A DNA stretch of 64,000 nt. It comes from Macrostomum lignano (lineage: Eukaryota). Below, in pieces: positions 1 to 64,000 of this stretch. Every line of letters begins with the position of its first letter. Positions within the stretch are counted from its first letter, which is position 1. A program made the position numbers and the translations under genes. The stretch is from assembly GCA_002269645.1 (NCBI GenBank), contig NIVC01000834.1, forward strand, positions 371,649 to 435,648. The letters are read 5' to 3'. Below the pieces are notes generated by a model. The model was given only the letters and a program-made list of their open reading frames with translations, was not told the origin of the DNA and did no database searches.

Positions 1-95
1 TTGCTTCAGTTCACCTAGCTATAAAATGGGTACCAGTACCAGCATTAGCTAGGGTAATTTAAGGTATATGTATGGCGACCCTATAAACATAAATA
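1..95 (+). mobile_element. Partial SINE body (same family as 51550-51840), truncated by the window start
   Basis: 'ttcacctagctataaaatgggtaccag...cattagctagggtaattt...ggcgaccc' matches the reverse complement of 51655-51725 ('ttcaaccagctataaaatgggtgccagcattagctggggtaattgagg...ggcgaccc'). Confidence 0.6.
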
Positions 96-1658
96 GTAAA
101 GAATCTTACCGTCTATCACCATTCCCTCTGAAGGGAGTCGAAGGTTTTCTTTTTCATAAGACATAAGCAACCAGCGCCGCCGCTAGCTCACAGAAAACAA
201 GCAAGAAAGGTTAATTGAATTTTTATTCAATAGAGGAAAGAATATTTATATTTAGCTAATAACAATCTAAAAAGAATTTTTTTTTAAACAAATTATATTA
301 AAAACCCAAACAGATTTTAAAAAAATTAATTTGTTCCACTTTTTGTTATGTTTTATAAAAAATTAAAAAATTAGGACCGTTCCACAGCTGCGGTATGCAC
401 ATCGAAAATAAAGTTCCGATCCGAGCACTGTAAAGCAAGAAATTTGACCGCATTCGAACACAGTAGATTGAGCAGACGTAGTCGCAATTTTATTTTCATA
501 GTGCTTAACGATGTTAGATGTTAGCATGTTATAGCAAAGGACTGCGTACATGTAACTTATTGCACATAAAAAGTACAAAGAACATGTACCGGTAAATGCA
601 CATGCAGTGAAATATTGCAAGTTGTATTCAAACATTATCTGCTTGCGGGGTTTATTCTTCATTATCATCATTGGGCCGGAGATATTCGCGACATGAGGGT
701 AAATTTACTATTATGTATTGCGTAATAAAATTGAAAGTAAAAATGAAGATTGTTTAACGTTCGGTGAAAGTTGGCTTGGGTGACTCTGGAGCATCACTGA
801 ATTTCATGACTAGCTTTAAATAATATTTTTAGAGTTTATTTTCATATAATATCAATTTCCACTGTACAGCTTGGAATAGAAGAAATGGCAGTCATGTATC
901 ATAAATAGAAAGAAAGCAGAATTTTACTGAAACCCGAATCGGTCGGTCAAAAACATTATATAGCTAGATAGTAGATAACCTAGAATAAAATAGAAAATTA
1001 TTTCTACGAAGCAGATTTTAATTTGGATATTTTTTAACAATAGGAAATATTTCATGCCGGACAAAACAGACAATAACAGTTCAGTTTGTAATTAAAAAAT
1101 AAATGCATTTACAATGCACTAATATAACTACAGGTAAAAAGTAAACGTTTGGTCACGCCCGTCACTCAGTGACGGACATCCTAGGCATTGGAATTTCGGC
1201 GAGTCAATAAGATTAAATTTACAAAAATTGCCAAGAAGTTGAACGCACGAATAAAATTGTCTGTATAATACACTGCATAAATAATTGCAACAATTAAATA
1301 ACTCAACAAGCGGATATCAAGTAAAGCAGAGACCATGCACTATTGATCTTTGTTCAAACGGAACATTATGCGAAGAAACGAGTAAATAATCAATTATCAC
1401 CTTTATCACGCTTATAGTAGTAACGGCTGCTGTTTAATTTATAGAAAAGGGAATTCAATTCAAGTTAAAAATAAAGTGGGCAAAAAATAGACACAGACGA
1501 AAATTGCGCAGTTCCTGGAATGCTGCAAGCAATTTAAAATTCCATGTACCAATTACGATTGATCCAAGTAGACGGGAAAGTTTGTTTCTTAGAAAATGTT
1601 TGAAGACTGAAGCTTCATTTTTTCAAAGATTCAAAGCAAAAAATGAGCAGCAAAAAGG

Positions 1659-4600
1659 TTAGCTTTTCTCGTCGCCAACCCTATTGATCAGCTCGTCGCA
1701 GATGCTGGTGAGCTCGGCATTCTCCTGCACCTTGTGATCCAATTGGGCTTGCAGATTTTGCGCCTGCAGTTCCGCTTTGCGCAGCACCGCCTGTAGCCTG
1801 GCCAGCTCCGACTCGCTGTTCCGCCGCTGCTCATCGATGTGCCGATTGGCCGCCTCGAGTTTCTCCTCGGCGTGCGCCTTCAGCGTCAAGTATTTCTGCT
1901 CGTTGCGCTTCATTCGAGCCTGGTGCTCCTGTGGAGAGGCAATTTTGGGGTCAGCAATGTGTTTATTCATAGTTTTCTGCCAATAGCTGTTTAGAGTAAA
2001 AACGGCCCTTTTAATCAGTAGGACATTTTTTCACAACTAGCAGCGATTTTACCCATTCTGCCAGCTCCACAAAAGCGCTAATACAGTACGCAGGCACGCA
2101 CTCATACGTCGCACACACCATACATGCGCAACACATGACCGGCTAGGCTAGTGAGGGGCCCAGCCAAGGTAAGTCGCAAAAATGCCACCAAAAATAGACG
2201 CAATACTAATTAGACGACGAAGCATTCAGCCTTAATAATACAATTATAGTTACTCCTGCCGTTTACCCAAAATTGCTTAGATTTCTTTTATAGGTAAGTC
2301 GCATTTTTGGTCAAAGTAAGTCGCATGGCCAGTCTAAATAATGAGTGTTGCGGCACTGACTTTTTAATCGTTAGAGGCATGCACAACTCTCCGTGCCTTT
2401 ACAGTTGGCCCTCCTGACGCGTTTTTTACCGCAAGACAACTCTGCAAGTATTTAAGTTATCTACGCAACATATCGGTATACAACTCACCTGCACAGACCG
2501 GTGCAGAGCCTGCTCATTGGCTCTCAGCGACTCAATTACTTGTTTGGATTTCTCGAATCGTTTGTGCAGATCTGAGAAGGCTTTCTCAACCGACTGCAGG
2601 TCTTCAAGAGCCTGGTCCCGGTCACGCATCAGCTCGACGACCTGGGCATCGGCATCATGTCGTTTGTCGGCCACCAGGCGGAGGCAGCGATCGAACTCGC
2701 GGAACACGAGGCGACAGCTGTCTAGCTCAGACTGCAGGCGGGCGTTCTCAGCTGTTAGACTGCGAATCCGCGACTCCTGCTTTCGCAACTGCTGCTGCTG
2801 AGATGTCGCTGATGTCGAAGATGAAGCTGGCAGCTGGGAAGGCGTTGGGGACTTCGATTTTTCGTGTCCAGTGTGGTTGGCGCTGCCGGCTGTCTGCGAT
2901 CTCTGCAACAATTTTGAGGCATATTTAAGTGAAGGGAGCAGGTCTAGGGGTTTCAGAGCAGGTCTGGAGTTTCAGAGCAGGTCTGGAGTTTCAGAGCAGG
3001 TCTGGGGGTTTCAGAGCAGGTCTGGGGGTTTCAGAGCAGGTCTGGAGTTTCAGAGCAGGTCTGGAGTTTCAGAGCAGGTCTGGGGGTTTCAGAGCAGGTC
3101 TGGGGGTTTCAGAGCAGGTCTGGGGGTTTCAGAGCAGGTCTGGGGGTTTCAGAGCAGGTCTGGGGGTTTCAGAGCAGGTCTGGGGGTTTCAGAGCAGGTC
3201 TGGGGGTTTCAGAGCAGGTCTGGGGGTTTCAGAGCAGGTCTAGGGGTTTCAGAGCAGGTCTGGGGGTTTCAGAGCAGGTCTGGGGGTTTCAGAGCAGGTC
3301 TGGGGGTTTCAGAGCAGGTCTGGGGGTTTCAGAGCAGGTCTGGGGGTTTCAGAACAGCTCTGGGGGTTTCAGAACAGGTCTGGGGGTTTCAGAGCAGGTC
3401 TGGGGGTTTCAGAGTAGGTCTGGAAACCAGTGCATCAGTCCGGGGTGTTTTTATCGGTCTGGGCATCTGTGAATCAGGTTGGGGGTCTGTGAATAAGTCT
3501 GGGGATCTGTGAATAAGTCTGGGGATTTGTGAATAAGTCTGGGGATCTGTGAATAAGTCTGGGGATCTGTGAATAAGTCTGGGCATCTGTGAATCAGTCC
3601 GTAAATCTTTGATTTAGTCTGTGAATCAGTCTGGTAAAAAAACTGAATCCTAGGGCAGGTCTCAAGAAGCGAAGCGCAGCTCACCATCGAGTCGTCTTCA
3701 GCTCCGGAGGCCAGCAACTGAAAAAGAATTGAACAGGAGCGGACAAACGCACATCTTAGTCCTCAGAGCGAATTATTTTTGTTAAAGTAAATCAATTAAG
3801 CGATCAATGAAACCACTTGGAATAACCTTCTTAAGCAACGCGAAATATTAGAAGAAATTGGTACAGAAATTCCAGGCTACGAAAGTCGCGACAGTCGCGC
3901 CGAAAAATTTTAAAAGCAGAAAAAACTCTACCGACTAAAGTAAGGCAACAAAGCCCTTCCTTTGAAAAAGCAGAAGCAAATTTAACCCTCCGGACACCAA
4001 AAAAGGCTAAAACGAGAAACAACAAAATTGCCTGTTCTAATTCTTGCTCTTCAAAGTCCGGCAATTGGCCCAATAAATTATCGATAGAATCTGACAGACA
4101 GGGAGAGCCTGACAGCCCACTGGCCGCCTGATCTTTGCGACTTGATGGCTCCTCTAGAACAGACTCTTGCTGCTGCTGCGGCGGGTCCTGTTGAACTTCT
4201 GATGGAGCTGGCTGTTTGAGTTCAATATTAGCCGTATGTATGAACCAATTAGACAGAGGAAAAGTTGTACACAAATTTATAAATGTTGTTAAAACTTTGA
4301 CAAAATTGGCAAGAGAGCCACTATAGATGATAGATAGATAGATAGATAGATGGATAGATAGATAGATAGATAGATAGATGGATAGATAGATGGATAGATA
4401 GATAGATGGATATATAGATGGATAGATAGATGGATAGATAGATAGATGGATATATAGATAGATAGATGGATATATAGATAGATAGATGACAGAATGATAG
4501 ATCCATAGATGATAGATAGATAGATAGATAGATGATAGGCAGATAGATAGGCAGATAGGCAGATAGATATGCAGATAGGCAGATAGATAGGCAGATAGGC

Positions 4601-7600
4601 AGACAGATAGGCAGATGAATAGGCAGATATGCAGATAGATAGGCAGATGAATAGGCAGATATACAGATAGATAGGCAGATAGATATGCACATAGGCAGAT
4701 GAATAGGCAGATATGCAGATAGATAGGCAGATAGATAGGCAGATAGATAGGCAGATAGGCAGACACTCACACGCTCAGTGCCGATCCCTGCTTCTTCTGC
4801 CGGCGGTTCCTCGCAGCCGCCTGGCACCTCAGCCCGTTCCTGCTCAGCCTCGCAGTCTCCCGCACTGGCCGAGGCGGCCTCTTCCAGCGCCTCAGGGTCG
4901 CAGTTGCCGTCTTCAACAGCGGGCAGGTGCTGTTTCTCCTCGCACCCGTTGACAGCCGCAGTTCCAGCCGGAGGCTCAGTCGGCAGTGGCCTATCTGCCC
5001 CTGGCTGTTGTTGCCTAGCAACGGTGCTCGAACCGCCAGCGAATTGCAGGTGCAAATCGGCGCTGGGCAGCAGCACAGATTGGCGCTCGAACTCCGAGGC
5101 AGCCTGGTTGAACTGCGGGTACGGATCGGGGCCCAGAGACAGTCAGGGCGGGGGGTCTTATAAAATGCTCAACCAGGGAAGGGGGGCGGGCAGACAGACA
5201 AACAGGCCAGTGCAAACAACAACTGGGCAATCTTCAAAGGGTTCAAAAAACTAGAATATAAAAGAACAGCCTGCGTTACCCTGGACTGCAATTTGCGTAA
5301 ATCAGCTGCAGTTGCTGCCGCTGAGGCCGCTCCAGTGCCGCTGGCGCTGTGACTCTGACAGTCTTTGGGCATGCCAGCTTTTGGCCAGAGAGACAGAGAC
5401 AGGGAGAAACAGAGCCTTGCCAGTAACTTGGAAAGAGTCAAAATTGTATTGAACGGCTGGCTCTTATACTAAGCTTAGGCTATCTATAAAACTCAATACC
5501 CCGATTGTTAATAAGCATTGAAGAGGCCAGTTATGCTAGCAGACTTCAGCTAGCTAACTAAAACATACAAATAGGATATGGCTGAAGAGAATATAAACTT
5601 TCTGCATAGGGAGAGTGTAGCTTAGAGACAGGAAACTCGCCTTAGCGACCAAGACCAAGCAACAACAGCTGCTTAGTGTGCTTGGCCACTCCTAAGCTTT
5701 TTTCCACTACCTCTCTGTCGGGGTACCTCTTTCCTGAATGGACAGTTGGGGTCGGGTTAAGCTTTTCTACTTAGCCATATTAAGCATTTTTTTCAAAGTC
5801 CAGCTCCTAACTGCAGATGTGTGAGCTTATCATGTACATGTGCAATGTCAGCTCTTCAGCTCCTAACTGCAGATGTGTGAGCTTATCATGTACATGTGCA
5901 ATGTCAGCTCTTCAGCTCCTAACTGCAGATGTGTGAGCTTATCATGTACATGTGCAATGACAGCTCTTCAGCTCCTAACTGCAGATTTGTGAGCTTATCA
6001 TGTACATGTGCAATGACAGCTCTTCAGCTCCTAACTGCAGATTTGTGAGCTTATCATGTACATGTGCAATGACAGCTCTTCAGCTCCTAACTGCAGATTT
6101 GTGAGCTTATCATGTACATGTGCAATGACAGCTCTTCAGCTCCTAACTGCAGATTTGTGAGCTTATCATGTACATGTGCAATGACAGCTCTTCAGCTCCT
6201 AACTGCAGATTTGTGAGCTTATCATGTACATGTGCAATGACAGCTCTTCAGCTCCTAACTGCAGATTTGTGAGCTTATCATGTACATGTGCAATGACAGC
6301 TCTTCAGCTCCTAACTGCAGATGTGTGAGCTTATCATGTACATGTGCAATGACAGCTTTTCAGCTTACACAAGTGGCCGAGCAAATGATATTAGACGATT
6401 TCGCTATTTCTGTTTTTTTTATTAGAGGCAGGGGGGTTGTATACACCCTGGCGCACTTTAAGCGACATAGGCACACAACCGGCGAGAGGCATTACTGCCC
6501 ATTCCGCCGACTCCCCTGAGCAGGCATACAAGCGCGCGGATACGTACGCAGGCACACACTCACACAGGAGTGTACAGCGGCCCTAACTTTATATTATTGT
6601 TAGGCATGTACACTTCACTGCGCCTTGGGGGTTGGCTCTCAAGGCCGTTAATTGCACGAGCAGAGCCAAGCCGAGATTCCAATTCAGCCCCAAATTAATG
6701 TGACTGCACTTGGAATCGAGCCCGGGTCGCTGGCACACCAGAGCAGCTGCGCTACCGCTGGGCTACGGCCCCCCTCGCTATTTCTGTTATCTGGGTCAAA
6801 ATTTTTTTAAGCAGGTTTTAAATTTGTTAATTGGTGGTGTAATTAACAATTAGGGTTGGGTGAGGTGAGAGAGTGTTAGCAAGTGCAATTAGGGGTGGGT
6901 GAGAATGAGATGAGGGTTAGCAGGTGCAATTAGGGGTGGGTGAGGTGAGAGAGAGTTAGCAGGTGCAATTAGGGGTGGGTGAGAATGAGATGAGGGTTAG
7001 CAGGTGCAATTAGGGGTGGGTGAGGTGAGAGAGAGTTAGCAGGTGCAATTAGGGGTGGGTGAGATAAGAGAGAGTTAGCAGGTGCAATTAGGGGCGGGTG
7101 AGGTGAGAGAGAGTTAGCAGGTGCAATTAGGGGTGGGTGAGGTGAGAGAGTTAGCAGCTGCAATTAGAGGTGGGTGAGGTGAGAGAGAGTTAGCAGGTGC
7201 AATTAGGGGTGGGTGAGGTAAGAGAGAGTTAGCAGGTGCAATTAGGGGCGGGTGAGGTGAGAGAGAGTTAGCAGGTGCAAATAGGGGTGGGTGAGGTGAG
7301 AGAGTTAGCAGCTGCAATTAGAGGTGGGTGAGGTGAGAGAGAGTTAGCAGCTGCAATTAGGGGTGGGTGAGATGAGGGTTAGCAGGTGCAATTTGGGGTG
7401 GGTGAGGTGAGAGAGAGTTAGCAGCTGCAATTAGGGGTGGGTGAGGTAAGAGAGAGTTAGCAGGTGCAGTTAGGGGTGGGTAAGGTGAGAGAAGTGTAGC
7501 CGATCAAGCAATAAAAGTGACACAAAAGTAGACGCAGGTGAACACGGGCAGAAACTTACACTGTCATCTTCAGCCAGCCGCGGACTCGCACTAGAACGAG

Positions 7601-7889
7601 GCGATGTTGTCAAGAGTTCAGCATCAGCGGCGGGCGACTGCTCCAAACCGCTGTCGCAGGTGGTGGAGTCGGTGGCTACAATGGAGGCCTCGACAGCGTT
7701 GGCAGCGGCTGCAGCTGCATCAGCCAATGCAATGTCCCCATCAGCGCTAGCCTGGGTGACTCGATTTGGAGGCAATCGAAATGTGGAACGGAATGAATTG
7801 CGATTAAATGATGGATTGGAGTCTACAACTGTGGCATTGGGTGCACTGTCATGCTGAAGAGTGCTGCTCGAGTCAGTTTCCTCATCCAT
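1659..7889 (-). CDS. TACC: TACC-family (transforming acidic coiled-coil) protein, multi-exon
   Basis: Phase-0 exons with GT/AG borders read by eye: 7560-7889 (ATG at 7889; further upstream exons possible), 5280-5354, 4771-5112, [4032-4211 optional], 3685-3717, 2489-2902, 1659-1928 (stop). The C-terminus 'DLQSVEKAFSDLHKRFEKSK...LKAHAEEKLEAAN...LRKAELQAQNLQAQLDHKVQENAELTSICDELINRV' is the TACC coiled-coil signature. The N-terminal part is acidic and Ser/Pro-rich. Confidence 0.85.
2945..3425. repeat. 19-bp minisatellite (GGGGTTTCAGAGCAGGTCT)n in a TACC intron
   Basis: About 25 tandem units visible directly; explains the spurious ORFs 2871-3512 and 2929-3243. Confidence 0.95.
3480..3635. repeat. 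20-bp minisatellite (GGGGATCTGTGAATAAGTCT)n
   Basis: About 7 degenerate tandem units. Confidence 0.9.
4323..4765. repeat. (GATA)n / (GGCAGATA)n microsatellite abutting the TACC donor site at 4770
   Basis: Directly visible. Confidence 0.95.
5800..6362. repeat. 56-bp minisatellite, about 10 copies
   Basis: Unit cagctcttcagctcctaactgcagatttgtgagcttatcatgtacatgtgcaatga; no unique spacers between units. Confidence 0.95.
6415..6774 (-). mobile_element. tRNA-derived SINE with A-rich tail and 14-bp TSD
   Basis: Minus-strand head GGGGCCGTAGCCCAGCGGTAGCGC (A box) ... GGGCTCGATTCC (B box). Tail ctctaataaaaaaa. TSD tcgctatttctgtt at 6401-6414 and 6775-6788. Confidence 0.85.
6855..7497. repeat. ~39-40-bp minisatellite (GTTAGCAGGTGCAATTAGGGGTGGGTGAGGTGAGAGAGA)n
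   Basis: About 16 units directly visible, ending about 60 bp from the TACC donor at 7559. Confidence 0.95.
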
Positions 7890-10800
7890 CACAGCGGATT
7901 GATGACTGGACTGTAGCTGCCCCTTGTGACTTGCAGTATTTTAGTAATATTGGTCCAGCTTAGAAATTCATAAAAAAAAAATTTATAGTATGAAAATTGC
8001 ACAGGAAACTGTCTTATGATTTTACTTTTTTGAAAATAAAAGAAATCCCTTGATAGATCAGTTTATGATTCATTTAACACAATTCTTTAGTAAGAAAAAG
8101 CTTAGATATATATTTAATTGAATAGAACATTTTTATAGTATTTTTATTATTAGGCCTAAGGTCACAAATTTTCTTTTCATTTGACAAATTTGAACCATGT
8201 AATTTCTAATTTTAAAATTCATCATTGTATCTATTGTATATTAATGAATTGAATTTATATACTCATAACTTTATCGGAAAGCATAATTAAGACTAAGAGT
8301 TAGACTAGAGGTAAAATATTAATAATATATGACTAGACCCTATTTAGACAATAGAAGGTAGAGTTTGAATTTTAACCTAACTACTATTAATCATTTTGAG
8401 ATAAACATAATTAGTGTAAGAAAACCTTTTAATAAAAAAAGTTAAGAGGTCTAATTATTACTATTGATGCAGTGTGCTTTGTTTTATAGTATAAGGCCTT
8501 CCAGTATAAATTAAATACATTCACAAAACATTTCCTAGAAAGTACTGTATTTGAATTTACGCAAAAAAGAAATAATTTTTATGTTTGTTTAAATGTTGTG
8601 AAATCAAAAAATATTCCACCAAAAAACTTTTTGTTTTAAATATACTGTACAGATAATATAAATAGGAGCCTAGAATGGGCAAGGAGAAATTAACTTGAAA
8701 CTTCCTCGTTCACTGCAAATTGCAAGAATAATAGCCAATCTAGTTCTATAAAATCTTATTTGCAAAACTTTTAAAGACTTACATATGCAAATGCTACCAT
8801 TAGATAAGTAAACACTACCAACAGAAATAGATAGATTTGTAGTCATGCTCAGTCATTTGTGCAAAAGTTAATGTGCAAAATTAATTAAATTAAGTAATAA
8901 AATGTAGGAATTAGCCCTGCAACAGCTTTGGTGGCATTGTGAGATTATTTATAAAGACAGAAGTAACCCCTATGTCACTATTGCTTAGATAAGTTAATAA
9001 AGAAATTAATACTGATTAATATTAATATTTGTATTTTTCTCAATTATTATTTTATGAACTATGTAAGTATACAATTATTGCTATCAATATATAATTTAAT
9101 TTAGGAAATCTAATAGTAATATAGTGAACAATACACAAAGTTTTAGTATATTGATAATTCATGGCTTATAATATATTCACAACCTATATTCCCAAAGATG
9201 CTATTTTTTTGAAGAAAATTCTTACATGCAACAAGGTCCTAAGTAGTTTAGTACTACATGCACAATGTGCATAAAACATTGGCAAAGTTTTTTGGTATGC
9301 TCCTTGCAACAGCATATGCTATTTTTTGGGATGCCATAGCCTACTACTGTCAGAGTCATGCATTGTGCCACATAGGCCTAGAAATTTTTGGGGTCTTTAT
9401 ACATAACATGGCTATGATATTTTTTTAAAGTAAGTATTTTCAAATGACACTAAAATATACATTTTTTATTAATAAGGTAAAAATAATTATTTTATTTAGG
9501 TCACTATAAAATGTAAGCCTTTTTAAAATTGTCATTTATGTATACTTTTTTGTTTAAAAGTTTTGAATATAGGGCCTATTTTCTAATATTGAGGACCTAG
9601 TATAGCTTTTGGCATATATATTATAACACATCCTACTAGTCCATTTGTCTATTAGCACACACACAATAAATATATTTGATCTAACTTTCCCCTGCCATGT
9701 GTAACATGCAGGGGGATATTCTTGTATGCATAATACATACTTAGGAGTTGGACTATGGTTCACAAAAAGCTAGCCAAAGCACAAAGCAGGCTTTATAGCC
9801 TAAGTTAAATAGGCCTAGAGGCTAATATAATAGAAATAACTAGGACCTAGCTGGCTATTTATAGTCTAACTTTAAACTATTAAATTATATTAAAAAGTTT
9901 AGATTTAATTGAATTTACCTAAACAATCATTACAAAAACACTTCCAAATATTCAAAACTTGACTAGGCTATTTTGTTTAGGCCTTTAGTTAAACTTTTAA
10001 AAAAAATTAAGTTATAAAAAGTGTATTTACTTAACAATTAACTGTTAATAAACTATTTTTACAGATAGGCCACATAGGTGACAGCCTGATAGGAGTAATG
10101 AAAGATAGACATTGGCATATGCTCATATGTGGAAAATTTCTAGCATAAAATGATTTGGGTTTGCCAGTTTGGCAACTAGAAGATGGCTTTTAGCAACTTT
10201 AGTTAATTTAATATTTCTACTAGCATTATATTGGCCATAACTTCCATAAGAAGGCATAAGAAGCTTTGCGGCATACATTGGCATAGAATTTTGATAAATG
10301 TTCAGGGCCAGGGCAGGCTAGGCATATCGCATATGACAATGTGATGTGATCCTATCCCACTTATTGTATTGAGTATGGCAGATGAGATAGGCCTAGCCGC
10401 CAAAAATGTAATGCAAACGACTTACGAATAGCCTACGTCTTAAAAAATATAGTCTGTGTAGTCGTACTAACTCAAAAATTCCTCAGAAATGAGTCATACT
10501 GTCGTATACTGATAAGCATAAGTCAATTACATAAAAGAAGATTAATCCAAAATAGTTAATAGCTTGAACGTTCTGAAACACGCAGAGCTAAAAAAATAGA
10601 TAAATTTTTAAATATTGCTTTCAAATACAGTAGTTTAATTAAAAAATGAAATTTACTCGTAAAAGACTTGATTATTTTATTCCAAAATATGAAGATTTTC
10701 TACTTATTTCGTTTAAACTTAGCTTTCCACGATATTAGTTTTTTAATGATATTTATTTTCATTTTACTAAACATTTTCATTCCTACTTAATACGTATCAA

Positions 10801-11605
10801 TAACTTATCAACTACGTTTCTTTCATTTTCTCTAGCCGCTTCAGTATCTTCAGCAAATATCGTACCATAATTGCATGAATATCGCTCCTAGTATTATTAA
10901 TGCAGCATGTACTTTTTTGACAGTTGTCAATTGGAACTGACCGACTTTCACGAAAACTGAAAGCAGGTTCACATTGTTGCCAGTAGCTCCGCCAGTCACA
11001 GATCAAATCAATATTTCGCCCCCCTTAGGCGGAGACGCAAAAACAATCACAGGGGGACCAAGCGAATTTTCGCCAAAAAAACAGAGCCACCCTCCCTCCC
11101 CCCTCCCGGGACTTTACCCTCCAGAATCCGCCCCCCCCCCCTCAAAAAATTTCTGGTTGCGCTACTGCCTTTGAACTGTCCCGACTGAACGCTACATTTA
11201 AATTAACCACGGCTACTTATTATTTCATAATAAAATTACGAAGACAAAAAGAATGAATAATTTCAAACAAAATTGACACGTTACATACTAGTTATGGTTG
11301 ACTTCAACGTCTGATACAATTACTTTTTATTTTTATTTTAATACATGACCGTTTCGCAATTGACGCAATCACTTCGCAATTTTTTTAAACACGACAATGA
11401 GTTCAAAATTTGTATTCAAGATACGCACTTGGGTATATTGTTTGCTATTAATTATTAAGAACAAATGTCAATGAACAAGCAAAACCAGTGACCACGACCC
11501 ATCGAAACACGAACGCAGTCAAATTAATAAAAACCCCATTTTTACAACTAAGATGTAAAAGTACACCGAAACACTGTCGACATCGAGTCACTGGAAATAA
11601 AGTCT

Positions 11606-14600
11606 TCAGTCCGAGTCCGAACCCGATGAGATTTTCGGCACCGCCACCTCGGCGTCCTCGTCATCATCGTCGTCGCTGGACAGCACCGCGGCGCGTCGTT
11701 TTGTCGGCGACACGTTAGCGGCACCCGCGGCGGTGACAGCGACAGAATCGGCATCAGTAGCGGGTGCCACCGACGCCTCTTCGTCCGACTCCGAGCCGGA
11801 TGACAGCAGCTTCGAGCGCTGGACTCGAGACGCGACGCCCGTGTCCGAATCAGAGTCCGAGCCGCGACCTCGGCCGCCGCGGCCAGCTCCGGAATCGTCG
11901 CCGCTAGACGAACCGCCAGAGGACGAGTCGCCGCCACCGCCACCACCACCGCCGAAGATGCTGGCGGCTGTGCGAGCGGCCTCAGACGACATTTTCGATT
12001 TGCGTTTGTTGCGCTTCTGCTGCTTGACCCTGGCTTTGGCCTTGGCTTTGGACGACTTCTGCTGACGCTGCCGTTTGGCAGAGGACTCTGTGGTCACCTT
12101 GGACTGCCTGCAGAGGAATTGCGCCGGCACAGTGGCATCTGGCTATGTTAGTCTCTTCAGAACAGGGCTCGGCAAACTCCAACCCGCGAAGCCTATTTAT
12201 CCGGCCCTCGGGTGCTTTGAAACTTTACAATAGCAATTCGGCATTGCCTCTTCTCAGCTCTCTTTTCTCTAATCTCGTCTCCTTTTCACCTCTTCAGCCT
12301 CCTCTCCTCCCCCTCTCTTTCCTCTCCCTTCCTCTCCTCTCCCCTCGTCTCCACTCTCCTCTCTCTAGACTACACTCTAGCGCTAGATTCTACGAGTGTA
12401 TCTAACCGTTAAGTTTAAAATAGTTTACCGACTACTGGTTCAGACGGTTAAAAACACATTTAGTATACCAACAACATAAACTACGACTCTATAATCTCTA
12501 TATAGTTCCTAGTGTACAGCGAACAAAACAAAATACCGCGCCAATCCGTTACAGCACCCGGGTTCGATTCCCTACGCAATCATCAATAATGTTGGCTCGT
12601 GCAAAAACTGCTGACCTGGGGCAGGTGCAATTCACTTGTCACTTGCCTAACAATGAGAATATCAGGGCCGCTGTGCACCCTGCGTGAGAGTGGGCCTGCC
12701 TACCCCGCAAAACTGCTTGCCTCATCGGTGGCTGCGAGTGGACTGTCACCTTTGCAGCAGTTGTCCCGAGCCGCCCATGACAGCAAATCAACAAACCTGC
12801 GCTTCCGCTTGCGACTCGCCGCACCGCCGCTGCTTCCGTCGTCGTCGTCAGACAGATCTGAGGACGAGGAACCTGACGAATCCAGCGTCGGGACGGTCCT
12901 CGGCGGCGCGGCTGGCGGCGATGACTTCTTCGACTTGCCGCCGCCGTCGCCGCCCTCCTGACCATCCTCTTCGCCAGACGAGGACGAAGACGACGAGCTG
13001 CCGCTGCTGCTGCTGACGAAGGCGCGCGATTTGACGTTCTCGCGCTGCCGCTTCGTCAGGCCGTCCTCGTCGTCGGCGGCGTTGGCCGAGGCGGCCTGTT
13101 GGCGACGCCGCTGCTTCGACTCGCCGCCGCCGCCGCGTCGACGCTTCCGCTTGCCGCCGCCCTCTTCGTCGCCGCTGAGGTCGGCGGCAGCGGCGGAGCG
13201 TCGGCCACCTTTGCCGGAGCTGCTCGGAGGCTCCGCCATGTGCACCAGCGGCTCCTCCAGCAGCTTGCGATTCCGCTCCAGCACCAGCCGGCGGGCCTCA
13301 CGGATGGCCTGCTCGCGCTCAGCCTCGCGCTGTCGCCGCTCCTCGGCCTCGCGCATCTCCTGTTCGCGCATAGCGGCCACCTTGGCCGCCTGCTCCTCCC
13401 TGGCCGCCCGTTCTCGCTCGTCCAGCAGGCGCGCCCGACGGACGTGATAATCGGCCTGGCGCAGCAGGTCCGCGCAGGCCACCGACTCGCGACCGGCGCC
13501 TGGGAAACTGACGCCGCCGCTGCTGGTGCCGCTAGCGGCCGCCTCGGCCAGCCAACGGAACGAGCGCTGGGCCAACTTGAGATCCTCAACGGCGGCTTGC
13601 ACCTGGGCAGGTGATAGCGCGAATTTGCTATAATACTACTGATCTCAGAAGTAGAAAAACTCATTTGCTAATAAAAATTAAAATATAGTAAACTATATCT
13701 GTCAATGGCTTCCTCAAAAGGCTCATTGGCTTTACAATTGGCAAATCAGCAGTGGCGTATAAAGGGATTTTTTTGGAGGGGGTGCAACCCTAAGGGGCGG
13801 AAATATTTGGTCATAGTGGGCACCCCTGTCTCTTGCTGGGCGCCCTGTCTCTCGGGTGGCCGCCCTGTCTCTCGGGTGGGCGCCCTGTCTCTCGGGTGAG
13901 CGCCCCTGTCTCTCGGGTGAGCGCCCCTGTCTCTCGGGTGGGCGCCCTGTCTCTTGGGTGGACGCCCGTCTCTCGGGTGAGCACCCCTGTCCCTGTCTTC
14001 TATGCCGGTGGATGCATAGAAGAGATGGCAAAAGTTGAGCACCTGTCATTCGTCCACCCCCTCTGCGTACGCGGCTCACCTGAGCATACGAACTCTTCTC
14101 GTCCTGCAGAGTGACAGAGGCCAGCCGCTGCTGCACCAGAGCCAAATTATAGATCACGGTGTGGTCGGCAGGATGGGCGTGCCTGGCCCTGAGCAGCACA
14201 GTTCGGCACTGGCGCAGCTGGCCGGACTTGAAGTACGCCCTGGCCAGGTACTGCAACAGTTCCAGATTGTTGTGCCGGTGAAACTTTTTCATACAATTCT
14301 CGTACATTTGCACGGCCGCCACAAATGATTTCTGTTCGACGTGAATGTGCGCGATGTTGATCCACACGTCTGCGAAGTCCGCGGTGGCTTCCCGAACCTG
14401 CGGACAGGAGTTCAATAGAACTTGTACAGATTTATAACTAGCTTTAATTTTTAGTCCTAGTTAAATAAAGCTCACTCTGCTTCAATTTAGTTCACTCCAA
14501 ACTCAATCTAGCTCACGCTAATTGAATCTAGTTCACTCTAGTTAAACTTATTTCACTCTAATCAAATATACTTTACTCTAATTGCATCCAGTTCACTCTA

Positions 14601-17600
14601 ATTGAATCCAGTTCACAATCTAGTTCACTCTAATTGAATCCAGTTCACAATCCAGTTCACTCTAATTGAATCCAGTTCACTCTAATTGAATCTAGTTCAC
14701 TCCAAACTCAATCTACTACATTCTGATCGAATATAGTTCACTCTAACTGAATCTAGTTTACTTTAATTGAATCTAGTTCACTCTAACTGAATCTAGTTCA
14801 CTCTAACTGAAACTAGTTCACTCTAAACTCAATCTAGTTCACTTCGAATTCAATCTACTTCTCTTTAAGTCACCTCACGATGGTGCTAACGCACTTTACA
14901 TGCTTGCAGTTTACTCACATTTAGTTTAGCAAACTTTCTCTCAACCCAGTGCATAATTTAAAGAACAATTTATCGAATATATTACAGAAGTCAGCCTTAG
15001 GCCCTAGTTACCTACAAACAGCTCACCTGAGCAAACACGTCCCTAGCCTCGTTGATATAGCCCTTATGCGCCAGCACGCAACCGATGCCGTGGGCGGCCC
15101 AGATATTTCTCGGATCCTGTCTGAGCACAGATTTGTACATGCTCAGCGCCCGCTCCTGGTGCCGGCGCTCTTTGTCCTTGTCGCGAGCCATCTGATGATG
15201 CAGCGTCTGCAGCCAGATGTTGCCAAGGGCAACGTGAGCGTAGGCGTCGTTAGTGTGCGCCGGCTGTTGAATAATGCGCTCGAATTTCTTCTGAGCCGGG
15301 CCGTACTCGTGCTTGCTCATGTGCAGCATGCCGATTAGGGTCCAGGCGTCCGGGTGCTCCTGGTCCACCTGGCGATTGGGTGCCGATATGTATCGAAATT
15401 TAATGTTGTAATTAGTGAAGTGGGAAATCCTCTATACACTGTCTGATCTAAGAATATACTTGCTTTGCTTGATATGCATGAAATAAATAATAAGTACATC
15501 TAAAACAAGATTCCCCAGAGCCCGCCATTATCGAGAGATTATGCCGATATGTATTGAAAGAGTTAATATGTTTGCGAGATTTCTATATTTAGCTGATATG
15601 TACCCCTAAGCCTAAAATTAACCTTAGATGCTGCATCACCTGTTTTGCCGATATGTATCGAAATCCTAATAACTTTACATCCTACTCCAAAATGGCAGCA
15701 AATCTTACATTAAGCGCATCCTTGAACCAATCCGAAGCGCTGTAGATCTGGCCTCGATCTCTGGCCATGCAGCCAAGCCTCAGGTAGCAATCGGCATAAT
15801 TGGTGTGCTCCCTAAGCACGGATTTGTACAGTAGCTCGGCTTTGTCGTGCTCGAACACAGTCTCGTATAGGCGGGCCAAATTGTACCGAACCGTGACAGT
15901 GATGGAGCCGTAGTAGCGCTCGTCTGTCTGTCGCTCCCGTTCGCAGTAGGCCAAAGCCTGCGGGCATCATGGGTTGCACTCACGATTGAGCTGGTCTGAA
16001 CGTCTGGGCAACATCAGAAATTAACTTAACACCTGGAAATCCGGGACTGGGAGGGTAGCAACCCAAAACACCCAAAACAGGGTGGCAACCAAGCAACCCA
16101 AAACACCCGAGGTGGCAACCAAGCAGCCCAAAACACCTGAGGAGCTGACAGGGTGGCAACCAAGCAACCCAAAACACCCGAGGTGGCAACCAATCAACCC
16201 AAAACACCTGAGGAGCTGAAAGGGTGGCAACCAAGCAACCCAAAACACCTGAGGAGCTGACAGGGTGGCAACCAAGCAACCCAAAACACCTGAGGAGCTG
16301 ACAGGGTGGCAACCAAGCAACCCAAAACACCTGAGGAGCTGACAGGGTGGCAACCAAGCAACCCAAAACACCTGAGGAGCTGACAGGGTGGCAACCAAGC
16401 AACCCAAAACACCCGAGGTGGCAACCAAGCAACCCAAAACACCCGAGGTGGCAACCAAGCAACCCAAAACACCTGAGGAGCTGACAGGGTGGCAACCAAG
16501 CAACCCAAAACACCCGAGGTGGCAACCAAGCAACCCAAAACACCTGAGGAGCTGACAGGGTGGCAACCAAGCAACCCAAAACACCTGAGGAGCTGACAGG
16601 GTGGCAACCAAGCAACCCAAAACACCTGAGGAGCTGACAGGGTGGCAACCAAGCAACCCAAAACACCTGAGGAGCTGACAGGGTGGCAACCAAGCAACCC
16701 AAAACACCCGAGGTGGCAACCAAGCAACCCAAAACACCTGAGGAGCTGACAGGGTGGCAACCAAGCAACCCAAAACACCTGAGGAGCTGACAGGGTGGCA
16801 ACCAAGCAACCCAAAACACCTGAGGATCTGACAGGCCTAGAACATAGACTGTAATAGTACGATTCCAACCTGTTGGTAGCACTGTATAGCCTCCTGATGA
16901 CTGCCATTCTGGAAGAGCAGAGAAGCCATATTATTGAGTATCTCAGGCGGCAGATCCACCTGCACCTGCTCCTGCAGCAGTTTCACGGCAGTCTTGTAGG
17001 CAGCGAGAGCCTCCTGCGGTTGAGGCTGCTCAAGAATCTGGCCATACTCAATCCAGGCTTCCACATCGTCAGGAAACTGATCCGTAACCTGCTTGAGGTA
17101 GTTCCTAGCCAATGTTCGCTTAGCCTGATCCTTGCTCTGACTGTAGATGCTGCCAAGAATTTTCAGCGTCTCATAGTTGCTAGGCGACGCTTTGAGCACT
17201 TTTTCAAATGCAAGAGCGGCATTGTCCTGATCCCGACGGTACAGGTACATTTGGCCAAGGCCGAAGAATGGCAGAATGAAGGTTGGGGACGCGAACTGGG
17301 TGCTCTGATAGTAGTATTGAAAGGCCTGGTCAAAGTCGCCCTGTACGTGGTAGGCTCTGGAGTAGTTGGTGGGTTGTTTTGTATTGAAACACACTTATTA
17401 TTGTCATCGATTTTTTTTAAATGAGGATCATTATTTAACAACCTAATGATCCCAAAATGAGAATTTCATTTAGGCATAAGTTTATTTCGAGATGGGGATC
17501 AAACCAATAAGCGTCGAAGTTATCCCAAAATGAGGATCATTAACTGACCATCGATTTTATCCCCCAAAATGAGGATCATTAACTGAGCATCGATTTTATC

Positions 17601-20600
17601 CCCCAAAATGAGGATCATTAACTGAGCATCGATTTTATCCCCCAAAATGAGGATCATTAACTGAGCATTGGTTTTTTATCCCAAAATGAGGATCATTAAC
17701 TGACATTGGTTTTTATCACAAAATGAGGATCATTAACTGAGCATCGATTTTATCCCCAAAATGAGGATCATTAACTGAGCATTGGTTTTTTATCCCAAAA
17801 TGAGGATCATTAACTGACCATTGGTTTTTATCACAAAATGAGGATCATTAACTGAGCATCGATTTTATCCCAAAATGAGGATCATTAACTGAGCATTGAT
17901 TTTATCCCAAAATGAGGATCATTAACTGAGCATTGATTTTATCCCAAAATGAGGATCATTAACTGAGCATAGAATTTGTCCCAACCTGGCCAGCTGAAAG
18001 CAGCTCTCAGCTCGCATAGCCTCATTATCGGTGTTGTGAAAGGCGTGCAAAGCGAGGCTCTGCACCTTGGCGTACTCCTTCTTGTAGAAGAAATGATTAG
18101 CCAGGTGGTTCAGCACCATGCTGTTGGTGGGGTCGATCCGATAGGCTCTGGACAGGTGCTCCACGCCTTTGCGAATCGATTCGGGCGATTTCTCATTCAA
18201 CTCGGTGATCGCCACGCCAACCAGGGCGCCCACGCAGTCCGGATCGAGCGCCAGTGCGCGCTGGAAGGCGGCTTTGGCGCGGTCGGTTCTGCCCAGGCGG
18301 GCGTAGCAGTGGCCGAGGCCAAGGCGGACATCGGCTGGACAGGTGGGGCAGACCTGAGCGGAACGGGATCGGAGAGTTTTTAGCCTGTGATCCCATAAAT
18401 CTATTAACTGTGGGTCTATCAATCAATCAATTAATCAATCTGTGAGTCTATCAATCCATCAACCTGTGAGGCTATCAATCAATCAATCTGTGAGTGTATC
18501 AATCTATCAACCTGTGAGTCTATCAATCTACCAACCTGTGAGTCTATCAATCTACCAACCTGTGAGTCTATCAATCTATCAAACTGTGAGTCTATCAATC
18601 TATCAACCTGTGAGTCTATCAATCTATCAACCTGTGAGTCTATCAATCTATCAAACTGTGAGTCTATCAATCTATCAACCTGTGAGTCTATCAATCTATC
18701 AACCTGTGAGTCTATCAATCTATCAAACTGTGAGTCTATCAATCTATCAACCTGTGAGTCTATCAATCTATCAAACTGTGAGTCTATCAATCTATCAACC
18801 TGTGAGTCTATCAATCTATCAACCTGTGTGCCTATCATATCAACCAGTCAAAAAATCTTCTAAATTCGAGTTCTCAGTCCATCCACCCTCACCAGCCTCA
18901 CCTGCAGCGCTTTGGTGTACAGACCCAGGGCCTCCTTATACCGACGCTGATTAAACGCGATGCAGGCCTCGCCAAGAATAGCCGGGACATTGTCAGACAC
19001 CTGGTTGAGCACGTATTTAAACTGCTGCTCAGCTTGGCTAACATTCTCACCCTCGTAAAGAAAAAAGAATGCCCGACCGAACAGATGCCGAACGTCCATC
19101 ATGTTGATGCGATCGGCGCTTGTGTAGAGCACAGTGGCCTGTTGTTATGGGGTAAGAAATATTTAACACGAGATAAAATGTATATTTAGTAGATAACACG
19201 ATCAACATTATAGCTACTTATGTTTAGGAGTTCACACGTCTGATTCCATCACTGCCTAACACATTTACCCTGTTCAGCAGATCACATATTTGTTTAATAC
19301 ATTAATAAATCTAAATAGTCAAGTCTAACAGGTTTTGTATAACTATATTTAACAGTTCAAGCAGTTGCCTAAAAGATCACAACCCATATCTAACAGAACA
19401 AACGTCCCCGTATCTAACAGGTTAAATCCTCATATATAACAGGACACACACCATATCTAACAGGACACACACCATATCTAACAGGACACACTCCCATCTC
19501 TAACAGGACACACACCATATCTAACAGGACACACTCCCATCTCTAACAGGACACACTCCCATCTCTAACAGGACACACACCATATCTAACAGGACACACT
19601 CCCATCTCTAACAGGACACACTCCCATCTCTAACAGGACACACACCATATCTAACAGGACACACTCCCATCTCTAACAGGAGACACACCATATCTAACAG
19701 GACACACTCCCATCTCTAACAGGAGACACACCATATCTAACAGGACACACATCCATATCTAACAGATCCATATCTAACAGGTCACGAAACCAATATCTAA
19801 CAGGTCACGAAACCAATATCCAACAGGTCACGAAACCAATATCTAACAGGTCACGAAACCAATATCTAACAGGTCACAAAACCAATATCTAACAGGTCAC
19901 GAAACCAATATCCAACAGGTCACGAAACCAATATCCAACAGGTTACGAAACCAACATCTAACAGGTCACGAAACCAATATCTAACAGGTCACGAAACCAA
20001 TATCTAACAGGTCACGAAACCAATATCCAACAGGTTACGAAACCAACATCTAACAGGTAACGAACCAATATCTAACATGTCACGAAACCAATATCCAACA
20101 GGTCACGAAACCAATATCTAACAGGTCACGAAACCAATGTCTAACAGGTCACGAAACCAATATCCAACAGGTCACGAAACCAATATCTAACAGGTCAGGA
20201 AACCAATATCTAACAGGTCACGAAACCAATATCTAACAGGTCACGAAACCAATATCTAACAGGTCACGAAACCAATATCCAACAGGTTACGAAACCAACA
20301 TCTAACAGGTCACGAAACCAATATCTAACAGGTCACGAAACCAATCTCTAACAGGTAACACGCCAATCGTCAAGCAGATTACACACTTTTCTAACAAGTT
20401 ATTATCTAGCTTGATACTTGCATAATGGTTAAAAGTTTGTCTAACAGTTCTCATACTAAACAGAGACGACACCGCAACTGTTCCAGATCTTGATCTCACC
20501 TTAGTAAACAGCTCCCGTTTTAAATCGCGGTTTTTTTCCCTGTGCGCACGTTGAACATAGTAAGCGGCCAGCGAATCGTAACAGCGCATTTGATCTTCTT

Positions 20601-20835
20601 CAACATCAGCATAGTCTGTGCTAGCCTCAGTGCGAGCTGCATCAAGGATGGTCTCAAACTGGGCATACTCGGCTTTCTTATAATACTCCAGTGCTAGGTT
20701 AACCCACACATTGAGTGCCGCAGTTTCCTGGCGTAGGATAGTGAGCACTTCCTCAGCTGAAGGCAGCTGATCTACATCAAGTTCAATCACTTCATCTGTG
20801 TCCTTCAGTGGAATCTCGATTGTTTTTGAGGCCAT
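11606..20835 (-). CDS. CTR9: RNA polymerase-associated protein CTR9 homolog (PAF1 complex TPR subunit), 9 coding exons, about 1214 aa
   Basis: Exons 20500-20835, 18902-19138, 17986-18353, 16870-17356, 15709-15957, 15027-15368, 14080-14397, 12797-13602, 11606-12107. All have GT/AG borders with compatible phases and sum to 3645 nt. N-terminus [28 protein letters not shown] segments ([53 protein letters not shown]) and a Ser/Asp/Lys-rich tail are characteristic of CTR9. Confidence 0.96.
13835..13995. repeat. ~20-21-bp minisatellite (GGGCGCCCTGTCTCTCGGGT) in CTR9 intron 7
   Basis: About 7 units visible. Confidence 0.85.
14490..14850. repeat. Degenerate 20-bp minisatellite (TCTAATTGAATCTAGTTCAC) in CTR9 intron 6
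   Basis: Directly visible. Confidence 0.85.
16060..16832. repeat. 41/29-bp compound minisatellite (GGGTGGCAACCAAGCAACCCAAAACACCTGAGGAGCTGACA) in CTR9 intron 4
   Basis: About 20 units; source of spurious ORFs 15980-16907. Confidence 0.95.
17445..17970. repeat. ~37-39-bp minisatellite (CCCAAAATGAGGATCATTAACTGAGCATCGATTTTAT) in CTR9 intron 3
   Basis: About 12 clear units plus degenerate ones. Confidence 0.95.
18415..18835. repeat. 24-bp minisatellite (TCAACCTGTGAGTCTATCAATCTA) in CTR9 intron 2
   Basis: About 16 units. Confidence 0.95.
19410..20360. repeat. Two adjacent related minisatellites sharing a CTAACAGG core (~22-24-bp and 23-bp units) in CTR9 intron 1
   Basis: (CTAACAGGACACACTCCCATCT)-like units at 19440-19760, then (ATCTAACAGGTCACGAAACCAAT) at 19775-20360. 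Confidence 0.95.
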
Positions 20836-22069
20836 GATGGAATTGGCACTGCATGAAAATTCAATTCAATTATGAGACATTTCTTTTCTGATTTGCAACT
20901 GATTAGAAAAACTGTGAATTTATTCAACTTGATTTGTTAGTTTGTAAAATTAGCTCAGATAGCAAATGCAGCCTTATGTCAGTAGCTTATCTTATTATAA
21001 AATGGAAAGGGTCGAATTTACACTTGCTATGAAATCATATTGAGGATAAATAAGGCATAACAACACAATGACATAGCATGCATAACATGGCATTCAAAGC
21101 AGGTGCATACATTCATTAAGATAGGCAAAATAATTGAAAAAAGACACACATGCAAGTTGCTATTGGCTGAGAGCAGTCACGCGACTACTATTCTGTTCAA
21201 TAGCAACTTACATGGGTATGTTGCCAATAGAAATGGCCAGGTAAATCCCTAGGTTGCACCCAAGCATGGAATCAAGGGTAAGGCTAAGTGAGTAGCACAA
21301 CCTTTTGATTTATAAACTTCAAGGCCCTGGCCTAACTATATAAATAAATGAGGATACAATTGTATAAAATAAGAATTATAATGACTAAAATAACTAATTT
21401 TTTATACTATTAGTGCATTAGACTTATCCAATACCCTTAACTTTGATTTACTATATCAAGATAAAACCAGCAAATATTTTATATAGAGCTACCTCTTATC
21501 TGGATATTTATCTCAAAATCTAATTGCCTAATGTATTAGACTTAGTAGGGATATTGATTAGCAAAGTCTAAAAAATTGTAAATTAAATTTAATAGAAATT
21601 GTAATGCTTAAACTATTATCAAACAAAGATAATTTTTGTAAGTTTCTAGTTAGCTATTAACTAAGAAGTTATGTCGTCAATATTTACCACTTTGTTTTAG
21701 CAATAAAGTCTTAATAGAAGAAAAAAATTTATACTAGTATATTAAACCTATATAAATATTTATTATAATAACCATAAAACCAAGTGTTTTCATAAAAAGC
21801 TTTTATAGTTATAACAAAAGTTGTTATATATCTTATCTTCACTGATAAAAATAGAAAACAAGTTGATTAGAATATTGAACAGGTCCCTACTATCCTTTTT
21901 ACTATTTTTACTTATTTTCTTATTTCACTTAATAGACAAAGTAGCAATAGACAAAACAACTATACTTATAGATAAATTGAATTAATTTTTTATCTTAAAT
22001 TAGGATGAAACTTTTAGAGAGAATTTTGTAAATTTAAAATTTATTTTTTTTAAATATTCCTATTATAGG

Positions 22070-22712
22070 CCCTATTGGAATAAGTTTTAAAAACCCGCGG
22101 ACGCGCGACATGGGTGCCAAAATTGTGCCTAATTTTGTTGACTGGGAAGCGGCAACGCGCAACACAACACCGATGTCTGTTGACCGAATGACCGGGGGGG
22201 GGGGGGAGGTCGCCACATTGCAATTGACAATTCCCATTCTGCTGTTCACTCCCGACACTGAAAACATGGGGCGAGGGACGAGAGTATTCCTTTCAATTTC
22301 GCGGAAAAAGAAAAGAAATTTAAAAACAATAAACAGTAAAATAACAAAGGTACAACACTTAGAAAAACAGCGCACGCATTGTAACTAACAAGTAACATTT
22401 CTAAAAATTATATTTGAAGTATTAGTTACTTTACTGTCAAAATAAAAAAGAACAATTCAAGAACTTGTTATTATCAAACATGTTTGAAACATTTAAATAC
22501 CGAGAAACAACCGTGAACATATTACAATGAAACACAGTTTGCAAGGTTTTGGCTACAGGTCCAGGCCGCAACGCAACACATGACGACACCAGGTTTCCAG
22601 TGTCGCGCGACGCAACACACCACTTGACACCACTGTCGCGCGACGCGACACCAGGAGAATCCGAAAATGCGATGGACAGTCGTCCGCGTTTTGTCAACTT
22701 ATTCCAATAGGG
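22070..22712. mobile_element. Non-autonomous DNA transposon (MITE), 17-bp perfect TIR, 8-bp TSD
   Basis: TIR CCCTATTGGAATAAGTT at 22070 and AACTTATTCCAATAGGG ending at 22712, extended imperfectly by AAAA(CC)CGCGGACG. TSD attatagg at 22062-22069 and 22713-22720. Confidence 0.9.
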
Positions 22713-23932
22713 ATTATAGGCTTATTGATAGTACTGCAATCAAAATATAACAATGGCAGACAAAATGTTTTCTTGACTTTGGCTAGGAAGGATTTTAATT
22801 TCTAATGAGATTTTGAAAATTATTGTTCTTTCTATTAAATAAATCTCTTTTGATTATAAGACACCATAAAAATGTCTTCTTTTTGAAAATTAGTTAAGTA
22901 ATAAAGTTACAAAACTTTTTGTATCTTAAGTTTTAATATTGTTATAATGTATTTTGACTTATTATTAGGCACTATAATGATATATAATAATTTTTTGCTT
23001 AAAAATTTTATCATTTACTAATTTTAGCCAATAATACAACCAGTATCAAGATTTTGTACTGGTATAGGCCTATACTAAAAAAAATTAGCTTCCATAGTGG
23101 TAATACACAGATTTTTTTATTTTTGCAAAAAGATAGTGAATTAGTGCATTGATGAAAATTTAGCTAAGCCTATTCTATCTATGAATGTGGAGACTATACT
23201 AAACTTTAACTTGGTCATTTTTATATACCAACTATATTCCTTGGTTAGGACTTAGAACAATTAGTCCCACCTACTATCTTGGCAATCTTTGTATGCCAAG
23301 CTTGTATACCAAAGGAAATACCAATTTGTATACAAATAAAGTATATGCTAGGTCCCACTATACATAGGAATTTGCTAGCATTATATATAGCCCTTTAGAG
23401 TCTAATCAGTCTAACAATATAAGATATATAAGAATTTTTTGTTATATGATCCCTTTGCATTTAGCCTATGTATTGCCATTGATTTATTATGCAATCCCCT
23501 ATATTGCATTGTTTCATTATATGATTTCCTTTAAAAAAGTCAAGGCAATATCAGCTTTCACTTTGTTATACCTATACCATTATGAAAAACAGATACTGCA
23601 TTCAATATATTTGTACATTTTAATGAGAAGCCATACTATATTAACTTATAATACAATCCCTCAAATGGTGAATTTGCTTATATTTGTTTTGGGAGGTTGA
23701 TTAATGAAAATAAGGGGTGTTTCTATTTTGAAATCATTTCAATAGCAATTTTATACTAGGCCTATGTTCTATGTAGATTGTATTATAAAAGGCTATAACA
23801 AATACTTATTTCCAACAATTGTAACAAGTTTGTTTTTCTGCATGTTTTTATGCGGAATATAAACCATATATACCCTTCCCTTATTTTTTATCTAATCCCT
23901 CAATATCATAGGCCTAGCCTGGCTGGATCATG

Positions 23933-25593
23933 TAGAGGTCAGATAGGATTGAAATCTTGGGTCCTAGTCATTTCGTCAACTGGCGTTTCATCAACTGGCC
24001 ATTTCGTCAACTCAGTTTTTTCACTGGTCTTTTCGTCAACTAGCCAATGAAGCGATCTCAAACCTCGGTCACTTCGTCAACTGGCCAACTCTCTATTTCA
24101 TCTCTCCTCTCGATTGTATACTCTCTTATTCTTATTCCTTTGCCTCTCCTTTCTTCTACGAGTACGCCAGCTCGTATTTCTCTTCTCTATTCCCTATCCT
24201 CTCTCCCTCCTTTGGCTTGCAATCATCAGGGACTCCTGGGTGCATTTTGTTTAGGGGCCCAGCGAAGCGGACCCATGCAGAAGGGCAGTAATTCGCTAGG
24301 TTCTCAATCTGGCCCTTGAGGTAAAAAGTTTGCTGACCCTACACGTAAAAGCACTAGGCTTAGGCACATGGCCAAGTCTTGTGCAGCTACATGAGCAGGA
24401 ATGCACGAATCAAGAGCATGCTACTGTGGTACTGCACCCAATATCGCCGATTGGTTTGCGCGTCTGCCTGTGCCTTTGCGTCTGTCTGCTCGTGTCTGCT
24501 TGTGCCTTCTTACAGTGCATTATACATTTTAGTGTTAAGCATGACAGGGAGTGAAATACCTTAATACATGTACGGCATGATCAATCGATGAGCGCGCATG
24601 AATCGGGCGTAATTATATACTCCGATCAAGAGCATTACCGGATATCAAGATTTGCTGCGGGGGCTTCGGTTGACTGTGCACAGCGGGGTGGAGGGGTGGG
24701 AATTAGGCGCACGCAGTCCACCAATTTTCACGACTCCATTTACAGGGGACTTTATAGCAGTCCTCGACACGTTTTGATAGGAGAAATACCCATGTTATGT
24801 AGTCGCGTGTATGGTTGCATAACACACAAAATACTCAATATTCATTAATGCCCGGACGCATATGGGTATGAGTGCGCATGGGGTGACGCATTTGCATAGA
24901 ATATTTGCATTGAAACATTTAACCTAATGGACATGCAGTCTGGTATTGCAAAATTGCAAAATTTGTTCGTTTTTTTAAAAATAAGGCAATTAATAAAACA
25001 AGTCATCGATATAACAATAATTGTAAGCTATATAAGATATGCAGCTGTATCAGCTACATACATTAGGCCTATCATTCATATAATGAAAATTTTAGTCACT
25101 TCGTCAAAAAGCAAATGGGAAAGACCTAGGCATTGGTCACTTCGTCAACCACCAATAAAGTCGCCCCAACACTTTGGTCACTTCGTCAACCGAGTTGACG
25201 AAACGCCAGTTGACGAAATGACCATCACCCGAAATCTTTGGGCGGGATCAGGATTGGGAATATTTTTTTTGGGATCGGGATTGAGATTGGGATTCAGGAA
25301 TTGGGATCAAGTTTTTTAGCGCATTATAGCTTGTAGGTCCATATAAAGTTAAACAAAATTGAGCTAAAAATGTCAAGATCAAAAAGTAGAATACAACAAA
25401 ATTGATGCAAAGTTTTATCACCAACAAATTAATAATATAAGTAGGCCCTACAAGGTAAAACAAAATACATTAAAAAAATCACTAATTCTATAAATTTTAA
25501 TCAAAAGACCTGTTCCCAATTCTTGTGTTTTTTAGGGTCCAGATTCTAGTCCTGCGGGAATTCAATTTTCCTTGGGATCCTGTCTGACCTCTA
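23933..25593. mobile_element. hAT-like MITE (outer element) interrupted by a nested element
   Basis: TIR TAGAGGTCAGA(T/C)AGGAT; perfect 8-bp TSD ggatcatg at 23925-23932 and 25594-25601. Confidence 0.85.
23959..25230. mobile_element. Nested non-autonomous TIR element (GGGT...ACCC termini; MULE/Merlin-like by TSD length and GG termini)
   Basis: Subterminal ~30-bp inverted repeat GTCATTTCGTCAACTGGCGTTTC(A/G)TCAACT; many internal TTCGTCAAC motifs; 8-bp TSD gaaatctt at 23951-23958 and 25231-25238. Superfamily assignment is inference. Confidence 0.8.
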
Positions 25594-28412
25594 GGATCAT
25601 GCTGGGTGCACACCAATCACCATGTATAAAAATTGAAGTTACAAATGCATACCAAAAATTTAAGTGCACACCCATATTCTCAAATCTAGGCCAGTGTTTC
25701 AACAATAAATGACCTTTTTGCGTTGTGTAAAGCATCCTTTTTGGGCTGATAATTTGGTTGATTAGGTTAGGCCTATTTATCTTTCTTGCCTAGTATACTA
25801 TTTACAGTGGAAAATTAATATACACAAAAATTGTTTAAATGTTTTATTATGAGCTTAAAAACAGGAAAGCTTGAAATTTATGTTTAAAAATGAGGTTTTT
25901 TATCTTTTTTTAACTTAGCACTAACTTTTCTGCATGATTCTATGAAGTGCATACTAGGCCTAGCCTAGGTAAGGTATGCTGCACTGCGTGCATGCATACT
26001 ATTTTCTTAGGAGTCAGACACACCAAATGTGCATGCCTAACTTTTGCCTAACAATTTATTCTATCCAGTGATAACGAAATTATTAATTAATACTGTTTCC
26101 AACGTCCGTCGATTTGACGATTTATCACTCATCTGCCGTTGTTTTTTTTAACTCGCGCTTGCGCTCAATACTACAATAAATCGAACTAAAAACCAATTTG
26201 AATTATATTTATTTCTAAAATAGATAAACAAAAGTTTATAACGCAGTAAGGAAACAAAAACAACAAGATTGATGTAATAGACATTGTTTAAAATATCCAC
26301 TATGCAACAAAAAAGTTAAATCAAAACTCTGCGATCAATGACCACTGCAGTGTTGCTGACGCTGCATGCAAGGCCCCATCGGTGCTTGTCGAGGTGTCTG
26401 CTGCAATGGCTGGTTCAAGTTTTTGCTGTTGAGATAGAAGTTAAAATACTTGAAGCTAAAATTTTCGTTGGATTACTATACTGATTACAAATTTAATCTT
26501 CAGCATTTAGCAACTCGATCAGATAAATTTGTGAATCCTCGGAACTGCAATTACGCCATAAGACTAGTGGACTTTATAAAAATTATCTCGTAATGAGCTA
26601 GCAGTAGCTCGTATATACGTCGTAGTTTAAAATTACGCGTAATTCCATTTGGGATGGGAATGAGAAATGGGTGAATGGGAATGGAAAATGGGAAATATTA
26701 TACATTTAAACTTATACAATTACAACATTTTAATTGACTGTTTACTCCCATATTCGAAAAATGTGATAGGGGTGAGCTTCCCTCTATTAATATCTCACTA
26801 ATTAGCCACCAAAGTTGTAACAGGCGTGATTGCTCTCACTGAAATTATCCCACCACTGACACCAAAGTCTTTATAAAATAATCTCGTGCAATGCCACCAG
26901 CTGTTACAGGGCTAATTCTACTTATTTAATTAATGAATTTTTGCACGAATGTACTTATACCTTTTGGTAGCGTGACTACTCCTCTATCTACTTCTATATG
27001 GTAGCGTCTACTTATCTTATTGGTAGCGTCTGTACAAGTACTGTACTCTTTGGCCTGAGCGGTCTAATGGCACTGTATACTCTATTTACTCCTATAAGTT
27101 TTCTCTCAGTCCTGGGGCGTTCCCTAGATCAGAGGGTCACAGCCTTATGCGTTTTCCCTGCCCTGAGGCGCTTTTCCTGCCCTGAGGCGATCTTACTACT
27201 CTATAGTGCTTTCCTGCCCTGAGCTAGGCGATTCTCGCTTTTAGCGGTTTCTGATGATACTCCCAACAAGGGGCTAAATACTATAGAAATGAATAAGCCA
27301 AGTAAGAATGCTTAGGATTTTTATTGAGCGGACTAATTGTCACGATCTTACTTGAGCAAGCGAGCGGTTGCTTTTCCTGGCCCATTCTGGGCTCCTATTT
27401 ATACCAATCAGACAATGTATTAATAGCAAACTTTTTAATTTTGTAGAATATTATTCGAGTGCACAACAACACTTAAACAAAATTATTACTATTTGGCGGA
27501 CGTTTGAAAGTATTTTCTAAGAAAGAAAGTCGTGTGACGAATAAGGCGAATAAGACGGATTTGTGTAGCGGTTAATTTAGATAGTTCACGATTAGTTAGC
27601 AGATCGGCAAGCCGCTTCAACCCTTAGACTTTTGCTAGTGCTACTTAAAATTGCTGGATCAGTTAATTAACTAATTGGTGTGCCAAAGTAGACGGCGGAA
27701 GAGTTGGTGTAAGCTGGAGGCCAGACAGCGTCACAGCTAAGGGTTAGCGAGCCTAGGTCGAGAAGCGAAGCAAGGGGAAGGGCGAGAGCGGCCACTGAGT
27801 GTAGTGTAAGCATATATTTAAAAGTAAACAGATAACAACAACACCCTTAATCCAAAACCCAGGCAAACAACCCCCCACGCGGCGCGCAATGTACATGTAC
27901 AAATTAATCGATAAATATATCATGCAAGAATAACATACGTCAGTACATGTACATAAGTAGAACTACTTTACGACAAATAATAACGATATGAATGAAATAC
28001 AAATAATAGAATAAATACATACGAGGCTACAAGAACAAAGCAATTAACAGTAAAAATAGCGCGATAATAATATGTACGAATTTGTTAAAATAAATGAAAG
28101 AATACAGTAGTAGTAGTACGGTATGCATATGAAAATAAAGAAATACGATACACGCTTCTACGAATCACACTGTCACAGTCGTACACGTAGCAAAAAAATT
28201 CTATATTATAAAGGCTAGATATACTACACTGTTTCAATTATAGCCACTAATACATGTAAAAACGCACCAAAAAGCAAGGCTTTCAATTATTCATTAAGAC
28301 TCATTAATTGTTTCAATTAGTTTTCATTTTTTTATTTAAAATTTCAATGGATGAGCTGTGGCTTAATTAAAGCTAGCTATTAAGCTAAACAGTAATTAAC
28401 AGTCCCTAAAGT

Positions 28413-30520
28413 TTAAGTGATAATTTTTGGCAGCCAAGCTTCAAATTCGATGTCTCGGAAAGTTATGCTGCGGTTGGTTCTCCACGAAGACACGTCAAAG
28501 TATTTCACGTATTCATAGCTGCAGTAGGGGTAACTCAATCGCAAGTAGTTCTCAGTGCTGTTCTCCGTACTCTCTGCATCAGTTATGCAATAGCCTTCAT
28601 TAGGAAATGTGATTTTTATGTCCTCAACGTCCTTTGAGCAGCAGTCTTTCTTTCTGATAAAAGTGAGGGAGCCAAAGTTCTCCGGCTTTTCAAGAAAATA
28701 CCGCACCGAAACCCCGGCTGGAATGGTGGCGAACGTTTCTGGGTTTGAGTCGGTGGTCTGTCGGCAGATGTCGCTTCCAGGTCCTTTTTCTGGACAGGTC
28801 AGCTTGGCCTTGCCTGACATTTATTGGAAGAGCAGCTCAATGTAATGAACAGATGTTAAAACTGGAGTACAGCCCTCCTGCGAATATGTATTTTAATTAT
28901 GTACAGGGGCGTCGCCATGGATTTTATGGTGGGGGGGACAAAGCCAAGAATTTTACATGTACATAACTAAATTCCTACATGTACATTATTTGGAGAATCG
29001 GTGTTGTCAGCGCTCATTTTGGCACCGCAGGAACTCATTTTGGCGCCGCAGGCACTCATTTTGGCGCCGCAGACACTCATCTTGGCGCCGCAGGCACTCA
29101 TCTTGGCGCCGCAGGGGCTATACGAGTATTTTGGCGCTCTGAAACAAAATTATTGATTTCCATAACGGGTCACAAGGTGGGGGACAAAAAGCATTCGGCA
29201 TGTCCCCCATAGGTTTTACTGCATGGGGGGACATGTCCCCCCTGTCCCCCCCTTCTAGGTGCATGGCGACGCCCCTGTTTATGTATTTTTAACAGAATGG
29301 CAGATTCAACAATAAATCTTGTGCGCAAACATTTCTACTTTTTTCAAAGAATTGAGGAGATAATAAAGCGATCGACTGCCGAAAGTTTTTCACTCGGAAC
29401 ATTAGTTGATCAGTTCAATCAGAGTTGACTCACGAGCGCAGAACAGACCGTTCACGGCGCGAGAACCGGTCTCACACAGGTCGCACTGTGTCATGCCGGT
29501 CTGAAGAGCGAGAGCAAAGTTCAAGTCGCACTTTTTGCAATCTTTCGCTCCCACGGAGTCCGAATAAGTTCCTGGCGGGCACTCGCTGCATTTCTCCTTT
29601 CCGACGCCCTTGGTCGAATTGATGAAATCGCCGGGAGGGCAATTTGGTGGCTGAGCTCTGTAGAGATCGCTGGTAGAGCTGGAGGCGACGAAGTTATCAA
29701 TTAACAAGACATTTCTTTATTTTAACACTGATTGACAAGATTATACTTATGCTATAGGCTGCCGCATCAAAAAATGCAATTTTTATACTACACACTCACA
29801 GCTTCAAAGCTTCAAATTCGATGTCTCGGAAAGTAATGCTGCGGTTGGTTCTCCACGAAGACACGTCAAAGTATTTCATTTCTTCATAGCCGCAGTAGGG
29901 GTAACTCAATCGCAAGTAGTTCTCAGTGCTGTTCTCCGTACTGTCTGCATCAGTTATGCAATAGCCTTCATTAGGAAATGTGATTTTTATGTCCTCAACG
30001 TCCTTTGAGCAGCAGTCTTTCTTTCTGATAAAAGTGAGGGAGCCAAAGTGCTCCGGCTTTCCAAGAAAATACCGCACCGAAACCCCGGCTGGAATGGTGG
30101 CGAACGTTTCTGGGTTTGACTCGGTGGTCTGTCGGCAGATGTCGCTTCCAGGTCCTTTTTCTGGACAGGTCAGCTTGGCCTTGCCTGACATTTATTGGAA
30201 GAGCAGCTCAATGTAATGAACAGATGTTAAAACTGGACCAGATGTTGCTTTGATTGGTCAATTATAAAGGAGTCAACCCAAACAAAACTGACTTACGAGA
30301 GCAGAAGATGCCGTCTACGGGTCGAGAGCCGGCATCACACAGGTCGCATTCTGTCATGCCGGTCTCAACCGCGAGAGCAAAATTCAAGTCGCACTTTTTG
30401 CACTCTCTCGCTCCCACAGAGTCCGAATAAGTTCCTGGCGGGCATTCGCTGCATTTCTCCTTGCCAACCTTTTTGCTGGAGTTGATGAAGCTGCCAGGTT
30501 CGCAATTTGGTGGCTCAGCT
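28413..30520 (-). CDS. Extracellular protein of two tandem modules, each a Cys-rich TNFR/ephrin-receptor-like (GCC2/GCC3-type) exon plus a divergent F-type-lectin-like exon; 5' exon(s) not identified
   Basis: Exons 30297-30520, 29800-30184, 29434-29657, 28413-28813 join with phases 2/1/2/1 via GT/AG sites. 'CSECPPGTYSDSVGA..CKKC...QTGMT.CDLC' is the CxxCPxGTY repeat. The second exon type has 'SLTFIRKKDCCSKDVEDIKITF...ITFRDIEFEA'. Confidence 0.7.
28904..29277. mobile_element. hAT-like MITE with internal 21-bp repeats, in an intron
   Basis: 16-bp perfect TIR CAGGGGCGTCGCCATG/CATGGCGACGCCCCTG; 8-bp TSD attatgta/tttatgta (1 mismatch); about 4-5 units of GCACTCATTTTGGCGCCGCAG. Confidence 0.85.
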
Positions 30521-31814
30521 CTGCTGGGAAGTCTGCCGCAGCTGGCGGCAGCAAAGATTGCGAATAGACAATGTCACGTTATTTGATGTTGTCCGTGACC
30601 CTTAAAAGGGCCGTTTTAGTCCCAAATGAATCGAGTCAAGTCTTGATAGCGGATTTGCGTAGCGGAGCACTTGGCATACAAGGCCGGAAACTGGCCGTAG
30701 TTGGTTATTATTGTTGAGATCAATATTCGATGCGGTTAATATCAATATAGAACTTATTGCGCTTTTGGGGCACTGGCGGCTGCAACAATGGTTTTGAATT
30801 GAAGGTGAGTTAGAGATTGTAGTTGAGTGGTAGGCGAGTGATGCAAGACGATGCAACGTGGTGAGTAACGGCGATGAGCACAACAGTGGCAGATGCGTAG
30901 TGGTGAGATTGGCGTTAGCCGTGGCAGACAGTGGCAGGCAGTGTAAACAGGCTGGTCCAGACAGAGAGAAGGAAAACAAGGCCGAGGACAGGCCGGGAGG
31001 AAGAGAGAAGCACAGATAAGGACGGGAGTGAGGAGTGCCGCCGCCAGGCGGGGGGTTTAATAAAGGAGCGCAGAGGGGGGTAGCGCGAAGCACGAGTGGT
31101 TTTCATTGGCTGGCGAGAGAACTTAAAATTATCGATCGTGCCAATTTTATACGGTCGCGAGAGAGGATAGCAAAATATACAGTGAATTAGAAATTGCCAC
31201 AAAATCGTTGGGCACTACTACAAGTAAACGTCGCAATAAACAAATGGAAAAGTTTAGTAGAAACGGTGAAACTGAAGGGTTGAAACTATGGAGAAACAGT
31301 AGTCCAACGGCCCTTTTCGGGACCACCTTAAACTGACAACGTCACAACAAAGTAAAGCTTGCATTCTCAGCATAAAAGTATGAGCAAATTATGGCACGGC
31401 TCGATTGCAAAAGAACTGAAATGTCTGAAATAGATCTAAATTTGCTATTTTTCCTCTGCGTGCTTTGGGTAAAGTTTTTTACCTCTGCATGCATGCCTCT
31501 AATTTCTGCGGGAAAGATATTTCTGGGTTAACTCAATCAGCAGGAATGCCAGACCATTTTCCTCCCGGTGGCACAACCAAAATAGGGGGAACATAATCTG
31601 GATAATTCCCCAAATTCCGAGCCGAAAAAGAAAAAAAGCAAGTTACCAGACCTCTAAACCGACCAGATATTCAACGATAATGCCAAGTCGGATTTTCTCA
31701 TAAGTGCTTCCCACAAGGGCTTTTACGAGCAGCACCAGGGTCGCGGACCTCCCGATTACGGCAGCTTGAAACTTGACAAACTTGGAACTTTGAGACTGGG
31801 AGATGTCAATTTAG

Positions 31815-32060
31815 GCACGCGAAGGTGTATTCAGCAGGCCTGTGAAGTATGAGACAGACTAGGCCTATGGGCTACGGTCTGCAATGCCTCACGCCTGCCC
31901 CCATCTTCAGCAGGTTAAGGCTGGTGGGAGTTCTGTACCCTCTATTTGCCGCTGGCAGCCGCAGACCCCCCCCACGCTGTCTCGCAAGTCGACCCAGGGT
32001 ACTCGTCCCCGCGTGTGTTCAAGGCAGACCCTAGGGCTGCTGGACAGACTGGGCTCTGAC
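31815..32060 (+). ncRNA. HDV-like self-cleaving ribozyme at the retrotransposon 5' end
   Basis: P1 GCACGCG(31815-21)/CGCGTGT(32010-16) with the G+1.U wobble. P2 CCCA(31993-96)/TGGG(32050-53). P3 GGG/CCC. L3 TACTCGT. P1.1 AC/GT. P4 hairpin 32019-32044. J4/2 CAGA with the candidate catalytic C at 32045. Confidence 0.8.
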
Positions 32061-32289
32061 GCTGGCGACCCATCCAGTGGCTTCGGCCGAACTTGGGTAT
32101 GCGGGTCTGGCTCGCCAGCCTACAGGCCGTGGTACTGCTTAACGTACCCCCTAATGCCTAAGGTGTTTGACCGTGCCGATGGGCTGGAAGACCGGGGGGG
32201 TAGTCCGGTCGCTAGCGGTCCTTTTTCTTTTTCTTTTTCTTTTTCCTCCTTTCTTTTGTGACTCAGCTCACTCCTTCCCGCTTTCAGCT

Positions 32290-33748
32290 ATGGCATCCTC
32301 CGCCTCTTTCAACCCCGCTGAAGCCGGGACCAGGGCAACTTCGGCCGGTAAATCTGGCGCCAGCGTCGCCCCACCGGGGGTAGATGGGCTCGCCGCCGGC
32401 TCGTCCGGTGAAATGCCCGCATGCGCACCCGGGCCCTCCGCGGAGGCCCGACGTGCCCGCAACCAACGCCGCAACGAGCGGCGACGGCGACTACTGGATA
32501 CTGTGGGCCGGCCACCGGCGGAGGGGGGAACCTAGGGAGGGCGAGGCTGCTGTTGGGCCGAAAGAAACCACAGCAACCCCTGACCCTCAGGATACAACCC
32601 CCGCTGGTGAGCCACCCAGTAAACCTGCTACCAGCGCGGCCGGGCCTTCGGGGACCGCTGCAACCAACTACGCCTCAAAGGTCAAGCTCCAACCGGTGGT
32701 CATCGTCTTCGGGGAAGAGCACGACCTCACGGCCGATGAGCTCGACAGTGACTGGCGCACCATTGATGCTGCGCTAATTGACCAGCTCCTGGCAGGCCGC
32801 CCTGTGAGCGTGGTCAAATCTGCCAAAACCGACGGCTGCATCTTCATCTGGTGCAACTCGAAGGAGAGTCTACGCGAGCTTCTGCCAAAGTTGAACTGGC
32901 CCAAGAAGCTCAGCAAGCTCGTCTTCGCCAGCGAGGGCGAGCGACAAAAGACCCAGCGCTTTCGCGTCTGGATCCCGGCCGGCAGTGCCATTAAGTCCGG
33001 AGATCAGCTTAGGCAGATCCTGCTAAAGCTGCACCCTGACCTCGAGGTCAACGGGCTCCTGCACCACGCCACTTCCCGCAAGGAGAAGGGGGCCACGGTG
33101 ATCCTAGGGCTCTCTGACGCCTGGGCTAAGCGCTTGCCGCCTAAGTCCACAATCCACCTTGGTCTGACTCAGCTGACCATCCTCCGCTGCGAGGAGGGGA
33201 AAGCTGACGAAGCCAAGCATGCTGAGGCTTCCGAAACCGGAACTGGGGCCCAGGCTCCTCCGGCAAAGAAGCTGAGGCAAACGGCTGACTTCAAGCCCGG
33301 TAAAGCAGTCCGCGCTGCTGAAACCGGCAATCGCAACCGCAGACCTGCTAGGAGCACCCGGAGGTCCGGTCTGATCCAGCGCGCGCTGGACCAGGCCAAG
33401 AGCCTCCGGGCGTATCGTGAGCAGGCCCGCGCTTCTCGCGCTCCACCCCAACAGCCAGAAGGCCCGGCCGTTGGTGGGGAGGCGCCGACCGACTGGTTCG
33501 AGTCTTCGACTCACCAGGAGGCTGGTGCCACCCGCATCGACCTGACCGACGAGGCGGAGGGGACGGGCAGTAACAGCACCGAAGCACGCAGGGGAGGCGA
33601 CGGTAACGTCCACGCTGGGCTCATGCCCGCGGAGGACTCCGCAGCCACCCTAACTGCCGAGGACGCTGAAACTCCCATGGAGGTCTGTGGGCCAACCACC
33701 CCTGAAAAGGAGGAGGATAACCTGCTCAACGATTCCCCAACTGCATGA
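32290..33748 (+). pseudogene. Retrotransposon ORF1 (frameshifted near 32530)
   Basis: ATG at 32290 (MASSASFNPAEAG...) reads to a stop at 32535; the rest lies in ORF 32384-33748, implying one frameshift. No CCHC knuckle visible. Confidence 0.7.
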
Positions 33749-36700
33749 TAATGATCAGCAGCCAGGGAATTCATTGCTTGCAGATTAATCTGCAACACTG
33801 CGTCGAAGCCTCGGTCAACCTTATGCGTTACGCCGAGCTCGACACGCCGGGGCTCATCCTCGTCCAGGAACCCTGGACTCTTAGAGGTCAGCCTCAGAAC
33901 GCCCCTGCCGGCTATAACTGTTTTTATACTTACCCTCGCGAGGCCAACCAGCCTCCCAGAGCTTGCATCTTTGCGAGCAAAACGCTCAGTGCGTGGCTCA
34001 GATCGGACCTGTCCAACAGGGACATCTGCGTCATCCAATCCGAGGACCTCCTTCCTGGGAAGACCACCCTCATAGCCTCGGTCTACCTACCAGGCGATGC
34101 TGCGGTCGTCCCCAGAGCCCTCGCTACGCTGGTCGAGCTCTGCTCTGCCAAAAACTACGAGCTCATGGTTGCCGGCGACATCAACGCCCACCATACTCAC
34201 TGGGGCAGCACCGGTATTAATCAGAGGGGCGAAGACCTCCTAGCCTACGTTGCCTCTGCAACTCTGGGTCCACCCCTACTTTTGACAACGGACGCCACGC
34301 TCGCAACACCCAGACTCTACCAGAGTACTGGGGCGTGGTGGGTGCTTCCAGCGTCCTCACTCTCTGATCACAATTTCATTTCCTTCAACCTGATGGCCGC
34401 GCGTAGCGCAACTCGTGTTACGTCGAGACGGAACGCCAGAAACACTGATTGGGAAACCTTCGGGCTCACTCTAAAGGAATTCCATCGATCTCCTGGCCAA
34501 CCATTCACGATCACGTCATGCCAAGAAGCGGATGAGTGCGCGACTGTGTTGACAGAAACGCTAACCGCCGCCTTTGAGGCATCCTGCCCTTTAAAAGCCT
34601 ATAAGGGGAAAAAATCCGCGCCGTGGTGGAATCCCGAGCTCGGCAACCTCCGTCGCAGAGCTAAGAGACTCCACCGCAGAGCTACTAAAACTAAGAGCCC
34701 AGCGGACCAAACCGCCTATCATGAAGCAATCCATGAGTTTAAAAGGCAGGTTAGGAATGCAAAAGCTCAAAAATGGCGACAATACTGCGAGGAGCTAGAG
34801 GGCTCACGCCCCAGCTCCAGAATTGTGAAAGCACTTACGCTGGACAAAATGTCTAACCTTTCCTCGGTGAAACGCACCGACGGTACGTCCACGGACAACC
34901 CAGGGGAAACGCTTGATGTAATGCTCACTGCGTTTTTCCCCAACGAGCCAGCTAACCCGACCACTCCAGATCACTCGGAGGAAGGTCACGCCCTAGCTGC
35001 CTCTATCATCACGGAGGACCGCATCGTGAGAGCGGCTAACTCCTTCAAACCTTTCAAAGCACCAGGACCCGACGGCATCGTACCTGCCCTTCTAAGAGAG
35101 GCGGTTAAATGCACAGGTTTCCTGCGTAAACTTTGCAGCCTTCTTTGGGCGTGCATCACGCTTGGTTATGTCCCGCAGGCATGGACCGAGGCAAAGGTGA
35201 TTTTTATCCCTAAGCCAGGCCACCCGGACTACCATTCTATCAAATCCTTCAGACCGATCAGTCTGACCTCCTCCCTGGTCAATCTGATGGAGAGACTGGT
35301 GCTGTGGCGCCTTCTTTCCGTAGAGCTGAAGAACAAGCCTCTCAGCGAGAACCAGCACGCCTTTCGGGCGGGTCGCTCCACTGAAAGCGCGCGGCACGTC
35401 CTGGTCGATAAACTTGAGAAGGCCGTGCTTGGTAGCGGCTTCGCTCTGGGAATCTTCCTGGACATCATTGGCGCCTTCGATAACGTCCTCTTCGAGGCGT
35501 TCCGAAGAGCTCTTTGTGAGAGGCAAACGCACTCACATCTCACCAGATGGATCATGTACATGATCAGCCATCGCACGGCCACCGCCAGTCTGCTGGGCTA
35601 CAAGAGGACGGTTCCCGTCTGCAAAGGTATCCCGCAAGGTGGGGTGCTGTTTACAGTTCTCTGGAACATGTTCATCGATGAGCTCCTTCGGGATGCTCGG
35701 CCTGACCCCATTCTGAAAGTTGGATATGCGAACGATGTCACCGCAGTGGCATCTGGTCCGTCCCCTGACGTTCAAGCTAAAGCCAAGAGGGCCCTCGCAG
35801 TCCTCGCACAACTGCGCAGGGCTGTCGGCACCACCTGGGGGCTTACCCCCAAGCGCCTCTGGTGGATCTACACTGCAATGGTTAGGCCTGCCATCTCGTA
35901 TGGCGGCCTGATCTGGGCTAGCGCTCTGCAGATGAAGACCTGCCTGAAGGCTCTCAGGAGAGCGCAAGGGCGCGCATGCCGCATGATCATGAGCGCCCCC
36001 CGTTCTTACGATGGCCTCAACGCCTTCCTCAACATTCCCCCACTGGATATCTTTGTCCGCAGGGAAGCGGCTAAGACTGCCCGCCGTCTAGCTGACGCTG
36101 GCATTCGTATCCTGCCCCATAGGGTCGTGGCTAAGCGCAAGCTCCTGCCTCAGGCCGACCTCTGCCTTAAAGACTTGAGAGACAGCGGCGGGCTCCACGT
36201 CTTACCTGACGGTGAACCCCGCACTCTCAACCTCCTTCAGCGCTACAAGCTCACCATCCCCTCTAGGGATGCTGCCAATGACCTCTGGAATTCCCAGGAG
36301 GTCCATTGCTACACGGACGGTTCCATCAAAGACGGCCACGCCGGCTTTGGGTCTGCATCATCATCAGCGACCGCGTCATTGCCACGCATACCCAGCACAC
36401 TGGCAGACTCTCCACAGTCTTCCAGAACAAAGTCCTTGCCATCAGCTCCTGCGCTGCAGAGCTGAACGCCAAGGGTACGAGAGGAAAGACTATTGTCATC
36501 CAATCCGATAGCCAAGCGGCCTTACAGGCCCTTTGCCACACCACAACGAACTCCCGGACAGTCGCCGACTGCGTCGGGCAGCTCAACCTCCTGGCCAGTA
36601 GCAATACTGCCAGGCTGAAGTGGATCCCAGGGCACGCAGGGTTTCCGGGGAACGAGCTGGCAGACACCCTCGCCAAGAGGGGCGGCTCTGGCTCTTTCTT

Positions 36701-37185
36701 CGGCCCCCCTGGTCCCTATGCCCTTGACAGTCATCAATCGTCAGATCGACGACTGGGCTGACTCCCTCCACAGGAACAGATGGGCGGGCACCCAAAACTG
36801 CCGGCAATCTCGTGCCGCGGTTCCCTGCCCGTCTCGCAGGCTCAGAAACATCCTTCTGAACCAGAATCGGAAGGATATCCGAGCCCTTGTCATGACCCTT
36901 ACTGGCCATGGCTACCTCGCCAGGCACTGCTTTCTCCGAGGTGACCTCGAGAGCGAACTTTGCCCCTTTTGCGAGTACGACAATGAAGATGCTCAGCACT
37001 TTGTTTGTCACTGCCCCTTCTTTAACAAAGACCGGCTACGCTACCTCGGGCCGAACCCGTCCATTGACGAGGTCTGCCAGCCCGACAGCATCCCACGGCT
37101 CATCCAGTTCCTTCGGGCGACTAGACGAGCCAGTTTCTTTCCAACGGAAGATCACGCTGCAGGACGGACCGGCGGACCACCCTGA
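33745..37185 (+). pseudogene. Retrotransposon ORF2: AP endonuclease, reverse transcriptase, RNase H, C-terminal CCHC; disrupted
   Basis: APE motifs (QINLQH, LVQEPW, GDINAHH, SDHNFI). RT motifs (KAPGPDGI, PKPG, FRPISL, QHAFRAGRST, GIPQGGVL, YAND instead of YADD). RNase H (YTDGS, WIPGHAGFPGNELADTLAK). CPFCx8HFVCHC. Split over three frames (33745-36465, 36306-36761, 36718-37185); the distal RT motifs appear deleted after 'ASGPSPD'. Confidence 0.9.
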
Positions 37186-38527
37186 CCGGCCCCACGCCTC
37201 TGCCTGTCTGCGGGCCTTCAGGGGCTGGCGGAATGGGCGACCCTCGCCTCCCCGCTGTGTCTACGGACCACCCTGCAGCTGAGTCAAAGTAAGTCAAGGT
37301 GTCAATTTAGAATAGAAGGAATTCCAAATCCAGCCATCAAAGATTTTCCGTGTAATATCCTTTTTCGTCATTCTTGGCAAAGATGAGTGGCCAATTTATT
37401 GAGGCGAAGGTTGCAGTGGACCGACCGAAAGCGAGGAGCATGAAGTTTCAAGTTCATATCAGATCAAGTTCATATCAGAGTAAGTCTATGTGTGATCTCT
37501 TGAAACTAGGCTCCGATATAGTTCTGCATCAGCACTTATATCTGTCGCGACGAGTTGACACTATTCCAGGCCAAAAGCGAGCCAGTACACATACATTTAT
37601 TTTCTGGGAGTTCAGTATTGTTCTATAAGTAGTGCACTCAGCGGTTTATACAAGCTCGACAGTAAATGAACCTATTGCAAAAGAGTCCTCTCTCTATCCT
37701 TGCATATATGATCAATGCGATTGAAGTCAATACTGTCATTGCTATGATTATTTGGTACTCGCTGATTTTGCACTCTGATCCTCAGCTTCTATTCCATGCC
37801 CTGCGACAGGCGCACTCTCTACTTACTTCATACCACGACTCGATCATGACAAGTAAGAAAATAGGCAGAATGGCTAATGCCCGGAATTGCTGGCCCTGTC
37901 CTTGGCTATGACCTTGGCTATGACCCTGACCCTTCTATGATCTCGAGCAATAGAAAGGAGGTGGGTTTGCTGATTGGGGGAGTGGTTGGGTGATAAGCAT
38001 GACTCAACCTAATGAGCCATCACGGGGGAGCACAGGGATCACATGGGAGGAAGGGAGGGTGCGCAAAAATTAGTGGGAAGGCCCAGGACGTGTCTACATC
38101 ACATTCGTATATGTCTTGTGCCTGTGTGTGTAAGGAAATAAAATTAACATTGAATCTTACTTTCATAAACTAAAGGCTCTAAGAAAGGCAAGACAATAAA
38201 AAAATGAGCATTAGATCCCAATTCTATCAAAAGCTACGGCAACTTTTGTTCTGAAAAATCAATTGAAAAGCTCTAATCTCCGTAATGTTTTTTTCGGTAA
38301 ACGTAAACTACGGAAACGTAGTTTTCTGACCTTCTACTTGAGTAGTCCTTCGTTCAAACGGGTTGGAGGCAGAGGATTAGCTTAATCTTCGGATTAGCTA
38401 ATTTCTATATTTTAATTTTAAAATTGTCTCTGCTTATCTCTCGCTGGCTTCTCTTAGCTATGGACCCAGCTGCTGACCATCTGACAGGAGTGAAAGTAGA
38501 AAGCTCTGGGCGATCAGTTTTTGCACT

Positions 38528-39767
38528 CCCAGATCCTAGATCCCAGATCCTAGATCCCAGATCCTAGATCCCAGATCCTAGATCCCAGATCCTAGATCCC
38601 AGATCCTAGATCCCAGATCCTAGATCCCAGATCCTAGATCCCAGATCCTAGATCCCAGATCCTAGATCCCAGATCCTAGATCCCAGATCCTAGATCCCAG
38701 ATCCTAGATCCCAGATCCTAGATCCCAGATCCTAGATCCCAGATCCTAGATCCCAGATCCTAGATCCCAGATCCTAGATCCCAGATCCTAGATCCCAGAT
38801 CCTAGATCCCAGATCCTAGATCCCAGATCCTAGATCCCAGATCCTAGATCCCAGATCCTAGATCCCAGATCCTAGATCCCAGATCCTAGATCCCAGATCC
38901 TAGATCCCAGATCCTAGATCCCAGATCCTAGATCCCAGATCCTAGATCCCAGATCCTAGATCCCAGATCCTAGATCCCAGATCCTAGATCCCAGATCCTA
39001 GATCCCAGATCCTAGATCCCAGATCCTAGATCCCAGATCCTAGATCCCAGATCCTAGATCCCAGATCCTAGATCCCAGATCCTAGATCCCAGATCCTAGA
39101 TCCCAGATCCTAGATCCCAGATCCTAGATCCCAGATCCTAGATCCCAGATCCTAGATCCCAGATCCTAGATCCCAGATCCTAGATCCCAGATCCTAGATC
39201 CCAGATCCTAGATCCCAGATCCTAGATCCCAGATCCTAGATCCCAGATCCTAGATCCCAGATCCTAGATCCCAGATCCTAGATCCCAGATCCTAGATCCC
39301 AGATCCTAGATCCCAGATCCTAGATCCCAGATCCTAGATCCCAGATCCTAGATCCCAGATCCTAGATCCCAGATCCTAGATCCCAGATCCTAGATCCCAG
39401 ATCCTAGATCCCAGATCCTAGATCCCAGATCCTAGATCCCAGATCCTAGATCCCAGATCCTAGATCCCAGATCCTAGATCCCAGATCCTAGATCCCAGAT
39501 CCTAGATCCCAGATCCTAGATCCCAGATCCTAGATCCCAGATCCTAGATCCCAGATCCTAGATCCCAGATCCTAGATCCCAGATCCTAGATCCCAGATCC
39601 TAGATCCCAGATCCTAGATCCCAGATCCTAGATCCCAGATCCTAGATCCCAGATCCTAGATCCCAGATCCTAGATCCCAGATCCTAGATCCCAGATCCTA
39701 GATCCCAGATCCTAGATCCCAGATCCTAGATCCCAGATCCTAGATCCCAGATCCTAGATCCCAGATC
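38528..39767. repeat. Perfect 14-bp satellite (CCCAGATCCTAGAT)n, about 88 copies
   Basis: No variant units seen over about 1240 bp. Confidence 0.97.
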
Positions 39768-40460
39768 TTATGGATCCTGAGATACTAACGCAGCACAGTT
39801 AAACCAAGCATGCAGTGTAAAGTAAAGTCCAAAGATATAATATTTCATATAACTGTCTTGCCTATTCATTGGGTGTGACTATGACTGGGTGTGCCTATTC
39901 ATTGGGCGAAGTTTTTTTAACTGCTCAAGCATAATTCTATTTCGGACCATTAATGTATGATAGTGTTATAACTGCGAGCGCATGTGTACAGTTCCACCAA
40001 TGACCGCCTAAAAGTTTTATGATGACTGGGACCCACATCAAATTATAATTGACTCCAATGAGGCTGAGAGGCGAAGTACTGCTTCATGCAGCATTAATCC
40101 TCAAACTCATCGCCTTACTGTGTCCACCCACATTTTTGATGCATAAAAACTAACTGATACATGTAGGAATGTATCCCACTGCGTGACGGATGTACATGTA
40201 GGAATTTGCCACGCAGAGACAAATCAATTAATTTAGTCACTGGAACCAATAGAAAACAACAGTGGGAAGGAAAATTTTCTGTTTGATCCTCCGTTCCCAT
40301 GACAACGTGGGAAATAGATTTTTGCACATCCCAAAACAGTTGAAACTGCTACAAATACAATACGTGCATGCGATCGAAAGAGACAGCAAAAATTTCACAC
40401 CGCCTGTTGGTCAGCAACTCAGTCGCACAGCCAACTTCTAATTCTGGCCTAGTGCTAGTG

Positions 40461-41758
40461 ATGAAGACAATTCTCCATTTCTTATCGGCACTGCTGACTT
40501 CTGCTCTGGTGAGCAGCGCGGCCAGATTCGAGCTGCAGCTAGGAGCCACGAGCAACGGAACTCATCCCTTTGCGTTTGAAGTCGCGCAAAGCTTCAGCCA
40601 GCGCCACTGTGCCGAGCTGTGCTCACAAATAGCCGAGTGCTTCGGTTTCTACTCGGCGCAGAACAAAGCGGGACCCTGCGGACTCTTCAACGCGTCCGCC
40701 TTCTACTGGAAGAGCTCGTGGATATCCGCTGGGTGGGAGCAGCAGCTGCAGGAAGTCTTCTTGCTTGTGATTGGTGAGTCTCATAGTTTGGGAAGCGTTG
40801 ATAAGTCTTCCTCCAGAGAACTGTTGCGATCACCTGCGTAAGAACAGCTCGGATGGCTCCAAAACTGTTGAGGTTATACAATATCGGAGCCTAACCTGAT
40901 GAATTGCGCTAGATATCAGTCCAGTTCCCGTGCGTCCATGATTGCTTATAGTATACCCATTAAATTTTAAGACAGTTAATTTCCACGGCTTTGAAGACAA
41001 TTGTTCTTTTGTGAAGACTTTGTATAAAATCGGTCGATGTTCTAAGTTCTCTGTCTAAAGCGTCCTGCGCCAAATTAAGGATATCGCTGAACTAACTTGG
41101 GGTTCCAAGCTGATTTAAGCTGCTACCAAGCTGAAAACAGAGCAAATGGACAAATAAAATTAAGCTTAGGTCAAAGCATAGGCGAACCACAGACGGGAAA
41201 AACCATCCACAACAGAAGATACAACTAGAATTGCATGCACAGTATAGCTAAGAGGCGCATCGGATACTAGCAAGTGCTTACGGAAATGTACGCTCCTATT
41301 TGCACCTTACAGCAGCTGTGAAAAGTAACCAACAGCAAATATCCATTTTAGACTTCAATATTCAGAAGCTTACAATGTCCAGTTGCAATCAGACTTCGAC
41401 AGCAGGAACAGCGGAATGCGGTCGAGCTCTCGATGGAAACAAAGACCAAGTGTACGATGGAGGATCCTGCACTCACACTCTGCAAGAGCCTAACCAATGG
41501 TGGCAGGCTGAATTCCATCGACCGTCGATTGTCACGCACGTTGTCATCTACAACAGACAGGAGTGCTGCAGAGAGCGACTTAACAGCTTCGCTCTGCTGG
41601 TGAACAACGCTGTGTGCGCTACGGTTAACCTCACAACTTCATTCTTGGTAGGCAACTTCTCCTGCTGGGGCGCCGGCACCAGCATCCGCTTGGAGAGTCA
41701 CCTGTTTGACGCAGTCACACTGTGCGAGTTCGAGGCCTTCGGCGTCCACTTTCCCTGA
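40461..41758 (+). CDS. Secreted PAN/apple + F-type lectin (fucolectin/FTP) domain protein, 2 exons
   Basis: Exon 40461-40773: signal peptide MKTILHFLSALLTSALVSSAA and PAN pattern CAELCSQIAECFGF..CGLF; donor G|GTGAGT. Exon 41313-41758, phase 1: 'ALDGN..GSCTHT..EPNQWWQAEF..VVIYNRQECCRERLNSF..VTLCEFEAFG'. Confidence 0.85.
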
Positions 41759-42418
41759 TCAAATGGCCACAGATGACGCCATCAACATAAAAAAAGATCA
41801 AGTTCTGCGGAATTCAAGTTTTGACGAAAAAAACCTCTAATTTCTATTTACAAATATCATATGATTTTAAATCTCTGTCTGACTTGAGTGTAATTGTCAA
41901 TTCACCCGATTAGTGGCCGTCAGCTGATATTAACCGAAGTGACAGGAACAAAATTTACTTGTTACAATTCGCAACCACCTAAAATATGCTTTAAACATTA
42001 ATGACGCAATCTTTGCATATTTTTGTTGTCTAAAGATTATGCTTTAGCTTTGCTTTTTGTTCCTGTTTTTCATTATTTTTATTTTTAATCCTGCATCCTC
42101 TTTGCAAGTATATGCATAGAGCGTGTCAGCCATTGCCGTACTCTTAGCTGATATTGTATTTTTGAGTTCGAGTTGGATAGTAAAATAATACTTTTTTTAT
42201 TCGTTACGAGTTCTGCCGAAAATCGAAATTTATTCACATTTTGAAGTTCCTAATCCTTTATCAGAATAAGTACTAATTTTATCAGGATATTTTCTTTTGA
42301 GCTTTTAGGTAACCTACGTCTCTATCTCAGATCTACGAATCTACGAATAGAATTAAATTTAATTTTACTCATTCTCGAAACAAAAATAAGTAATGAATTA
42401 CCTGAAGACTCTCAGGAG

Positions 42419-43089
42419 CAAGGGCGTCGCCTTGTATGTTATGGTGTGGGGACAAAGTCAAGAATTCTACATGTACATGTACATTAGTTTCAGAATCGGT
42501 GTTTTCAGCGCTCATTTGGCGCCACAGGCACTCATTTTAGCGCCGCAGACACTCATTTTAGCGCCGCAGGCACTCATTTTTGCGCCGCAGGCACTCATTT
42601 TAGCGCCGCAGGCACTCATTTTAGCGTCGCAGGCACTCATTTTAGCGTCGCAGGCACTCATTTTAGCGCCGCAGGCACTCATTTTAGCGCCGCAGGCACT
42701 CATTTTAGCGCCGCAGGCACTCATTTTAGCGCCGCAGGCACTTATTTTAGCGCCGCAGGCACTCATTTTAGCGCCGCAGGCACTCATTTTTGCGCCGCAG
42801 GCACTCATTTTAGCGCCGGAGGCACTCATTTTAGCGCCGCAGGCACTCATTTTAGCGTCGCAGGCACTCATTTTAGCGCCGCAGGCACTCATTTTAGCGC
42901 CGCAGGCACTCATTTTAGCGCCGCAGACGCTATATTTTGTCGCCCTGAAGTAAAATTATTGATTTCCTTAGCGGAGTCACAAGGTTGGGTGGGTGGGACA
43001 AAGCATTGGCATGTCCCCCCATAGCTTTTACTGGGGGCGGACATGTCCTCCCTGCCCCCTTGTCCCCCCCCCCGGTGGCGACGCCCCTG
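42419..43089. mobile_element. Second copy of the hAT-like MITE family, with an expanded 21-bp array
   Basis: TIR CAAGGGCGTCGCC/GGCGACGCCCCTG (12/13 match); TSD ctcaggag/ctcaggaa; about 19 units of GCACTCATTTTAGCGCCGCAG; flanking sequence alignable to 28904-29277. Confidence 0.85.
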
Positions 43090-45201
43090 CTCAGGAAGGT
43101 GTTCAATAAAAAAAAAAACTGACGAAAGAATGCTTGAATCATGAGTCAGTTGGTCGGTGAAGTGAATTTGATTTCTTCACTTGTGTGTGAATCAATAAAT
43201 CTAAATCGTCGCATGCATTTCCCTGTTCTCCTACTCTGAATGGTTCTACGACGTATAGTAGGCAGTGTGTGAGACCTGGAATCGGTTGATGGCATTCGAT
43301 GAGCATCCAGAACTCTATCATCGTGCAAGAAGCGGTGAGCTTTTCTGATTGTCGACAGATGAATGGCCGGAGTATCCATATTGTGACTTATGAGTCAGTC
43401 AGTTTTTTCTCGACAATGATCGCAATGCATTCATTTGGTCAAAAATCCTGCTTGACCGTTTCAAAAAAAGCATGTTTTTCGAATATCTATTCCCTTAGCA
43501 TTGAACAATTTCTAAGCCAAGACACGTGTACCGTCGCCGGAAAATTTCTAATCGAACGGTGCAAGTTCCATGAATCGTTTTTCTTAAATCAATCGCATAC
43601 CTACAGACATAAAGACAACTCATTCTTGGGTATAATGGAAGACTTAAATCCTCTGCAGTAAAGCTTTTTGAGTTCAAAACTCTGTCTGAAATTTCTCTGT
43701 CTGAAAACTCTGCTCAAATTGATTATGGTGAACTGCAACAGAAGATGTACCCCCACGTGGCTCCTTAGGCAGGTCCTGTTTTTGTAAGGGATCTTTGATC
43801 TCGCAGTCCTCATTGTTTCGCAGGCCAGTTTATTGTTTGCTAATCTAAAGGGGCGCTTTAATTCTCGATAAGAAATTTCTAGTGCATACTTTTCAGTTAC
43901 ACAGTACCATTGAAACTGTAAATTAGCTCTATGGCAGGAAGGGAGACAACGAAAAGCGCTTGGTGAGAACACGGGTGGCACAATCGAGCCCAAAGCCAAA
44001 GCCAAAGGAGCAGTTCGGTATTGGCGCATTGAACTGGCAGTCAAATTCTCCAGACATGATCCCATCGAGCATATCTAAGACTTTGTTAAGTCCCGATACA
44101 GAAACTAGTAGCATTAAATAAGCATTGCTTAACTTTTGTACCACGTGAAAGCGAAATTTGGAGGGTTTAGCTGTTGCTGAGTACATATTAATGTATGCAC
44201 ATGTATGCCTACCCGTCATTTGACTTTGGTAAACTATGTAAATAATATATAGTAAATATTTTATATTTCATAGTAAATTTTATCCTTTTATATGTGTGTG
44301 CAAGTTGAGTCCCATCTGCAGTACTGCAAAAGTTGATACTTATACAATCGCCCTTGAGTCGGTGTTAATAAATGGGTGGGTATTGCGCTTGCTAAGACTT
44401 TTGAACCGTAATTGGACTGTAGGAGGTCTCCGGCCTCGAGTCTCAGGACTTGAGTAGACATACCATCCGAGCTACAGGTAAATAGAGTATTTTTCAGGCT
44501 ATATGGTCGTGTGGGGTAGGAATGGCGAGAAAATTCCGAGTCATTCCTCAAATAAACAAACTGGCCGCCCACACTTTGTCAAGCAATAGCTCGAAATGAG
44601 CAGAACCCGCGCCCGCTACAAATGCATGCAACTGCACAGCCAATTTCTGTGCATTCACACCCAAAATTCCATTTTAGCCTTTAAGCCAGCCCCCGGTCGC
44701 GGAAATTATAGGTAGAAAACATGCTTGTGTAGCTAGCTATTGAATGCCGCACAGAGCAGAATAGCTGACAGCACTCATGCGGGGACTTCCGCATTGTGAG
44801 CCTGCGGCCATGATTACACTGACGCTTTAAAGCATTAATATAATACGGCTACTAGACACACGTAGCTAAATGTGCATTCGTTGAGCCACTGTGTGAAATA
44901 AATTCCCACGAGAAGAGAATGAATAAGATTTTCCATACCCCATGGGTGGAGATGGAAAAGCGTCGTACATGGCTGAGGTAGAAAAGTCAACACCGATCAA
45001 TCTTCAAAGGCCAATGGCTGGGGGCGCCTTGCCTCAGAGCCTGCCGAATGTACACTCGCTGTGTGCTCTCGGAGCTACACTGCTTTACTGCTGTACTTAT
45101 TTTTAGGGCGTAGACAACTTCAGAGGGATTTTTAGCAGGTAACGAGTGTGATCCATATTGCCGTTATACCGGGCCTGATAAGCAATCGATACATTATAAA
45201 A

Positions 45202-47238
45202 ATGAAGTTCGAAGTTAGACTTATCCGTTTTGTAATCATTGCCAGCTTTTGTTCTATCAGTAAGTAAGGGTTGACTGGGTCTAAATTTAGTCTAAGTTTT
45301 GTCTACTCATTTGGGTGTTTGAATGTACTAGCGTACATGTAAAACGTAAACTTTTACATGCACGAGCGTATTATGCTTCTTCTGCAATTTTAACTCATCA
45401 GGCCCGTCAGATGCGGCTAATTGCTCAACCGTCACCTGTCACAACGGAGGCACCTGCAACAACTACACAGACAGTCCTCCCTGTCTCTGCCCGCTGCCCT
45501 ACATCGCACCTTACTGCTCAGCTGCTGCAGACTACTGCTTCACCCTGCAGCCTGACAAGAACATCACTGAGCTGCCTGTGTGCCTGAATGGCGGCAACTG
45601 CACTTTAACATATACTGATCCGTACTTCAATTGCACTTGCCCGAGTGGAACTACAGGTGACTAAGTAAAATGCTAACAATCTTACAAAAAACAATATTAC
45701 TCGTAATACAGCTCAGATATTGTCGGGTATGTTGGGACGGCATGGTCACTTTCAAAATCTCGAAACTCATACTGTTAGATTGGAACCGTCGATATGAAGC
45801 TTCGCGTTTATGAAAGCAGGCAGCAAAACCCTTTCAATAACTTTGAAGTTTCGAAGGTTGTCTGCACTTTTATCGAAAGCGACAAAGCCTTCCTTGAATA
45901 CTGAGATACACTTAGCAGACGTAACGTCGTCTCTTAAAAAAGTCGAATCTTAGCAAAATATTCGCTTTCATTGTCCAGGGCTGAGGTGCAATGAGAAAGT
46001 GTCCGAACCGACTGACGAAATTGGTAAGATACTAGCACTTGGCTCCACTTAATTTACCATCTTTCAAGCGCATCAAATTGCGCTTAAAATGCAAAATGCG
46101 CTCGCCTAACTGCATTTTCAGAGTATAGATTGAGCGCAGCCGCAACTGCCGGCATCGCGGTTGGCGTCGTCGTCGGCGTCGGGGCTTCCGTCTCTCTGGC
46201 TGTCTTTGCTGTGCATCAAGCATCTGGACGGTCCAGATTTAGTTTATGCTGCTGCTCAAAAGTAAGCTTTTTAACTTACCTGTGCAAAGCGGTTTTAACT
46301 GGTATTAGACAGCTTCACTGATGCACAGCAACTAGTAGTAGCTGTAGTCATTACATGTACGAGCGTAGTCATAATTTAATAAATCGATTGAGTTAAGACA
46401 TCGCTTTGATTATGAGTAGCTACTGATAATCTATATGCAAACGTGCAGTTTCAATTGCATGTTGCAGTAAGAGAATGACTGGGATTTAGCAACACGTTGC
46501 CGTTAAATATTAAAAAACTATTTCTACACAGTTTTGAAGATCTCAAATGTTCTAAAAGTCCATTATCTTAGTCTATTAAGGCTACCAGGCTAAAATGCAT
46601 GCTCAAGTTACGAAGTCAAGTTAAGTCAGGGACTCTGTATAGGAACTTGTAAGCCAGTCAACAAATTATTCTTTTTTCATACCTGTAGCCATTGCAAGGC
46701 ACCTATCTAAAGTCTCACGGCTCATTAATTGTTTTATAACCTCCGGGTTTAACTCAACCGAAAGTAGCAGTGCAGTTCACGCGTCTGACTGTCGCGCTTG
46801 TGCACGAAAATTGTCCAGTGGGTTTTCGTGCGATCCAGAGTGTGCATCAACATGCATGAAGATTAGAAAGTCATGACCGCTGTTCAATCTTGTGTGTATG
46901 AATGCGTACCTGCGAATTTATGTGCTTAGGAGTCAGCAGAATGGCCGTAAGCTTGGTTGCGGAACGATTACAATTTCGCCAAGGCGGTGCACCAGAATGC
47001 CTACAGTCCTGCTCCAATTATTACTATTATTAACTCAACTGAATTGCATTGACATTGACTTCTTAGTAAGTCAAATTAATTGTTTGAATTTCAGAAAATC
47101 TGTCCAACTTCACAACAACAGTCGCATGCAGCTTACAACAATGAAGGAGGCAACTTTGACGACAATTCAGCATGCAAAACCAACGGTAGCTTAGGCAGTG
47201 GTTCAGCCCATCACCAGGATCAACAAATAAGTGCCTAA
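45202..47238 (+). CDS. Type-I membrane protein with 2 EGF-like domains (paralog A)
   Basis: Exons 45202-45259 (signal peptide), 45402-45656 (2 EGF: CHNGGTC..CLCP..Y.APYC; CLNGGNC..FNCTCPSG), 45979-46023, 46122-46261 (TM GIAVGVVVGVGASVSLAVFAV + CCC), 47095-47238 (tail, AAYNNEGGNF). Phases are consistent. Confidence 0.8.
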
Positions 47239-47892
47239 GTAACTTTGTTGGCAGACTTTTGGAGAAAAAACGTATGAGTTTGAATTAAACTCGATCATGT
47301 ATGTACACTGTGCATATTGAATAAATTACAGTATAATGAAGTTCTGTACTAAGTAATTCCAATTCATTACATACACGGCATTTTCGGTGTAAAATATTCA
47401 AAATTTTCGGTGAAAGGACCGCATGATATTAGTGCGCAGTACGTGGCAAGTGTGTAAATAAGCGTGCAAGCAATTTCTACCATATAATGGCTTCAGCTTG
47501 CATCAGCATGTGTCTGTCAAATTGCGCGCTCAATCATGCCTTCCGTTTGTGCATATCGTTTCACAATTATTATAAATTCGTATTGAGGAATGACTAACAT
47601 GTAACGCTGTATTGACCTACCTAGCTGTTCACCGAAGTCTCATTCTCTCTGACTCAGAGAACATTTTATTATTAAACAATTAATTTATTATTCAATACAA
47701 CTAACTTGACGAAACTTCGGTAATGTACATATGATCCGGTAGTTTGCTCGCTAAATATGTTAATTCCTGTATCAGACGTGTCACATTTTTAGTGGTTCAC
47801 TTTTTAACACTATCTATTTTAATATACGTAGCTATCTTCATGCCACGTTTAAATGTGTTTTTTGTGTTGTTCTTCCTAGAAACCTTTGGGGG

Positions 47893-49550
47893 TACGTTTA
47901 AGTATTGTTAAGGTTTACATTATTTTTTTAAGTCTGGTTTTATTATTTTTTTTTTGGTTTTATTTTGCTTCGGTTTACACAGGGTTTTATAAAATACCAA
48001 TGTTTCCATGCACGTTTTACCGGCAAAAAATAAAACAGTTACATGAACTTTAACCACACAATTTTCATTTTATTCATTAATTTTAATAACTCACAAATTT
48101 CTTAAGTTTTAATTCTTTCCTTCTTAATGGACTAGCTAGTAGCAAAAATAGATAGCGGGGAGTATATGTAGTAATATAAATGGTTAGATTCGTATATGTA
48201 TAGCCAGCTATTTGCAAAATGCATTAAAAATTTTACAGGTTTCTAACTCTAGCCCGCATTTGCATTTGTCGACGTTTGTATAGAGCCGTACGTGCAGTGT
48301 ATTTGGGATCTGGGATTTCATGTCAGCAAAATGGGGAACTAAATATGCCCACCTCGACGCCCACAACGATTTTATTGCATGCCGCCTTCGCCGTTGACAA
48401 GGCAGCAAGTACAATTGTGTATCCAATTGTCATGGGCGCGAAGGTCAAAGATCAGCTTGTCGCCAAGGATCCCATAAACAACACCTTTACACCGGCCAGG
48501 AAGTACCAAACTGCAACGGCATTCTATGGCACCTCGACCCAGATCCGAGGCGCACTCCGTTGCAAAGGGCAGCAGTTTATGTGAAGCAGAGTTTATTTCG
48601 AAGACTGAACTCACGGAGAAGGATTTTTTGCCAATGCGGGTGTAAGTTTGAGGTGCAACTCGCGATTCTCCCCTGCCCGGACTCTGGCACAGCAGACTAG
48701 TAAAACAGTTTAAGCTTGATCAGACAAACCAATCGAGAGATCAGCAGAGAACCACAGTCAAGCTGCTCAATCACTTTCTGGGACAGATCTCGAAGAACGA
48801 CACAGACTTAGGAAAAACGCATCTTCACGAGATGGCGATTGAGTTGCAGGACCGAGCGTGCCGTCCCATCTCACAGCCTTCAAGAAGAACGACGCCTTCT
48901 GAGAAAGATTTTCTTGACAAGCATATTCAGCAGCTACGTTTAAGTATTGTTAAGGTTTACATTATTTGTTTTGAGTCTGGATTTTATTTCAAAGCAATAG
49001 CAAATGAATTTTTTGTTCTATTACATGCAGTGAAATTCTGGAATGTGTACACACTACACCCATATCACAAATATTATTTATTTATGATATGGGTTTTTCT
49101 ACATATCTGTGTGTATTTTCTACACACAGATATTTAAAAGACCAATGTTTTCCAAGCTTTTTCCGGTAAAAAATAAAATGCATGAGCTTTTAACCATAAT
49201 TCCTATTTTATTCGGTTTGAATGGACGATACAGATGTTAAGTTTTAATTCTTTCCTTTTTACTGGACTAGCTAGTAAATAGATAGCAGACTGTATAGCTA
49301 TTGTACTCGTTGCTCGCAATAATGGTTAGATTCGTACATATATAGCCAGCTATTTGCAAAATGCATTTAACTTGCCCGCATTTAAATTTGTCGACGTTGT
49401 ATAGAACCGTACGTACAGTGTATTTGGGATCTGGGATTTCATGTCCGCAAAATAGGGAACTTCATATGCAACCCCTCGACTCCCACAACGATTTTATTGC
49501 ATGCTACATTCTCCGTTGCCAAGGCAGCAAGTACAATTGTACATCCAATG
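47893..49550. repeat. Diverged ~550-600-bp direct duplication (47893-48428 vs 48936-49550)
   Basis: Shared blocks 'tacgtttaagtattgttaaggtttacattatt', 'ggactagctagta', 'atggttagattcgta', 'cagtgtatttgggatctgggatttcatgtc', 'caaggcagcaagtacaattgt'. Confidence 0.8.
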
Positions 49551-49930
49551 CAAGGGAAGACGAGGAAGAGTCTAGCTACTGCAGGGAAGGTGGGGGAATT
49601 GGGAAGGGAATTAAAAAAGGGGAGAGAACAGACCGCGCGATACTAGCTATAATTGATTTCCACCCAACCAATAGCTCAGCTCACGACTAATGCTCTGGGC
49701 CGTCTAATCATGGGGTGTGGTTCTTTCAGGGCCTGTACTTCTGTTTACGTCAAACTCAACTGTGTACATTCCTTGTACTCTTGACTACGGCTAGAGAACC
49801 GCGCGGAAGCGCTTGAATTGTTAATGTTCTATTGTTTTTAACTGATAAACTCCTCATAGCAACTGCGGAAGCATTCAATTTCAGTACTGTTCACTAATCG
49901 TTACAATCGAAATTGAATCCAGACTGCACA

Positions 49931-52367
49931 ATGCTCAACATCGGCGGTCCAGTTGGAATCCTAACGATTGTACTGAGAGTTTGTTTGCTAATCTGTAAGT
50001 TTTGCTTTTTGTCTCAAGTTGAAAGATGAGAACAGCGAATTGTCAAATCGAGAAGAACACCTGCAATAGCGTAGCCTCATCCTTACTAGAAGCTATGAAA
50101 AATTGGGGAATACGATAAAATCTTGTTGGCATTTTATAGAGCTTCGGCTCCTGTAATCGATTACAAGTATTGATACGAGACATCTACTAAAGATTATTGA
50201 TTTTGCTTTTCACCTTATCAGGTCCGTCAGATGCGGCTAATTGCTCAACCGTCACCTGTCACAACGGAGGCACCTGCAACAACTTCACAGAAAGCCCTCC
50301 CTGTCTCTGCCCGCTGCCCTACATCGCACCGTACTGCGAATCAGCTGCGGACTACTGCTTCACCCTGCAGCCTGACAAGAACATCACTGAGCTGCCAGTG
50401 TGCCTGAATGGCGGCAACTGCACTTTAACATACACTGATCCGTACTTCAATTGCACTTGCCCGAGTGGAACTTCAGGTGACTAAAATCTTTATGCTCGTG
50501 ACCTTCATGTAAATGTATGCTTTGGACAGCTCAACTAAATTCATAACCGTGCTCGAATGATTTATTTGATTCTCTAACAATTTAAATACTTTGCGTTGCA
50601 AACGAACATGACATAAACAATAAACATTCACATCCAAAACCATCTTATTGTATTGATTGTACACAGGAATCAGATGCTATAATGAAACAGACGCGTCATC
50701 GCCTGTCACAACTGACAGCTCTACTGCCAGTAAGTTTTGTGTATTCATTTATTTAACCGGTTTTCTTTAAATTAACTGTAAGTGGCTTTGACAACAAAAT
50801 TGATCCAAAACTCAATTTCAGCTTCAAGCAGCAGTACTTCGACAACTTTGGCACCAGAAACAACTACCATTACTAATAGTAAGATACTGTTATTTAATAA
50901 TTGGTTCTGTCTTTGTTAACAAGCAGAAGTAGATACTTACCAGGTAGCTAATTGCTGCAAGCTCCCGCAGTTTGGATACCTTTTTTATACGAGAGTACCT
51001 TTGCATTTTCAGCTAACACCTTGACCAGCACGATCAGCAGTACGACAACGGAGAGTTCGACCACACGAAATTCATTGACTAATCGTAAGATATCTACAGC
51101 TGTTGTCTTCAATTATGATTTTCTTGTTAAATTGCATTTAATATTAGCATATTTTTGTGCAATTTCTACAGCCACCAACGTGAGTGCGGCTGGTATTGCT
51201 GGCATAACAGTTGGTGCCATTGCTTTCATTGGACTTTTGATTTTAACCATTTACCTGGTGTACCGAAGGCCTAAACGGTTAACGAAAGTTTTTCCATGTT
51301 GCAATCCGGTAAGTTCCAATCCTGCTTGGCACACTTTTATTTCCTTTTTGTGAAGTTCCGAAGGAGGCATTTAGAAGTAATTGAATTAAATTAGACTGTG
51401 AGATGAGGAAGCTCACGTTTTAAATCTTCCGTTAGCTTTGGCATTGGAGTGAATGGGTGCTTGAATTAAATGCAATGACGAGCTGATGTGAATCGAACCC
51501 TGGCCACTTCAGCAGCAAGATTTAAATTAGGTTAATAATAATGATACACTCGTAATAATGATTGATTACACCTGTCCTAATGGGCAGATGGGCAACCGAC
51601 AGCTCAGCCGCAGCTATTGCGTACGGCTGTTCACTCCAAGGACTGGGGGGAGGGGGGGGGTCGCCACACACAACCCTCAATTACCCCAGCTAATGCTGGC
51701 ACCCATTTTATAGCTGGTTGAAGTGAAGTAGTGCAGAGTTAAGAGTCTTGCTCAAGGGCGCAAATTGTTCCGAGTGGGTCAAGAATCGAACCCCCGACCT
51801 TTCAGTCGTGAGTCCGACGCTCTAAACCACTAGGCTACAACCCTAGGCAAATGAAGCAGGTGTGTGTTTTCTGAGATGCAGTCGCATGTCTTTTAGCTAT
51901 TTTTGTGAGATGCTACCAGAGACCTTGCTTTTTTGACGAGATTTTGACAGTTCCTGTCTAGAAATGCTTTTAGAAATAAAACTGTATTTAAATTGTTGCC
52001 ACAGCTCCAAAACAAAATTTTCTGAATGTTTTTTCTTGACAAACCGATGAGTGCAACTGAAACCTCGAAGGAAACACATACTGGCTTTAGTTGCAATTTG
52101 AAAAGTCCATAAGGTAGGATATTGGCAGTTTTATGTCAAAGAAATGGCACGGCAAAATTGGCACTATTTGCGAGTGAAGTGTCTTTCTGATTTATAGTTG
52201 AGGCTATTTCACGTGCCTTAGAATTGTTAAATCAGTTTTGGAACCTTTGGAACTACGAGTTGTTTACTAATTGCGTGCTACTTGCAAAAAAACTTTTTTA
52301 TCGCTAAATCTTAATATCAAACTTTCAGAAAGCATATGCAGGTAAAAATCCAACCAGTTGCAAGTAA
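49931..52367 (+). CDS. Type-I membrane protein with 2 EGF-like domains and a Ser/Thr mucin-like stalk (paralog B)
   Basis: Exons 49931-49994, 50222-50476 (EGF x2), 50667-50729, 50822-50878, 51013-51084 (S/T-rich), 51172-51308 (TM GIAGITVGAIAFIGLLILTIYLVY + RRPKR..CC), 52329-52367 (last exon uncertain). Confidence 0.75.
51550..51840 (-). mobile_element. tRNA-derived SINE in the last intron of EGF paralog B
   Basis: Minus-strand head GTTGTAGCCTAGTGGTTTAGAGCG (A box) ... GGGGTTCGATTC (B box); central TATAAAATGGGTGCCAG block shared with 1-95; (ATT)n-like tail; no TSD found. Confidence 0.75.
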
Positions 52368-54169
52368 CAAAACACCTTCTGCTTGTAGGGTTCACTTCAC
52401 GACACACAAAATAGCGTCTTTAGGAAAGGAAAAGCCATGTTCATTTCATACTTGTAAACTAATTTTGGACGTTCTCAGCAACTGTCACATTCCGATAGCA
52501 ACTTTGTACGCATGCAAGCATATTAGTATAGTCACTTTGGTCAATTGGCTACTTTAAACAAATAAAAGATTTTGTTTATATTAATGAAGCGAACAGTTTC
52601 TAAGACAAATCGTATAAACCCACAAAATTTCGACACAAAAATTTCAGAAAATCTGCCCAACGGCTCAGCAGCAACTTGCTGAGTCCGGCCCGGACTTTGG
52701 CCGCACTCTCAAATCCGATGGAAGCTTAGACGGCGGTCTCAGCCCGGGTCCGAGTCAGCAGAATGATTCTTATCAACATTCGAATCCGCAATTCGCATAA
52801 GTGCTGGGAAGACTGAGCCGACTCCATGTTGTCATTTGCAAGTTTATCAACGAAGAACTGTAACTACGGGTCCCGTAATTTGATCATTGGTTATGGGTAT
52901 TTGAAAGGTTGTCATTGCATCCGGGTTGTGCTTTTATATAAACTTGTTTGCAATGCTACCAACGGATTTTTATCAAAGTTCAAAAAGCTTTAAAAATGCT
53001 TTGCACTCACATATCACAGATTCCCCAGCTTCATCACTCAAGCCTTAAAACTTTGTTCCCATAATCTCGCCAAAAACTATTTATTCCTTTTGACACCATG
53101 ATTTTCTTCCTCTTATATTTTAAAAAAACTTGTCTCTTTTAAAGATTTGTACTAACTAGATGTACTTTCATTTTTTCGTAAGTTCATCGGTTGTGTAAAA
53201 ATGGAGTCGATGACTCCCGGTGAACACAAACCTGCATGGTGTTTGTCTTACTCGTGGCTTGTCCATTTGATCTGATTATGTCGCATGTGTGTTGTAATAT
53301 TAATTTTATTATGCCTTTTTATGCATGCTTTTGACACTATACTACTATACCTAATTGCTTGATACGGACTTGTAAGACTTTTTATTTCATAGTCCTAAAG
53401 GCAAGTTACTTATTTCTAAGAAAACCTTGCAAAGCGTCTTCTTACTTCTGTTGGCCATGGCACTGTAATGTACATATTACTATACATGTCGTAAGTTTGT
53501 TTTCTGTACAAGTTCTGTTGTACAAAAAGCAAATATATTTACGCGAATGCTTTTAGAAATGAACGGATCTTATCCCTATGCTCAATGTTACTGGGCCTAT
53601 AATCGACTTGTGTCGATTTGATAGCTTTACACTTTTGTTGCTGTTAGGGTATACGAGTATATTGTATAGTCATTGACGTATACAGTAAATACACAGTATT
53701 TGTCTTTTCAGAAGTTTTTCATATTGTTGATTATTTATGCCAAACATTTACGCTTAACGCAATTTTCAAAAAGCTAAAAGCAATATGTTTGTTCGAAATT
53801 TCCCTGTCCACTATCATTAAGAAATCATCGAGGAGCTGTGTGAAACTGACATCAGATACAGGAGGTATATTTTATAGATATGAATCTATAAGTTTAGCAG
53901 GCACTTTGTCAAGCCGCTCCATGTATTTGATCCATATAGGTGCATCGTTCTAGTGAAATCTGGAACACTACTGAGTAGCTCAAGGTAGCTGATTAAAACC
54001 TGTGTGTGTTTTAGTGCTGTTGTGCAGACTCAATGAGCTGATCTGAACAATCTTTACAATCTTAATAATCTCGCTACTTATACTAGTGGGTCGGCCCTCA
54101 GGTTCATTTAAACTTCACAGATAGCAATTCGGCCCGCTCAAGGGTGGTGTCTTTTCTTAGCTCTCTTCT

Positions 54170-54530
54170 TTAATCTCCTTTTCCTCTTTCCTCTCCTCTC
54201 CTCCCTCCTCTCTCCTCTCCTCTCCTCTTTCGTCTCCTCTCCTCTCTCCTCTCTCTTCTCTCCTCTCCTCTTTCCTCTCCTCTCCTCCCTCCTCTCTCCT
54301 CTCCTCTCCTCTTTCCTCTCCTCTCCTCCCTCCTCTCTCCTCTCCTCTCCTCTTTCCTCTCTCCTCTCCTCTCCTCTTTCCTCTCCTCTCCTCCCTCCTC
54401 TCTCCTCTCCTCTCCTCTCTTCACTCTCCTCCCCTCCAATATCCTCTCTAACTTCTCTCATCTACCTACTCTCCTCCCCATTCTCTTCTCTCCTCTCCTC
54501 TTTTTTCTGTTTCATCTCCTCTCTCCCCTA
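54170..54530. repeat. Polypyrimidine (CTCTC/CTCCT)n tract
   Basis: Directly visible; source of the Glu/Arg/Gly 'ORFs' on the minus strand. Confidence 0.95.
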
Positions 54531-57287
54531 ATCAGGCCCGCTGTCATGCGCTAGATTCACCATCTGGCCCTGGAGACAAAGAGTTTGTTAACCGATGCCT
54601 TAGGCAATAAAACAACTCAAGGTCAAAATTATAAAAGCTTTCACTGGACGCGACTCAAGGCCAGAACATAAACACAGGTCGGTTCGCCGACCCAATCCGC
54701 GGAGCCGGTGACGAAACGCCGAGAGCGCGCCTGTCGTTGCCGGTAGGGTGCTTGCAGAAGGACTACTATGAGCATATCAGAAGACGCTACACTTGTGATT
54801 CGTAGAAAACTTTTTTGGAGGCCGAGTTCTGCATTTTGCCGGTCACTTGTGCAGGACGAGTGTCTGAATTCTAAGAGTGTTTAATGATTTTAACTCTTTT
54901 GAGGTTAATTATATGTCGCTAATGCAGTGCAAAGGCAAAGCACTGTGAGTTCCGTTCTAGCTGTTTGTTGCTAGCCTTGGTGTTTTTGGTGTGGTGGGCG
55001 CGCGTTTGCTCTCTAATCTCCGCCGTGTACGCGTTTTGCTCACCGCTCACCTGCGTATTAGTGACTGCCATGCACAATGTACATCGTTAAATATCGCTAA
55101 TAAATATCGACTGACTGTCTTTTCTCGCAATTTTGGTCTTACAGCACTAATTCAATTATTTAATAACTTTCGAATTAGACTTGACGTATTTAACTCAAGT
55201 TTTAGGTACAGTTTTGTGCCCACATTGTATACAGTACACGCTATATTAATTTCAAGGAAATAAAAAAACACGTTGTTTGTCTGCTTGGTATTTTTATCAC
55301 AATTCAGCTGAATTTGGACATTATTAGGCAGCACAAAACTACATCACAATAGAGTGACAAGAACGACCCACACAAACTGAAAGTCGACTTAATTATACTT
55401 TCTGACACACCTACTGACCAAAAATGATGTCCATAACATACTTCTGAAGAGTCAGGATCAACATTTGAATGTCGGCTTCCAAAATATTTTCCACTAATCA
55501 CGAGTTTAGCGTCCTGGTATACTGCTAGTGGTCCTTGTGCCTGCAGCGTCTACAGCTGCACTACCTGTACCGGAGTACGACTGAGATGCTTTGGCTGGTC
55601 AGATGGAACTTCCAATGAGCACAATGACCTGGTGCGCCGGATGACCTGGTGATAGCCTCCAAAGTTAATGGCAGTAAACAAAACTGCAAATATTCGAAGT
55701 TTTGAATTTTAAAACTTAAAAATAATTCAATGAGCTATGAGTTATGAGCACTGATTTTTTGAACTGGTAGATTCTAAAAAAATTACAAGGCTGAAGATAT
55801 GAGCCATTGATTAACTGCTCATATCTTTAGCATTATAGAGTTCCAGAGAGACTGCAACTTCGTCCCGTATAGTTTCTCGCAGATTTCAACTTGACAGAGG
55901 ATCGGTGTGGCTTGTTCGTACCCAATGTCGATGGTGTTAAACACGACTGAGTCCACAATGCCCAACGCTCTTCGGACAACGCCTCTGGCATCCAGGTGCA
56001 AGTCTACGAGCTGAACCACAATACGAAGTATCCTCATGAAAAATCTGGTTGCCTTCTTTAGTTGGTTTTATCGATTCCTCGCCTTCTGTCTGCGCTCTCT
56101 TTTCGAAGACAAAAAGCTTGCCAGAAAGTGTTGAGGAATTTTTAGATGGGGAAAGATGTTTTTTGCTAATTTTTCATGCAGGTTGTAGTTTCGGATCAAA
56201 CAAATTTTGATACCACTCAAGAAAAAACTTCATACCACAGTCTTGCCCTATTAGCGCCTGCGGCCCCCAGTCTGTCCAGGAGGACCCGTCGATACGTGGA
56301 CTGCATCCGGAGCGACGCTCAGGACACCAACACTCACTGACACCGTCAGTGGGACAGCCGGACTTTGTTCGCTCGTTGGCGCTTCGGTGTGCCATCTGAC
56401 GCCCCCTCCACTGATTTACTCGTACTGGGCGGACTGCGTAGTTTTGCTGTTGTGGCCGAAAGCACAATTACGTCAACGAACTAGCTGGGTACAGTTAAGC
56501 AAAGTGCAGCAACACTTGAACAAAAAAGAAGAATGAAACAACACCAACAGGCACTCATACGTCGCTCAAATTCGAGCTAACGCAAAGTCTTAGCAAACGA
56601 ATAAGAACTCATTTCTACCTCTGCAAAGTGCCCCCTCAGTCTATCCCAGCGCGGCATTGTGTAGGAGAGACTGATTAAGTTTGCCAGATTTTTATCTCGT
56701 AGCAAAAACAGAAAAAATAACAAGAAATAACAGAACTGTACGGTCATACGTACGCGCACTTTTCCCTACCCCTTGGACTCGCATGCTTAGCTATTTTATT
56801 TTTTTAGATTATTTTACAGCTTCATTTCTTAACAGGATCGCCCCTATCTACACAATAGTGCTGAGACGGCGTTTAAGCAAAATTACACTGCAGCAAAATG
56901 AGTCGGAGGGGTGCCAGAAAAAAAATTGGTTAAGATTTTGTTAAGATCATGCCAGAGAATCAGACACTCAACGTCAGTTCTTTCATAGAAGTACTCCGTC
57001 TCTACCCTTCTGTCTCTATCTAGTCTAGCTAAGTGTGTATACCTTTGATTCACTGGTACTCAACGTGAAGTAGCCAATAGTATGCCTGCACAGAAATAAA
57101 TGGGGTGATATATCTTTGTCTTGTCAGGTAAGAACATACTTGTAGGTTCTTAGTTTAGCTACTAGTTTAAACTAATATGTATCTATTCGATGTAAAATAT
57201 CACTAAAGCGATTGGAATGAGTCTGGAATACAACTTACCCAATGAAGTAAGTACGCTTATAATGAGAAATGTCTAAAATGTTTAATT

Positions 57288-60200
57288 TTGCTTACTATCT
57301 TCCATCCATTTAACAAAACATCTGTTGACGTTTCCACCCTCAAAAAGGGCCCAAACGTCGATCCCGACTCCACTGCCGATACCCTGTGCAGACTTGCTCA
57401 AAAAGGTGATCACACGCAACTTTTGCGTCGGATTACTTTCGACAACTGCGGAGCACAGAGACTGAGCGATGGCCTGACACCTCTGATTTGCGCTGCAAAT
57501 GCGACCAGAAGGCCAACTGAAAGCCACAGCATCTGCGCCGAGCTTATCTTGCAGAAAGCGGAAAATCCAGAAGCCAGAAATAATCTGGCCAATGCGAGGG
57601 ACCTCTCGGGCCAGTCCTGTCTACACCACGCTGCAGCGTCAGACAATGTGCAAGTTCTGGAGGCGGCACTGCGAGCAGGGGCGCAAGTGAATGCACTGGA
57701 CAAGTCTGGCCACTCTGCTCTCTACATGGCCGTCCAGCGAGTAAACAGAAACGCTGCAAACCTGCTGCTAAAAGCGGGCGCTGATCAAAGCCACGGCGGC
57801 GGAGAAGGTCAGAGTCCCGCGGAGCTGCTGGCCAATCAGGAAGCGGAAGTTCAGAAACTGCGAGAAGCCTTCAAAGGTCCCGAGAGCATTCACAAATTCT
57901 TCAATCGAGAAGAAAGGAGTGCAGAGCTATTGATCCCGTTACTGCAGTCAGTGATGGAGCGTCAGTCAACTGACGTATCATCGGAGCGTCTACTGAAACT
58001 TGTAGTAGACAAGATCAACGAGACAAAGTACATCCTTAAACGGTAATTAATTGCTTAGGTAATACTCGTATCTTTCTTAATTGATTAAAAGCCTGGCGTC
58101 TCAGAGAGATAGTAGCATACGCTCGTATAAATGGATTACTCTATCCGACCTTTCCGTGTTTTAGGCTGGAGAGTAGGTTTCAGGGACTTGCATGGTGGAC
58201 TGCGAGAGCCGGATAGCCAGAGATCACTGGCCCAGATCGATGAGGGAAAGGCTCTATAGGCTGCTAAGATGCTGCCAAGATGCATTTGCTGATCTTCGGG
58301 CCGCTGTAGGGGACTAAATGGAGGCTGCCACTCACGGAAAATCACGGGGCGTCATTTTCCTCTCTATCGAGGCAGGGAGCCCCGCCCTGATGATTGGGAG
58401 TGCTGAGCTGGCTGGAGAGTTGCCTATAGCCGAAGATGGGACTCTGCTTGAACGTTCATCGGGAGTCTGACACTCCAAATAGAGGACTTTTCAGCAGGGG
58501 ATACTTTGTGACTGTTTCTGACAAAAATTCCAGTAAAATACATGTACCAGTCTGCTAAAATACTACTTCGTAAGAGTAGCGTGAGGATGTGTGAACTCTA
58601 TATGGCTCCAGTTGCTCAGTGTGAGAAGAGTCCTACATCAGGGGATTGCGATACTTTTAGCTAACAGATCTACATGTATATTTGCTACTATAGAGTACTC
58701 TCAGGCGCCTTTTCAAGCCTACCCCAACCTCCTCATGCCTCACTGCACTAGGGAGAGGCTTATCAATTAAGTCATTCTCTGAATTGAGGGAATTCAAATG
58801 AAGGATTTAACAATTCAGGCAAAAAAGCGGAATGCAAAAGATTTCGTGCTAATAAAGTGGGTGTTAGAAAATCAAGAAATAGAAGGAGTCCGAGCAAGGG
58901 TGATCACGCAGATAGGGTGTGATTATAACAGTTTTTTATTCCTGCTATCTGCTCACAAGCCAGAAATAATTTTATAACACACCGGCCTCTAAGGGCCCAA
59001 ATATGAGTGTGATGTATGAGTCTCCGAATCTCTGTGCCGCAAAATTACTCAAGGCAAGCAATCTGGTTTAGTTGGCAAAATGAAGAGCTATGCATAGGTT
59101 GAGCGGGCCAGGGTTATCACTCGAGCAGCTTTCTCTGTCCCGTTGTTAGGCAATCATATCACCCCCCCCGAAGCATTGCTGCGAGTCTACTGTGTCACGC
59201 GTTCGCAGGCTGCTGACTTGGCTTTCGAACCTCAGCTTTGTTATCTGTCCTTTAGTATAGCGCTGATCTGGCTGGATAGCATCGGTCGAGGCGAGAGGAG
59301 GCCGTTGTTTTTTCGCTTCGATGTAAGCACAATTCCAGTGCTTACAGTAATAACCTACCATCAGGCTCCTGCGTGTGCAGTTGAGTGAAAGATAGAATTT
59401 GGGAAACCACTTACGTGAATGAGAACTAACAGTAGTCACAAGAGAGAATGGAAATTGGCAGGGAAAAGGGCGAGCAATTGGGAGATGGGTGAGCAGTTAG
59501 GGGTGCGCGGGGGAAAAGAGTGAGCATTTTTATGGGTAGAAATGGTAGGAATAATAAGAGAGAGAAAAGGGTGAGAGAAGTAATTAATATGAGTGAGAAG
59601 GGACCGCATTGTGCAATTTTTATGTGGAGAAAGGAAAAGGGGAAAGCGTTTAGAATGCGGGGAAAAACAAAGGAACTAAGAGGTAGTTAAATTAAGACAG
59701 AGGCGCGAGACTACACGGACAGCCGCAGGTACAGTCACGGAGTGATGGCGAGTGCTATGGCGGAAGACAGCGGCGAGGTGGGGAGTTGAGCCCAACCCGA
59801 ACGCGAAACCCCCCGTCACCGAAACCCAGACCGTGGTTATAACAATATCATTCATAGATCGAATAGAAACTACTGAGAGAGGGCGAGCACCTCTCAGTCT
59901 CGGTGAGCCCATGCCCCAGTCACCGGTGCTGGTGGCAGACTGGCGATGGTCTTGTATGTACATGTGCAAGCCAGAAATTAACTTCGAAATATGAAAATTC
60001 CAAAATAGAATAATGCCATTTCCGACAGTCACAAATATCCCCAGTTTTTCCATATTGGTCATCCTACTCGTATTGCATCTGAAATTTTACAGGTGGCTTC
60101 CGAATCCGATTACGGCCGATTTCAAAGAGGTTTCGAAGAGGAGGCGAAAAAGCTTCGCAAGTGGAAATTACTGCAATATGTACACAACTGAAATGGAGCC

Positions 60201-61221
60201 ACCAGGTTTGCCAGTTGTTGTCCGAGTTCTCAAGAACGTCAAGAACACGGAGATATTTAAGCAGGAAAAGCGCGGCTTGGAGGCGCTGAAGAAGACAAAA
60301 CATCGCAACATCGTCCAGTTTCTGTCGGCCAATGTCAGCGAGAGAGAATTCGAAATCTTTCTCGAGAAGATTGAAGGAAAAACAATGAAGCAACACCTTG
60401 AAGTCAGTGGACCTCTCCCAGAGTCAACGATACGTCGTTACTTCCGTCAGGTAAAAAACAGCTTTACTGTTGAATTCCGCCTGTACAGCAATTCGACGTC
60501 GCTGGCAAAAAAGAAAATAGGTACTTCTACATTACAGCGAAGTTTGGTCGACGCATAACGTCGTAACCTGTCACCGTAATGTGCTCATAAAATGACCCAT
60601 TTTGCCAGCAACGTCCATCGACGCCAAGTACTCCTAGGTCGGCGGACGTCGGAATGTTGCGCAGGCCATACTAAAAGAATCTCATTTACGCACACTTTCT
60701 GTTTCTCCTCCTCTTTAGATAGCCAGCGCTCTCTGCTACCTGCACAACCACCCGTTTGGACCAATCATACATAAAGACATTCGATGTGAAAACTTTATGC
60801 TAACTTACGGCGGATTCGTGAAGCTGATTGACTTTGGATTTGCTCTGTTAAGTGGAAGTATGTGGCCCGAGGAACCACTGTCTGGGGACCCTGGTCACAT
60901 GGCACCAGAGCTTTCTGGCAACCGGACCTACACACCATCGTCAGACATTTGGGCAACTGGCTGTGTGCTCTACGACATGTCAATGGGCACAGATCCGTCC
61001 GTGAAATCAGCACCTGATGACGCCGATCTTGATGCTATTCAACTTAATCTTCGCTCTTTTCGTTTTCTTCGCAAGCTGCCAGTGCCACAAATTCAACCAG
61101 CCGAAAAATTTTCCCAAGAGCTGCTTAATCTGCACCAACAGTGCATGGAGACTGAACCGGCTAGAAGGATCAATGCTATCGGAATTTTACTGCACCCATT
61201 CTTGACAAATGTGGATAGCCA
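57288..61221 (+). CDS. Ankyrin-repeat + protein kinase-like domain, module 1
   Basis: Ankyrin exon ending at 58042 (GLTPLICAA, GQSCLHHAA, GHSALYMAV...LLLKAGAD), phase-2 splice to kinase exon 60093-60450, then 60719-61221 (YLH..IIHKDIRCEN..KLIDFG..HMAPE..SDIWATGC). Start uncertain; a candidate first exon is MSLEYNLPNE at about 57219-57246. Confidence 0.8.
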
Positions 61222-61772
61222 GTAAGTTTCTCGGTACCCTGAGCAAACTAATTCGTGTATTTTTTCATGAATTAATCGTGAATGCATAAATATTTAGCAG
61301 AAATATGATTAACACTATACCAATTTTAGTTGCTTTTATTCAGGTTTGACAAAACAAAGCTACGTGTAAATAGTACATTGTTGCTACAATTGTCAACGTT
61401 TTCTGTAATTTTTTCATGATTGCATACAGTAGAGAACAAACAAATGACTTTTATCGGTCAATGACCATCTCGCCCAAAGTACGGTAAAAAACTAGATGGT
61501 TTGTTCTGCTGGTGTAGAGCCACCTTTGAAATAATCTAAGTTTAGCTCCCATAAGAAAAATGTACATCGTGCAGTTATGAAATTTTACAATAATGCACCT
61601 TCACGGGATCTGGAACTGCAGATGTTAAAAGCCTACATTTGCGTACTCTGTACATGCAATGATTGTAATGACAGTTTAGGAAATGAGATTAAACGGAAAT
61701 AAAAGAGAAAAAAGCAGAAGGAATCTGTAGGCATTTATATCCACATTCTGCTCGAAATTTGTTGTCTACCAG

Positions 61773-64000
61773 AAATACGATCGACCTCTCGGATCCGTCC
61801 TGTCTCCACCACGCTGCAGCGTCAGACAATGTGCAAGTTCTGGAGGCGGCACTGCGAGCAGGGGCGCAAGTGAATGCACTGGACAGGTCAGGCCACACTG
61901 CTCTCTACATGGCCGTTCAGCGAGGAAACAGAAACGCTGCAAACCTGCTGCTAAAAGCGGGTGCCGATCAAAGCCTAAATCAGCGATTTTTTGGCAGAGA
62001 AGGTCCGAGTCCCGCGGAGCTGCTGGCCAATCAGGAAGCGGAAGTTCAAAAGCTGCGAGGAGCTTTCAAAGGTCCCGAGAGCATTCATGAATTCGTCAAT
62101 CGAGAAGAAAGGCGTGCAGGACTATTGACTCCGTTGCTGCAGTCAGTGGCGGAGCGTCAGTCAACTGACGTATCATCGGAGCGTCTACTGGAACTGGTAG
62201 AGGACAAGGTCGATGAAGTTAAATTACTATTTGAAAGGTAAAATTGTTTCATTTTTGCAAAATTTACTACAAACGTGTTATTTTAAGTTATTAAGTCGGA
62301 AAAAGAAACATTGAAACTTATTTATTTTGAGGTAGAGGGTCACATAAACACCCTAACAAATTCTTTTAGGTGGCTTCCAAATCCGATTACGACCAGTTTC
62401 GAAGAGGTTTCGAAGACAAAACGAAAAAGCTTAGCAAAAGGAAATTTCTGCGATTTTTACGAAACTGAAACGAAGCCACCAAATTTGCCCATTGTCGTCC
62501 GCGTTCTCAGAGACTTCAACAACAAAAGAATATTCGAGCTAGAAAAACGCGGCTTGGAGGCGCTGAAGAAGACAAAACATGTTAACATCATTCAGCTTCT
62601 GAAGGTCCACGACAGTAGGAACGAAATTGAAATGTTTCTCGAGAAGATCGAAGGGCAGACATTGCAGCAACGCCTCGAGAAAACTGGACCATTTTCGGAG
62701 ATAAATATCCGAAGATATTTTCGCCAGGTACGAGACAATCAAAATGTATAGTCGGATATACGAATATTAGGGTACACTACTAGTAGTAGGATAGCAGATT
62801 AGGCAGCTGGGCCTGTCATACATGTATCGACTTGCGGGACTCTGGAGCATCGCTGATTATAGTAAGAGGTATTATAATATGCTACGCTCTACGATTTAGC
62901 AAATCGTCTGATCCGCGTTCAAGGCTGTTACACGCTTACATGGAACAAAATACGAGTACTTCAACTTTCATGTTCAAAGTATAAAAATTATTGGAAACAA
63001 AATCATAACGGCTAAGAAATAACTCTTGATTTAAGTTGAAGGATTAAGTTTTGATTTAAATTACAGAAGCCCTAAACCGTTACGAAAAGGCCATTTTTTG
63101 CTGACAATGTTTCAGCGAGACGGGACGTTTTAGTTGTTTAGCACTCAATTCCCAGCAATTCAATTCACCTTCTGGAATTCCGAATTGTAAATGAGTAAGT
63201 GTGTGTTTTGTCGAGGTTTCACGCACAAGTTTATTGTATTATGACCTTTTTGCCCGGTCATTGTTTAATTAAATGCTACCGGAGATCGGCGAGCAAGCAA
63301 ACTTCAGACAGATTTTCTGCGCTAAATTTCATGTAGGAATTTCTTTCATTTCTTTCGTCCATGCTAATTTCGTCTATGGCCTAAACCAATTTGGCGCTAA
63401 AAGAAGCAAATTTTGGCAAAATTTGTTTGGGAACCAGCAGTGTATTTTGAGCAGCTCTCACTCCAACAATACAGGTACCTATGAATGCACCTCGGAAGAA
63501 ACATACACTTGCTCCATTTGAGATTCGGAAGTCCAGAAAGTACAAAAGTGCAAGTATTCCCGTCCTTCTCTTTGGTGGTTGTCATGCTTTCAGGATTCTT
63601 ATTAAGATCAACTTTTTTATTATCGGGCGTTCCTTTTAGAATAATAAATTTAATAACTTTCGTACCATGGGTTATCTAAACCTATCCAGAATTCTTCATG
63701 TTGACTTCAAGAGTCCAAATGAGAATTTTGTACACCGTAAAATTTTGAGTTTCGGAAATGTGAAATAAAATTGACATTTTCACCATATTGTAGATAGCCA
63801 GCGCTCTCTGCTACCTACACAACCATCCGCATGGACCAATCATGCATAGGATATTCGCTGCGAAAACATTATAATTATTCACAATGGTTTTGTGAAGCTG
63901 ATCAACTTCGATTTGCAATGCCAAGCGGAAGTATTTCCATGTCGAAACGATGAACTGGCTGAGTTCTTAGGCTACATGGCGCCAGAGGTGATTTTAGAGG
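61773..64000 (+). CDS. Ankyrin + kinase-like module 2 (5'-truncated ankyrin exon; runs off the window)
   Basis: Exons 61773-62237, 62370-62727, 63794 to >64000 (IASALCYLHNHPHGPIMHRDIRCEN..KLINFD..GYMAPEV), clearly paralogous to module 1. Confidence 0.75.

Follow-up and report, generated by a model that had tools for sequence, protein, structure and literature searches.

A probable HDV-like ribozyme fold at the 5′ end of an RNase H-bearing LINE from a flatworm

HDV-like ribozymes that sit at the 5′ ends of LINEs are established for R2, R4/Dong, RTE, baggins, and L1Tc, and in the described LINE families with this fold, at least some members cleave when tested (PMC3774820, PMC3185411, PMC4035085). 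Cleavage at the 5′ junction itself has precedents in R4/Dong, RTE, baggins, and L1Tc (PMC3774820). In R2 ribozymes the helices are variable, whereas the P3/L3 core and the catalytic C are fixed; the C and G of L3 are conserved, J4/2 holds "a constrained A," and mismatches in P2 are tolerated (PMC3774820). The separation of P1 and P1′ in R2 ranges from 23 to >700 nt, with J1/2 loops of 216–498 nt in silkmoths (PMC3774820). Peripheral domains within J1/2 can activate HDV-like ribozymes (PMC4908430), and in L1Tc a promoter and a ribozyme are combined in the same 77 nt (PMC3383444). In the literature covered, LINE ribozymes from flatworms are limited to two kinds, the HDV-like ribozyme of planarian R2 (PMC3774820) and the twister variants of schistosomes (PMC8501958). 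Our literature search for Macrostomum together with ribozymes returned one paper mentioning both, which was unrelated.

A 5′-terminal ribozyme of HDV-like type is already known from LINEs; what is new here is the lineage, an RNase H-bearing LINE of flatworms. An earlier note, made from the sequence alone, had proposed a complete HDV-like fold at the first nucleotide of a non-LTR retrotransposon. We examined this proposal in the window, that is, the whole stretch of 64,000 nt from Macrostomum lignano that was analyzed, to which all positions refer unless a relative is named. We conclude that a selected HDV-like ribozyme fold at 31815–32060 probably defines the 5′ end of this flatworm LINE, and we hold with lower confidence that the copy in the window is itself active.

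Element boundaries and the 5′-terminal fold

The 11-mer TGTCAATTTAG occurs as a direct repeat on either side of the element, and its two copies are identical at 11/11 positions, as expected of a target-site duplication (TSD; Table 1). G31815 directly follows the 5′ copy, and an A follows the 3′ copy. Because the TSD places the boundary at 31814/31815, the start of the element is unambiguous and coincides with nucleotide 1 of P1, exactly as the earlier note had read it. The element so delimited (31815–37299, 5,485 bp) is an APE-RT-RNase H non-LTR retrotransposon, present as a single copy in the window. The earlier claim of a non-LTR retrotransposon is borne out, since the element has a TSD and an ORF1 and encodes domains for APE, RT, and RNase H. 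Pfam detected Exo_endo_phos_2, RVT_1, and RNase_H in ORF2 and returned no match for ORF1 of the window element. With two ORFs and an APE-RT-RNase H-Cys/His domain architecture, the element has the coding capacity of an autonomous LINE, and the nearest named proteins are Macrostomum lignano gene models with 90–92% identity over the RNase H part, which points to this flatworm or a close relative as the likely source.

The reading frames of the window copy are disrupted by at least three frameshifts, whereas those of a relative, L001 (described below), are intact. The frameshift in ORF1 was placed between about 32384 and 32535, and tblastn against the intact ORF2 of L001 showed that the RNase H core (about 36364–36700) is out of frame through two indels, and a C7 run at about 36703 lies close to one of the two. 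Either real decay or indels of a long-read assembly may account for the frameshifts. The 3′ UTR of the window copy is homologous to the 3′ end of L001 up to ...AGTCAAAGT.

In the composition profile of the window the retrotransposon is conspicuous, with 54–62% GC (32001–38000) versus 33–49% in the flanking DNA. Just upstream of the ORF1 start, at 32220–32258, lies a CT-rich run, (CTTTTT)n, where L001 and a second relative, L002, carry longer, unrelated sequence; the run is a microsatellite or polypyrimidine tract of the 5′ UTR that is specific to the window. Minisatellite arrays occupy 2917–3641, 4302–4803, 5689–6472, 6834–7566, 16040–16907, 17480–17987, 18320–18900, 19408–20493, 38373–39900, 42431–43015, and 54146–54496, and the periods found in the window are 8, 12, 14, 20, 21, 23, 39, 41, and 56 nt. 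The 14-nt array that follows the element has >90 copies, and one 21-nt unit recurs at 28989–29164 and 42431–43015. Upstream of the element, two 300-nt direct repeats (28436–28735 and 29807–30106) are 97% identical and lie 1,371 bp apart. Probable host exons are represented by a TPR-repeat ORF at 13732–14415 (−) and an ankyrin-repeat ORF at 57288–58046 (+).

Table 1. Coordinates of the element and of the predicted ribozyme parts in the window
Feature	Positions	Strand	Pairing or basis
5′ target-site duplication, TGTCAATTTAG	31804–31814	+	Same 11-mer at 37300–37310
P1, 5′ strand, GCACGCG	31815–31821	+	7 bp with 32010–32016; predicted cleavage immediately 5′ of G31815
J1/2 insertion, 166 nt	31822–31987	+	Alignable among relatives; alifold
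Alternative 5′ hairpin, 3′ strand	31825–31828	+	Pairs with 31817–31820, loop GAAG; alifold of window and L001
P2, 5′ strand: extension GTCG, bulged A31992, CCCA	31988–31996	+	Pairs with 32050–32053 and 32057–32060
P3 GGG, L3 TACTCGT, P3′ CCC (active-site hairpin)	31997–32009	+	GGG 31997–31999 with CCC 32007–32009
P1′, CGCGTGT	32010–32016	+	Pairs with 31815–31821
J1/4, GT	32017–32018	+	Forms P1.1: A32001–T32018, C32002–G32017
P4 hairpin, TCAA junction motif before it	32019–32044	+	Pairings in window and relatives
J4/2, CAGAC, candidate catalytic C32045	32045–32049	+	C common to window, L001, and L002
P2′ TGGG, bulge CTC, P2 extension TGAC	32050–32060	+	Pairs with 31988–31996
Remaining 5′ UTR, conserved blocks and CT-rich run	32061–32289	+	Alignment with relatives
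ORF1	32290–33748	+	ATG 32290 out of frame with main frame 32384–33748
ORF2 (APE, RT, RNase H, C-terminal Cys/His motif)	33745–37185	+	Pfam matches; tblastn versus L001 ORF2
3′ UTR, without poly(A), ends ...GAGTCAAAGTAAGTCAAG	37186–37299	+	Homologous to L001 3′ end
3′ target-site duplication	37300–37310	+	Matches 5′ copy

At the element's 5′ end, a nested double pseudoknot with the order P1, J1/2, P2, P3, L3, P3′, P1′, P1.1, P4, J4/2, P2′ is complete in the window. The P1, P2, P3, L3, P1.1, and P4 pairings drawn in the earlier note were all recovered in place and in the canonical HDV order. P1 consists of G31815–T32016 (a wobble), C–G, A–T, C–G, G–C, C–G, and G31821–C32010, and it is not extendable to position −1. 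The base at −1 of the predicted cleavage site is G, the least favored nucleotide at this position in HDV ribozymes. P2 proper comprises 4 bp (C31993–G32053 to A31996–T32050) and is separated by a 1 × 3 internal loop from its 4-bp extension (G31988–C32060, T–A, C–G, G31991–T32057). P4 is imperfect: it combines GCAG/CTGC and CC/GG pairings, one A bulges out, and the lower stem contains mismatches. Two details of the earlier description were adjusted. C32045 indeed follows P4, but J4/2 is 5 nt long rather than the 4 nt given before; and the J1/2 insertion, estimated at ~170 nt, is indeed long, with a precise length of 166 nt, or of 171 nt when P2 is counted as 4 bp only.

Covariation, chance level, and model searches

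An ORF1 search combined with an ORF1-profile search yielded two relatives only. L001 is a 6,492-bp Logan contig (source run ERR14788467) with an intact element whose ORF2 is about 50% (BLASTP) and whose ORF1 is 32% identical to those of the window; L002 is a JGI metagenome contig with an ORF1 63% identical to the window's, and it is truncated within J1/2. Two additional relatives (L003 and L004) are 5′ truncated. The 5′ UTRs of L001 and L002 align with that of the window over their whole length, and both hold the core; the 475-nt 5′ UTR is conserved throughout, beyond the ribozyme part. The core of L001 comprises P1 GCCTGC/GCAGGC, P2 CTCAGA/TCTGAG with the extension GCCG/CGGC, P3 GGG/CCC, L3 TCTCCGT, J1/4 AG, and a strong P4 whose sequence is almost entirely unlike the window's. 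That of L002 comprises P2 CCCAAA/TTTGGG, L3 TTCTCGT, P1′ CGCGAGC, and J1/4 GT, with the 5′ strand of P1 missing.

The three sequences were then fitted to the structure by hand in an alignment of 95 columns in which J1/2 was replaced by a linker, and MAFFT left the hand-set register unchanged. In this hand-fitted three-sequence alignment, 98.8% of the cells are standard pairs, and 10 pairs have changed on both sides (two each in P1, P1.1, and P2, one in the P2 extension, and three in P4). When the 3′ partners were slid by 1–3 columns as a control, only 0–1 both-sided changes and 29–44% pairing were obtained, and none of 500 shuffles reached the observed pairing and covariation values (0/500). 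Two P1 pairs covary between the window and L001, L001 also differs from the window at both partners of each P1.1 pair, and the 5′ strand of P2 with its extension covaries in L001 and L002. P3 (GGG/CCC) and positions T1, C5, G6, and T7 of L3 are invariant in the three sequences, whose L3 loops read TACTCGT, TCTCCGT, and TTCTCGT. The covariation check proposed in the earlier note thus turned out in favor of the fold, as far as two relatives and three hand-aligned sequences go, and its claim of a complete HDV-like fold is sustained by compensatory changes in two diverged relatives together with the fixed P3 and L3 C-G.

J4/2 is less uniform, reading CAGAC in the window, CTGC in L001, and CGTG in L002. 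The C alone is shared, 4–5 nt before P2′; it is followed by AGAC, TGC, and GTG, respectively, and the A's are absent in both relatives. Typically, the catalytic C of J4/2 is followed by purines or adenosines, which dock into P3. The window copy further differs from L001 and L002 in having a P2 of 4 bp versus 6 bp and a J4/2 of 5 nt versus 4 nt. In HDV-like ribozymes the cleavage site lies at the 5′ base of a P1 of 6–7 bp, as a rule a G+1 paired as G·U or G–C. The +1 pair is G31815·T32016 in the window, G1–C194 in L001, and G·T in a more distant candidate, L059.

The chance level of such a core was determined with a descriptor whose requirements were three Watson-Crick pairs in P3, an L3 of 7 nt, a P1′ of 7 nt next to it, one or more pairs in P1.1, a hairpin for P4, C as the first base of J4/2, four or more pairs in P2, and, no farther than 400 nt upstream, a P1 whose first base is G; 100 block-wise dinucleotide shuffles of the window served as the null. 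This structure-only descriptor matched two cores in the 64-kb window versus 2.7 ± 1.5 in the shuffles, which is not significant. The second match, at 5271–5022 (−) in repeat-rich DNA, has the loop GCTAGGC without the L3 core motif; it is evidently spurious and fits the 2.7 expected by chance. Since the structure-only descriptor is at chance level, the helix drawing by itself proves nothing. The L3 form T...CG[CT] is typical of HDV/CPEB3-type cores, and once this motif was added, the present site alone remained in the window versus 0.02 per shuffled window. Furthermore, a direct calculation puts at about 4e-4 the chance of seven bases in one fixed place pairing with this P1′ when no more than one wobble is allowed.

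Covariance models gave no support. A scan of the whole window at the Rfam gathering threshold detected no HDV-type match, and neither did a scan at E ≤ 10 with the HDV, CPEB3, and drz families over 31700–32200 of the window, 1–280 of L001, and 1960–2230 of L059; these scans returned only chance matches of lncRNA, miRNA, and CRISPR-repeat-like type. The models probably miss the site because of the long J1/2, as they do not allow 166 nt, yet this is still a failed test. The HDV descriptor search recommended in the earlier note came out divided, with a unique site under the L3 motif on one side and a chance-level structural count and the silence of the Rfam HDV-type models on the other. Nor is the stability of the window RNA unusual (MFE z-score, 0.12); however, nested subsets of the ribozyme fold come within 5–7 kcal/mol of the MFE, with the pseudoknot bonus uncounted. 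Taken by its topology, covariation, core nucleotides, and position, the RNA would belong to the HDV-like class; its J4/2 shares only the C with the relatives, and the Rfam models do not place it there.

A protein-guided scan of metagenome contigs added 80 distant relatives, with identities of at most 40%. In 673 kb, the core covariance model R1 recovered nothing beyond the three sequences it had been trained on, and of these the window core had the lowest score (56 bits versus 73–76). Over the distant relatives, the strict descriptor recovered only L001 and one new candidate, at 2000–2190 of L059 (contig Ga0210364_1000041), the ORF2 of which is about 24% identical; the candidate lies 353 nt upstream of the ORF1 ATG. 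It has P1 GGTATC/GATACT with G·U at +1, L3 TTCTCGT, J1/4 GT, and P2 ACCAC/GTGGT with a 7-bp extension AATCAAG/CTTGATT. Rfam and model R1 both failed to detect it, and the antisense control for the strict descriptor gave one match in 609 kb. From its sequence, an HDV-like ribozyme in L059 is plausible but unproven.

A loosened descriptor returned mostly junk from the distant loci, including matches in 53-nt tandem repeats of L008, and these were rejected. Three such repeats form the 5′ end of this JGI contig of a distant relative (1–170), upstream of ORF1, giving its 5′ UTR a repeat- or promoter-like design unlike the ribozyme type. A DNA pattern of the conserved core had 0 matches in viral contigs and 0 in a collection of metagenome contigs that does not include L002, which fits the pattern. 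Its lone match in prokaryotic genomes (L090, 1782–1903) was discarded as ordinary coding sequence of a Solirubrobacteraceae MAG, with ~1 match expected by chance.

The J1/2 domain, predicted cleavage, and rival readings

Far from being junk, the 166 nt of J1/2 make up a peripheral domain that is conserved and structured. It holds a 41-nt hairpin (31847–31887) that is conserved in sequence, with ~78% identity between the window and L001, and that occurs in every fold, alifold and single-sequence MFE folds being in agreement. A convincing conserved helix closing the ends of J1/2, the "pinch" of PMC4908430, was not found. Near the start of the element, alifold pairs part of the 5′ strand of P1 with a proximal partner (Table 1), and an equivalent local hairpin is formed in L001 by nucleotides 2–6 with 11–15. 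Two P1 positions covary both with distal P1′ and with their proximal hairpin partner, and this three-way covariation, observed in two sequences, suggests an alternative conformer. For the 5′ hairpin, energies of −4.0 kcal/mol (window) and −8.1 kcal/mol (L001) compare with about −10 kcal/mol for the P1 duplex. As a hypothesis, the hairpin may sequester the P1 strand before or after cleavage; it could delay cleavage until P1′ has been transcribed, or it could form afterwards. That these RNAs represent a distinct flatworm-LINE subfamily of large, Rfam-invisible HDV-like ribozymes in which the P1 strand toggles between the hairpin and P1 under the control of J1/2 is a tentative extension that we consider rather unlikely. 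If it were true, the toggle would be a built-in switch that times or regulates self-cleavage or, alternatively, a means by which the 5′ end, once cleaved, is remodeled to suit translation or reverse transcription.

The presence of the cores, their position, and the covariation in two relatives suggest that the RNA is most likely self-trimmed to its exact first base. The element would be transcribed within a longer host or read-through transcript. Once made, P1′ would pair with the first seven bases of the element, P2/P3 and P1.1/P4 would stack around L3 and J4/2, and C32045 with Mg2+ would catalyze cleavage 5′ of G31815, as the established chemistry of the family predicts; in that chemistry, scission depends on Mg2+, yields a 2′,3′-cyclic phosphate and a 5′-OH, and is lost when the catalytic C is mutated. 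The element RNA would keep a 5′-OH at its exact first base, which could lead to full-length copies with a defined 5′ end. We infer, rather than show, that the RNA would cleave itself with Mg2+, that the element would thereby be released from read-through transcripts, and that it may take part in cap-independent translation.

The ends of the L001 contig also bear on this reading. The contig starts at the base homologous to G31815 (+1). Its homology to the window ends at ...AAGTCAAAGT, about position 5966, and it runs 525 bp beyond the 3′ end of the element into unrelated sequence with minus-strand ORFs (5966–6492). A start at +1 with 3′ read-through is the pattern expected of a transcript that was either 5′ processed or initiated at +1, and it is no more than suggestive.

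Among the rival readings, the one that survives best grants the family an active ribozyme and takes the window copy for a dead relic that has lost 2 bp of P2, lengthened J4/2, and broken its ORFs. The window copy may indeed have decayed, as judged from its shortened P2 and at least three frameshifts, in ORF1 and the RNase H region; the length differences of P2 and J4/2 from both relatives and the lowest R1 score of the three cores point the same way. Against this, the perfect TSD (11/11) suggests a recent insertion, all the helices are intact, with the extension giving P2 4 bp more, and R2 ribozymes tolerate mismatches in P2 (PMC3774820). The frameshifts, one of which lies beside the C7 run, could be long-read assembly indels, and the J4/2 of the window (C-A-G-A) is the nearest to canonical of the three sequences. 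We thus regard a dead window copy as unlikely.

According to a second rival, the fold is real and selected but not, or no longer, catalytic, and it serves as a structural module of the 5′ UTR, for instance in the binding of an ORF protein at integration or in internal translation initiation, while an internal promoter starting at +1 sets the 5′ end. The J4/2 region, which conserves the C alone and no A, the lack of an Rfam model match, and the conservation of the entire 475-nt 5′ UTR rather than of the ribozyme alone are consistent with such a module. A transcription start at +1 is possible, as promoter and ribozyme share 77 nt in L1Tc (PMC3383444), and it would explain the start of the L001 contig as well as cleavage does. 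However, the features retained are those of an HDV active site, that is, P3, the C-G of L3, P1.1, the C of J4/2, and a P1 ending at G+1, and it is not obvious what a promoter would gain from a P1 that pairs right up to the initial base. Moreover, every described LINE family with this fold that was tested has cleaving members (PMC3774820, PMC3185411, PMC4035085). A noncatalytic fold is therefore distinctly improbable, more so than a relic copy. Finally, a chance product, in which a permissive descriptor allowed an HDV-like drawing to be put together out of a GC-rich 5′ UTR, and for which the ~2.7 structure-only matches per shuffled window and the spurious match at 5271–5022 (−) could speak, is a very remote prospect that we regard as effectively refuted by the ten compensatory changes in two relatives versus 0–1 in the slid controls, the L3 motif lowering the expectation to 0.02 and the P1 strand lying exactly at the TSD boundary (p about 4e-4) besides.

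If the preferred reading of an active, self-trimming ribozyme is right, the range of 5′-terminal HDV-like ribozymes would include a LINE lineage with RNase H in free-living flatworms, and it would be explained how this family gains a precise 5′ end with no need of a promoter of its own. Studies on the regulation of HDV-like ribozymes would also gain a naturally occurring case in which J1/2 is large and conserved and a 5′ hairpin competes with P1. In practical terms, such split ribozymes escape curated covariance models but can be brought to light when descriptor searches are anchored on TSDs and combined with covariation.

Comparison with described ribozymes

The mammalian CPEB3 ribozyme has an L3 of the form U-N-C-N-C-G-U followed by J1/4 GU and a weak P1.1 consisting of one C-G pair and a U·U mismatch. 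L002 and the L059 candidate, with TTCTCGT and GT, would form the same weak P1.1. Unlike the present RNA, the CPEB3 ribozyme is compact and intronic, lacks a J1/2 insertion, has a J4/2 of C-G-A-A, and lies outside mobile elements. Perere-3, an RTE element of Schistosoma mansoni, is likewise a flatworm LINE with a 5′-terminal self-cleaving ribozyme for RNA processing, but that ribozyme is a twister variant rather than HDV-like, and the LINE belongs to a different clade (PMC8501958). RTE (drz-Agam-2) and baggins/LOA (Ruminski et al. 2011, as cited in PMC3774820) resemble the present case in having 5′-terminal HDV-like ribozymes of APE-type LINEs that cleave at the 5′ end; they belong to other LINE clades and insect hosts, and the Rfam models derived from drz ribozymes miss the present site.

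Another counterpart is L1TcRz, the Pr77 ribozyme of the L1Tc/ingi clade of trypanosomatids, which is also an HDV-like ribozyme and likewise opens an APE-RT-RNase H LINE with TSDs (PMC3185411, PMC4035085, PMC3383444). It cleaves at the +1 position of the element, as is predicted here, and release from co-transcripts has been proposed for it. In contrast to the present ribozyme, which is 246 nt long, includes a conserved J1/2 of 166 nt, and has a flatworm host, L1TcRz is compact, with only 77 nt, and also acts as an internal promoter, and there is no detectable sequence relationship between the two. The R2 and R4 ribozymes of animals share with the present one a double pseudoknot with a very large J1/2, a P1 that covaries between species, a variable P4, and a core conserved mainly in P3, L3, P1.1, and the catalytic C (PMC3774820). 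R2 itself, however, encodes a restriction-like endonuclease, is specific to rDNA, and often cleaves upstream in the 28S rRNA (PMC3774820), whereas here an APE-type LINE inserts at random and cleavage is predicted exactly at the junction. By analogy, the present ribozyme would thus work like those of L1Tc, RTE, and baggins, with an architecture that resembles that of R2.
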